64,000 nucleotides of DNA from Octopus sinensis (GCF_006345805.1 NC_043025.1:15686001-15750000), one strand, 5' to 3'. Numbered from the stretch's first letter, positions 1 through 64,000 are shown. Notes: generated by a model from the sequence alone, not told the origin. Translations and numbers: made by a program.

Positions 1-3000
1 AGGGAGATCTGGCTGTTATTTCTAGCAGGTCTAGCTATCATGTAGAGGTCTACCTCATTGGCTCATACATATATATGTACATACATAAGATAGTAGGGTG
101 TTGTTTGAGGGAGATCTGGCTGTTATTTCTAGCAGGTGTAGCTATTATGTAGAGGTCTACCTCATTGGCTCATACATATATACGTACATACATAAGATAG
201 TAGGGTGTTGTTTGAGGGAGATCTGGCTGTTATTTCTAGCAGGTCTAGCTACCATGTAGTGGTCTCCCTCATTGGCTCATTCATACATATATACATACGT
301 AAGAGAGTCGGGTGATGTTTGAGGGAGATTTGGCTGACATTTCTACCAGGTCTAGCTACCATGTAGAGGTCTCCATCATTGGCTCATACATACATATATA
401 CGTACATAAGAGAGTAGGGTGTTGTTTGAGAGAGATCTGGCTGCTGTCTAGCTTTAGCTGGTCTATTATGTAGGTCTCCCTCATTGGCTCATACATACAT
501 ATATACATACAAAAGTGAGTCGGGTGTTGTTTGAGGGACATTTGGCTGTTATTTCTAGCAGGTGTAGCAAACATATAGAGGTGTCCCTCATTGGCTCATA
601 ACTACATATATACATACATAAGAGAGTAGGGTGTTGTTTGAGGGAGATCTGGCTTTTATTTCTAGCAGGTCTAGCTACCATGTAGAAGTCTCCATCATTG
701 GCTCATACATACATATATACGTACATAAGACAGTAGGGTGTTGTTTGAGGCTGATCTGGCTGTTATTTCTAGCAGGTCTAGTTACCATGTAGAGGTCTCC
801 CTCATTGGCTCATACATACATATATACATACAAAAGAGAGTAGGGTGTTGTTTGAGGGAGATTTGGCTGTTATTTCTAGCAGATCTAGCTACCATGTAGA
901 GGTCTCCCTCATTGGCTCATACATACATAAAAACATACATGAGAAAGTAGGGTGTTGTTTGAGGGAGATTTGGCTGTTATTTGTAGCAGGTCTAGCTACC
1001 ATGTAGAGGTTTCCCTCATTGGCTCATACATACATATATACATACATAAGAGAGTTGGGTGTTGTTTGAGGGAGATGTGGCTGTTATTTCTACCAGGTCT
1101 AGCTACCATGTAGAGGTCTCCCTCATTGGCTGATACATACATATATAAATAAACATAAGAGAGTAGGGTGTTGTTTGAGGGAGATTTGGCTGTTATTTCT
1201 AAAAGATGTAGCTAGCATGTAGAGGTCTCCCTCATTGGCTCATACATACGTAAGAGAGTAGCGTGTTGTTTGAGGGAGATCTGGCTGTGATTTTTAGCAG
1301 GTCTAGCTACCATGTAGAGGTCTCCCTCATTGGCTCATACATACATATATACATACATAAGAGAGTAGGGTGTTGCTTGAGGGAGATTTGGCTGTTATTT
1401 CTAAAAGATGTAACTAGCATGTAGAGGTCTCCCTCATTGGCTCATACATACGTAAGAGAGTAGGGTGTTGTTTGAGGGAGATCTGGCTGTTATTTGTAGC
1501 AGGTCTAGCTACCATGTAGAGGTCTCCCTCAGTGGCTCATACATACATATATACATACATAAGAGAGTAGGGTGTTGTTTGTGGGAGATTTGGCTGTTAT
1601 TTCTACCAGGTCTAGCTACCATGTAGAGGTCTCCCTCATTGGCTCATAATACGTATATACATGCATAAGAGAGTAGGGTGTTGTTTGAGGGAGATCTGGC
1701 TGTTATTTCTAGCAGGTCTAGCTACCATGTAGAGGTCTCCCTCAGTGGCTCATACATACATATATACATACATAAGAGAGTAGTGTGTTGCTTGAGTGAG
1801 ATCTGGCTGTTATTTCTAGCAGGTCTAACTACCATGTAGAGGTCTCCCTCAGTGGATCAAACATACATATATACATACAAAAGAGAGTAGGGTGTTCTTT
1901 GAGGGAGATTTGGCTGTTATTTCTAAAAGATCTAGCTACCATGTAGAGGTCTCCCTCATTGGCTCATACATACATATATACATACATAAGAGATTAGGGT
2001 GTTGTTTGAGGGAGATTTGGCTGTTATTTCTAGCAGGTCTAGCTACCATGTAGAGGTCTCCCTCATTGGTTCATACATACATATATACATACATAAGAGA
2101 GTAGGGTGTTGTTTGTGGGAGATTTGGCTGTTATTTCTACCAGATCTAGCTACCATGTAGAGGTCTCCCTCATTGGCTCATACATACATATATACATACA
2201 TAAGAGAGTAGGGTGTTGTTTAAGGGAGATTTTGCTGTTATTTCTAGCAGGTCTAGCTACCATGTAGAGCTCTACCTCATTGGCTCATACATACATACGT
2301 ACATAGATAAGAGAGTAGGGTGTTGTTTGAGGGAGATCTGGCTGTTATTTCTAGCAGGTCTAGCTACCATGTAGTCGTCTCCCTCATTGGCTGATACATA
2401 CATATATACATACATAAGAGAGTTGGGTGTTGTTTGAGGGAGATTTGGCTGTCATTTCTACCTGGTCTAGCTACAATGTAGAGGTCTCCCTCATTGGCTC
2501 ATACATACCAATATAAATATACATAAGAGAGTAGAGTGTTGTTTGATGGAGATTTGGCTGTTATTTCTAGCAGGTCTAGCTATCATGTAGAGGTCTCCCT
2601 CATTGGCTCATACATACATATATACATACATAAGAGAGTAGGGTGTTGTTTGAGGGATATCTGACTGTTATTTCTAGCAGGTCTAGCTACCATGTAGAGG
2701 TCTCCATCATTGGCTCATACATACATATATACATACATAAGAGAGTAGGGTGTTGTTTGAGGGAGATCTGGCTGTTATTTCTAGCAGGTCTAGCTACCAT
2801 GTAGAGGTCTCCCTCATTTGCTCATACATACATATATACATACAAAAGAGAGTAGGGTGTTGTTTGAGGGTGATTTGGCTGTTATTTCTAGCAGATCTAG
2901 CTACCATGTAGAGGTCTCCCTCATTGGCTCATACATACATATATACATACCTGAGAGAGTAGGGTGTTGTTTGAGGGAGCTTTGGCTGTTATTTCTAGCA

Positions 3001-5021
3001 GGTCTAGCTACCATGTAGAGGTTTCCCTCATTGGCTCATACATACGTATATACATACATAAGAGAGTGGGGTGTTGTTTGAGGGAGATCTGGCTGTCAAT
3101 TCTAGCAGGTCTAGCTACCATGTAGAGGTCTCCCTTATTGGCTCATACATACATACATATATACATAAGAGAGTAGGGTTTTGTTTGAGGAAGATTTGGC
3201 TGTTATTTCTAGCAGGTCTAGCTACCATGTGGAGGTCTGCCTCATTGGCTCATACATGCGTATATACATACATAAGAGAGTAGGGTGTTGTTTGAGGGAG
3301 ATTTGGCTGTTATTTCTACCAGGTCTACCTTCCATGTAGAGGTCTCCCTCATTGGCTCATACATACATATATACATACATAAGAGAGTAGGGTGTTGTTT
3401 GAGGGAGATTTGGCTGTTATATCTACCAGGTCTAGCTACCATGTAGAGGTCTCCCTCATTGGCTCATACATACATAAGAGAGTAGGGTGTTGTTTAAGGG
3501 AGATTTGGCTGTTATTTGTAGCAAGTCTAGCTACCATATAGAGGTCTCCCTCATTGGCTCATACATACACATATACATACATAAGAGAGTAGGGTGTTGT
3601 TTGAGGGAGATTTGGCTGTTATTTCTCCCGGGTCTAGCTACCATGTAGAGGTCTCCCTCATTGGCTCATACATATATATATACATACATAAGAGAGTAGG
3701 GTGTTGTTTGAGGGAGATCTGGCTGTAATTTCTAGCAGGTCAAGCTACCATGTAGAGGTCTCCCTCATTGGCTCATACATGCATATATACATACAAAAGA
3801 GAGTTGGGTGTTGCTTGAGGGAGATCTGGCTGTTATTTCTAGCAGGTCTAGCTACCATGTAGAGGTCTCCCTCATTGGCTCAAACATACATATATACATA
3901 CATAAGAGAGTAGTGTGTTGCTTGAGGGAGATCTGGCTGTTATTTCTAGAAGGCCTAGCTACCATGTAGAGGTCTCCCTCAGTGGCTCATACATACATAT
4001 ATACATACATAAGAGAGTAGGGTGTTGTTTGAGGGAGATTTGGCTGTTATTTCTACCTGATCTAGCTACCAAGTAGAGGTCTCCCTCATTGGCTCATACA
4101 TACATGTATACATACATAAGAGAGTGGGGTGTTGTTTGAGGGAGATTTGGCTGTTATTTCTACCAGGTCTAGCTATCAGGTAGAGGTCTCCCCCTTATTG
4201 GCTCATACATACATATATACATACGTAAGAGAGTAGGGTGTTGTTTGAGGGAGATTTGGCTGTTATTTCTAACAGATCTAGCTACCTTGTAGAGGTCTCC
4301 CTCATTGGCTCATACATACATATATACGTACATAAGAGAGTAGGGTGTTGTTTGAGAGAGAACTGGCTGATATTTCTAGCAGGTCTAGCTACCATGTAGA
4401 GGTTTCCCTCATTGGCTCATACATACGTATATACATACATAAGAGAGTAGGGTGTTGTTTGAGGGAGATTTGGCTGTTATTTCTAGGAGGTCTAGCTACC
4501 ATGTAGAGGTCTCCCTCATTGGCTCATACATACATAAGAGAGTAGGGTGTTGTTTGAGGGAGATCTGGCTGTTATTTGTAGCAGGTCTAGCTACCATGTA
4601 GAGGTCTCCCTCATTGGCTCATACATGCATATATACATACATAAGAGAGTACGGTGTTGCTTGAGGGAGATCTGGCTGTTATTTCTAGCAGGTCTAGCTA
4701 CCATGTAGAGGTCTCCCTCAGTGGCTCATACATACATATATACATACATAAGAGAGTAGGGTTTTGTTTGTGGGAGATTTTGCTGTTATTTCTACCAGGT
4801 CTAGCTACCATGTAGAGGTCTCCCTCATTGGCTCATACATACATATATACATACATAAGAGAGTAGGGTGTTGCTTGAGGGAGATCTGGCTGTTATTTCT
4901 AGAAGGCCTAGCTACCATGTAGAGGTCTCCCTCAGTGTCTCATACGTACATATATACATACATAAGAGAGTAGGGTGTTGTTTGAGGGAGATCTGGCTGT
5001 AATTTCTCCCGGGCCTAGCTA
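1..5021. repeat. ~107-bp satellite DNA array, left part (~47 monomers)
   Basis: Head-to-tail copies of AGAGAGTAGGGTGTTGTTTGAGGGAGATYTGGCTGTTATTTCTASCAGGTCTAGCTACCATGTAGAGGTCTCCCTCATTGGCTCATACATACATATATACATACATA (107 bp), with occasional ~95-bp variants lacking 12 bp of the TACA tract. The array runs off the window start. Confidence 0.98.
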
Positions 5022-7739
5022 TAATAATAATAATAATAATAATAATTGTGTACAGTGCTCAGGTGCACTACAACTCATCTAAAGTGTATATATAATCAGG
5101 TGAAGTTTCGGCGGATTTCGGAAAGCATGAGGGCCTTAAAAGATGCAGTGTCATGGCAGTCAACAACTGACGCAGGCAGTTTATTCCATGCTTCAGCAAC
5201 TCTGAGCGTGAAAAAATGTTTCCGAAAGTCATGGGGCTGTGTTGTTTTCTGACTTTGTAGGCATGTCCACGTGTGTTAGACACATGGAGATCAAAAAGGT
5301 GTTCAGTGTTGTTGTTGGTGAGGTGGTTGATAACTTTGTGGGTGTTTACCAAGTCCGTCGCCAAACGCCGGTGCTTCAGTGAATCATGCCCAGGGAACAA
5401 GGCGCTCAGAATATGGTAGGTGTTGATGGAGGGTATGCGTTTGGTTGCACGTCTTGGACAGATTCCAGGAGGTCAATGTTCTGTGCAAGAGAGGGGTTCC
5501 AAACTGATGATGCGAATTCAAGTGTGGTCGTACCATAGCTGTATACAGTTTTAAATAGATGGCTAGAGAGCGGCTAACAAAAGACCTGCTGAGTGATGCC
5601 AAGACACCTCGGCCTTCCTGACAATCTTAGAGATATGCTTTGACCAACGCAAATCACTGCTGACAGTGATGCCTAGGTCACGCTCGCAAGAGGATTTCTT
5701 GATATCAGTGTTGTGGAGGGAGATGTGAACGCAGGGTTTTTTCTCCAAAAATGCATGGTGGTACACTTGTCCACAGCCAGTTTCAGTTGCCAGTCTGTGA
5801 TCCATTGCTGCATTGTGTCTAGGTCTGATTGCAGGAAAGAGTTGTAGACATCAGGATCTGTCCTCTTGATTTCAAGGTACAGCTTGATGTCGTCTGCATA
5901 TTTCAATACTGTGGCATTCTTTAAATTGGCATCTATGTCGTTAATGTATGCCACAAACAAGAGGGGACCAAGGACAGATCCCTGTGGACACCCGATGACA
6001 TCTCATATGGTGTAGAGTGCTGTCCTAGAACTGTGACTACCTCCTTTCGGCTGAGGATGAAGGATTTCAACCAGTTAAAAAGGTCATCCCCCACACACCC
6101 ATTGCAGAGAGTTTCACCATAAGCTTTTGTGTGGCACAGAGTTGAAAGCCTTAGCAAAGTCAAGGTAGACAACATCCACCCATGAGCCACTGTCAGTAAT
6201 CTGAGTAATGTCCTCAAGGAACTCGACAAGCTGGTCACTGCAGCTGGAGTTAGGGACAAATCCATATTGTGAGGGTCGGATGAGACTGTGAGAGCTCCAG
6301 AAGTTCCAGAGTGTTTCTTGACACACGATTCCATCAGTTTTGCAATACAGCTAGTGAGACTGACTGGGCGATAGTTGACAGGTGATGTGCGGTCGCCCTT
6401 TTTGAACAGAGGAATGACACTGGCAGTTTTCCACTGCTCCGGAGTAGCACCATTGTTGAGACAGTACTGGAAGAAAATAGAAAGCTGGTGTAAAAGGAAG
6501 TGCCTGCCACGTTTGAGAAGCAGGTATGTAACTCCATCGAGACCAGGGGAGGCATAGTTGCGCTTATTTTGAAGGTGACGTCGCAGCATTGCAGGTGTAA
6601 ATTCCATAGTTGTTATGGAGTTTGCTGTTAGTGATGGTGAAGATGGTACATTTTGACTTTCAACAGTGAATATGTTTGCATAGCACTCGGCAATGAGTTC
6701 TGCGCATCCTTGGGGTCGTCAGTGATCTGGTTTGTGTGAGGGTTGCGAAGAGGGCCCACTGGAGAGTGAGGTCTCTGCTTTGAGTGCACATATTTCCAGA
6801 AAACCTTGCTGTCAGGATTGGCTGCTATGCACTGTTCAAATTCAAGCACTGCTTTTTTTGTCACTTGCTTGAGATGGTTGAGGATTTATTCCGCTTCTTC
6901 CTGTTGGTGTCTGATTTATGCAACCTGTATTCCCGTTCAGCAGTCCGACGTTCCCTCCTGGCAAGTCGGACCGCTGAAGTTTCCCAAATTGCCCTTTTGG
7001 GGCGGTTCTTTTTTTGTTACGTGGCACTGATGCTGCACATGCTGCCCATATTGAGTCCAGGATACTCTGGAGTATAGTAACAATCTCCAGAGTTGTAGAA
7101 TTCACGCCAGTTTGGGTGCTGTAGTTCAGTGTGGTACAGGTCCAATCTGCTCTCTTCCAATTGAAGGAAGCAGATTGGAGATGGTTCAGGTTTTTGTTGC
7201 CCGCAAGAGCCAGATTGGCGATGATCATAGCATGATCAGAGTCACCTAGAGGTTCCTCCGTAGTGCAATTGATAAACGCTTCAGGAGTTGTGGTGAAGAG
7301 CAGGTCCAAGGTGTTGTCGCCTCTTGTTGGAGAGGTGACTACTTGTGACCAGTTTGAGTCCAGCACAAGCTCAACAAAATCGTTTGCACTCTGTGGCAAT
7401 GGAAAGTCTCCCAATCGATCTCAGGATGATTGAAATCGCCTGCAATAAACACATAAGTGGCTGTTTTCCTGGCAGCAGTTCGGAGGACATTGCAAAGCTG
7501 TGTGTCCCGATGGTAACTTGGGGACGATAAACAACGCCAAGCAGGAGTGTTGACATGGTCATACGCACGTCACAGAAAAAAACTTCTTGTGATTCGTTCA
7601 AATCGGCACAAGGAATTACCAAAAGATTTGAACGACGTAGACCATCACACCACCACCACGGGGTTAGTGCGGTCCTTACGGAAAGGTTGTACCCGTAATG
7701 TTGAAAACCCCATCACAGAGTAAGGAATGCGCCATGTTT
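5022..7739 (-). mobile_element. 5'-truncated CR1-clade LINE (ORF2: APE endonuclease + reverse transcriptase) inserted in the satellite
   Basis: Minus-strand motifs: ETW...FRKDR..RGGGVMVYV, GVVYRP, GDFNHP, TRGDNTLDLLFT, SDH (endonuclease); NYRPVSLTS, DVVYLDFAKAFNSVPH, YADD (RT); VRPHL, TRGHAYK, FFTLRVAEAWNKLP (CR1 C-terminus). A 3' stem-loop AGTGC-ACCTGA-GCACT (5054-5069) is followed by an (ATT)n tail (5022-5046). Confidence 0.95.
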
Positions 7740-10700
7740 CCATGTAGAGGTCTCCCTCATTGGCTCATACATATATATATACATACATAAGAGAGTAGGG
7801 TGTTGTTTGAGGGAGATCTGGCTGTTATTTCTAGCAGGTCTAGCTACCATGTAGAGGTCTCCCTCATTGGCTCATACATACATGTATACATACATAAGAG
7901 AGTAGGGTGTTGTTTGAGGGAGATCTGGCTGTTATTTCTAGCAGGTCTAGCTACCATGTAGAGGTATCCCTCATTGGCTCAAACATACATATGTACATAC
8001 ATAAGAGAGTAGGGTGTTGTTTGAGGGAAATTTGGCTGTTATTTCTACCAGATCTAGCTACCATGTAGAGGTCTCCCTCATTGGCTCATACATACATATA
8101 TACATACAGAAGAGAGTAGGGTGTTGTTTGAGAGAGATTTGGCTGATATTTCTAGCAGGTCTAGCTACCATGTAGAGGTGTCCCTCATTGGCTCATACAT
8201 ACGTATATACATACATAAGAGAGTAGGGTGTTGTTTGAGGGAGATTTGGCTGTTATTTCTAGCAGGTCTAGCTACCATGTAGAGGTCTCCCTCATTGGCT
8301 CATACATACGTAAGAGAGTAGGGTGTTGTTTGAGGGAGATTTGGCTGTTATTTCTAGCAGGTCTAACTACAATGTGAAAGGTCTCCCTTATTGGCTCAAA
8401 CATACATATATACATACATAAGAGACTAGGATGTTGTTTGAGGGAGATTTGGCTTTTATTTCTGGCAGGTCTAGCTACCATGTAGAGGTCTCCCTCATTG
8501 GCTCATACATACATAAGAGAGTAGGGTGTTGTTTAAGGGAGATTTGGCTGTTATTTCTAGCAGGTCTAGCTACCATGTAGAGGTCTCCCTCATTGGCTCA
8601 TACATACATATATACATACATAAGAGAGTAGGGTGTTGTTTGAGGGAGATTTGGCTGTTATTTCTAGCAGGTCTAGCTACCATGTAGAGGTCTCCCTCAT
8701 TGGCTCATACATACATATATACATATATAAGAGAGTAGGGTTGTTGTTGAGGGAGATTTGGCTGTTATTTCTAGCAGGTCTAGCTACCACGTACAGGTCT
8801 CCCTCATTGGTTCATACATACATATATACATACATAAGAGAGTAGGGTGTTGTTTCAGGGAGATTTGGCTGTTATTTCTACCAGATCTAGCTACCATGTT
8901 AAGGGCTCCCTCATTGGCTCATACATACATACATACATAAGAGAGTAGGGTGTTGTTTGAGGGAGATTTGGCTGTTATTTCTGGCAGGTCTAGCTACCAT
9001 GTAGAGGTCTCTCTCATTGGCTCATACATACATATATACATACATAGGAGAGTAGGGTGTTGTTTGAGGGAGATTTGGCTGTTATTTCTAGCAGGTCTAG
9101 CTACTATGTAGAGGTCTCCCTCATTGGCTCATACGTACGTATATACATACATAAGAGAGTAGGGTGTTTTTGAGGGAGATTTGGCTGTTATTTCTACCAG
9201 GTCTAGCTATCATGTAGAGGTCTCCCCGTTGGGCATACATACATATATACATACATAAGAGAGTAGGGTGTTGTTTGAGGGAGATTGGCTGCTATTTCTA
9301 ACAGATCTAGGTACCATGTAGAGGTCTCCCTCATTGGCCCATACATACATATATACATACATAAGAGAGTAGGGTGTTGTTTGAGAGAGATTTTGCTGAT
9401 ATTTCTAGCAGGTCTAGGTACCATGTAGGGGTTTCCCTCATTGGCTCATACATACATATATACATACATAAGAGAGTAGGGTGTTGTTTGAGGGAGATTT
9501 GGCTGTTATTTCTAGCAGGTCTAGCTACCATGTAGAGGTCTCCCTCATTGGCTCATACGTACATAAAAGAGTAGGGTTTTGTTTAAGGGAGATTTGGCTG
9601 TTATTTCTAGCAGGTCCAGCTACCATGTAGAGTCTCCCTCATTGGCATACATAGTAGGTGCTACTCATTGGCTCATACATACTCTATATACATACATAAG
9701 AGAGTAGGGTGTTGTTTGAGGGAGATTTGGCTGTTATTTCTACCAGGTCTAGCTACCATGTAGAGGTCTCCCTCATTGGCTCATACATACATATACATAC
9801 ATAGAGAGTAGGGTGTTGTTTGAGGGAGATCTTGCTGTTATTTCTACCAGGTCTAGCTACCATGTAGAGGTCTTGCTCATTGGCTCATACATACATATAT
9901 ACATACATAAGAGAGTAGGGTGTTGCTTGAGGGAGATTTGGCTGTTATTTCTAGCAGGTCTAGCTACCATGTAGAGGTCTCCCTCATTGGCTCATACGTA
10001 CATATACACATACATAAGAGAGTAGGGTGTTGCTTGAGGGAGATCTGGCTGTTATTTCTAGCAGATCTAGCTACCATGTAGAGGTCTCTTTCATTGGCTC
10101 ATACATACATATATACATACATAAGAGAGTAGGGTGTTGTTTGAGGGAGATCTGACTGTAATTTCTACCAGGTCTAGCTACCATGGAGAGGTCTCCCTCA
10201 TTGGCTCATACATACATATATACATACATAAGAGAGTAGGGTGTGTTTGAGGGAGATCTGGCTGTTATTTCTAGCAGGTCTAGCTACCATGTAGAGGTCT
10301 CCCTCATTGGCTCATACATACATATATACATACATAAGAGAGTAGGGTGTTGTTTGAGGGAGATCTGGCTGTTATTTCTACCAGGTCTAGCTACCATGTA
10401 GAGGTCTCGCTCATTGGCTCATACATACATATATACATACATAAGAGAGTAGGGTGTTGTTTGCGGGAGATTTGGCTGTTATTTCTAGCAGGTCTAGCTA
10501 CCACGTAGAGGTCTCCCTCATTGACTCATACGTACATATACACATACATAAGAGACTAGGATGTTGTTTGAGGGAGATTTGGCTTTTATTTCTGGCAGGT
10601 CTAGCTACCATGTAGAGGTCTCCCTCATTGGCTCATACATACATAAGAGAGTAGGGTGTTGTTTAAGGGAGATTTGGCTGTTATTTCTAGCAGGTCTAGC

Positions 10701-13700
10701 TACCATGTAGAGGTCTCCCCCATTGGCTCATACATACATATATACATACATAAGAGAGTAGCATGTTGTTTGAGGGAGATTTGGCTGTTATTTCTAGCAG
10801 GTCTAGCTACCATGTGGAGGTCTCCCTCATTGGCTCATACATACATATATACATACATATGAGAGTAGGGTGTTGTTTGAGGGAGATCTGGATGTTATTT
10901 CTACCAGGTCTCGCTACCATGTAGAGGTCTCGCTCATTGGCTCATACATACATATATACATACATAAGAGAGTAGGGTGTTGTTTGAGGGAGATTTGGCT
11001 GTTATTTCTAGCAGCTCTAGCTACCATGTAGAGGTCTCCCCCATTGGCTCATACGTACATATACACATACATAAGAGAGTAGGGTGTTGCTTGAGGGAGA
11101 TCTGGCTATATTTCGAGCAGAACTAGCTACCATGTAGAGGTCTCCCTCATTGGCTTATACATACATAGATACATACATAAGAGAGTAGGTTGTTGTTTGT
11201 GGGAGATTTGGCTGTTATTTCTACCAGGTCTAGCTATCATGTAAAGGTCTCCCTCTTTGGCTCATACATACATATATACATACATAAGAGAGTAGGGTGT
11301 TGTTTGAGGGAGATCTGGCTGTTATTTCTAGCAGGTCTAGCTACCATGTAGAGGTCTCCCTCATTGGCTCATACATACATATATACATACATAAGAGAGT
11401 TGGGTGTTATTTGAGGGACATTTGGCTGTTATTTGTAGCAGGTCTAGCTACCATGTAGAGGTCTCCCTCAGTGGCTCATACATATATACATAAGAGTGTA
11501 GGGTGTTGTTTGAGGGAGATCTGGCTGCTATTTTTAGCAGGTCGAGCTACCATGTAGAGGTCTACCTCATTGGCTCATACATACATATATACATACATAA
11601 GAGAGTAGGGCGTTGTTTGAGGGAGATCTGGCTGTTAATTCTCCCGGGTCTAGCTACCATGTAGAGGTCTCACTCATTGGCTCATACAAACATATATACA
11701 TACATAAGAGAGTAGGGTGTTGTTTGAGGGAGATATGGCTGTTATTTCTAGCAGGTCTAGCTACCAAGTAGAGGTATCCCTCATTGGCTCAAACATACAT
11801 ATATACATACATAAGAGAGTAGGGTGTTGTTTGAGGGAGATTTGGCTGATATTTCTAGCAGGTCTAGCTACCAAGTAGAGGTATCCCTCATTGGCTCATA
11901 CATACATATATACATACATAAGAGAGTAGGGTGTTGTTTGAGGGAGATTTGGCTGTCATTTCTACCAGGTCTAGCTATCATGTAGATGTCTCCCTCATTG
12001 GCTCATACATACATATATACATACATAACAGAGTAGGGTGTTGTTTGAGGGAGACTTGGGAGATTTCTACCAGATCTAGCTACCATGTAGAGGTCTCCCT
12101 CATTGGCTCATACATACATATATACATACATAAGAGAGTAGGGTGTTGTTTGAGAGAGATTTGGCTGATATTTCTAGCAGGTCTAGCTACCATGTAGATG
12201 TTTCCCTCATTGGCTCATACATACATATATACATACATAAGAGAGTAGGGTGTTGTTTGAGGGAGATGTGGCTGTTATTTCTAGCAGGTCTAGCAACCAT
12301 GTAAAGGTCTCCCTCATTGGCTCATACATACAAAAGAGAGTAGGGTGTTGTTTACGGGAGATTTGGCTGTTATTTCTAGCAGGTCTAGCTACCATGTAGA
12401 GGTCTCCCTCATTGGCTCATACATACATATATACATACATAAGAAAGTAGCATGTTGTTTGAGGGAGATTTGGCAGTTATTTCTAGCATCTCTAGCGACC
12501 ATGTAGAGGTCTCCCTCATTGGCTCATACATACATATCTACATACATAAGAGAGTAGGGTGTTGTTTGAGGGAGATTTGGCTGTTATTTCTAGCAGGTCT
12601 AGCTACCATGTAGAGGTCTCCCTCATTGGCTCATACATACATAAGAGAGTAGGGTGTTGTTTAAGGGAGATTTGGCTGTTATTTCTAGGTGGTCTAGCTA
12701 CCATGTAGAGGTCTCCCTCATTGGCTCATACATACATATATACATACATAAGAGAGTAGGGTGTTGTTTGAGGGAGATTTGGCTGTTATTTCTAGCAGGT
12801 CTAGCTACCATGTAGAGGTCACCCTCATTGGCTCATACATACATATATACATACATAAGAGAGTAGGGTGTTGCTTGAGGGAGATTTGGCTGTTATTTCT
12901 AGCAGGTCTAGCTACCATGTAGAGGTCTCCCTCATTGGCTCATACGTACATATACACATACATAAGAGAGTAGGGTGTTGCTTGAGGGAGATCTGGCTGT
13001 TATTTCTAGCAGATCTAGCTACCATGTAGAGGTCTCTTTCATTGGCTCATACATACTTATATACATACATATTAGAGAGTAGGGTGTTGTTTGAGGGAGA
13101 CCTGACTGTAATTTCTACCAGGTCTAGCTACCATGGAGAGGTCTCCCTCATTGGCTCATACATACATATATACATACATAAGAGAGTAGGGTGTTGTTTG
13201 AGGGAGATCTGGCTGTTATTTCTAGCAGGTCTAGCTACCATGTAGAGGTCTCCCTCATTGGCTCATACGTACGTATATACATACATAAGAGAGTATGGTG
13301 TTTTTGAGGGAGATTTGGCTGTTATTTCTACCAGGTCTAGCTATCATGTAGAGGTCTCCCTCGTTGGCTCATACATACATATATACATACATAAGAGAGT
13401 AGGGTGTTGTTTGAGGGAGATTTGGCTGTTATTTCTACCAGATCTAGCTACCATGTAGAGGTCTCCCTCATTGGCCCATACATACATATATACATACATA
13501 AGAGAGTAGGGTGTTGTTTGAGAGAGATTTTGCTGATATTTCTAGCAGGTCTAGGTACCATGTAGGGGTTTCCCTCATTGGCTCATACATACATATATAC
13601 ATACATAAGAGAGTAGGGTGTTGTTTGAGGGAGATTTGGCTGTTATTTCTAGCAGGTCTAGCTACCATGTAGAGGTCTCCCTCATTGGCTCATACGTACA

Positions 13701-16700
13701 TAAAAGAGTAGGGTTTTGTTTAAGGGAGATTTGGCTGTTATTTCTAGCAGGTCCAGCTACCATGTAGAGGTCTCCCTCATTGGCTCATACATACATATAT
13801 ACATACATAAGAGAGTAGGGTGTTGTTTGAGGGAGATTTGGCTGTTATTTCTACCAGGTCTAGCTACCATGTAGAGGTCTCCCTCATTGGCTCATACATA
13901 CATATATACATACATAAGAGAGTAGGGTGTTGTTTGAGGGAGATCTTGCTGTTATTTCTACCAGGTCTAGCTACCATGTAGAGGTCTTGCTCATTGGCTC
14001 ATACATACATATATACATACATAAGAGAGTAGGGTGTTGCTTGAGGGAGATTTGGCTGTTATATCTAGCAGGTCTAGCTACCATGTAGAGGTCTCCCTCA
14101 TTGGCTCATACGTACATATACACATACATAAGAGAGTAGGGTGTTGCTTGAGGGAGATCTGGCTGTTATTTCTAGCAGATCTAGCTACCATGTAGAGGTC
14201 TCATTCATTGGCTCATACATACATATATACATACATAAGAGAGTAGGGTGTTGTTTGAGGGAGATCTGACTGTAATTTCTACCAGGTCTAGCTACCATGG
14301 AGAGGTCTCCCTCATTGGCTCATACATACATATATACATACATAAGAGAGTAGGGTGTTGTTTGAGGGAGATCTGGCTGTTATTTCTAGCAGGTCTAGCT
14401 ACCATGTAGAGGTCTCCCTCATTGGCTCATACATACATATATACATACATAAGAGAGTAGGGTGTTGTTTGAGGGAGATCTGGCTGTTATTTCTACCAGG
14501 TCTAGCTACCATGTAGAGGTCTCGCTTATTGGCTCATACATACATATATACATACATAAGAGAGTAGGGTGTTGTTTGCGGGAGATTTGGCTGTTATTTC
14601 TACCAGGTCTAGCTACGAAGTAGAGGTCTCCCTCATTGGCTCATACGTACCTATACACATACATAAGAGAGTCGGGTGTTGCTTGAGGGAGATCTGGCTG
14701 TTATTTCTAGCAGGTTTAGCTACCATGTAGAGGTCTCCCTCATTTGCTCATACATACATATATACATACATAACAGAGTAGGGTGTTGTTTGAGGGAGAA
14801 CTGACTGTAATTTCTACCAGGTCTAGCTACCATGTAGAGGACTCCCTCATTGGCTCATACATACATATATACATACATAAGAGAGTAGGGTGTTGCTTGA
14901 GGGCGATCTGGCTGTTATTTCTAGCAGGTCTAGCTACCATGTAGAGGTCTCCCTCATTGGCTCACTTACATGTATACATACATAAGAGAGTAGGGTGTTG
15001 TTTGAGGGAGATCTGGCTGTTATTTCTAGCAGGTCTAGCGACTATGTAGAGGTATCCCTCATTGGCTCAAACATACATATATACATACGTAAGAGAGTAG
15101 GGTGTTGTTTGAGGGAGATTTGTCTGTTATTTCTACCAGATCTAGCTACCATGTAGTGGTCTCCCTCTTTGGCTCATACATACATATATACATACATAAG
15201 AGAGTAGGGTGTTGTTTCAGAGAGAATTGGCTGATGATTCTAGCAGGTCTAGCTACCATGTGGAGGTTTCCCTCATTGGCTCATACATACATATATACAT
15301 ACAGAAGAGAGTAGGGTGTTGTTTGAGTGAGATTTGGCTGTTATTTCTACCAGGTCTAGCTATCATGTAGAGGTCTCCCTCATTGGCTCATACATACATA
15401 TATACATACGTAAGAGAGTAGAGTGTTGTTTGAGGGAGATTTGGCTGTTATTTCTACCAGATCTATCAACCATGTAGAGGTCTCCCTCATTGGCTCATAC
15501 ATACATATATACATACATAAGAGAGTAGGGTGTTGTTTGAGAGAGATGTGGCTGATATTTCTAGCAGGACTAGCTACCATGTAGAGGTTTCCCTCATTGG
15601 CTCATACATACATATATACATACGTAAGAGAGTAGAGTGTTCTTTGACGGAGATTTGGCTGTTATTTCTACCAGATCTATCAACCATGTAGAGATCTCCC
15701 TCATTGGCTCATACATACATATATACATACATAAGAGAGTAGGATGTTGTTTGAGGGAGATTTGGCTGTTATTTCTAGCAGGTCTAGCTACCATGTAGAG
15801 GTCTCCCTCATTGGCTCATACATACATAAGAGAGAAGGGTGTAGTTTGAGGGAGATCTGGCTGTTATTTCTAGCAGGTCTAGCTACCATGTAGAGGTCTC
15901 CCTCATTGGCTCATACATGCATATATACATACATTAGAGAGTAGGGTGTTGTTTGTGGGAGATTTGGCTGTTATATCTACCAGGTCTAGCTACCATGTAG
16001 AGGTCTCCCTCATTGGCTCATAATACATATATACATACATAAGAGAGTAGGGTGTTTTTTGAGGGAGATCTGGCTGTTATTTCTACCAGATCTAGCTACC
16101 ATGTAGAGGTCTCCCTCATTGGCTCATACATACATATACACATACATAAGAGAGTAGGGTGTTGCTTGAGGGAAATCTGGCTGTTATTTCTAGAAGGCCT
16201 AGTTACCATGTAGAGGTCTCCCTCAGTGGCTCATACATACATATATACATACAAAGAGAGTAGGGTGTTGTTTGAGGGAGATCTGGCTGTATTTCTCCCG
16301 GGTCTAGCTACCATGTAGAGGTCTCCCTCATTGGCTCATACATACATATATACATACATAAGAGAGTAGGGTGTTGATTGAGGGAGATCTGGCTGTTATT
16401 TCTAGCAGGTCTAGCTACCATGTAAAGGTCTCCCTCATTGGCTCATACATACATGTATACATACATAAGAGAGTAGGGTGTTGTTTGAGGGAGATCTGGC
16501 TGTTATTTCTAGCAGGTCTAGCTACCATGTAGAGGTATCCCTCATTGGCTCAAACATACATATGTACATACATAAGAGAGTAGGGTGTTGTTTGAGGGAG
16601 ATTGGCTGTTATTTCTACCAGATCTAGCTACCATGTAGAGGTCTCCCTCATTGGCTCATACATACATATATACATACATAACAGAGTAGGGTGTTGTTTG

Positions 16701-19700
16701 AGGGAGAACTGACTGTAATTTCTACCAGGTCTAGCTACCATGTAGAGGTCTCCCTCATTGGCTCATACATACATATATACATACATAAGAGAGTAGGGTG
16801 TTGCTTGAGGGCGATCTGGCTGTTATTTCTAGCAGGTCTAGCTACCATGTAGAGGTCTCCCTCATTGGCTCACACTTACATGTATACATACATAAGAGAG
16901 TAGGGTGTTGTTTGAGGGAGATCTGGCTGTTATTTCTAGCAGGTCTAGCGACTATGTAGAGGTATCCCTCATTGGCTCAAACATACATATATACATACGT
17001 AAGAGAGTAGGGTGTTGTTTGAGGAGATTTGTCTGTTATTTCTACCAGATCTAGCTACCATGTAGTGGTCTCCCTCAGTGTCTCATACATACATATACAT
17101 ACATAAGAGAGTAGGGTGTTGTTCAGAGAGAATTGGCTGATGATTTCTAGCAGGTCTAGCTACCATGTGGAGGTTCCCTCATTGGCTCATACATACATAT
17201 ATACATACAGAAGAGAGTAGGGTGTTGTTTGAGGGAGATTTGGCTGTTATTTCTACCAGGTCTAGCTCTCATGTAGAGGTCTCCCTCATTGGCTCATACA
17301 TACATATATACATACGTAAGAGAGTAGAGTGTTGTTTGAGGGAGATTTGGCAGTTATTTCTACCAGATCTATCAACCATGTAGAGGTCTCCCTCATTGGC
17401 TCATACATACATATATACATACATAAGAGAGTAGGGTGTTGTTTGAGAGAGATGTGGCTGATATTTCTAGCAGGACTAGCTACCATGTAGAGGTTTCCCT
17501 CATTGGCTCATACATACATATATACATACGTAAGAGAGTAGAGTGTTCTTTGACGGAGATTTGGCTGTTATTTCTACCAGATCTATCAACCATGTAGAGA
17601 TCTCCCTCATTGGCTCATACATACATATATACATACATAAGAGAGTAGGATGTTGTTTGAGGGAGATTTGGCTGTTATTTCTAGCAGGTCTAGCTACCAT
17701 GTAGAGGTCTCCCTCATTGGCTCATACATACATAAGAGAGAAGGGTGTTGTTTGAGGGAGATCTGGCTGTTATTTCTAGCAGGTCTAGCTACCATGTAGA
17801 GGTCTCCCTCATTGGCTCATACATGCATATATACATACATAGAGAGTAGGGTGTTGTTTGTGGGAGATTTGGCTGTTATATCTACCAGGTCTAGCTACCA
17901 TGTAGAGGTCTCCCTCATTGGCTCATAATACATATATACATACATAAGAGAGTAGGGTGTTTTTTGAGGGAGATCTGGCTGTTATTTCTACCAGATCTAG
18001 CTACCATGTAGAGGTCTCCCTCATTGGCTCATACATACATATACACATACATAAGAGAGTAGGGTGTTGCTTGAGGGAAATCTGGCTGTTATTTCTAGAA
18101 GGCCTAGTTACCATGTAGAGGTCTCCCTCAGTGGCTCGTACATACATATATACATACAAAAGAGAGTAGGGTGTTGTTTGAGGGAGATCTGGCTGTAATT
18201 TCTCCCGGGTCTAGCTACCATGTAGAGGTCTCCCTCATTGGCTCATACATACATATATACATACATAAGAGAGTAGGGTGTTGATTGAGGGAGATCTGGC
18301 TGTTATTTCTAGCAGGTCTAGCTACCATGTAAAGGTCTCCCTCATTGGCTCATACATACATGTATACATACATAAGAGAGTAGGGTGTTGTTTGAGGGAG
18401 ATCTGGCTGTTATTTCTAGCAGGTCTAGCTACCATGTAGAGGTCTCCCTCATCGGCTCATACATACATATATACATACATAACAGAGTAGGGTGTTGTTT
18501 GAGGGAGAACTGACTGTAATTTCTACCAGGTCTAGCTACCATGTAGAGGTCTCCCTCATTGGCTCATACATACATATATACATACATAAGAGAGTAGGGT
18601 GTTGCTTGAGGGCGATCTGGCTGTTATTTCTACCAGATCTATCAACCATGTAGAGGTCTCCCTCATTGGCTCATACATACATATATACATACATAAGAGA
18701 GTAGGGTGTTGTTTGAGAGAGATTTGGCTGATATTTCTAGCAGGACTAGCTACCATGTAGAGGTTTCCCTCATTGGCTCATACATATATATATACATACA
18801 TAAGAGAGTAGAGTGTTGTTTGAGGGAGATTTGGCTGTTATTTCTAGCAGGTCTAGCTACCATGTAGAGGTCTCCCTCATTGGCTCATAGATACGTAAGA
18901 GAGTAGGGTGTTGTTTAAGGGAGATTTGGCTGTTATTTCTAGCAGGTCTAGCAACCATGTAGGGGTCTCCCTCATTGGCTCATACATACATATATACATA
19001 CATAAGAGAGTAGGATGTTGTTTGAGGGAGATTTGGCTGTTATTTCTAGCAGGTCTAGCTACCATGTAGATGTCTCCCTCATTGGCTCATACATGCATAT
19101 ATACATACATTAGAGAGTAGGGTGTTGCTTGAGGGAGATCTAGCTGTTATTTCTAGCAGGTCTAGCTTCCATGTTGAGGTCTCCCTTAGTTGCTCACACA
19201 TACATATATACATACATAAGAGAGTAGGGTGTTGTTTGTGGGAGATTTGGCTGTTATTTCTACCAGGTCTAGCTACCATGTAGAGGTGTCCCTCATTGGC
19301 TCATAATACATATATACATACATAAGAGAGTAGGGTGTTTTTTGAGGGAGATCTGGCTGTTATTTCTACCAGATCTAGCTACCATGTAGAGGTCTCCCTC
19401 ATTGGCTCATACATACATATATACATACATAATTGAGTAGGGTGTTGCTTGATCGAGATCTGGCTGTTATTTCTAGAAGGCCTAGTTACCATGTAGAGGT
19501 CTCCCTCAGTGGCTCATACATACATATATACATACATAATAGAGTAGGGTGTTGTTTGAGGGAGATCTGGCTGTAATTTCTCCCGGGTCTAGCTACCATG
19601 TAGAGGTCTCCCTCATTGGCTCATACATACATATATACATACATAAGAGAGTAGGGTGTTGAATGAGGGAGATCTGGCTGTTATTTCTAGCAGGTCTAGC

Positions 19701-20059
19701 TACCATGTAAAGGTCTCCCTCATTGGTTCATACATACATGTATACATACGTAAGAGAGTAGGGTGTTGTTTGAGGGAGATCTGGCTGTTATTTCTAGCAG
19801 GTCTAGCTACCATGTAGAGGTATCCCTCATTGGCTCAAACATACATATGTACATACATAAGAGAGTAGGGTGTTGTTTGAGGGAGATTTGTCTGTTATTT
19901 CTAGCAGGTCTAGCTACCATGTAGAGGTCTCCCTCATTGGCTCTTACATACATATATACATACAGAAGAGAGTAGGGTGTTGTTTGAGAGAGATTTGGCT
20001 GATATTTCTAGCAGTTCTAGGTACCATGTAGAGGTTCCCTTATTGGCACATACATACGT
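7740..20059. repeat. ~107-bp satellite DNA array, right part (~116 monomers)
   Basis: Same monomer and orientation as 1-5021. It resumes at CCATGTAGAGG exactly where the left part stops (CTAGCTA) and ends at the N gap. Confidence 0.98.
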
Positions 20060-20159
20060 NNNNNNNNNNNNNNNNNNNNNNNNNNNNNNNNNNNNNNNNN
20101 NNNNNNNNNNNNNNNNNNNNNNNNNNNNNNNNNNNNNNNNNNNNNNNNNNNNNNNNNNN
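20060..20159. other. Assembly gap (100 N)
   Basis: Exactly 100 N, typical of a fixed-size scaffolding gap, so the true distance and adjacency are unknown. Confidence 0.97.
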
Positions 20160-20520
20160 ATGTGAAGTTGCTTTTCACTGTAAACCGTTGTCCCTGTTTG
20201 AAGGAGAACTCTGATCCCTCAATTAGATAGTCGCATATCCCGCAATTGGGTCTTCCACATTTTTTACTGTCGGCTTCTGTGTTGAAGAGTGAATTCGGGC
20301 TTGCGCCAACAAAAAAACACCAACTTCAGAATTTTCCCCCTCTACCAATTTAGGGACGATACAACCTCGAGACAACGAATAAGTAAAGAAAATCTCTTAT
20401 TACAAAATACAAGCCACTTCTTAACGGTCTACGACAAACAATTAATATACCTCAACTTTAGAATAAAAGAAAAATATATATACACACACAAATATTACAC
20501 TCCATAGAATCCATTACTAA
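20160..20520 (-). mobile_element. Penelope-like element fragment (Cys-rich linker preceding GIY-YIG), running into the gap
   Basis: Minus strand reads KKCGRPNCGICDYLIEGSEFSFKQGQRFTVKSNFT, matching the CxxxxCxxC...TC motif before the PLE GIY-YIG domain. The upstream edge is uncertain. Confidence 0.6.
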
Positions 20521-20569
20521 TCAGCCCCTTCATAGCTATACTTACACCCATTCCTATTCTCCCTTCTCT

Positions 20570-20810
20570 GTTTTTTTCTTCTTCTTCTTCTTCCTCTTCT
20601 TCTTCATCATCATCATTATCATCATCATCGTCGTCATCATCATCACCACCATCATCACCACCATCTTCTCCTTCTCCTCCTTCTTCTTCTTCTTCTTCTT
20701 CTTCATCATCATCATCATTATCATCATCATCGTCGTCATAATCATCACCACCATCACCATCATCGTCATCTTCTCCTTCTCCTTCTTCTTCTTCTTCTTC
20801 TTCTACTTCT
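20570..20810. repeat. Compound (TTC)n/(ATC)n/(ACC)n microsatellite
   Basis: Visible trinucleotide runs. Confidence 0.9.
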
Positions 20811-20829
20811 CCACCCCCTGCCCCTTAAC

Positions 20830-21240
20830 TTTGTCACTAATGTTTTTTAGTATAACACCTACGCTAATTCTATAAACAAGCCTGTCAATATAAATATTCT
20901 CCTGAATTGAACTGAGACTGCCAGCCGCCACTGACCATTCAAAATACGACCATCAGGGCACTCCCAGATTCTCCCACCCCCCTTTCCTCACCAGCCTTCT
21001 TCCTCTACTACCCTACCAAGAACTCACAACGACCTCCAACGCACAAGTGCAAACAAGGGAGTCAGAGAAAGGCAGAATGCCACTTAAATCTGAACACTAC
21101 TATAGAAATATTCTTTTAAAAAAACTTTTCTTCTAATTTTTCTAAATTTAATTATTTAATCGTTACAGTTGAAAAGGTCTCAAAATGACCGAAACCGGTA
21201 CTGAAATGTTCACTATAAAATTATTTTAGCATTTTCTATT
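20830..21240 (+). mobile_element. Penelope-like 3' end/pLTR remnant carrying a hammerhead motif
   Basis: KYSPELN* (about 20890-20915) resembles PLE GIY-YIG C-termini, followed by UTR-like sequence with the hammerhead at 21166-21203. It is head-to-head with the minus-strand fragment at 20160-20520. Confidence 0.55.
21166..21203 (+). ncRNA. Minimal type I hammerhead ribozyme, U3-A8 core variant (candidate)
   Basis: CAG-TTGAAAA-GGTC(TCAAAAT)GACC-GAAA-CCGG-TA/CTG: stem I, 4-bp stem II, palindromic stem III (ACCGGT), GUA cleavage triplet. Confidence 0.6.
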
Positions 21241-21289
21241 TTTGACTTGTTTTTTCATATATATCAACTCGTGTGTTCCTTTTCACCCT

Positions 21290-21432
21290 TATACATATAT
21301 ATATATACACACATATATATATATATCATATATATATATGTACATATCTATATATATATATATAATATATATATATTATATAATACCACGTATGTATATA
21401 TATATAATATAATATATATATATATATATATT
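21290..21432. repeat. (TA)n microsatellite
   Basis: Direct observation. Confidence 0.9.
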
Positions 21433-21467
21433 CTATACTCTTCTTCCTTTTCTGTTTTTTCTCACAG

Positions 21468-21746
21468 GAGAGCGAAGAAGAAAAAATGGTCATCTCAGAG
21501 GTATTGATTCAAAGAACTCACCTCAAGAAGAAGAAGAAATCCAAACCATCTTTCTGTTCTTGGAACTGGTACCTGAAGATGTTCTGGTACTGTTTATCGG
21601 GTACCAGAAACTTCCACATCAAAACCTTCGGCAACAAGTACCACGCCCTGAACAGTGTCAGCCAAATAGACATTGTATCACGGCGCCTCTTCCCTTTGGT
21701 CTTTCTCATACTCAGTGTCTCATACTGGGTGTGTTATCTCTACTGA
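21468..21746 (+). CDS. Last coding exon of a Cys-loop ligand-gated ion channel subunit (GABA-A/glycine/GluCl-like; end of M3-M4 loop plus TM4)
   Basis: Polypyrimidine tract and CACAG acceptor at 21463-21467, phase 0. Translation ESEEEKMVISE...ALNSVSQIDIVSRRLFPLVFLILSVSYWVCYLY* matches the anionic Cys-loop TM4 signature IDxxSRxxFPxxFxxxxxxYWxxY. Confidence 0.88.
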   Translation, partial: ESEEEKMVISEVLIQRTHLKKKKKSKPSFCSWNWYLKMFWYCLSGTRNFHIKTFGNKYHALNSVSQIDIVSRRLFPLVFLILSVSYWVCYLY

Positions 21747-22169
21747 ATAATATACCACAGCCCAGAGGCTGGCTGGTTGACTGGTCGGTTGGTTGGAGGG
21801 TATTTTGTCTTTTAATTTATTATCTTCTTTTGGGAAGATTTCAATATTGTTTTCAATATTGTTTTTTCTTCGTTCATTTTCACTTTTTGTTTTCTTTTTT
21901 TTTTGGTTCCTTAAGAAGTTATCGTCCTTTGATGTTAATTTATTTTCATTGTTTGGGTTCAAGATTAATTCTAATCATCTCTACTTTTCATCTTCTGGGG
22001 TTGATAAAATAAAGAACCAGTCAGGTTTATATTGACAAAACCCCTCTACACAACATCAAGGGCCTTGTATTTAAATTGCAAACCATTATTATTTTGATGA
22101 TGTTATTGTTATTATTATTATTATTATCATCATTATTCTTTTCTACTCTAGGTACCAGGCCTAAATTTT

Positions 22170-22520
22170 TTAGAGAGGGGGGGGCAGTCGATTAGATCGA
22201 CCCCAGTACGCAACTGGTACTTAATTTATTGACCCCGAAAAGATGAAAAGCAAAGTCGACTTCAGCGGAATTTGAACTCAGAACGTAAAAACAGATGAAA
22301 TACCGCTAAGCACTTCATCCAGCATGTTAACAGTTCTGCCAGCTTGCTGCCTTATTACTATTGTTTTTATTAAAGGTGGTGAGCTGGCAGAATTGGTAAC
22401 ATTCTGAGGTCAACTTTGCCTTTCATCCTTTCAGGGTCAATGAAATTAAGTACCAGTGAAATACTGGGGTCAATGTAATCGACTATACCCCTCCCACAAA
22501 TTTCAGGCCTTCTGCCTGTA
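22170..22520. mobile_element. Two oppositely oriented tRNA-derived SINE copies with Nin/Deu-like core
   Basis: Core GACTTTGCCTTTCATCCTTTCGGGGTCGATAAATTAAGTACCAG, with A-box TGGCAGAA and B-box GTTCAAATTC in the head. Many more copies occur at about 23880, 29940-30470, 46480-46700, 50560-51600, 60900-61540 and 62440-62820. Confidence 0.75.
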
Positions 22521-22719
22521 GTTGGAAGAATTATATTATTATTATTATTATTATTATCATTATTATTATTATTATCATTATTATTATCATTATTATTATT
22601 ATCATCATCACCATTATTATTTTTACTATCATCATCATCATCATCATTATATCTGCAATGCCAAAAAAGAATTTTTTCATATTTTCTGAAAGGTTTATAA
22701 AATTCTTATGATGTGGGTA

Positions 22720-22761
<42 letters not shown>

Positions 22762-22993
22762 CATTTATTATTATCATTATTATTATTATCATTATTATTA
22801 TCATTATCATTTATTATTATCATTATTATTATTATCATTATTATTATTATTATCATTTATTATTATTATCATTATTATTATTATCAGTATCATTATTATT
22901 ATCATTTATTATTATTATCATTATTATTATTATCAGTATTATTATTATTATTATCATTTATTATTATTATCATTTATTATTATTATTATTATA

Positions 22994-23484
22994 GAGTGAG
23001 AGAGCAGTTCATGCCATCAAAGTGACACTGGGGTAAAATATACGAAGCCCAATATACCCATCATGACTACCCGTCTGATAAAGGTACACCAGGCACATGC
23101 ATCACAACCATATGTGTGCGACATGGTGATCTCATATCAAGATAAACAGCACATGACCTTGCAGGTGGGGCCCAGTTAGAATTTTCTTCAGGTTGAGTAG
23201 CCTATCCCGCTCAAACGGTCCCTGAATAAGGGTTGTTTAAGGATGTTGAAAGAACCACCCATGTTTCCAGAGGTGAACTATTCAAACCCCAAAGAATCCC
23301 TCTCAACACATGGCTATGATGCTCCCCCACTACTTCTGCTCGTGATCAGAGATGCACATATCGTCAGCCACTAAGGGACATGCTCAACTGGTTAAGGTCA
23401 AACAACTGACAAGCAAATCTGTGGTATTGAGCAGAATATTTGCTGTAGCCCATCTTTTATACCAAGACAAAACAATGTACATGA

Positions 23485-23485
<1 letters not shown>
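22994..23485. mobile_element. ~490-bp dispersed repeat inserted in (ATT)n, copy 1
   Basis: Near-identical copy at 30992-31447 and a degraded inverted copy at about 42440-42640. The two intact copies are flanked by ATT/TAA repeats. Confidence 0.8.
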
Positions 23486-23518
<33 letters not shown>

Positions 23519-23613
23519 GTTATTATTATCATTTATTATTATTATCATTATTATTATTATCATTTATTATTATTATTATCATTATTATTATTATCATTAT
23601 TATTATTATTATC

Positions 23614-23659
<46 letters not shown>

Positions 23660-23783
23660 GTTATTATTATCATTATTATTATCATTATTATTGTTATCAT
23701 TTATTATTATTATTATCATTATTATTATTATCATTTATTATTATTATTATCATTATTATTATTATCATTTATTATTATTATTA

Positions 23784-23824
<41 letters not shown>

Positions 23825-24274
23825 GGTATTGTTATTGTTCCTCTTCTTCTTCTTATTATTATTATTATTATTACTAATGCAGCAAGCTGCCAGCATTGTT
23901 AGTATGCTGAGCAAAATGCTTAGCAGCATTTCACCCGCCGCTATGTTCTGGGTTCAAATTCTGCTGAGGTCAACTTTGCCTTTCATCCTTTCAGAATTAA
24001 GTACCAGATGAACACTGGGGTTGATGTAATCGACTTAACCCCTCCCATGAATTTGCTGGCTTTGTGCCAAAGCCTAAATCCATTAGTAATGCCATTACTA
24101 CTACTACTACACTTACTTCTTCTATTTCTACTATACTACTACTACTACTACTACTACTACTGTTGCTTTTACAACTGCTGCTATCACTAATTCTAGACAT
24201 CTTGGACTCTTGTGGCCAATAAAAGAAATTATTACTATTATCATTATTATCATCATCATCATCATCATCATCAT

Positions 24275-24306
<32 letters not shown>

Positions 24307-24332
24307 TTATTATTATTATTATTATTATCATT

Positions 24333-24650
24333 ATTACCTCTGCCTTAGCAGGTATTGTTTTCAGTCATGTTTGTTTGTTTGTCTGTGGACAAGATATCTC
24401 AAGAACCACTGGATGGATTCAGATGAAACTTTCAGGGATGTTTGGCCTTGTGATTGGCACGAACTGATTAGATTTTGGGATCGATCCAGTATCGGACAAG
24501 GATCCTGGATTATTTTTTCGTTTATTTTTTTACTTAATTTGTGAGAGCAGTTGAGTTTATTTCAGATATTCTCATTTTAAAAATCATCTCTGGCTAATCG
24601 TTGAGAGGACGTTCATGTTGCCTTGGCAGAGGTTTGCACTATCTGAGTGC

Positions 24651-24654
<4 letters not shown>
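24333..24654 (+). mobile_element. Helentron-associated non-autonomous element (HINE/DINE-1-like)
   Basis: Starts ATTACCTCTGCC; internal (GTTT/GTCT) tract; 3' subterminal inverted repeat GGCAGAGGT; terminal hairpin GCACT-ATCTG-AGTGC followed by TTTT. Confidence 0.7.
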
Positions 24655-24702
<48 letters not shown>

Positions 24703-24891
24703 GTTATTATTATTATTATTGTTATTATTATCATTTATTATTATTATCATTATTATTATTATTATTATTATTGTTATTATTATCATTTATTATTATTATT
24801 ATTATTATATTATTATTAACATCATCTCATCATCATTACTACAACATAATTATGAATATCATTATTATTACCATTACTACAACTATTATTG

Positions 24892-24933
<42 letters not shown>

Positions 24934-25035
24934 TATCATCATTATATTATTATTATTTATCATCATTATTATTATTATTCATTATTATTATTATTATTAT
25001 TATTATCATTATTATTATGATTATTATTATTATCA

Positions 25036-25066
<31 letters not shown>

Positions 25067-25361
25067 CATTATTATTATCATCAATATTATTATTATTATC
25101 ATCATTATATTATTATTATCATCATTATTATTATTATTATTTTATTATTATTATTATCATCATCATTATTATTATTATTATATCATCATTATTATTATTA
25201 TTTTATTATTATCATCATCATTATTATTATTATTATTATCATCATTATTATTATTATTATTATTATATTATTATTATTATTTATTATCATCATATTATTA
25301 TTATTATTATCATCATTATTATTATTATTATTATTGTTATTGTTTTATTATTATTATCATC

Positions 25362-25394
<33 letters not shown>

Positions 25395-25809
25395 TTATTA
25401 ATGCTATCATCATCATCAGCATCATCACAGTCGCCATGATATTATGCAATCAATATGATCACCATTCTATGCAAACTATGAATAAAACAGCGGAACATAG
25501 TCTCTATTTTCTCTTTGTGTGTTGACGTGAGTGTCTTTGTGTGTGTGTCTGTGGGCGTGTGTGTGTGTGTCTGTTAGTGTGCATGTGTGTGTGTGTGTGT
25601 GCGTGTGTGTGTGTTCTGGTGCTTGTTGTTGTTTGGCCCAGGATCAATTTCCATCAAGCAGACATAGGGATCAAAAGGCATTTTAGAAGCAAGTCTCATC
25701 TCTTTGTAAAAGTGTATCTAGGAGTACATTAGCTAACAGGGCCATCCCCCATCCCACCTTGCAATTGCTATCAGTGTTGTTCCTTAGTCTCGTGTGTGTG
25801 TGTGTGTAT

Positions 25810-26190
25810 GGAGGTGCAATGGCCCAGTGGTTAGGGTAACAAACTCGCTGTCGTAGGATCGCGATTTCAATTCCCAGACCGGGCATTGTGAGTGTTTATT
25901 AAGCAAAAACACCCAAAGCTCCTCAAGGCTCCAGCAGGGGGTGGTGGCGAACCCTGCTGTACTCTTTCACCACAACTTTCTCTCACTCCTTCTTCCTCTT
26001 TCTCTTGTACCTGTATTTCAAAGGGGCCAGTCTTGTCACACTCTGTATCATGCTGAATCTCCCCGAGAACTACGTTAAAGGTACATGTGTCTGTGGAGTA
26101 CTCAGCCACTTGCACGTTGATTTCACGAGCAGGCTGTTCCATTGATCGGATCAACTGGAACCCTCGTCATCATAACCGATGGAGCACCAC
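25810..26190 (+). mobile_element. tRNA-derived SINE
   Basis: A-box TGGCCCAGTGG and degenerate B-box TTCAATTCC. The body is shared with the copy at 47576-47892. Confidence 0.8.
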
Positions 26191-26651
26191 AGTATATATA
26201 TATATATGTATATATGTGTGTGTGTGTGTGTGTATAAATTCATGACAAAATATATGGACTCAGCTAATCCTGTGGTACTCATAAAAAAACCCTCCTTAAT
26301 GTATCTTTCTACAAAGACTAATCGAATATGTAGCACAATATAATAGAAAAGCATAAGCAGTGTATAAAATTATAAATAACAAGAAAAAGAAACTCTGATA
26401 AAATTTATTTTACTATAGGAAATTCTTATTTAACGACAAATCTTCCATAACTAAATAAAACATTTATACATGATTTATTTTATTATATTCTATAATAATT
26501 AATAAATTATTTACATGCCCTCATTAATATAAACGATCTTTAAATTAATGCAAACATTAAGCTAGCTTTTTGGGTTAAGAGAAATCCATGTTAAAAATAC
26601 TACCCCGACATTTTAACTTGAAGAGTTAGCTTAATATCTACATTGATTTAA

Positions 26652-26940
26652 CCCTTTAGTGTTCGCATTATTCTGCCAAAATCCTCTGTTTTGGAGGCAC
26701 AAGGCCTCAAATTTCGTAATGATGATAATAATGATAATCTTCTGCCAAAATTAATCCTTTTTATCCACATTGTTTTGAACTAATCCTACATTATCTTGTA
26801 GCTATGAGATTTTGATGAGGTAGCTGCTAATTTTTAAAACGATATTGTAGGATTGGTGTGAGAGACCAGATCTGGCCAGTTTGAACATAAAACAGGCAGA
26901 ATACTTTTGGCCGGATATGGCCGGTTTAAATGCTAAAGGG
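26652..26940. mobile_element. piggyBac-type MITE
   Basis: TTAA|CCCTTTAG...CTAAAGGG|TTAA: TTAA target-site duplication and 8-bp TIRs. Confidence 0.75.
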
Positions 26941-27192
26941 TTAAAGGTTGTTTATCTTAATTCAGACATGCAACATGTGATTTATTACTTATTATGAAAT
27001 ATGATGGACGAAATTCTCTACTCAGGTTTATTAAGGTGTGAAACAATTGTCATTAAATGAGAATTTTCAATGCGAGAATAAAATAGATTTTATCATAATA
27101 TATTTCTCTTATTATTCATAATCTTATACACACACACACACACACAGATAGATAGATATTTAGATATATACGTGCACACACACACACATATG

Positions 27193-27237
<45 letters not shown>

Positions 27238-27241
27238 AGTG

Positions 27242-27580
27242 AAGGCACATGGCTCAGTGGTTAGAGCGTCGAGCTTACGATCGTGAGGTTGTGAGCTCGA
27301 ATCCCGGACCGGGCTGCGTGTTGTGTTCTCGAGCAAGGCACTTTATTTCACGTTGCTCCAGTTCACTCAGCTGTAGAAATGAGTTGCGACGTCACAGATG
27401 CCAAGCTGTATCGACCTTTGTCTTTCCCTTGGGTAACACTGGTGGCATGGAGAGGGGAGGCTGGTATGCATGGGCGACTGCTGGTCTCCCATAAACAAAC
27501 TTGCCCGGACTTGTGCCTAGGAGGGTAACTTTCTAGGTGCAATCCCATGGTCATTCATGACCGAAGGGGTCTTTACCCTT
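27242..27580 (+). mobile_element. tRNA-derived SINE
   Basis: TGGCTCAGTGGTTAGAG (A box), CTCGAATCC (B box) and conserved body GAGCAAGGCACTTTATTTCACGTTGCTCCAG. Second copy at 62062-62400. Confidence 0.85.
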
Positions 27581-28033
27581 TATATATATATATATATATA
27601 CATACATATGTGTGTGTGTGTATATGTATATATGTAACTTCACAAAGCCTTATCCAAACATGGAGACGTTTTACTGGCATTTTTTAAGTAGAATGCTTGA
27701 AAATTGAAAGTTTTCCGTATGAAACCATTGGTAACATGCTTAACTCACAAATAAAGAATATATATATATACATATATATATATGCAAGAGTTACTCACTC
27801 AATCATTTTCTCTTTGAGCTCATCAATATATAAACAGTTCAGTTATTCTGAAAAACTGAAATGCTCGTCAACGATACTGATGGAAAACAAAAACAAGAAA
27901 AATATATACATGCACACACATATTTGTTTACATATATAAATGTGTATGTACATATATATGTGTGTGTGTGTGTGTGTGTATGTATATATATATATATATA
28001 TACACGCAGTGTTGTGTATGTACATATATATAT

Positions 28034-28420
28034 AGGCGCAGGAGTGGCTGTGTGGTAAGTAGCTTGCTAACCAACCACATGGTTCCGGGTTCAGTCCCAC
28101 TGCGTGGCATCTTGGGCAAGTGTCTTCTGCTATAGCCCCGGGCCGACCAATGCCTTGTGGGTGGATTTGGTAGACGGAAACTGAAAGAAGCCTGTCGTAT
28201 ATATGTATATATATGTATGTATGTATGTTTCTGTGTCTGTGTTTTCCCCCTAGCATTGCTTGACAACCGATGCTGGTGTGTTACGTCCCCGTCACTTAGT
28301 GGTTCGGAAAAAAGAGACCGATAGAATAAGTACTGGGCTTACAAAGAATAAATCCCGGGGTCGATTTGGTCGACTAAAGGCGGTGCTCCAGCATGGCCGC
28401 AGTCAAAGACTGAACAAGTA
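28034..28420 (+). mobile_element. tRNA-derived SINE (OR-like family) with 3' tail
   Basis: GGCGCAGGAGTGGCTGTGTGGTAAG...GGTTCAGTCCC head and tail ...CAGCATGGCCGCAGTCAAA. Other copies at about 45828-46195 (+), 55660-56085 (-) and 58905-59345 (-). Confidence 0.8.
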
Positions 28421-28439
28421 AAAAAAATTTTAAAAAAAG

Positions 28440-28480
<41 letters not shown>

Positions 28481-28485
28481 TAGAT

Positions 28486-28682
28486 ACAACTTATAAACAA
28501 GGGCAAACGAAAAAGTTTCTAATGCCAAATATGCCAAAATTGGAAATATTGTCCATTACCATATAATTTTTCACAATACGCACGTGTGTATTGTGAAAAA
28601 TTATATGGTAATGGACAATATGTCCAATTTTTGGCATATTTGGCATTAGAAACTTTTTCGTTTGCCCTTGTTTATAAGTTGT
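28486..28682. repeat. 197-bp near-perfect palindrome without spacer
   Basis: ACAACTTATAAACAAGGGC... mirrors ...GCCCTTGTTTATAAGTTGT, centred on CAC|GTG at 28583/28584, with a few mismatches and one indel. Confidence 0.92.
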
Positions 28683-28763
28683 TTATAATTTTAACCTTTA
28701 AAGGTATTTTTTTATATGCTGGCCATTGATAAAAATTTTTTTCGAAAAAATTTTATCCTACAT

Positions 28764-28797
<34 letters not shown>

Positions 28798-29192
28798 CTA
28801 TATATATATTATATACATATAAAATAAAAATTAGAGATAAAACCACTATTATGCAACTCAAACAGTGACAGACCTGATATACACACACACACATACATAA
28901 TATGTTATATATACATTTATATATGTAAACATATGTGTGTGTGTGTATTTTTCTTGTTTTTGTTTTCCATCAGTATTACTCTCTAATATTATTATTATAT
29001 TATATACATATATATTTTATATGTGTGTGTATGTGTGTATATATGTTATATGATATTATATATATATATATATATATTATATATAATATATATAATAATT
29101 ATATATATATATATACACATATATATCTTTCTATGTATGTATACAAATATATAACACATACATATATATACATAAATATATACTTATACATT

Positions 29193-29223
<31 letters not shown>

Positions 29224-30610
29224 TAATGCTTATTTTTTGCTCGAATCAAATATATAAACAATTTAATATATTACTGAAGGATTACTTAATACATTTCAGT
29301 ACAATATATGCTTATCAACTTTTACAAGGCAAAAGCTGATAGTGACTTCGAAGTCACTGTCACCCTTTCCTTTGCAAAAGTTGATAAACAAACGCCCGCA
29401 CATACACACACACACACACACACAATATTTATATACATATAAATAACAAAAATACTTGAATTTAAATGCAAAACAGGCCCCGTGTTATTTGAATAACAAT
29501 ATAATATACTTTGCTATTTTTTGTTGTTGTTTAGCCCTAGGTCAGCCCTGATCCAGCTGATCAATGATCAAATGTACTTCTGTCCATGATTGCCCTGTCT
29601 TTTCAAAAATTATAAATCTAAAATAACCATTTACAATACATTCTTTTTATTTATGGCTTGTGCTTAGAGCGATTGTGGCTGTTATTTCTAGCAAGCCAAG
29701 CGACCACAGAGAGATTACTACGTGGCTCCACATATTTCAAAAATGGCCGTACATAGCATGTTTCTTTGAGTATTTTTGAAACTCTGAGTTATATAGAAAG
29801 CAATCCTTATACAATGTATTTGTGTGGTTAATAAAACACCGAGAAAAATATACTCCATGTTTGTTATTGTTTGTTTTATGTTTTTTTATAATTTATTTGT
29901 TATTTCGTGGAGAGTTGGAAGAATTTTTTCGCTCTTCAGACAAAACGCTTCACAGCATTTCTTCCATCTCTTTACAGTTCAAATCCTACCAAGATCAACT
30001 TTATTCTTCATCCCTTCAGGGTTAGTAAAATGAATCCCAGTCAAGTCCTGGGGATTAGGTGCAGTCGACAAGGACCCTTTCCGAAAATTTCAGACATTTT
30101 TTTATGTATTAGAAAGAATACACAAAAAAAGCAGGTCAATCTGGCTGAACTGTTAGAGCATCAGAGAAAAATATCTTTGCTGTATTTATTCCAGCACTGT
30201 AGATTCTGGGTTCAAATTCTGCTAAGGTTAACCTTAATGTTTAATCTTCTCAAAAATTGGCAATGGGCTGACAGAATTGTTAGTTCGTTGGACATAATGC
30301 TTAGCAGCCTTTCCTCTGTTCTCACATTCGGACTTAAAATTCTGCCAAGATCAACTTTGCCTTTCCTCCTTTGGGGGTTGATACAATAAGGTCCAATCGA
30401 CCACTGGAGTTGATGTAATTGATTTAATCCCACCCCTTAACTTTCTGGCCTTGTCCCAAGATTTGAAACCCTCGACTTTATGATTATTATTATTATTATT
30501 ACTACTACTACTACTATTATAATTATTATTATTACTACTACTACTACTACTACTATTATTATTTTATTATATCATTATTATTATTATTATTATAATTATT
30601 ATTATTATTA

Positions 30611-30969
30611 TCAGTAGTTTTATTTTATATCGTGCTTTCACTTCACTACCGAGCGCAGCTCTGTGTGCCTTGGGTATGTGCTGTGATTGTGTGATGCTCT
30701 GATGGTTATTGTATGGAAAAGTTCTGCGTAGGATGTGTGCAGGCCTAGTAGTGCAATTTTCTGTATGTTATATGTGTTTGTAAGTCCTGGTGTTTTTGTT
30801 ATGTATTTGTCTGAATATTTTTTTAATAATGCTAATGCACCTACTTATGATAGGAATGGTTTCTGTTTTCAGATTCCACATTCTGGTTACCTCTATTTCC
30901 AGGTCTTTGTATTTTGAGAGTTTCTCCATTTCTTTTAGAGACACGTTGTCATCAGCCAGTATTGATACA
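30611..30969 (-). mobile_element. 3' end of a Dong/R4-clade (REL endonuclease) non-LTR retrotransposon
   Basis: Minus strand reads DDNVSLKEMEKLSKYKDLEIEVTRMWNL...IQKIAL.G.HILRRT, then UTR and (TAA)n. Second copy at 60446-60750. Confidence 0.8.
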
Positions 30970-30991
30970 TAATAATAATATTATTATTATT

Positions 30992-31447
30992 GAGTGAGAG
31001 AGCAGTTCATGCCATCAAAGTGACACTGGGGTAAAATATACGAAGCCAAATATACCCATCATGACTACCCGTCTGATAAAGGTACACCAGGCTCATGCAT
31101 CACAACAATTAGGTGCGCGACATGGTGATCTCATATCAAGATAAACAGCACATGACTGCCTGCAGGTGGGGCCCAGTTAGATTTTCTTCAGGGTTGAGTA
31201 GCCCATCCCGCTCAAAAGGTCCCTGAATAAGGATTGTTTAAGGATGTTGAAAGAACCACCCGTGTTTCCAGAGGTGAATTATTCAAACCCCAAAGAATCC
31301 CTCTCAACACATGGCTATGATGCTCCCCCACTACTTCTGCTCGTGATCAGAGATGCACATATCGTCAGCCACTAAGGGACATGCTCAACTGGTTAAGGTC
31401 AAACAACTGACAAGCAAATCTGTGGTATTGAGCAGAATATTTGCTGT
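30992..31447. mobile_element. ~490-bp dispersed repeat in (ATT)n, copy 2
   Basis: Near-identical to 22994-23485. Confidence 0.8.
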
Positions 31448-31594
31448 ATTATTATTACTATTATTATTATTATTATTATTATGTGTATTTTAATACGCTA
31501 AGGCTGAATGCATTACATTGTCATGTGTAAGGTTTCATTATTATTAGTAGTAGTAGTAGTATTAATATTAATATTATTATTATTATTATTATTT

Positions 31595-31628
<34 letters not shown>

Positions 31629-32224
31629 CATTATATTATTATTATTATTATTATTATAAAAACCACAGAGTTTAATGCAGTTACTAAACTATCTTGTTTT
31701 TACCAGCTTAATAAACGGCAAAATAAATTAATATATATGCCCCAGCATGGCCACAGCTCAAGAGCTGAAACTGGAAAACAAAACAAAACAAATATATACA
31801 AAAGGCCTTGTAAACTGCAGCCTCCATGGGTAATTGCGTTTCACAAGGTTTCTTGTGGTCTTTATTATTACATCTGTAAATCTTGACTGACTGATTGATT
31901 GCTATACTATTTGTTGGACATCATACCTTACATGCATACACACACACACACCTATATATATTATTTGTTCAGCTGACCAGAGTCTGTAAATGACCATTGT
32001 AATACAGCTGTGGATATCTTAGATTAATTTCTGTTCTGCAAAATTAAAAGAAGGACATTGAGCAAAGCTTTGTAAAATGCTTACAGAACAAAACAGAGAA
32101 CATTTGTGAAGACATGGCCTCAGAAAACTAGATTTTGTGGTTCACTTTTCTTTCTTTTTCTCAATAGAGAAGAATTATATAATGTCTAGGTGTCAGGGAA
32201 TTTGTACTACACATTTAAGAAGAG

Positions 32225-32231
32225 ATTTCAG

Positions 32232-32269
<38 letters not shown>

Positions 32270-32668
32270 CATACATGTATTATATATATATATATCTATA
32301 TATATATATTATATATATATATATATATATACATATATATACATGTGTATGTATATATATATATATATATAATATATATTATACAATATTATATATATCT
32401 ATATATAATATATATATATATATAATATATAATATATAATATATATAATAATATATATAATATATTATATATATATATATTAAATATAACTTTATAATAT
32501 ATATATATATAATATATATATATTATACATAATATAATATATACATATATATATATATATATAATTATATATATAATATATATACTCTATATATATATAT
32601 ATAATATATATAATATATATATATATAATAGATATATATATATATATATATTATATATATTATATATA
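32225..32668. repeat. (TA)n-rich microsatellite
   Basis: Direct observation. Confidence 0.9.
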
Positions 32669-32799
32669 CCGTTAATCAAATATATTCAATGAGAATACAA
32701 TATACTGATTTCTAATAAATGCTCTTGGTAGGGAAATGTCTGAAACATTAAAGGTGTTTAGATATTTAATAAGAGTGATTATATATTATATTATAAAAT

Positions 32800-34060
32800 A
32801 AGAGTAGGAAAATTACATCAAAAAATCATTACAGAAGATATACGTCCAGAATTATTTTACATTAATAGATAGATGTATAAATATATTAAGTATGATTATT
32901 TAAAAAGTTTAAAAGTTTAAAATATCTTACGATCGTTTCCTAAATTTATTATCCTTCGAAACAGGATCTAAAATTGATTATCATTATTAGGTAATACATC
33001 CACTCGTCAGAGAAAGAGAGGGTGAATTTCCATGTAGTCAATCGAATGCTTATTATTTTTTATTATTATCATTTAACATCCGTGTTCCATGCTAGCATGG
33101 GTGGGATGGTACCACAAGAGCCAGTCAGGCCGAAGCCTGCACCGGACTGCTATGATTGTTTTGACAGGATTTTTACAGCTGGATGCCCTTCCTAAAACCA
33201 ACCACTCAGCAGAGTGGACTTAGTGCTTTTTATGTGGCACAAGCACAGGTGAGGTCAGTTTTGGCAAGGTTTTTACAGCAGAATGCCCTTCCGAACACCA
33301 ACCACTATACAGTGTGGTCTGGGTGCTTTTGAGTGTCACCAAGGGTCACCAAGTATTTGTAAGACAAAAACTTTTAAGAGAAGAGGAGGCATTGAAGGAG
33401 GTGATGATGAAAAGGTTATATAGTGGGACAGATATAGTTGTCTTGCTGAAGAAGAAGTACACGGTTACCCGGCCGGAGAGAGAAAGATCAAGAATGAAGA
33501 CAGAAAGAGGTGTGCTACCGCAAAGAAAATACACAGTTGCCCAGCATGAGGAAAGTGCAGGAGAAGGAGAGAGAGAGAGGGGGGAGTAGGAGACTGCAGG
33601 ATGGAGATGGTGGCTATTTAAAAATATATTAAAAAGATGCTGTTTAAAGATATTTAAAAAGTTACTGACATAGACATTTGTTGGTACAATCCTATGCTAA
33701 AAATTTTGAAGAAATAATATACATCCATGGTAAAAATCCTCTGAGGTAATCCATAATGGCTGTGTATAAATATAAATCCATCTTTTTCATATATTTTTAA
33801 ATAGGATCCGATTGACTACCTGGAAATTCAGCCTCTTTCTTTCTGATGGTTGGATGTATTACCTAATGGTTATTATTAATTTTAAATCCCATTTCAAAAG
33901 CTAATAAACACATGAAATGAACGTAAGATATTATAAACTTTCAAACTTTATAAATAATCATATTTTATATATTTATACATCTATCTATTAATGCAATATT
34001 ATTTTGGACCTGTATCTCCTGCGATGATTTTTTGATGTAATTTTCCTGCAATAATTTTAT
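32800..34060. mobile_element. Diverged inverted repeat pair (about 32800-33046 and 33803-34060), probable PLE pLTR remnants
   Basis: GATTGACTACMTGGAAATTCASCCTCT...GGATGTATTACCTAAT occurs in opposite orientations. Each arm has a decayed hammerhead-like motif. Confidence 0.6.
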
Positions 34061-34317
34061 AATAAAATATAATATAATGTAATATAATATGGATATATAT
34101 ATATATTATATATATAAAAAGGAAAGTTAAGAGAAAATAAATAAAAGACAAAGGCAAGGTGTGTACAAATAAACAGATGTATTAGTATAGTGCTCAGAAA
34201 TAGAAAAAGTCTTTTTACGTTCGAGCCTACACTCTTAGACAGAAAGATACAAAGAAAAAAAACAAGGAGAGAAGAAAAAAAATATATATAATATATGTAT
34301 ATGGTATATACATATAT

Positions 34318-34384
<67 letters not shown>

Positions 34385-34488
34385 ATATATGTATATATAT
34401 ATATATTATATATATATATATATATTATATATATGTATATATATATGTGTGTGTGTGGGTGTATATATATATGTATATATATATATAT

Positions 34489-34520
<32 letters not shown>

Positions 34521-34603
34521 GCTATGTGGTGTGTGTGTGTGTTGTGTATATATATATATGTGTGCGTGTGTGTGTTGTATATTATATATGATTATATATA
34601 TAA

Positions 34604-37006
34604 ATATTGTTATATTTCGGAATGGTCATATTGCCAGTTTTAGCCAATAAAAAACACACGCACTATATATTTGGTGTTATTTTGCTTCAGTGATATTTAT
34701 TTTTTACATTAATCTTAATCTTATTTCGGCCAAAGTTCTTTCGTCACACTGATGTGACCGCCCAGTGGTCCTTTGCTTTCTTCTTTCTTATTTGTGTGTC
34801 TCTCCTACTAACCGTCAGCCATTTTGTATTTCTATTGTATGTCTTCATTTTGCATGCTTATCTCTATGTGCGTCTATGTTTATTAGTGTGTGTGTGTGGG
34901 GGGGGGGGGGATGCCTGTAATATTTGTATCTTCTGGTTATATACATCTTGTAATTTGTATTGTTTTTGTTGTTGTTGCTTTTGTTCTAATTTTGTTCATG
35001 TGTTACATCCACCCATTATTATCATTACATATGCTTGTATGTATGTATAACAACAATATTAGTAATAATAATAATAAATCTAATGAAAAAAAAAAAAAAA
35101 AAAAAAAAAAAGGAATATACATATACATATCATATATACATACACATACATATATATATATATATATATACATATACACCACACATATATACACATATAC
35201 ATACATATATATACACATATACATATATATAGATATTCATTTTCTATTCTTTAATTACCTGTGTATTTATTATGTTTGCAGATCCACTATTGTCATATGT
35301 TGTGGTGTGCGCTATTGCTCCATTCTAGTTTTCTATTCAGGCTAGGTTTATTTCTATTATATGTGTAGCTTCTGTAATGTCTAATTGTTGCATCTGTTCT
35401 ATGTGTGGACAAATCTTAATCTCTATGTTATTGATTGATCCCCTGTGTTCTTGTTCGGCGTGTTGGTACAGAATCGATGAGCTTTACCTTCCTTGAGTTG
35501 TCTCCAATGTTCATTCACCCGCTCACCAATGCTTCTTGCAGTTTCCCCTACGTATGTTACTGTCTTGTTACTGCATCGTCCCTCTATACATCTTATACTA
35601 TAGACCACATTTCTGGCTTTACAGTTCGTTTGTGGGCTAAATCTACATACAGTGCAATAGTTATCCATACAGAGAGTTCTACTAAAAGGATAGCTTCTAC
35701 CAATTATAGATCTGATAGGGTTGCTGGCTTTTCAACAACCTTAATTCTTAGTTTAAGTTTATCTAGGGTCCTTCTAAAGCGGTACGCTAGTTCACCTCCA
35801 GGGGTGGTGTCAACGAACATGACACTCTGGTATTTATGGCTATCATACCAAGAGTTGGCCTTCCCTTATTTTTTTTTGTCCTTTCTATAGTGTTCCATGA
35901 CTTGTTCCTATAGAGTGGGCAAATCCCATTCCTATCATTACATAATATATTATCAAATTTCTTCATGGCTCCTTTGTATACTCTGATCCTTTCTTTATGG
36001 CTGTAACCTGAGAACTGCATGCGGTGAATGAAGTACTGTATGTGTCTTTTTAATTCTGTAGGCTCGCACATGCGTGACACATTTCTCATTATTCTGACGA
36101 GGTCTGCCATCAAAATATTGAATTTGGCATTGCCCGCAATGAACAAATTACACCGAACAAGAACACGGGGGATCAATCAATAACATAGAGATTAAGATAT
36201 TGTCCACACATAGAACAGATGCAACAATTAGACAAATTACAGAAGCTACACATATAATAGAAAATAAACCTAGCCTGAATAGAAAACTAGAATGGAGCAA
36301 TAGCGCACACCACAACATATGACAATAGTGGATCCTGCAAACATAATAAATACACAGGTAATAAAGAAATAGAAATGAATATCTATATATATGTATATGT
36401 GTATATATATGTATATGTATATGTGTATATATGTGTGTGTATATGTATATATATATATATATATGTATATGTATGTGTATGTATATATTATGTATATTGT
36501 ATATTCCTTTTTTTTTTTTTTTTTTTCCATTAGATTTATTATTATTACTAATATTGTTGTTATACATACATACAAGCATATGTAATGATAATAATGGGTG
36601 GATGTAAACACATGAAACAAATTAGAACAAAAGCAACAACAACAAAACAAATTACAAATTACAAGAATGTATATAACCAGAAGATACAAATATTACAGGC
36701 ATCCCCCCCACACACACACTAAATAAACATAGACGCACATAGAGATATAAGCATGCGCAAATGAAGACATACAATAGAAATATAAAATGGCTGACGGTTA
36801 GTAAGGAGAGACACAAGTAAGTGAGAAGAAAACAAAGGACCACTGATGCGGTCACAGGAGTGTGACGAAAGAACTTTGGCCGAAATAAGATTAAGATTAA
36901 TGTAAACAAAAATAAATATCACTGAAGCAAAATAACACCAAATATATAGTGCGTGTGTTTTTATTGGCTAAACTGGCAATATGACCATTCCGAAATATAA
37001 CAATAT
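34604..37006 (-). mobile_element. 5'-truncated Penelope-like element with inverted pLTR (arms 34604-35462 and 36149-37006)
   Basis: Minus strand: RT-thumb-like region (MQFSGYSHKERIRVY...CPLYR), GIY-YIG nuclease (CTVC...TNCKARNVVYSIRC...YVGETARSIGERVNEH) and C-terminus ENKPSLNRKLEW. The ~860-bp 3' segment is duplicated in inverted orientation. Confidence 0.9.
36837..36881 (+). ncRNA. Hammerhead-like motif in pLTR (atypical core); mirror copy at 34728-34771 (-)
   Basis: GGACCA-CTGATGCG-GTCACA(GGAG)TGTGAC-GAAA-GAAC-TT/TGGCC. Confidence 0.45.
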
Positions 37007-37320
37007 CTGTTTCAACACACGACTTCACATAAAAAATCTTGCACAACAAATATTTAAACGTATATATATAATAATTTGAGGGAATATTATTCCTAACTTA
37101 CAGGGAAAAATTCAATTTAGAAATACTAAATCAAATTTCACAAAATATAATATATGTATAAAAATTAGAAAAAAACACTTTTTATCAATTCAAAATGAAC
37201 GATTAAATTACACCATCTAGAAAATTACATATAATAGAAATATTACATATAAAATAACAATAATTTACCGAAGATTAAGTAAATTGCAAAACATAATAAA
37301 AACGTATATATTTGGTATAA

Positions 37321-37424
37321 TAACGACACGTGTTTCGTGGCTATATTAAGAAATGATTATAGTAAAAAAATTAGTAGTAGTAGTAAAATATAAAATAGCT
37401 ATAAAATAGCCACTCATCAGGTTA
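37321..37424 (-). ncRNA. Minimal hammerhead ribozyme, canonical core, with long stem II loop
   Basis: Minus strand: TAAC-CTGATGA-GTGGCTAT...(~60 nt AT-rich)...ATAGCCAC-GAAA-CACGTG-TC/GTTA. Palindromic stem III (ACACGTGT) and GUC cleavage site. Confidence 0.75.
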
Positions 37425-38039
37425 AAAATAAACTACAATAATAAAATAATTAATTAATAAAAATACCTAGATTATATTTTAAAATATAAATATATTCTTT
37501 AAAATATATATATATATTTATATATATAAGATACTAAATATACATTAAGTGAAAACTAAATACAATACTTTAAAATTAATTAATATATACAATGCTAGTA
37601 CAAGCCATTAATATTGTAATCAAAATAAGAAATGGTTCAAATATAGACAAACTCATTAAATAAACTAACTATATAATTAATATATATGTGTAGTTTCTAT
37701 AGGTTTAATATATCACTCAATAATATAGTTGACCAAATATCAATTAATATAAAACCTAATTTACTTAAATTTAATACTACTTAATAAATATACCACCTAA
37801 TTATTAAATAATATATTGTCTAACAAAATTAATTCTCAAATTAAATTAAATGTAATACGTTAGATCCCTTTATAAAAATAATAATAAATCATTCTAAATA
37901 ATTAATAACTATCATAGCTTATAACTATCAATATATATAAAGAATAAGTCCTGGGGTCGATTTGGTTGACTAAAGGTGGTGCTCCAGCATGGCCACAGTC
38001 AAATGACTGAAACAAGCAAAAGAGTAAAGAGAGTAAAGA

Positions 38040-38089
<50 letters not shown>

Positions 38090-38519
38090 TTATATGTACA
38101 TATGTATGTATATATATAGATATAGAGATACAATAAACATACATATATATATATACAAAGTATGTGCATACATACATATATAGATCTATATCATCAAATG
38201 TGTATATATATATAATAGATAGATGAATAGACACATATATACAAATAGATGTATATTTTTATATATACATGTACATACATTTATTCACACACAAATATAT
38301 ATATTAACGCATGCACAAACACGCATACACACCTGTGTGTTTTATTCCTACTCAAAATAACTAGAAACACTAGAAACAAAAGCAGAATTCTTCTTTCAGT
38401 TTTACAGATTTACGTCAAACACAAAAGATTAACATCACTGTAGATGAAAAAATTGACAAATATATTATTATTAGTAGTAGTATTATTATATGTACAAATA
38501 TATATATATATGTACAGAG

Positions 38520-38563
38520 AGAGAGAGACAGAGAGACAGAGAGAAAGAGAGAGTGGGAGAGAC

Positions 38564-38614
<51 letters not shown>

Positions 38615-38615
38615 G

Positions 38616-38660
<45 letters not shown>

Positions 38661-39027
38661 TATAATTAGATAGACAGACAGACAGACAGATAGATAGATA
38701 AATAGATAGATAAATAGATAGATAAATAGATAGATAGATAGATAGATATATAGTTAGATAGACAGACAGACAGGTAGATAGACAGATAGATAAATAGATA
38801 GATAGATAAATAGATAGATAGATAAATAGATAGATAGATAAATAGATTGATAGATTAATAGAGAGATAGATAGATAGATAGTAGACAGACAGACAGACAG
38901 GCAGGCAGACAGGCAGGCAGGCAGGCAGGCTGGCAAGCAGGCAGGCAGGCAGGCAGGCAGGCAGACAGACAGACAGACAGACAGACAGATAGATAGATAG
39001 ATAGATAGATAGACAGATAGGTAATGT

Positions 39028-39070
<43 letters not shown>

Positions 39071-39135
39071 CAGACAGACAGACAGATAGATAAATAGATA
39101 GACAGGTAATGTAGATAGATAGATAGATAGATATC
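38520..39135. repeat. Compound (GA)n/(GATA)n/(GACA)n/(GGCA)n microsatellite
   Basis: Direct observation. Confidence 0.93.
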
Positions 39136-39404
39136 CATTTCCATGTGTGCTGTACGCAAAACAGTTGAGTAATTCTGAAGATTAATGCTGACTAAAATTG
39201 AGAGCAGATTTTAAGATATTTTTCTCATTTATGTTTATAGTTTCTTGGATTTTCTCTTGTTTTTTTCTTCAACCATTCTACATACTATGTGTGTGCCTAC
39301 ATATATGTATAAGTATCTACATGTGTGTGTGTGTGTGTGTCATCGTCATCGTTTGCCTATGTGTATGTGTGTGGTGTGTATATATATATATATATATATG
39401 TGTG

Positions 39405-39629
39405 TGTAAAATAATATGTGACAATTATTCAATAGCCAACATAAAACTCTGAGTTTCAGATGCCGAGGTGGAAATCCACACCACCATCTCTTTGGTTATC
39501 TGGCTATCTGTTTTTTTTTTGTTTTTTTTTTTTTTTAACCGAAGAGATGGTGGTGTGAATTTCCACTTCAGCATTTGAAACTCAGAGTTTTATCTTGACT
39601 ATTGAGTAATTGTCACATATTATTTTACA
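39405..39629. repeat. Inverted repeat, ~94-bp arms with a 37-nt T-rich spacer
   Basis: TGTAAAATAATATGTGACAATT...TTTGGTTA (39405-39498) versus TAACC...CACATATTATTTTACA (39536-39629), about 8 mismatches. Confidence 0.88.
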
Positions 39630-39688
39630 GATAAATTTCCTCTATTTACATAATATTGAGGTCTCTTTCTTTCTTTTGTTATCTTACC

Positions 39689-39732
<44 letters not shown>

Positions 39733-39745
39733 CCCACTCTATATA

Positions 39746-39776
<31 letters not shown>

Positions 39777-40195
39777 GCAAAATAGATTGACCAGATAGAC
39801 AGATATACATATACTAACATATATACTTATATATACACAAGAAGACACATCCCCTGCAACAGAATTGATGTTGTTGCTGGTCTATTTTGAAATCATTGCT
39901 GGTGCCAAAGAGAGAGCACCTTGTATACTCTGTGGAGTGGTTGGCATTAGGAAGGGCATCCAGCAGCAAAAACCATGCCAGAAGAGACAATGGAACTTGG
40001 TGCAGCCCCTGGTCTTGCCAACACTGGTCAAACAGGCTAATCCATGCCAGCATGAAAACGGATATTAGATGATGATGATGATGATGTTATATATATACAC
40101 ATATGCAACACAAATATATATATAGAAAGAGAGAAAGACAAGTGTATAAACAACAAACAGGTGTATTAATTTAACACTTGAAAAGGTGAGAAAGT

Positions 40196-40231
40196 CTTTT
40201 ACGTTTCGAGCCTATGCTCTTCAACAGAAAG
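40196..40231 (-). ncRNA. Very small hammerhead-like motif (A6U plus an extra A after position 9); decayed copy at 34211-34246
   Basis: Minus strand: CTTT-CTGTTGAA-GAGC(ATAG)GCTC-GAAA-CG-TA/AAAG. Confidence 0.45.
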
Positions 40232-40965
40232 GAACATGAAAAAATAAACAGGGAATAAAAAAAGCTTTAATGGCTGGTGGTTGATCATGGTGGCTGGCTG
40301 GACATCATCATCATCATCATCTTTTAACGTCTGTTTTCCATGCAGGCATGGGTTGGACGGTTTGACAGGAGCTGGTCAGCTGCCTGGACTCCGACATTTT
40401 TTCTTGGCATGGTTTCTATGACTGGATGCCCATCCTAGTGCCAACCACTTTACAGAGGGTAGTGGGTGCTTTTACATAGTACCAGCAAGGGTGCTTTTTA
40501 TGTGGTCCCGGCCACCGGAGACATACCTGCATGCAAGAATGACCATGTATTTACTTGTTGTGTCTTCTCAAGCACAGCAAACCGCCAGAAGTCTCAGCAC
40601 CTTGTCGTCCCTTCTGTGACCCCTAATATATATATTCTTTTACTCTTTCATTTGTTTCAGTCATCTGACTGCGGCCATGCTGGAGCACCACCTTGAATGG
40701 TTTTTTTTTCGTCAGACAAATCAACCCAGGACTTTTTCTAAAGCCTGTTACTTACTCCATTTGTCTGTTTGTGCTAAACCACTCAGCTATGGGGAAGGAA
40801 ACACACCAACACCTGGTTTTCAAGCAGTGGTGGAGAGAGGAACACAGACACACACACATAGATATAAGCGTACATACATACATATATGATAAATTTATAT
40901 TATTTATAGTTTTAGTCATTTTAAATTTATATCTTTAAAATATTGATTATTTTTAGATCTGAAAT

Positions 40966-41011
40966 CCACCTGATGAATGTCCTGAGAAGAGACATGAAAC
41001 AATTGTAGTGG
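40966..41011 (+). ncRNA. Minimal type I hammerhead ribozyme, canonical core
   Basis: CCAC-CTGATGA-ATGTC(CTGAGAAGA)GACAT-GAAA-CAATTG-TA/GTGG. Palindromic stem III (ACAATTGT); predicted cleavage after 41007. Confidence 0.8.
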
Positions 41012-41113
41012 CGTATATAATTTTATTTAATTTATATTAACATTTTTTTATGTATTGGATTAAGTCTTTCTTTGTTTGATTTGCAAAATAGTGGTTTTGT
41101 CTCTAATTAATAT

Positions 41114-41163
<50 letters not shown>

Positions 41164-43193
41164 ATGGGCTTCTTTCAGTTTCCATCTACTAAATCCTCTC
41201 ACAAGGCTTTGGTCGGCTTTGGTCGGTGTGTGTGTGTATGTGTGCATACATGGATGTTTGCATTGTGTGTGCCTTTGCATAACATCATTTGAGCAACACA
41301 GAGGTGTCACACACATTTCCTGCAAAGAGTACGTCGTCCTGCAGTTCTGCTCTTTCTAAGCTATGTAGAATATAAAACAAATCCCTGATTAACAAACCAG
41401 GTACGGGTGGGTGACAGAAAAGGCATCCAGCTGTAAAATCCTGTCTCAATATCTTTGGCCAGCCCATTGCATGGAAAACTGGGTGTAAAAATGAGCAAAC
41501 CAGTGCAATAAACCTTTACTCAGAAATCTGTATGGTCTGGCACGGAAGGAGGTTCTACACTCTAAAATTCCTACACCACAGACATCTGCAGTTGTTGCCA
41601 AACCCTAAATCATGACAGGGGGAAGAAGGGGTCAATAACTGGAGCTAAACACTCTTCTGTGTGAGAAACCACATTTAGTTTCATTTAAGAAAGGACTTCC
41701 TATTTGTAATGTGCAATATTTATTTTTGGCATTTTGTAAATTTCTCTGAGTGTTTTCCTCCTCCACCTCCTCCTCCTCCTCCTTATTCCTCTTTTTTCTT
41801 CTTCTTTTTCTTCTTCTTCTTCTTGTTTTTTCATGCTGGCATGGGTTGGATGGTTTGACAGGATCCAGTGAGCTGCATCATGCTCCAGTGTCTGCTTCGC
41901 CATAGTTTCCATGGCTGGATGCCCATCCTAATGCCAGCCACTTCACAGAGGGTATTGAGTCCTTTTTCCTCATACCACTGGCACCAGGGAAGTAAAAAAA
42001 AAAATACTTAACAAAATTAATATCTCAAGCAATGATTAAGAAGTCAGTGACATTATTTATTAATAATTTATTAATTTTGTTTATTTATTAATGATTTAAT
42101 TAAGAAACTTAAGGCCCAGGAATCAATGCTGTAAAAATATGTGCAAACACATCTGTGTAATCAACTTATCTGTATTCAACCTACCTGGGCAGGTGAAAGT
42201 GACATGACAACAGGCAAAGAACAACAAGTAAAAACCACATTCACAATGTACACCAGCAACACTGCATAATAAAATTTTTATTATTATTCGTCTTTGGTCA
42301 ATAAGTGTTATTTCCTATTTGATTTTATCTGGAAACCAAAGGAAATGACTTCTATTCCCTTCACACTTTGCTTTTGTCACCTGGACATCAATGTTTAGAA
42401 ACCGACTTATTTGCCATTACATTTCACACAGATTCAGTGCTGAGTTGCTGAAGCAGAAATATCATTACAGAAAATATTCTGCTCAATACCACAGGTGCTT
42501 GACCCTAACCACTAGAGCATGTCCCTTAGTGGTTGATAATATGTGCATCTCTGATCATGAAGAGGAGTAGAGGGGGAGCATCATAGCCCTGTGTTGAGAG
42601 GGATTCTTTGAGGTCTGAATAAATATTGTAACAATAGCAAAGTTTGAAGGCAATATTATCCATTTTTCATACTTTCTAGGGGTCATCAACTAGGAAATAA
42701 CAGTTGCTTGCCAAGGACACAAATCCTGTATCATGGAGCAATCATTAGATTGTATCACCAAATTCCATTCACGTTCGTTTAATATTTTTTTTGTTATTGG
42801 ACAAACTGCATTTCACCAAAATCTCTAGTTTTTAACAGGGTTGAGAGATTTATAGAAAGAAAAATCAGTACAAGACTTTAAGAATTACAGCACCAGGTGT
42901 CACCACCATCAGCCCTAATGAAGCTGCTGATTAATTACCATACTTTATGACATATGCATTTTTTTCCAAAAAAATTACTCCGGGTCCTATATGCAAAGTT
43001 GCTCTGAAATCTTTTTTCCTGACTATGTGCTGCTGAAATAGGAATGCATTTTATACAGCCATGAGTCTTTCATGCCAACAAATACGGTAATTTGGTTGTA
43101 CTAAATCTAGTCTGATTGGTAACCACGACATGTCTCATCACACATCTCGTGCTGCTTTTGTAGATTTCCACTGAATTGCTTTCACCATGGCAA

Positions 43194-43376
43194 TCAATCA
43201 TCTTCTTCTTCTTCGTCTCCATTTTCCTGTCTGTGCATCACTCCAAACAGCTCCTTGGAACTAAAGCCAGTTTTGTTGATAGCCATAATAGGTGTCATTG
43301 CAGACCTCATGCTGTTGTAGATCTTCGGGAAGAGGAGTTCTTGTGCTGCCAGCAGTTGCTTCATTCGGTGTCGTTC
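43194..43376 (-). CDS. TtcA-like thiolase-domain protein, last coding exon
   Basis: TTGCAG acceptor; ERHRMKQLLAAQELLFPKIYNSMRSAM...DEEEDD*; phase 0. Confidence 0.92.
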   Translation of the reverse strand, partial: ERHRMKQLLAAQELLFPKIYNSMRSAMTPIMAINKTGFSSKELFGVMHRQENGDEEEEDD

Positions 43377-43976
43377 CTGCAATAAAAGTCACATGACATT
43401 AACACATGATACCAGCCGTACAACAGAGGAGACAACAACAGAGGAAACTTCTACAACAGTTGGCCTGATGAACCACATCTCCTGTGGCCCACATCTTATA
43501 AAAGGTAACCCATGCTTGCTCTACATGAGGTAAGGCCATTTGGAAATAACAGCAAAAAAAAAAAGCAAAATACAGATGTACTGAGACCTAGGATTTGAAC
43601 TCAATTCTCTGAGTTATAACTCAAGTGCCATGAATGGACCACACGATTGTTGTTTATTTGCTCTGTTTATTAACCAAACAGCTCACAAAGGATCACACCA
43701 CGAAGAGTGGACAAAAAGGAATTTCCTCGGATTTTGCACTTTTTCTAGCGATAAAACCCAAAGAAGTTCACGTAAATCAAAGGCAGAGGCTTAGCAAGAT
43801 TCTGCTGGCTCCCACCTCCTTGCCCCTTGCTTCAAGAAAATCAAGGGATGAGTAAAAGCAGTTAAAGATATGTTGTCTTACTTTTGACCAAAGCAAACCA
43901 AAAATTTGAGAAGATTTCAATAAACTCACATAAACTCAATTTTCATTCAAGACGAAACTTGTTCTGGTCACTAGAA

Positions 43977-45460
43977 TTAACCCTTTCGTTACCAACCTGG
44001 CTGAAACCACCACTGGCTCTGGGTACAAATGTCTTCTTTTCATAAGTTTTGAATTAAAATCTCCCACCAAACCTTAGTCACAATTTATGTTCCTAACACT
44101 AGCTTAATGATAACCAAGTTATTTTACTAAATTCTTTGTTATATTTAAAGTAATTGAAAGAAACACAGAGCATCTCAGCAGAAATATTGTAACAAAATGG
44201 TTAAGATATATAATAGAGAAATAATTCTTAACCCTTTTGATACCAACCTGGCTGAAAACACCTCTGGTTCCTTAGTACAAATGTCTTGTTTTCAAAAGTT
44301 CTGAATTAAAATCTCCACCAAACCTTAGTCACAATTTATGTTCCTAACACTAGCTGAATGATAATTAAGTTATTTTACTAAATTCTTTGTTATATTTAAA
44401 GTAATTGAAAGAAACACAGAGCATCTCAACAGAAATATGGTAACAAAATGGTTAAGATATGTAATAGAGAAATAATTCTTAACCCTTTTGATACCAACCT
44501 GGCTGAAACCACCTCTGGTTCCTTAGTACAAATGTCTTGTTTTCAAAAGTTCTGAATTAAAATCTTCCACCAAACCTTAGTCACAATTTATGTTCCTAAC
44601 ACTAGCTGAATGATAATTAAGTTATTTTACTAAATTCTTTGTTATATTTAAAGTAATTGAAAGAAACACAGAGCATCTCAACAGAAATATGGTAACAAAA
44701 TGGTTAAGATATATAATAGAGAAATAATTCTTAACCCTTTTGATACCAACCTGGCTGAAACCACCTCTGGTTCCTTAGTACAAATGTCTTGTTTTCAAAA
44801 GTTCTGAATAAAATCTTCCACCAAACCTTAGTCACAATTTATGTTCCTAACACTAGCTGAATGATAATTAGTTATTTTACTAAATTCTTTGTTATATTTA
44901 AAGTAATTGAAAGAAACACAGAGCATCTCACAGAAATATGGTAACAAAATGGTTAAGATATATAATAGAGAAATAATTCTTAACCCTTTTGATACCAACC
45001 TGGCTGAAACCACCTCTGGTTCCTTAGTACAAATGTCTTGTTTTCAAAAGTTCTGAATAAAATCTTCCACCAAACCTTAGTCACAATTTATGTTCCTAAC
45101 ACTAGCTGAATGATAATTAAGTTATTTTACTAAATTCTTTTTTATATTTAAAGTAATTGAAAGAAACACAGAGCATCTCAACAGAAATATGGTAACAAAA
45201 TGGTTAAGATATATAATAGAGAAATAATTCTTAACCCTTTTGATACCAACCTGGCTGAAACCACCTCTGGTTCCTTAGTACAAATGTCTTGTTTTCAAAA
45301 GTTCTGAATTAAAATCTTCCACCAAACCTTAGTCACAATTTATGTTCCTAACACTAGCTGAATGATAACTAAGTTATTTTACTAGATTCTTTTGTTATAT
45401 TTAAAGTAATTGAAAGAAACACAGAGCATCTCAAAATAAATACAGTAACGAAAGGGTCAA
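43977..45460. repeat. Six tandem ~251-bp units, each a piggyBac-type MITE plus a 23-bp spacer
   Basis: Units start at 43981, 44232, 44483, 44735, 44984 and 45235. Each is TTAA-CCCTTT...AAAGGG/AAATGG-TTAA. Confidence 0.9.
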
Positions 45461-46325
45461 GTCATTAATGATCATAGAATTTAGACTGTATGAAAGTCCA
45501 TCTCTATATCCCAACTCTCTGCCAGGGAATATCTGAAAATCCACATCATCGTGATCACATGGATATTGATCGAATCCCTTGCAAGTTAACATGAGGTCTC
45601 CTAACGACAATTGTAAACTTCCTGTAATCAAGCTATCCTCAACCTGAAGAGTAATTTGCAGTTCTCCGCTCGTTTGGATAATTACTACTTCTGAGAGTCT
45701 GCTAGCTGGGAAACATATGTAGCCTGGACTTTATCTACTCCATTCCCTAATCTTGGATGTATGAGTGGGAGGGGATTAGTTTTTCCCGAAATAAATATAA
45801 AATGTTCATAAGTTTCATTTCCAACATGGTGCAGGTGTGGCTGTGTGGTAAGTAGCTTGCTTCCCAACCACATGGTTCTGAGTTCAGTCCCACTGCATGG
45901 CACCTTGGGCAAGTATCTCGGGTCAACCAAAGCCTCATGAGTGGATTTGGCAGAGGGAAACTGAAAGAACCCCACCGTGTGTGTGTGTCTTTGTATCGGT
46001 GTTTGTCCCCCACCATCACTTGTAAACCGCTGTTGGTGTGTTTACATCCCCATAACGTAGCAGTTTGGCTAAAGAGATTGAGAGTACCAGGTTTAAAAAC
46101 CCAAAATAAATCCTGGGGTTGATTCGTTTGATTAAAATTCATGATGGCTGTGCCCCAGCATGGCCACAGTCTAACGACTGTAACAAGATAACAGATAACA
46201 CATGCAGCCCCAGCCTAATCTGCAATAATCCTCCACCGTGAACCTGGATGATGTAATCCTAGATACACTGTGCTCAAAAGAAAAAAACACACCCACCACC
46301 CTCAATTCTATGACCACCATCTTAC

Positions 46326-46379
46326 CTTTGGTGCTTCGAAACATGCTGGACAATTCTCACTGATGACAGGAAGTTGATT
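46326..46379 (-). CDS. TtcA-like protein exon (second CXXC)
   Basis: CTGCAG / NQLPVISENCPACFEAPK / GTAAG; 54 bp, phase 0-0. Confidence 0.92.
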
Positions 46380-47520
46380 CTGCAGAGAGAGAGAGAGGAG
46401 AGTCACATGGTAGGTCACATGATGTCACTGGAGCTGCTGGCAAAGAGCCACATGTAAAGTAAATATCTATTTCTTTACAACCCACAAGGGGCTAAACACA
46501 GAGGGGACAAACAAGGACAGACAAACTGATTAAGTCGATTACATCGACCCCCAGTGCATAACTGGTACTTAATTTATCGACCCCGAAAGGATGAAAGGCA
46601 AAGTCAACCTCGGCAGAATTTGAACTCGGAACGTAACGACAGACGAAATACGGCTACGCATTTCGCCCAGCATGCTAACTTTTTGCCAGCTCGCCGCCTT
46701 CAATATATACCTGTGTGGTCCGGCCTGGAACCGGGTGCATGCTTCAATGAAGCAAGGATACTGGTCGGCCGGATAACCTGAACGAGTCTAGAAAATGTGA
46801 AACGTGTGATTTTTTGTGTGTTTTAAAAAAGAAAAAAGAATTCAGAACATTGTGTTGTTTAAGTAAGTGGTTTATTGCCTCATTGTGTTTTGGGGGAAAA
46901 AAGGGAAAAAGAACATTGTTTTAGAGAAGCAAAAGTCGGCGGGCGCTTTTCGTCTTCTCCCATCATCATCATTTTTGCATCACCATCCATGTCCAGCCTG
47001 CAAAGCTTCCATCTGTGTGATACCCTTGTGGCAAATTATATGAAAAAGAAGCTTGCTTCCCAACCACATGGCTTCAGGTTCAATCCCACCGTGTGGCACC
47101 TTGGACAAGCATCTTTAATATAGCCCTAAGCCAATGAAGTCCTTGTGGGTGGATTTAGGGCAGATGGAAACTGGAAGCAGTTCATTTACAATGTGAGGGT
47201 GTGTATGAGGGTGTATGTGCGAATGGGGGGAGGGGTGAATGTGTCTGTGTTTGTCCCCCATCACTACAGAGTGTGCTGGGTGCTTTTGGATGCCACCACC
47301 CCCACCTCACAGCACAAGTGCATTTACAAGGCACCAGCACAAGACTCAGCCTAAACGCTTTTACTACAGAGTACAGGTCTTCCTGAGTACAGCAAGGCAC
47401 CAGGCATCTCAGTCTATTGCCGTCTTGTCTGAAAGGTTAAGTGTCCTGAGGTTGCCCTTCAGCACATCGTCCCATGTCTTCCTGGATCTCCCACTTCCAC
47501 ACATTTTCTCTCTCTTTGTA

Positions 47521-47575
<55 letters not shown>

Positions 47576-47576
<1 letters not shown>

Positions 47577-47892
47577 GGGCGCGTGGCTTAGTGGTTAGGG
47601 CATTCGGCTCATGATCGTAAGGTTGTGAGTTCGATTCCCAGTGACGCGTTGTGTCCTTGAGCAAGACACTTTATTTCACGTTGCTCCACTCCACTCAGCT
47701 GGCAAAAATGAGTTGTACTTGTATTTCAAAGGGTCAGCCTTGTCACTCTCTGTGTCACGCTGATTATCCCCGAGAACTACGTTAAGGGTACACGTGTCTG
47801 TGGAATGCTCAGCCATTTGCACGTTAATTTCACGAGCAAGCTGTTCCGTTGATCGTATCAGCTGGGACCCTCGTCGTCGTAACCGGCGGAGT
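47576..47892 (+). mobile_element. tRNA-derived SINE
   Basis: GTGGCTTAGTGGTTAGGG...GTTCGATTCC head; tail shared with 25810-26190. Confidence 0.85.
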
Positions 47893-48349
47893 CTTTTTTT
47901 TTTTTATATATATATAAATTAAATTAGAGATAAAACCACTATTAGGCAAATCAAACAGTGAAAAACATAAACCAAGACATAAAAATAAAAATAATTAATA
48001 TAATATAGAAAATATAAAATTTAAATTATTTAGATTTAAAATTAAAATTATTAATTTATATTTATAAATTTTTATGAATTTTTATTTATTTTTTTTATTT
48101 TTTTTATTTTATTATTTTGTTATTTTATTTTATTTTATTATTTTTATTAAAAAGTTTAATATAAGATAAAAGTATATACACATCCTCATCATTATCATTT
48201 TAATGTCCTCCTCTCCATGCTTGCAGGGGTCATATGGAATTTATTGAGGGTGTATCTCTACAGTTAGATGTCCTTCCTGTTGCCAATGAATTCCATCTGA
48301 CCCATGCAAGCATGGAAAGGAGGACATAAAAATGATAATGATGAGGATG

Positions 48350-48404
<55 letters not shown>

Positions 48405-48733
48405 ATAAATAGTGAGGGATTACTAATGTAGGCAAAAATATTTCATAACCTTGCTGTTGGCACACCAGGCTAACAGTATTACTTAGATTTGTGAAGAGCC
48501 CCAGATAATCCTGTGGTAGGGTCCAAGGTTATGTTATAACCAGAAATGGCTCTGATGACAGTAGCATTAATTTTTTTACGTCATTCAATTTCGTTCCACT
48601 GATCAACAGAGTAGTTGAGTAAACCTATTAGTAATGAGTAAACCTATAAAGATGACCCGAAACAGCTGTAAGCCAAATTTTATCCAATAAAGGAAACATA
48701 TGTAATGACCGTCATTATTAACTTGTTTCTTAT

Positions 48734-48765
<32 letters not shown>

Positions 48766-48971
48766 GTAGCTGTTTGGTTAATAATTTTGCTTTTCAAGCC
48801 CAGTGCTTCAGGTTCAGTCCCACTTTGAGCCACCTTAGGTGTATGTTTACAATATAGACAAAAATCTATTCCAGGGATTTCAATTGAAAATGAACAAACA
48901 GACAGACAAATAGTCTGACCAACATAAAAATGGAGAAACAAATTGACCAACAGACAAATAGATGTTTTTAC

Positions 48972-49044
48972 CTTTTCAGCAAACCTTCGTAAGTTCTTTT
49001 CTCTGACATAAACCAAAGGTCGAATAACTCGGAGGTCGTTATCC
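48972..49044 (-). CDS. TtcA-like protein exon
   Basis: TTGCAG / (Q)DNDLRVIRPLVYVREKNLRRFAEK / GT; 73 bp, phase 2-0. Confidence 0.92.
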
Positions 49045-49612
49045 CTGCAAGACCAGAATTATACTATCATCATCATTATCATTCAATGTCCATTTCCCAT
49101 GCTGGCATGGGTTTGACACATGACAATTAAACACACAGGTCTCAGCTCAAATGTTAACCACATTAAACTCATACCATGGCTTGGACCCACAGGTTGTCCG
49201 TATTTCATGTCATAATACAAAGAGCACAGCAATAATAATAGGAGAAAAGGACATGGGCGTAACTTAATCCTGTATTCCAAATGTTACATATGTTTCAGTA
49301 TTCAGCAACAACATGACGTTACACAATAGATGTGTCCAGTACATGCAGCTTATAGAGCAAACATGGTTAGAAAAACATTATCAACAGAAACTTCAAAGTT
49401 TCAGCCAGTTAGCTGATAAAAGCTAGTAGGATGAAACTGCGAAGTCACTATCATCACCACTCGTCTGCTAGAAGTATAAATATTTACTCTACAAAAAGTA
49501 CTGAGTAATTCTTCAGTTTAATATAAAATTGTTTTTAAATATAACTTGACTTAAAAATTAATATACATATATTTATACACACACCAGAGACAGAAGATTG
49601 TATTGTACTCAC

Positions 49613-49675
49613 TGAACTGTGTAATGGGCCTTCATGGTCCTCATGATTCCATTGTGGAAGAAAGACATAAGGAAA
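49613..49675 (-). CDS. TtcA-like protein exon
   Basis: TTACAG / (S)FLMSFFHNGIMRTMKAHYTV(Q) / GTGAGT; 63 bp, phase 2-2. Confidence 0.92.
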
Positions 49676-49737
49676 CTGTAAAAGAGAAGAGAGAAAGATT
49701 TATATAACATAGAATATTATGTAACTTGTGGATGACA

Positions 49738-50150
49738 TAGTTATGTGGGGCTCACATTTTATAATACAGAGACTGTAACTAGAAAAGGTATAGATATGTG
49801 GGGGTCACATTTTGTAACACAGAGACTGTAACTAGAAAAGGCATAGATATGTGGGGCTCACATTTTGTAATATAGAGACTGTAACTAGAAAAGGCATAGA
49901 TATGTGGGGCTCACAATTTGTAATACAGAGACTGTAACTAGAAAAGGTATAGATATGTGGGGGTCACATTTTGTAATACAGAGACTGTAACTAGAAAAGG
50001 CATAGATATGTGGGGCTCACATTTTGTAATACAGAGACTGTAACTAGAAAAGGCATAGATATGTGGGGCTCACATTTTGTAATACAGAGACTGTAACTAG
50101 AAAAGGCATAGATATGTGGGGGTCACATTTTGCAATATACAGTGTAACTG
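49738..50150. repeat. 53-bp intronic minisatellite (~8 copies)
   Basis: Unit GATATGTGGGGSTCACATTTTGTAATACAGAGACTGTAACTAGAAAAGGCATA; period 53 (49793, 49846...). Confidence 0.92.
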
Positions 50151-50334
50151 TAGAAGATATAGTTATGTGGCAGTCATGCTTTATAATGCATGGACCACTG
50201 AAATATGGTTAATGCAAAACAGTTGATGTAGATAATGGTGGTGGTGATAATGATGATGACGACATGGGCTATAGTGATGAGGATGAGGATAGTGGAGGGA
50301 AATACGATGAAGGACTGTTAGTTTGAAACTTTAC

Positions 50335-50488
50335 CTTTCAGCAAGGTCGTCCAAGTGTTGCCCCAGGGACACAACATTGTAGCCCTCCCGTCGGGCACAC
50401 ATATAGATACGTCCCCGCTTCATACGACTACAGAAGCTGCAAATCGACTCACATTTGTACGGGAGGTTGGAGGCTGTGTCCATTATAC
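50335..50488 (-). CDS. TtcA-like protein exon (first CXXC and GxHxDD)
   Basis: TTCCAG / (G)IMDTASNLPYKCESICSFCSRMKRGRIYMCARREGYNVVSLGQHLDDLAE(S) / GT; 154 bp, phase 1-2. Confidence 0.93.
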
Positions 50489-52039
50489 CTGGAAGTAGTA
50501 GTAGTAGTAGTAGTGATAACAACAACAACAACAACAATAATTTCAAATTTTGGTACAAGGCGAACAATTCTGGGGGAGAGTCTAAGTCGATTACATCGAC
50601 CCTTGTACTCAACTGGTACTTACTTTATCAACTCCTTAAAGGATGAGAGGCAAAGCTGACCCATGGCAGAATTTGAACTCAGAACATAAAGATGGACAAA
50701 ATACGTATTTCTTTATTACCTACAAGGAGCTAAACATAGAGGGGACAAACAAGGACAGACATAGGTATTAAGTCGATTATATCGACCCCAGAGCATCACT
50801 GGTACTTAATTTATCGACCCCAAAAGGATGAAAGGCAAAGTCGACCTCTGCGGAATTTGAACTCAGAATGTAACGGCAGACGAAATACCTATTTCTTTAC
50901 TACCTACAAGGGGCTAAACACAGAGGGGACAAACAAGGACATACATAGGCATTAAGTCGATTATATCGACCCCAGAGCGTCACTGGTACTTAATTTATCG
51001 ACCCCGAAAGGATGAAAGGCAAAGTCGACCTCGGCGGAATTTGAACTCAGAACGTAACGACAAACGAAATATCGGTAAGCATTTCGCCCGGCATGCTAAC
51101 CAATCTGCCAGCTCACAGCCTTAACAATACCAACTGAATCCAAGGGAGGAAATTTTTGGAAGCAACACAGAATCGAAGGGAAGTAACCTCGTAACAGCTG
51201 CTAATTTTATCACGAAAATATTCTTTTCTTTTCTAAGCAGATGGCCCGAAATTTTTTTTGGGGTGGGGGGGCAGTCGATTAGATCAACTTCAGTACGGAA
51301 ATGGTACTTCATTTATCGACCCCGAAAGGATGAAAGGCAAAGTCGATCTCGGCGAAATTTGAACTCAGAACGTAGCAGCAGACAAAATACCTATTTCTTT
51401 ACTACCCACAAGGGGCTAAACACAGAGAGGACAAACAAGGACAATTGATTAAGTCAGTGCGTAGCTGGTACTTAATTTATCGACCCCGAAAGGATGAAAG
51501 GCAAAGTCGACCTCGGCAGAATTTGAACTCAGAATGTAACGGCAGACGAAATACCGCAAAGCATTTCGCCCGGCGTGCTACCGTTTCTGCCAGCTCATTG
51601 CTTTTTTTATCACCAAAATATTGTGGTAGGAATGCTATAAATTAATGGACAATCCTTTAGATCCGTCCAAATGGATTTCAGACGAGTTCGACCTCCATAA
51701 AGAGTGTTACCAGTGGAGAACATGCCTCCCTTTGTCTTTTATTTTCTATCTTTTACTCGTTTCAGTTTTTAGACTGTGGCCATGCTGGGGCACCACCTTG
51801 AAGGGCTCTTGTTGAACAAATCAACCCCAGGACTCATTTTTCATTAACTTTTTTTGCTCTCTTTTACGGAACCACTGTGTTAAAAGAGCGTAAACAAACC
51901 AACAGCTGTCAAGCAGTGGTGGGGACAAACCTAGCCTCAACGTTCATTGTTTTTCTTTTTTTATTTGTTTATTGGAATTGTTTCTTTATTTGACTTGACT
52001 ATATACATATATATAGATAGATATAGATATATAAATATA

Positions 52040-52340
52040 CTAGCAGTATCGCCCGCCGTTGCTTGGGTTTGTAAGGGAAATAACTATATAAGCATTTTTA
52101 GAGAGTTACTTCCCTTATATAAACCGAGCAAAAAATGCATTAAAAATGCGGAAAAATGATGGTAAATTTTTTTTTAAATCATAGACTCATCGTAGACACA
52201 CGCTAATACCCAGAAGGGCTCGATATGAATCACGACTATAAGATACCCGCTTTTGGTTAAACTGCACCGCAAAATGTGGGAGTAGTTACGAATCCAAATC
52301 GTAGGAGACAGACACACAACCTTACTTTTATATATAAAGA
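52040..52340 (-). mobile_element. Non-autonomous Helitron (Lep1-like); partial second copy at 52533-52636
   Basis: Minus strand begins A|TCTTTATATATAAAAG and ends with a GC-rich subterminal segment then CTAG|T, i.e. insertion between A and T. Confidence 0.7.
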
Positions 52341-52884
52341 TATACACAGTCTTCTAGTCTCAGATTTTAGTTGAATGATAATGAAATAGATAATATTTGG
52401 AAATAAATTATAACCCTATGATCTCCTCCCTCCACTGTGTTCCATGCCACTCTATAAATAAATTGTTCTCCTAGCTATTCCTGCTACAATAGCCACAACA
52501 TGAATTCTTTCCATCTTCTTGTTCTGTTAAAAGATACCCGGTTTTGGTTAAACTGCACCGCAAAATGTGGGAGTAGTTAGGAATCTAAATTGGAGTAGAC
52601 AGACACACACACAACTTCAGTTTTATATATAAAGATGTATATAGATTTATACATATTTATAGTAATCCCTTGACATATTGTGGTTCACCTGTCTCGGTTT
52701 ATTATCTAAGTTTACGTCAATTCGTCTGCGGTGTTGTTTTGCATTTATAATAAAATAAATATAAAGAAATTATAAAAATAATATTAAAATTATACACAAC
52801 ACAGTACTGTTACTACTTTGTTGATTTTCACCTACCACAGGTGGTTTAGGAGAGTAACACCTGTGATAGTCAAGGGATTACTGT

Positions 52885-53215
52885 CATCATCATCATTGTT
52901 CAACCGTGGTCGAGACAATGGAATTTACTATGTTACGCCAGACTTCACGGTCCATCATGGCATTACGGAGGTCCTGTTGCTGATGCCTGTATCCCTGGAG
53001 ATTACATCAGGGTAGGAGAGTGTGCGCCCTCTGGTATTGCGAGTAGATGGCTTCCAGAGGAGAAGAGGAGAAATTACCTCTTTTTCAGCTCTACAACAAT
53101 GTCCAGCAAACTGGACTCTCCTACCTTTCACAAGAGATGACACAGGTGGTAGTTTCCCATATATTTGCATTTTGGTTGGATGACGCTTCCACGAGAGATT
53201 TTGTACAATACTTAC
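52885..53215 (-). mobile_element. 3' fragment of an RTE-clade LINE
   Basis: NLSWKRHPTKMQIYGKLPPVSSLVKGRRVQFAGHCCR...LLLWKP...GR, followed by a (TGA)n tail. Confidence 0.8.
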
Positions 53216-53543
53216 AATACTTATGTATTACTGTTCAATACTTATGAAATCCACCCAGAAGGCTTTGGTCAGCCCAGGGCTATAATGAAGGCAAAAATGT
53301 ACAATCCTTGAAACCTCAAAGTTACAAGATCATACAAGACTGATTAAAAATTATATTTGACAGAATAATTTGAAAGGTAAGGGGTCAACCAAAGGGGTTA
53401 ACACCCTGTTGTTTGTATTCACTTGCATCCTTTGTACTCTAAGAGCAAAGTACAGGACAGCCTCCCTCCAAAAGGGTTGAAGCAATAACAACAATAATAA
53501 CATTAAAAAAAACCATAAAAACAAGTATGTTTGTGATACAAAC

Positions 53544-53661
53544 CTTGAGATTCAAAGAAATAGGGAACACCCAAACAGCTTAAATATTTCTTCAAGGGGC
53601 TGGGATTATAAGAAGGGGTCTGGGGATCAACCGTCACAGCACCAATATCAAAGTGAGTTCC
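53544..53661 (-). CDS. TtcA-like protein exon
   Basis: TTTTAG / [39 protein letters not shown](G) / GT; 118 bp, phase 0-1. Confidence 0.92.
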
Positions 53662-53938
53662 CTAAAATAAAAAAGAATAAGAAAGAGAAAAATATTTTTC
53701 TAAAAATTTTAAAAAGGAGATGTGGGAGGGAATTTGTAAAGAGTAAGATGGAAGAGGTTTTGGTGGTGGTGGTGGCAGTGGTGGTGGTGGTGTGGTGGTG
53801 GTGGTGATGGTGGTTGTGGTGGTGATGGTGGTGATGGTGGTGGTGGTGGTGGAGGTAGTAGTAGTAGTGGTGGTAGTGATGGCGGTAGTAGTAGTAGTAA
53901 CAATTATAGATAATAATAACAATAAAATAGGATTTTAC

Positions 53939-54061
53939 CTTGCTTTTAGCGTAGAACTGGTATTGGTGAAGAATATGCAGCATAGAGAGGGAATCCTTAC
54001 CCCCAGAGAGGCACAACAACACTCGATCCCCGTCTTGTATCATATTGTAGTCTGTAATGGC
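53939..54061 (-). CDS. TtcA-like protein exon (PP-loop)
   Basis: TCCAG / [41 protein letters not shown] / GT; SGGKDS motif; 123 bp, phase 0-0. Confidence 0.95.
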
Positions 54062-54184
54062 CTGGAGCAATAGAGATAGAAATACGTAAACATTACAGTA
54101 AAAGAAGAGTGTGGTGGGGGTCTGATGAGGGCAGGTCCTTCGTATCTGAAGACCAAGAGGAAAGAGCAGCATGCCCTCATGTCA

Positions 54185-55273
54185 TCATCATCATTTAACA
54201 TCCGTTCTCCATGCTAGCATGGGTTGAACGATTTTGACTGAGGGCTAGCGAACCAGATGGCTGCACCAGGCTCTGATCTTGATCTGGCAGAGTTTCTACA
54301 CCTGGGTGCCCTTCCTAACGCCAACCACTCCGAGAGTGTAGAGGGTGCTTTTTACGTGCCACCGGCACAGGTGCCAGGGGAGTCTGGTTGCGGCCACGAT
54401 CGGTTGGTACTTTTTACATGCCACCGGCACAGGTGCCAGGGGAGTCTGGTAGCAGCCACGATCAGTTGGTACTTTTTACGTGCCACCGGCACAGTTCCAG
54501 GAAGTCTGTAGCGGCCACGATCGGTTTGTGGTGCTTTTTACGTGCCACCGGCACAGGTGCCAGGGGAGTCTGGTAGCAGTCACGATCGGTTGGTGCTTTT
54601 TACATGCCACCGGCACAGGTGCCAGGGGAGTCTGGTAGCAGCCACGATCAGTTGGTACTTTTTACGTGCCACCGGCACAGGTGCCAGGGAAGTCTGGTAG
54701 CGGCCACGATCGGTTGGTGCTTTTTACGTGCCACCGGCACAGGTGCCAGGGGAGTCTGGTAGCAGTCACGATCGGTTGGTGCTTTTTACATGCCACCGGC
54801 ACAGGTGCCAGGGGAGTCTGGTAGCGGCCACGATCAGTTGGTGCTTTTTAGTGCCACCGGCACAGGTGCCAGGGAGTCGGTAGCAGTCACGATCGGTTGG
54901 GCGTTTTTAAACATGCCACCGGCACAGGTGCCAGGGGAGTCTGGTAGCATCACGATCAGTTGGTACTTTTTACGTGCCACCGGCACAGGTCCAGGGGAGT
55001 CTGGTAGCAGTCACGATCGTTGGTGCTTTTAACGTGCCACCGGCACAGGTGCCAGGAGTCTGGTAGCGGCCACGATCAGTTGGTGCTTTTTACGTGCCAC
55101 CGGCACAGGTGCCAGGGGAGTCTGGTAGCAGTCACGATCGGTTGGTGCTTTTTACATGCCACCGGCACAGGTGCCAGGGGAGTCTGGTAGCAGTCACGAT
55201 CAGTTGGTACTTTTTACGTGCCACCGGCACAGGTGCCAGGGGAGTCTGGTAGCGGCCACGATCAGTTGGTGCT
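54185..55273. repeat. RTE-type 3'-end repeat carrying a 62-bp minisatellite (~15 copies, 54345-55273)
   Basis: Unit GTGCCACCGGCACAGGTGCCAGGGGAGTCTGGTAGCRGYCACGATCRGTTGGTRCTTTTTAC; period 62 (54361, 54423, 54485, 54547). Related dispersed copies at about 33065, 39880, 40310, 41820, 56095-56680 and 61560. Confidence 0.88.
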
Positions 55274-57219
55274 TAGCGGTTCGGCAAAAGAGACCGATAG
55301 AATAAGTACTGGGCTTACAAAGAATAAGTCCCGCGGTCAAGTTGCTTGATCAAAGGCAGTGCTCCAGCATGGCTGCAGTTAAATGACTGGAACAAGTAAA
55401 AGAGAGAGAAAGAGAGATATAACTTCCTTACATATTTTTATTTTTATTCTTATTTTTACTGAAGATATTTTAGAATTTGTAGGATTAAGTTGGATCCATT
55501 AATAATAATAATAATAAAAAGAGGGAAATAACGTGAGGATGCACAGGTGGATTATGTATTAGGTATAGCCTGGTAAAACAAACCACCAGTGCCGAAACAC
55601 GTGTAGCGTTGATTAATATTATCTTCTTTCCCCACAGACTAATAACAGGTAAGGTATATATATATATATCTCTTTTACTCTTTACTCTTTTACTTGTTTC
55701 AGTCATTTGACTGCGGCCATGCTGGAGCACCGCCTTTAGTCGAGCAAATCGACCCCGGGACTTATTCTTTGTAAGCCCAATACTTATCCTATCAGTCTCT
55801 TTTGCCAAACCGCTAAGTGATGGGGACGTAAACACACCAGCATCAGTTGTCAAGCAATACTAAGGGGACAAAGACAGACACACAAACACATACACACACA
55901 CATATATATATATACATATATACGACAGGCTTCTTTCAGTTTCCGTCTACCAAATCCACTCACAAGGCATTAGTCGGCCCGATGCTATAGCAGAAGACAC
56001 TTGCCCAAGATGCCACGTAGTGGGACTGAACCCGGAATCATGTGGTTGGTTAGCAAGCTACTTACCACACAGCCACTCCTGTGCCTATCATCATCATCAT
56101 CATCATTTAACGTCCGCTTTCCATGCTAGCATGGGTTGGATGGTTCAACTGGGGTTTGGGGAGCCCGAAGGCTGCACCAGGCCAGTCAGATCTGGCAGTG
56201 TTTCTACAGCTGGATGCCCTTCCTAACGCCAGCCAGTCCGAGAGTGTAGTGGGTACTTTTATGTGCCACCGACACAGGTGCCAGACGAGGCTGGCAGACG
56301 GCCATGATCGGATGGTGTTTGTTACGTGCCCACAGCACGGAGGCCAGTCGATGCGGTACTGGCTACGGCCACGTTCGGATGGTTTTCTTGTGTGCCACCG
56401 GCACTGGTACCACAAAGATACAAATTCCATTGATGTTCATCTATTTTGATTTGTTTTGATTTTGATTTTCACTTGCCTCAACAGGTCTTCACAAGTGTCA
56501 CAAGAAGGAAGGTATGCACAGGTGGACTGACTACGTCCCAGGTAGGAGCCACGGGTTATGGCCTGACTAGTCTTGCCGGGTCTTCGGATGGTGTTTTTAT
56601 GTGCCACCGACACAGATGCCAGATGAGGCTGGCAAACGGCCACGATCGGATGGTGTTTGTTATGTGCCCACAGCACGGAGGCCATATATTATTAAAATAT
56701 GTTTAAATAATTTATAATTAATTCTAATGTACTTTATTCTTATTGTATGTTATAGTAGGTTTTAAAATGCTTACATTATCAAATTAGTATTTTGGATAGA
56801 ATTTCCTATGTGTACTCCAGGAAATAAGGTTGTCCTGAAATTGAAGCTGTGGTCCTATTGGTAAAATCCCAAATTTGTAATAATAATATTATAATTGATA
56901 CTGTTTGCTTTGCATTAGTAAAGTGTAAAATCGTATATATCCTGATAACTTGGAATAATTATTATTCCTTAAGATTAAAAAAAATATTCATAAATATTAT
57001 ATATATATATATATACAATGGGCTTCTTTCAGTTTCTGTCTACCAAATCCGCTCACAAGGCTTTGGTCAGCCTGAGGCTGTAGTAGAAGACACTTGCGCA
57101 AGGTGCCAAGCAGTGGGACTGAACCCGGAACCATGTGGTTAGAAATGCATTCATATTAAAAATATGAAGTCATACAGACACACATGTATTTATATATCTG
57201 GATGTATATATGTATGTAT

Positions 57220-57290
<71 letters not shown>

Positions 57291-57298
57291 CACACACA

Positions 57299-57333
<35 letters not shown>

Positions 57334-57343
57334 CTTTACTTAC

Positions 57344-58819
57344 CTCAATGACTGGAGTGAACAACTCTTTCGGTGGTGAAACCCACAAACTGCCCTCCTT
57401 GGTCACTTTCCGCTGGTCAGTCTTCACCTTTGCTTTGCGGAGACAACACTGGGTCATCTGTGGCTCTGACTTAGGACCCACAGCCCCAGTACCGGTGACA
57501 CCCGGTCCTTTTTCAGACAGTGGTGTCATCGAGGGTTTCATCAACGTTGTAGTTTCATTAAGGGACCTGCAACAGCAGTCCCTACATTCCTTATTTGTAT
57601 CATTATTGATGTCATCATCATTATTGTTGCCATGACAACTGCACTGTGTTGCAGCATGTGTTGCATTGTTGTTGTTACTGCAATGGCAACAGCCACTCTG
57701 CTGCGCTACTGCAAGTCCAACACTATTAACCTCCGCTCCAGTTTTATCCCTCACCTCCTCCGGGGTTTCATCGCAACCCTCCTCTCTTTCGTCCCGATTA
57801 CTCGGGAAGGAACTGTTCGCATTAGCCACCCCTTTCTCCTCCTCCTCTTTTCCCTTCCCCTCTGCGGTCGTTGCTGTCGATCTCTGGAACTTCGATGAGG
57901 TCTTTAGTTTGTAATTTTCAAAGCTAGAGATTTGGCGATTAGGATTAAAATTATAACTGGGTATGTGATTACGATTAAGATTGGAGTTGTTAAAACTAGG
58001 ATTAGAGTTATGATTGGGATTATGAATAGGGTTAACACTGGGATTAAAATTAGGATTGTGATTTAAATTAAGGTTAGGATTATGGCTAGTGTTAAGATTA
58101 GGATTAGGATTTAAGTTAAGACTAGGATTATGATAAAACTTAAGATTAGGACTGACATTAGTGGCATCAGAAAGATGAGAATTTGTAACTGGATTTGGAT
58201 AGAGATGTGGATTAAGAGGATTATAAGCAGTTTCGAGAGTAGTACCAACTGGAATGCTGGTAGGATTAACATTCAAACTGTCAGATTCATGTCCACTGTC
58301 AGACAAGACCAGTGCTTTGTCCAAACTGACTGAAAGATCATCACAATGACCAAATGAAAATCCCCTCTCCAGGAAATTCTTAATCGATTTACAGAACTCT
58401 TCACTATGGCTCATACCAGGGTCACATCGAGGACCCTCACCAATCGCATTTTGTGTCGCCATCTGTGGCAGACTTTCAGCAATTTTGTTGGTAACACCTT
58501 CTTCTTCACGTTTTGGCTTAACTTCTATTTCTTCTTCCACTTCTTCGTCTCCCGGTTTTCCATCTCCTCTCCCTCCTCCTTCTTCTCCAACATCATCATT
58601 TCTGTTATTTTCCGCGACCGCAGTGAGATCAGAACTTTCTTCCTGTCGGTTGGTGTCTGCAAAAGATTTTGGAACAAACGGTAGTGCATCTAATGGGGTG
58701 AAGTTTGTGAAGGTCCCTTCAGAGATACAGGTGTAGGCTTCACATGGCAGCAGGAACCACCTCAGGTGCTGGGTGCCGTTCTCAAAGAGAAGACTTTGAT
58801 CAGGAAGTGATGCTTTCAT
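57344..58819 (-). CDS. TtcA-like protein, 1476-bp exon with a long low-complexity insert
   Basis: TTGCAG / MKASLPDQSLLFENGTQHLRWFLLPCEA...WVSPPKELFTPVIE / GTAAGT. 492 open codons, phase 0-0, splicing in frame to the PP-loop exon. Confidence 0.88.
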
Positions 58820-59132
58820 CTGCAAAGATAAATTAAGAGGCTGTATGTGTGTGTGTATGATTAGATACACTCGTATTTATATATACGTAAACACACATAC
58901 ACATATACTCTTTTTACTCTTTTACTTGTTTCAGTCATTTGACTGCGGCCATGCTGGAGCACCGCCTTTAATCAAGTAACTCAACCCCGGGACTTATTCT
59001 TTTGTAAGCCCAGTACTTATTCTATCGATCCCTTTTGCCAAACCGCTAAGTAACGGGGACATAAACACACCAACATCAGTTGTCAAGCAATGCTAGGGGG
59101 ACAAACACAGACACACAAACATACACACACGC

Positions 59133-59185
<53 letters not shown>

Positions 59186-59752
59186 TACGATGGGCTTCTT
59201 TCAGTTTCCATCTACCAAATCCACTCACAAGACTTTGGTCAGCCTGAGGCTATAGTAGAAGACACTTGCCCAAGGTACCACGCAGTGGGACTGAACTCGG
59301 AACCATGTGGTTGGTAAACAAGCTACTTACCACACAGCCACTCCTGTTTATAAATCCATATATACTGTTTCACAATTGGCGTTGGTTTGTTTACATCCCC
59401 ATAAATTAGCAGACCGGCAAAAGAGAGGGGATAGAATAAACAACAAGCTTGAAAGCGAGTAAAAGATTCTTCAAGGTTGTGCCCCAGCATGGCCACAATC
59501 TAATGACTGAAACAAATAAAAAGATAAAAACTAAACACATTCACCATTCTAAGTCCATCTTAAAACCGTATTTCTATATTTTAACAGAAAATCTTTGAGT
59601 TCTTTCATAAAGCTTTTCTATATTGTAGAAGATACGAGCCGCAGGGGATAAGTGGTACACAGCTGGGATTGAACCAGAAACCTTCATGTTAGTACAAAGT
59701 GGTAGTTCTGATGCAAAGACTGACTGTTTATTAATCAGAGAGCGTTACATAC

Positions 59753-59797
59753 CTTCTCAGCAGTCTTGAACAAGTCTTTCGCTTCTCTTAAACACTC
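59753..59797 (-). CDS. TtcA-like protein exon
   Basis: TCCAG / ECLREAKDLFKTAEK / GTATGT; 45 bp, phase 0-0. Confidence 0.75.
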
Positions 59798-59946
59798 CTG
59801 GAGTTTCATGGATGATGGAGAGACAGAAGAAGAGAGAAAGGAGAACATGATTTAGTATTGTATGATGGTGGTGGTGGTGGGTGTGGTGGTAGTGGTGGTG
59901 ATGGAGGTGCTGGGTTTGATGTTGTTGTTGTTGATGGTGAACCTAC

Positions 59947-60054
59947 CTGGTAATCTGGTACTGAAGAATTGCCGTAGCCATTCTTTTGAGATTTGTATTT
60001 CATGGCACCTGAGGAATAGGAAATATTGCCAAGCCATTTTCTGTCTTTGTACAC
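59947..60054 (-). CDS. TtcA-like protein exon (most 5' exon found in the window)
   Basis: TTCCAG / VYKDRKWLGNISYSSGAMKYKSQKNGYGNSSVPDYQ / GTAGGT; 108 bp, phase 0-0. It has an acceptor, so further exons lie upstream, probably beyond 64000. Confidence 0.78.
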
Positions 60055-60068
60055 CTGGAAACATCATC

Positions 60069-60112
<44 letters not shown>

Positions 60113-60131
60113 TAATAATAATAATAATAAC

Positions 60132-60750
60132 TCAGATACCAGGAAACCCCAAAATGGCAGAAATTCAAAAGATAGTGCTCATGGGAACTGCTCATATCCT
60201 ACGCAAAATACTTTCTATGTAATCTCAAGGTTTAAAACAAACATAATATTCCTATGTATTTTTTTTTAGACATTTACTAGTACAACACCAAAAAAAAACA
60301 ACAAATATATGGCACACTAGGCATAACAACAACGTGAACTTCCAACCTGTTGTCTCTTGAGGTCTCTGGGTGAGATTTGGAGCCAACTTGTACAATCATA
60401 AAGCAAAAGTCAAACATAGAATAATAAAAATAATAATAATAATAATACAAAGACCTGGAAATAGAGGTAACTAGAATGTGGAATCTAATAAGAGAAACAA
60501 TTCCTATCATAGTAGGTGCATTAGGCATGATAAAAAAATATTCAGACAAATACATAACAAAAACACCAGGACTTACAAACACATATAACATACAGAAAAT
60601 TGCACTACTAGGCACTGCACACATCCTACGCAGAACACTTTCAATACAATAACCATCAGAGCATCACAACAAATCACAGCACATACCCAAGGCACACAGA
60701 GCTGCGCTCGGTAGTGAAGTGAAAGCATGCTATAAAAATAAAACTACTGA
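60132..60750 (+). mobile_element. Two Dong/R4-type 3' ends in (TAA)n
   Basis: IPGNPKMAEIQKIVLMGTAHILRKILSM* (from about 60135) and YKDLEIEVTRMWNL...GTAHILRRTLSIQ* (60446-60750), flanked by TAA repeats. Confidence 0.78.
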
Positions 60751-60838
60751 ATAATAATAATAATAATAACAATAATAATAATGATGATAATGATAATAAT
60801 AATATTAATAATATAATAATAATAATAATAATAATAAT

Positions 60839-60876
<38 letters not shown>

Positions 60877-61336
60877 CAACAACAATCCTTTCTATTATAG
60901 GCACAAGGGGCCTGAAATTTTGTTGGAGGGGGTAAGTCAATTACATCAACCCCAGTGTTTCACTGGTACTTAATTTATCAACCTCGAAAGGATGAAAAGC
61001 AAAGTCCACCTCGGTGGAATTTGAACTCAGAACATAAAGACAGATGAAATACTGCTAAGCATTTCACCCAGTGTGCTAACAATTCTGCCAGCTCACTGCC
61101 TTAATAATAATCCTTTCTATTACAGGCAGGAGGCCAGAAATTCTTGGTGAGGGGTGGGGCTAGTTGATTACATCAACCCCAGTGCTCAACTGGTACTTAT
61201 TTCATCGACCCCAGAAAGATGAAAGGCAAAGTCAACCTCAGCGAAATTTGTACTCGGAACATAGCAACAGGTGAAATACTGCTAAGCATTTCATTCAGCG
61301 TGCTAACGATTCTGCCAGCTCGTCAACTTCACTGCC

Positions 61337-61401
<65 letters not shown>

Positions 61402-62061
61402 CCTTTCTACTGGAGGCACAAGGCCTCAAATTTGTTGAGAGGAGACAAGTTAATTACATCGACCCCAGTGTTTCACTGGTACTTCATTTATTGACCCCCA
61501 AAAGGATAAAAGGCAAAGCCAACCTCAGCAGAATTTGAACCCAGACTGTTTGGTTCCGGTGGCACGTAAAAAGCACCATCTGATTTTGGTCGATGCCAGC
61601 CCCCTCTAGCCCCTGTGCCAGAGGCATGTAAAAAAGCATACACTACACTCTTGGAGTGGTTGGCGTTAGGAAGGGCATCCAGCTGTAGAAACTCTGCCAG
61701 ATCAGACTGGAACCTGGTGCAGCCCCTGGCTTCCCAGACCCCAGTCGAACCATCCAACAATGATGATGATGATGATGAATGTAGCTACAGATGAAATACC
61801 ACTAAGCATTTCACCTGGCGTGATAACGATTCTGCCAGCTCACCACCTTCACCGCCTTAATAATAAGAAGAAAAATCCTTTCTATTACAGGCACAAGGCC
61901 TGAAATTTTTTTACAGGTGGAACTAGTGAATTACGTGAGCCCCTGAAAGGATGAGAGGCAAAGACAACCTCAGGAGAATTTGAACCCAGAATGTAAAGGC
62001 ATTTTTCTTGGAGAGTTATTGGCTCTGCAAACTCATCACTGTTAATAATAATAATAACAGT

Positions 62062-62400
62062 GAAGGCACATGGCTCAGTGGTTAGAGCATCGAGCTTACA
62101 ATCGTGAGGTTGTGAGTTCGAATCCCGGACTGGGCTGCATGTTATGTTCTTGAGCAAGACACTTTATTTCACGTTGCCCCAGTTTACTCATCTGTAGAAA
62201 TGATATGCGACATCACTGGTGCCAAGCTGTATCAGCCCCTTTGCCTTTCCCTTGGATAACATGAGTGGTGTGGAGAGGGGAGGCTGGGATGCATGGGTCA
62301 CTGCTGGCCTTCCACAAAACAACCTTGCCCGGACTTGTGCCTGGGAGGGTAACTTTCTAGGTGCAATCCCATGGTTAGTCGTGACCAAAAGGGGTCTCAG
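62062..62400 (+). mobile_element. tRNA-derived SINE, same family as 27242-27580
   Basis: A box TGGCTCAGTGG, B box GTTCGAATCC, same body and tail. Confidence 0.85.
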
Positions 62401-62827
62401 CAATAACAACAGTTTGAAATTCCAGCACAGGACCAGCAATTTTGGGTGAGTGGAGAAGTCGATTGCATTGACCATAAAACTTAGCTGGTACTTATTTTAT
62501 TGACCCTGGAAAGGAGAAAGGCAAAATTAACCTGAGCAGAATTTGAACTCAAAAAATAACTATGCATTTTACCTGCTGTGCTAACGATTTGCCCCTTAAT
62601 AATAATAATAGTCCTTTCTACTAAAGGCACAAGGCCTGAAATTTTGGGGGAGGGGACTAGTCGATTACGTCGACCCTTGTGTTTCACTGGTACTTAATTT
62701 ATCGACCCCGAAAGGATGAACGACAAAGTTGACCTCGGTGGAATTTGAACCCAGAGCATAAAGACGGATGAAATGCTGCTAAGCATTTTGCCCGGCACTC
62801 TAATGCTTCTGCCAGCTTGCTGCCTTT

Positions 62828-63031
62828 AATAATAATAATAATAATAAATAATAATAATAATAATAAATAATAATAATAATAATAAATAATAATAATAAAT
62901 AATAATAATAAATAATAATAATAATAATAATAATAAATAATAATAATAAATAGTAATGATAATGGTAATATAATAATAATAATATAATAATAATAATAAT
63001 AATAAATAATAATAATAATAATAATAAATAG

Positions 63032-63062
<31 letters not shown>

Positions 63063-63144
63063 TATAATAATAATAAATAGTATGATAATGGTAATAATAA
63101 TAATAATATAAATAATAATAATAATAATAATAATAATAGTAATG

Positions 63145-63180
<36 letters not shown>

Positions 63181-63516
63181 TAATAATAATAATAATAAAT
63201 AATAAAATAATAATAATAATAATAAATAATAATAATAATAAATAATAATAATAATAATAATAATATAATAAATAATAATAATAATAAATAATAATATAAT
63301 AATAATAAATAGTAATGATAATGGTATAATAATAATAATAATAATAATATAATAATAATATAATAATAATAAATAATAATAATATAATAAAATAATAAAA
63401 TAAATAATAATAAATAGTAATGATAATGGTAATAAAATAATAAATAATAATAATAATAAATAATAAATAATAAAATAATAATAATAATAATAATGATAAT
63501 AAAAATAATGATAATA

Positions 63517-63549
<33 letters not shown>

Positions 63550-63572
63550 TAATAATAATAATAGTAATGATA

Positions 63573-63619
<47 letters not shown>

Positions 63620-63866
63620 TAATAATAATAATAAATAATAATAATAATAATAATAATAAATAATAATATAATATAATAATAATAATAATAAATAATAAAT
63701 AATAATAATAAATAATAATAATAATAAATAATAATAATAATAATAATAGTAATGATAATGGTAATAATAATAATAATAATAATAAATAATAATAATAATA
63801 ATAATAAATAGTAATGATAATGGTAATAATAATAATAATAATAATATAATAATAATAATAATAATA

Positions 63867-63901
<35 letters not shown>

Positions 63902-63937
63902 GTAATGATAATGGTAATAATAATAATAATAATAATA

Positions 63938-63975
<38 letters not shown>

Positions 63976-64000
63976 TAATAATAATAATAATAATAATAAT
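62828..64000. repeat. >1.1-kb (AAT)n microsatellite with a recurring AAATAGTAATGATAATGGT motif
   Basis: Direct observation; runs off the window end. Confidence 0.95.

What the first reader, a model, noticed from the sequence alone, without database searches (positions are those of the whole stretch)
43194..60054. Intron-containing animal gene encoding a bacterial-TtcA-like tRNA thiolase domain
Seen: ten minus-strand exons with GT-AG sites and consistent phases. They encode SGGKDS (PP-loop), CSFCSRMKRG, GQHLDD, VIRPLVYVRE and ENCPAC, then a short acidic tail with no C-terminal zinc finger. Established: this two-CXXC layout matches bacterial TtcA, the Fe-S enzyme that makes 2-thiocytidine at tRNA position 32 using IscS-derived sulfur. 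It does not match CTU1/Ncs6/TtuA, which have extra zinc-finger CXXC motifs. I know of no s2C32 in animal cytosolic tRNAs, where m3C32 is the usual C32 mark. Inference: the upstream blocks (KDRKWLGNISY, LRWFLLP) resemble my recollection of uncharacterised invertebrate and protist proteins with an N-terminal class-V aminotransferase/cysteine-desulfurase-like domain. That domain would lie outside this window. If so, this is a self-contained sulfur-donor plus thiolase fusion with an unknown substrate.
Basis: partly seen in the sequence, partly recalled or inferred. Interest (0 to 1): 0.78.

Follow-up and report, generated by a model that had tools for sequence, protein, structure and literature searches.

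The report
Octopus desulfurase–TtcA tRNA thiolase gene
The window holds the last ten exons of an octopus gene that fuses a cysteine-desulfurase-like sulfur donor to a bacterial-type TtcA tRNA thiolase; a 2026 preprint already describes this fusion in molluscs and links it to the first 2-thiocytidine found in a eukaryotic tRNA, so the finding is correct but not new.

Summary
Ten minus-strand exons (60054 to 43194), all GT-AG and phase-consistent, encode 798 aa. Every quoted motif is present.

- **TtcA domain.** The C-terminal 267 aa are TtcA-like. The NCBIfam TtcA model scores 216 bits, against 52 for TtuA and 32 for NcsA. There are no zinc fingers.
- **Fusion.** The Octopus bimaculoides orthologue (LOC106878996, 1280 aa) carries Aminotran_5 at residues 34-395 and the PP-loop at 1039-1208. 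Those upstream exons are not in the window.
- **In-window blocks.** KDRKWLGNISY and LRWFLLP belong to a conserved, folded extension of the desulfurase module. One 1476-nt exon joins that extension to the TtcA N-terminus.
- **Distribution.** The fusion occurs from sponges to amphioxus and tunicates. Its TtcA domains form one clade nested among short gammaproteobacterial TtcA-like proteins.
- **Selection.** dN/dS against O. bimaculoides is 0.04 in the TtcA exons.
- **Prior report.** A bioRxiv preprint (10.64898/2026.09.27.754811) reports s2C32 in Aplysia cytosolic tRNA-Lys(UUU) and names this fusion, in Cephalopoda too, as the likely synthase. Nobody has tested the enzyme.

My additions:
- The desulfurase is SufS-type, with its catalytic Cys identified.
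- The fusion has a single origin.
- The RefSeq octopus model is truncated by an assembly gap.

The parts
59947..60054 (-). Exon 1 in the window (phase 0 to 0): VYKDRKWLGNISYSSGAMKYKSQKNGYGNSSVPDYQ. It belongs to the conserved C-terminal extension of the desulfurase module. It has no start codon, so the gene continues upstream of the window.
   Evidence: Acceptor TTTCCAG|GTG and donor CAG|GTAGGT. R, W, L, Y and G of the motif are >=90% conserved in 89 fusion proteins. The RefSeq O. bimaculoides model lacks the first 14 residues because of an assembly gap.
59753..59797 (-). Exon 2: ECLREAKDLFKTAEK, a helix of the extension. Its Cys is the equivalent of Aplysia Cys588.
   Evidence: Splice sites. 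Matches P0121 residues 512-528. The Cys column holds Cys in 63 of 89 sequences. The Aplysia numbering was checked.
57344..58819 (-). Exon 3 (1476 nt, one open frame). It runs from MKASLPDQSLLFENGTQHLRWFLLP (end of the desulfurase extension), through about 430 aa of low-complexity linker (acidic, N/P-rich and Cys-rich stretches, including QCCLRKAK at 57428-57451), to WVSPPKELFTPVIE (N-terminal helix of the TtcA domain).
   Evidence: Donor GAG|GTAAGT. 83% identical to P0121. dN/dS is 0.42 overall and 0.15 for the first 60 codons. This single exon physically joins the two modules.
53939..54061 (-). Exon 4: [41 protein letters not shown], carrying the PP-loop ATP pyrophosphatase motif SGGKDS.
   Evidence: Pfam PF01171. 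SGGKDS is invariant in 89 orthologues.
53544..53661 (-). Exon 5: [39 protein letters not shown](G).
   Evidence: TVDP and other residues are invariant.
50335..50488 (-). Exon 6: IMDTASNLPYKCESICSFCSRMKRGRIYMCARREGYNVVSLGQHLDDLAE. It holds the first CXXC (equivalent to E. coli TtcA Cys122/Cys125, [4Fe-4S] ligands) and the GQHLDD motif.
   Evidence: C812 and C815 (tick numbering) are invariant. Ligand assignment in E. coli comes from PMC4081106.
49613..49675 (-). Exon 7: (S)FLMSFFHNGIMRTMKAHYTV.
   Evidence: 100% identical to P0121.
48972..49044 (-). Exon 8: (Q)DNDLRVIRPLVYVREKNLRRFAEK.
   Evidence: RP and VRE are conserved.
46326..46379 (-). Exon 9: NQLPVISENCPACFEAPK. It holds the second CXXC; its second Cys is equivalent to E. 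coli TtcA Cys222, the third cluster ligand.
   Evidence: N-C-P-x-C-F is invariant. PMC4081106.
43194..43376 (-). Exon 10: ERHRMKQLLAAQELLFPKIYNSMRSAMTPIMAINKTGFSSKELFGVMHRQENGDEEEEDD, then the stop codon. It forms the C-terminal helices and an acidic tail, with no zinc finger.
   Evidence: 97% identical to P0121. Acidic tails are general in the family, with a mean of 4.4 D/E in the last 12 residues.

Best explanation
The window carries the 3' two-thirds of the Octopus orthologue of the metazoan SufS-like cysteine desulfurase-TtcA fusion gene. This is the gene called 'IscS-TtcA' in Aplysia (LOC101861551) and LOC106878996 in O. bimaculoides.

**Shown**
- The ten-exon structure.
- The TtcA-type PP-loop / CXXC / CXXC domain.
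- A single exon that links this domain to the conserved extension of the desulfurase module.
- The desulfurase domain in the near-identical orthologue, with its PLP lysine (SPHKF) and a Cys in RGGCACAGP that aligns with the catalytic Cys of SufS.
- Strong purifying selection on the TtcA exons.

**Inferred mechanism**
1. The PLP domain removes sulfur from L-cysteine and forms a persulfide on the RGGCAC Cys.
2. The TtcA domain holds a [4Fe-4S] cluster on three Cys (CSFC plus the second Cys of CPAC), leaving one free iron site.
3. The PP-loop uses ATP to adenylate O2 of cytidine 32 in a cytosolic tRNA. tRNA-Lys(UUU) is the one known case.
4. Sulfur passed in cis from the desulfurase, directly or through a conserved linker Cys, replaces the adenylate and gives s2C32.

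The long octopus linker is a poorly constrained tether.
For: - Gene model and motifs.
- TtcA assignment: NCBIfam NF007972 at 216 bits over 251 of 295 positions, far above TtuA and NcsA. Pfam PF01171.
- Fusion architecture: P0121 is 99% identical over the TtcA domain and carries Aminotran_5 at 34-395. About 100 orthologues from many phyla carry both Pfam domains.
- One mRNA: contigs of 3.2-3.7 kb that encode 990-1090 aa carry both domains, so they behave as single transcripts (e.g. P0125, P0140, P0162).
- Desulfurase type: SufS family is the best NCBIfam hit. SufS PDB chains match at 2e-22, with SGHK/SPHK and RAGHHCAQP/RGGCACAGP aligned. The AlphaFold model (pLDDT 82, pTM 0.75) matches SufS/Nfs2/CsdB at target TM 0.82-0.87.
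- Invariant residues across 89 fusions: both Cys of RGGCAC, SGGKDS, both Cys of each CXXC.
- Selection: dN/dS is 0.04 over 256 TtcA codons against O. bimaculoides.
- Product: s2C32 was mapped in Aplysia cytosolic tRNA-Lys(UUU), and the fusion was the only TtcA homologue reported from that paper's blastp search of the Aplysia genome. P0137 matches that paper's residue numbering exactly and is 71% identical to the window's domain.
- Chemistry precedent: E. coli TtcA needs a [4Fe-4S] cluster on Cys122/125/222, ATP-Mg, and cysteine plus a cysteine desulfurase in vitro (PMC4081106).
Against: - No enzyme of this fusion family, nor of its closest bacterial subfamily, has been assayed. The characterised TtcAs (E. 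coli, Salmonella, P. aeruginosa) are only about 34% identical.
- The domain scores below NCBIfam's equivalog cut-off (216 against 272). The desulfurase is far below SufS's (115 against 475).
- The link between s2C32 and the gene in Aplysia is correlative, and s2C has not been looked for in any octopus.
- The desulfurase exons are outside this window, so for this species the fusion is inferred from exon 3 and from the congeneric orthologue.
- Type II desulfurases normally need a separate acceptor protein (SufE/SufU/CsdE). None is evident here.
- I could not read the model's coordinates, so I did not measure how close the two active sites are.
Confidence: 0.75

Rival explanations
1. The gene is the same, but the TtcA-like domain thiolates something other than C32 of tRNA: another position, another RNA, or a small molecule. 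On this view the Aplysia s2C32 comes from a different enzyme.
For: The domain is only about 34% identical to characterised TtcAs and scores below the equivalog cut-off. Its nearest bacterial relatives (Acidithiobacillus, Thiotrichales, Thiodiazotropha) are uncharacterised.
Against: The whole TtcA model aligns end to end with all catalytic motifs. The preprint's blastp search of Aplysia with E. coli TtcA reported only this protein. CTU1-type enzymes have a different architecture.
Confidence: 0.12
2. The fused desulfurase does not donate the sulfur that ends up in RNA. It builds or repairs the oxygen-labile [4Fe-4S] cluster of its own TtcA domain (self-maturation), or the protein is cleaved in the linker into two independent enzymes.
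For: E. coli TtcA's cluster is oxygen-sensitive and is reconstituted with cysteine plus a desulfurase. The linker is long, predicted disordered and weakly constrained. The preprint raises cleavage as a possibility. Stand-alone paralogues of the desulfurase exist.
Against: The fusion has been kept from sponges to chordates with an open frame through every linker, which argues for a benefit of physical coupling. In the in vitro E. coli system the same cysteine/desulfurase pair supplies the transferred sulfur. The two roles do not exclude each other.
Confidence: 0.2
3. The TtcA-like sequence is bacterial contamination, a recent horizontal insert or a dead pseudogene in the assembly.
For: It is 49-58% identical to gammaproteobacterial proteins.
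Against: Nine spliceosomal introns with GT-AG sites. Introns full of animal repeats. An orthologous locus with the same exon structure in O. bimaculoides. dN/dS of 0.04. All eukaryote domains form one clade that roughly follows animal taxonomy.
Confidence: 0.01

Closest known systems
   Same: Orthologue. It has the same domain order (desulfurase, conserved extension, variable linker, TtcA) and the same motifs (SxHK, RGGCACAGP, KDRKWL, [FL]RWFLLP, SGGKDS, CSFCSRMKRG, NCPAC). Its TtcA domain is 71% identical. It is proposed as the s2C32 synthase of cytosolic tRNA-Lys(UUU).
   Different: The linker differs in sequence and length; octopus has about 430 aa with N/P-rich and Cys-rich low-complexity runs. 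The preprint compared the N-domain with IscS and could not place the catalytic Cys. Here it aligns as a SufS-type (type II) enzyme, with the Cys450 equivalent as the catalytic residue. No activity has been shown for either protein.
E. coli / Salmonella / P. aeruginosa TtcA (tRNA-cytidine(32) 2-sulfurtransferase)
   Same: PP-loop SGGKDS, central CXXC followed by R-x-[KR]-RG, a later CXXC, and a [4Fe-4S] cluster on three Cys. It is ATP-dependent and takes sulfur from cysteine through a desulfurase.
   Different: About 34% identity. It is a stand-alone protein of about 300 aa, and its desulfurase (IscS, type I) acts in trans and is encoded elsewhere. The octopus domain scores 216 bits against the 272-bit equivalog cut-off and falls in a different clade.
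Short TtcA-like proteins of sulfur-oxidising Gammaproteobacteria (Acidithiobacillus, Thermithiobacillus, Thiotrichaceae, Ca. Thiodiazotropha)
   Same: These are the closest prokaryotic relatives, at 49-59% identity over the whole domain, with the same C-x-x-C ... ENCPAC layout and an often acidic tail. The eukaryote clade nests among them.
   Different: Stand-alone, about 250 aa, and uncharacterised. No desulfurase gene lies within 3 kb. Sampling was limited to best hits and pattern matches, so the donor lineage is not established.
TtuA / NcsA / Ncs6-CTU1 (U54 and U34 2-thiolases)
   Same: Same PP-loop [4Fe-4S] thiolase superfamily. They are the best solved-structure relatives by sequence (TtuA, E about 1e-9).
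   Different: They carry N- and C-terminal zinc-finger CXXC pairs, act on uridine, and use TtuB/URM1-type thiocarboxylate carriers. HMM scores are only 52 and 32 bits. None of these features is present here.
SufS / CsdA / plastid Nfs2 (type II cysteine desulfurases)
   Same: This refers to the upstream domain of the orthologue. It shares the fold (TM 0.82-0.87), the PLP lysine and the position of the catalytic Cys.
   Different: About 21% identity. The motif is RGGCACAGP instead of RxGHHCAQP. It has an added, conserved C-terminal extension of about 170 aa (the KDRKWLG and LRWFLLP blocks seen in the window), no recognisable SufE/SufU partner, and is fused to its client.

Membership tests
TtcA (tRNA-cytidine(32) 2-sulfurtransferase) | PP-loop ATP-pyrophosphatase motif SGGKDS | tested here: met
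   SGGKDS lies in exon 4. Pfam PF01171 E = 1e-12.
TtcA (tRNA-cytidine(32) 2-sulfurtransferase) | Central CXXC (E. coli Cys122/Cys125) and a later CXXC whose second Cys (Cys222) is the third [4Fe-4S] ligand | tested here: met
   CSFCSRMKRG in exon 6 and ENCPAC in exon 9. All four Cys are invariant in 89 orthologues. E. coli ligands come from PMC4081106. Equivalence rests on the HMM alignment over positions 22-272.
TtcA (tRNA-cytidine(32) 2-sulfurtransferase) | Score at or above the curated equivalog cut-off of NCBIfam NF007972 | tested here: not met
   216.2 bits against a cut-off of 272. It is the best-scoring family by a wide margin, but the protein is a diverged subfamily rather than an E. 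coli-type equivalog.
TtcA (tRNA-cytidine(32) 2-sulfurtransferase) | Forms s2C at position 32 of tRNA; binds a [4Fe-4S] cluster | not testable with these tools
   The only support is indirect: s2C32 in Aplysia tRNA-Lys(UUU), with the orthologous fusion as the TtcA homologue reported there.
TtuA / NcsA / CTU1 (Ncs6) | Additional zinc-finger CXXC...CXXC pairs at the N- and C-termini; family HMM match | tested here: not met
   No CXXC pair follows ENCPAC, and the tail is acidic. TtuA scores 52 bits (cut-off 450) and NcsA 32 bits (cut-off 500). I did not build a joint tree with TtuA/CTU1 sequences.
Metazoan desulfurase-TtcA fusion (Aplysia LOC101861551 type) | One polypeptide with an N-terminal Aminotran_5 domain, a conserved extension, a linker and a C-terminal TtcA-like domain | tested here: met
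   In the window, exon 3 is one open frame from LRWFLLP (extension) to the TtcA N-terminus. The congeneric orthologue P0121 has Aminotran_5 at 34-395 and the PP-loop at 1039-1208. The Aminotran_5 exons themselves lie outside the window.
Metazoan desulfurase-TtcA fusion (Aplysia LOC101861551 type) | Orthology: family-specific motifs and clade membership | tested here: met
   KDRKWL, LRWFLLP, CSFCSRMKRG and NCPAC are shared. The window sequence sits inside the eukaryote clade (SH-aLRT 100) next to O. bimaculoides.
Type II (SufS/CsdA) cysteine desulfurase - upstream domain of the orthologue | PLP-binding lysine and catalytic Cys in the C-terminal-domain loop; type II fold | tested here: met
   SPHKF aligns with SGHKM, and RGGCACAGP with RAGHHCAQP of SufS. 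Both Cys of RGGCAC are invariant. Foldseek target TM is 0.82-0.87 to SufS/Nfs2/CsdB. This was tested on orthologues, not on the window.
Type II (SufS/CsdA) cysteine desulfurase - upstream domain of the orthologue | Score at or above the SufS family cut-off (TIGR01979); a partner acceptor SufE/SufU/CsdE | tested here: not met
   115 bits against a cut-off of 475. No acceptor domain was recognised by Pfam in the fusion. Desulfurase activity itself cannot be tested here.

The most novel reading that the evidence does not exclude
The fusion is a self-sufficient cytosolic sulfur-mobilising tRNA thiolase that arose once before the animal radiation. It takes sulfur straight from free cysteine and passes it in cis to its own [4Fe-4S] site, independently of the mitochondrial NFS1 and URM1/MOCS3 routes. 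It would use a built-in shuttle in place of SufE: the second, invariant Cys of RGGCAC and/or the semi-conserved linker motif Cys-[P/L]-x-x-[K/R]-[K/R] (QCCLRKAK in the window), about 25 residues before the TtcA domain. If so, s2C32 would be a widespread but overlooked anticodon-loop modification of invertebrate cytosolic tRNAs.
Probability: 0.3. Interest if true: 0.7.

Novelty: already known. Interest (0 to 1): 0.45.

Why it matters
s2C was thought to be restricted to bacteria and archaea. An animal enzyme that makes it would add a new anticodon-loop modification to eukaryotic cytosolic translation. That holds all the more for an enzyme with its own cysteine desulfurase, kept from sponges to amphioxus.

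It would also add a second, cytosolic route of sulfur mobilisation beside NFS1. That much has now been proposed for Aplysia, so this window does not open the question.

What it does provide:
- a clean octopus gene structure, including an exon that the reference annotation loses in an assembly gap;
- evidence of strong constraint on the TtcA exons;
- a sharper, testable model: a SufS-type donor, the catalytic Cys identified, candidate relay cysteines, and a single origin of the fusion.

The enzyme's activity, substrates and sulfur path remain untested in any species.

Tried and rejected
1. From the first homology search I provisionally concluded there was no desulfurase domain, because tick P0004 and other 380-450 aa 'TtcA' proteins start at or just before the KDRKWLG block. 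I rejected this after the length-matched search showed they are truncated models of 850-1300 aa fusions.

2. I looked for the upstream exons in 60055-64000. tblastn with P0121 residues 1-490 and sensitive blastn with the O. bimaculoides upstream region found nothing except repeats. Those exons are therefore beyond the window.

3. I tested whether the acidic tail is a CIA-targeting C-terminal tripeptide [LIM][DES][WF]. Only 3 of 118 orthologues match and the octopus does not, so I dropped the idea.

4. I tested whether bacterial relatives sit next to a desulfurase gene, as a possible operon precursor of the fusion. None does within 3 kb in 43 loci.

5. I found no obvious N-terminal mitochondrial presequence by eye in 16 full-length orthologues. 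They share a conserved RKFYxxP start instead. This is weak evidence, because no predictor was run.

6. tRNA and Rfam scans of the window found nothing. Four longer ORFs elsewhere in the window have no Pfam match.

7. The AlphaFold model's coordinates are not exposed, so I could not measure the distance between the two active sites. I do not interpret pTM 0.75 beyond 'domains and extension are folded'.

8. A literature search for TtcA plus Aminotran_5 or fusion terms found no earlier description than the 2026 preprint.

Full report
**1. Observation**

The window is animal DNA. It is repeat-rich, with 20-50% GC and long microsatellites and satellites.

Reading the minus strand around each block gave a ten-exon model. 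The exons are 60054-59947, 59797-59753, 58819-57344, 54061-53939, 53661-53544, 50488-50335, 49675-49613, 49044-48972, 46379-46326 and 43376-43194.
- All introns are GT-AG, several with strong donors such as GTAAGT and GTGAGT.
- Phases are consistent and there is no internal stop.
- The product is 798 aa, with TGA at 43196-43194.
- An in-frame stop sits three codons upstream of the first acceptor and no ATG is available, so the gene starts further upstream.

**2. The C-terminal domain**

The last 267 aa match Pfam PP-loop PF01171. NCBIfam's TtcA model NF007972 aligns over positions 22-272 of 295 at 216 bits. TilS-N, TtuA and NcsA score 57, 52 and 32 bits. The score is below the TtcA equivalog cut-off of 272, so this is a diverged TtcA-like subfamily and not an E. 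coli-type equivalog.

The best solved structures by sequence are TtuA proteins, at E about 1e-9. The layout is SGGKDS, then C-x3-CSFCSRMKRG, then GQHLDD, then ENCPAC, then an acidic tail, with no flanking zinc-finger cysteine pairs. In E. coli TtcA the [4Fe-4S] ligands are Cys122, Cys125 and Cys222. Activity there requires ATP-Mg and cysteine plus a cysteine desulfurase (PMC4081106). The equivalent cysteines here are invariant across 89 orthologues.

**3. The fusion**

A first search limited to proteins of similar length returned animal proteins annotated TtcA (Limulus, ticks, spiders, copepod, Ascaris) and bacterial proteins at 55-59% identity. Some of the animal entries begin at the KDRKWLG block, which suggested there was no upstream domain. 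That was wrong.

A search with the full 798-aa model, scored on the TtcA region, returned about 120 proteins of 800-1380 aa. Nearly all carry both PF00266 (Aminotran_5) and PF01171. They come from sponges, placozoans, cnidarians, molluscs, annelids, a brachiopod, a nemertean, echinoderms, hemichordates, amphioxus, tunicates, chelicerates, crustaceans, several insects and one non-animal EukProt entry (Nk52).

The top hit is Octopus bimaculoides LOC106878996 (P0121, 1280 aa). It is 99% identical over the TtcA domain. Its domain order is Aminotran_5 at 34-395 and PP-loop at 1039-1208. A second search with the desulfurase half added tardigrades, a rotifer, flatworms, Daphnia, Ciona and Toxocara. 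Many hits sit on 3.2-3.7 kb contigs that are barely longer than the coding sequence. These behave as transcripts, so the two domains are on one mRNA.

**4. What of the fusion is in the window**

tblastn of P0121 against the window matches residues 491-1280 only. The O. bimaculoides locus (L044, gene span 19.4 kb) is about 88% identical in nucleotides to the window. The protein model is 86% identical to P0121 over 789 aa. The window therefore comes from a different Octopus species.

In O. bimaculoides the preceding exon (QYRFNPETGEWRHKDLQ) lies about 585 bp upstream of exon 1. In the window, homology stops about 400 bp upstream of exon 1, and repeats plus a (TAA)n tract fill the rest to 64000. 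That exon lies beyond the window end.

The window still shows the fusion directly. KDRKWLGNISY (exon 1), ECLREAKDLF (exon 2) and LRWFLLP (start of exon 3) belong to a conserved extension of about 170 aa that follows the desulfurase domain in all orthologues. Some stand-alone paralogues also keep the [FL]RWFLLP block. Exon 3 runs in a single open frame from LRWFLLP to WVSPPKELFTPVIE, the N-terminal helix of the TtcA domain.

**5. The desulfurase module (tested on orthologues)**

- NCBIfam's best hit is the SufS family, at 115 bits and far below its cut-off.
- SufS PDB chains match at about 2e-22. The PLP lysine aligns (SPHKF against SGHKM). The second Cys of RGGCACAGP aligns with the catalytic Cys of RAGHHCAQP.
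- An AlphaFold2 model of the tick orthologue, built with an 89-sequence alignment, has pLDDT 82 and pTM 0.75.
- In that model the extension (residues 600-660, including LRWFLLP) has pLDDT 85-96, and the linker (670-698) is disordered.
- Foldseek places the N-domain with SufS, plastid Nfs2 and CsdB at target TM 0.82-0.87.

**6. Evolution**

A maximum-likelihood tree used 55 TtcA-like domains.
- All eukaryote sequences form one clade (SH-aLRT 100), with arthropods and lophotrochozoans grouping roughly as expected.
- That clade nests among short TtcA-like proteins of sulfur-oxidising Gammaproteobacteria.
- The Moraxellaceae TtcA homologues sampled at 33-35% identity form a distant clade. That identity is similar to the 34% the preprint reports against E. 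coli TtcA.
- Sampling was restricted to best hits and pattern matches, so I make no claim about the donor lineage.
- Nk52 falls inside the animal polytomy, so its meaning is open.

No desulfurase gene flanks the bacterial homologues.

Between the two octopuses, dN/dS is 0.04 for the 256 TtcA codons. It is 0.42 for the linker exon, or 0.15 for that exon's first 60 codons. The enzyme domain is under strong constraint and the linker is a loosely constrained tether.

**7. What is already published**

A bioRxiv preprint of 28 Sept 2026 (10.64898/2026.09.27.754811) reports three things.
- It maps s2C to position 32 of Aplysia cytosolic tRNA-Lys(UUU), the first s2C reported in a eukaryote.
- It identifies LOC101861551 (1177 aa, CsdA plus TtcA-like domains) as the likely synthase.
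- It reports the fusion in 28 mollusc species, including Cephalopoda, and beyond.

P0137 in my searches reproduces the preprint's residue numbers exactly: Lys301, Cys448/450 and Cys588. The kind is therefore already described, although no activity, knock-out or cofactor analysis exists.

My additions:
- The donor is SufS-type, not IscS-type. This explains why the authors could not align the IscS catalytic Cys, and it points to the Cys450 equivalent.
- The 'linker' begins with a conserved, folded extension.
- The fusion has a single origin and occurs across Metazoa.
- The nearest prokaryotic subfamily is identified.

**8. Mechanism**

The most likely mechanism, with shown and inferred steps marked, is given under Best explanation. 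The main uncertainty is how sulfur moves between the two modules. Type II desulfurases normally use a separate acceptor protein, and none is recognisable here.

Candidate in-cis relays are:
- the first Cys of the invariant CAC pair;
- the Cys in ECLREAK (Cys in 63 of 89 sequences);
- a Cys followed by basic residues about 25 residues before the TtcA domain (Cys in 61 of 79 sequences; QCCLRKAK in the window, CPLxKK in many phyla).

These candidates are hypotheses only.

**9. Verdict**

The gene is a real, selected octopus gene. It is an orthologue of a fusion that was publicly described shortly before this scan, so it is already known as a kind, while its biochemistry is still open.

Noticed in passing
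window 1-20057: One satellite array with a 107-bp unit and about 188 copies (79% matches, with 214/321-bp higher-order periodicity). It has a strong positive GC skew and runs off the start of the window.
   Followed up: partly
L044 about 12740-12827 (O. bimaculoides CM046630.1); window 60017-60054: The O. bimaculoides reference has a run of N exactly over the 5' part of exon 1. The RefSeq model LOC106878996 therefore uses an internal AG and lacks the conserved VYKDRKWLGNISY. The window supplies the intact exon.
   Followed up: yes
window 43977-45461, 49736-50137, 50583-51071, 54344-55274: There are tandem arrays inside introns of the gene: 251 bp x 5.9, 53 bp x 7.6, 184 bp x 2.6 and 62 bp x 15. 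Dispersed repeats shared with other parts of the window make these introns much longer than in O. bimaculoides. The last ten exons span 16.9 kb here, against 19.4 kb for the whole gene there.
   Followed up: partly
window 60055-64000: The intron upstream of exon 1 is at least 3.9 kb here, filled with repeats and a (TAA)n tract at 62827-64000. In O. bimaculoides it is about 585 bp.
   Followed up: yes
window 57428-57451 (QCCLRKAK) and 59792-59794 (Cys of ECLREAK): Two semi-conserved cysteines lie outside the catalytic domains. One is a Cys followed by basic residues about 25 aa before the TtcA domain (Cys in 61 of 79 sequences; CPLxKK in many phyla, CEDLKCF in crustaceans). The other is the Aplysia Cys588 equivalent (63 of 89). 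They may act as sulfur relay sites, or the first may be a basic tRNA-binding or NLS-like patch.
   Followed up: partly
window about 57970-58255 (inside exon 3): An Asn/Pro-rich low-complexity run (NPNLNLNHNPNFNPSVNPIHNPNHNSNP...) and a Cys-rich run (GCCHCS...CSCH...CRDCCC) occur in the octopus linker. Both are kept in frame in both octopus species but evolve fast, with dN/dS about 0.5.
   Followed up: partly
P0299, P0302, P0304, P0307, P0318 and others: Many invertebrates also have a stand-alone paralogue of the desulfurase module (650-790 aa, 47-50% identical, RGGCACAGP kept, some with [FL]RWFLLP). It is annotated 'probable cysteine desulfurase' and its function is unknown.
   Followed up: partly
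P0001, P0004, P0005, P0018, P0019, P0031: Public animal proteins named 'TtcA' or 'tRNA-cytidine(32) 2-sulfurtransferase' of 245-450 aa are truncated gene models of the fusion. For example, tick P0004 is internal to P0153.
   Followed up: yes
P0211 (EukProt 'Nk52', 1130 aa): A non-animal entry carries the complete fusion with all motifs (RGGCLCAGP, KERKWL, YAWFLYP). From memory, Nk52 is the nucleariid Parvularia atlantis; I did not check this here. In the tree it falls inside the unresolved animal clade. The fusion may therefore predate animals, or this may be contamination or gene transfer.
   Followed up: partly
L044 1-1720: In O. bimaculoides the gene's upstream neighbour, on the opposite strand, is an ABC1-domain (ADCK-like) kinase gene. 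It is not in the window.
   Followed up: no
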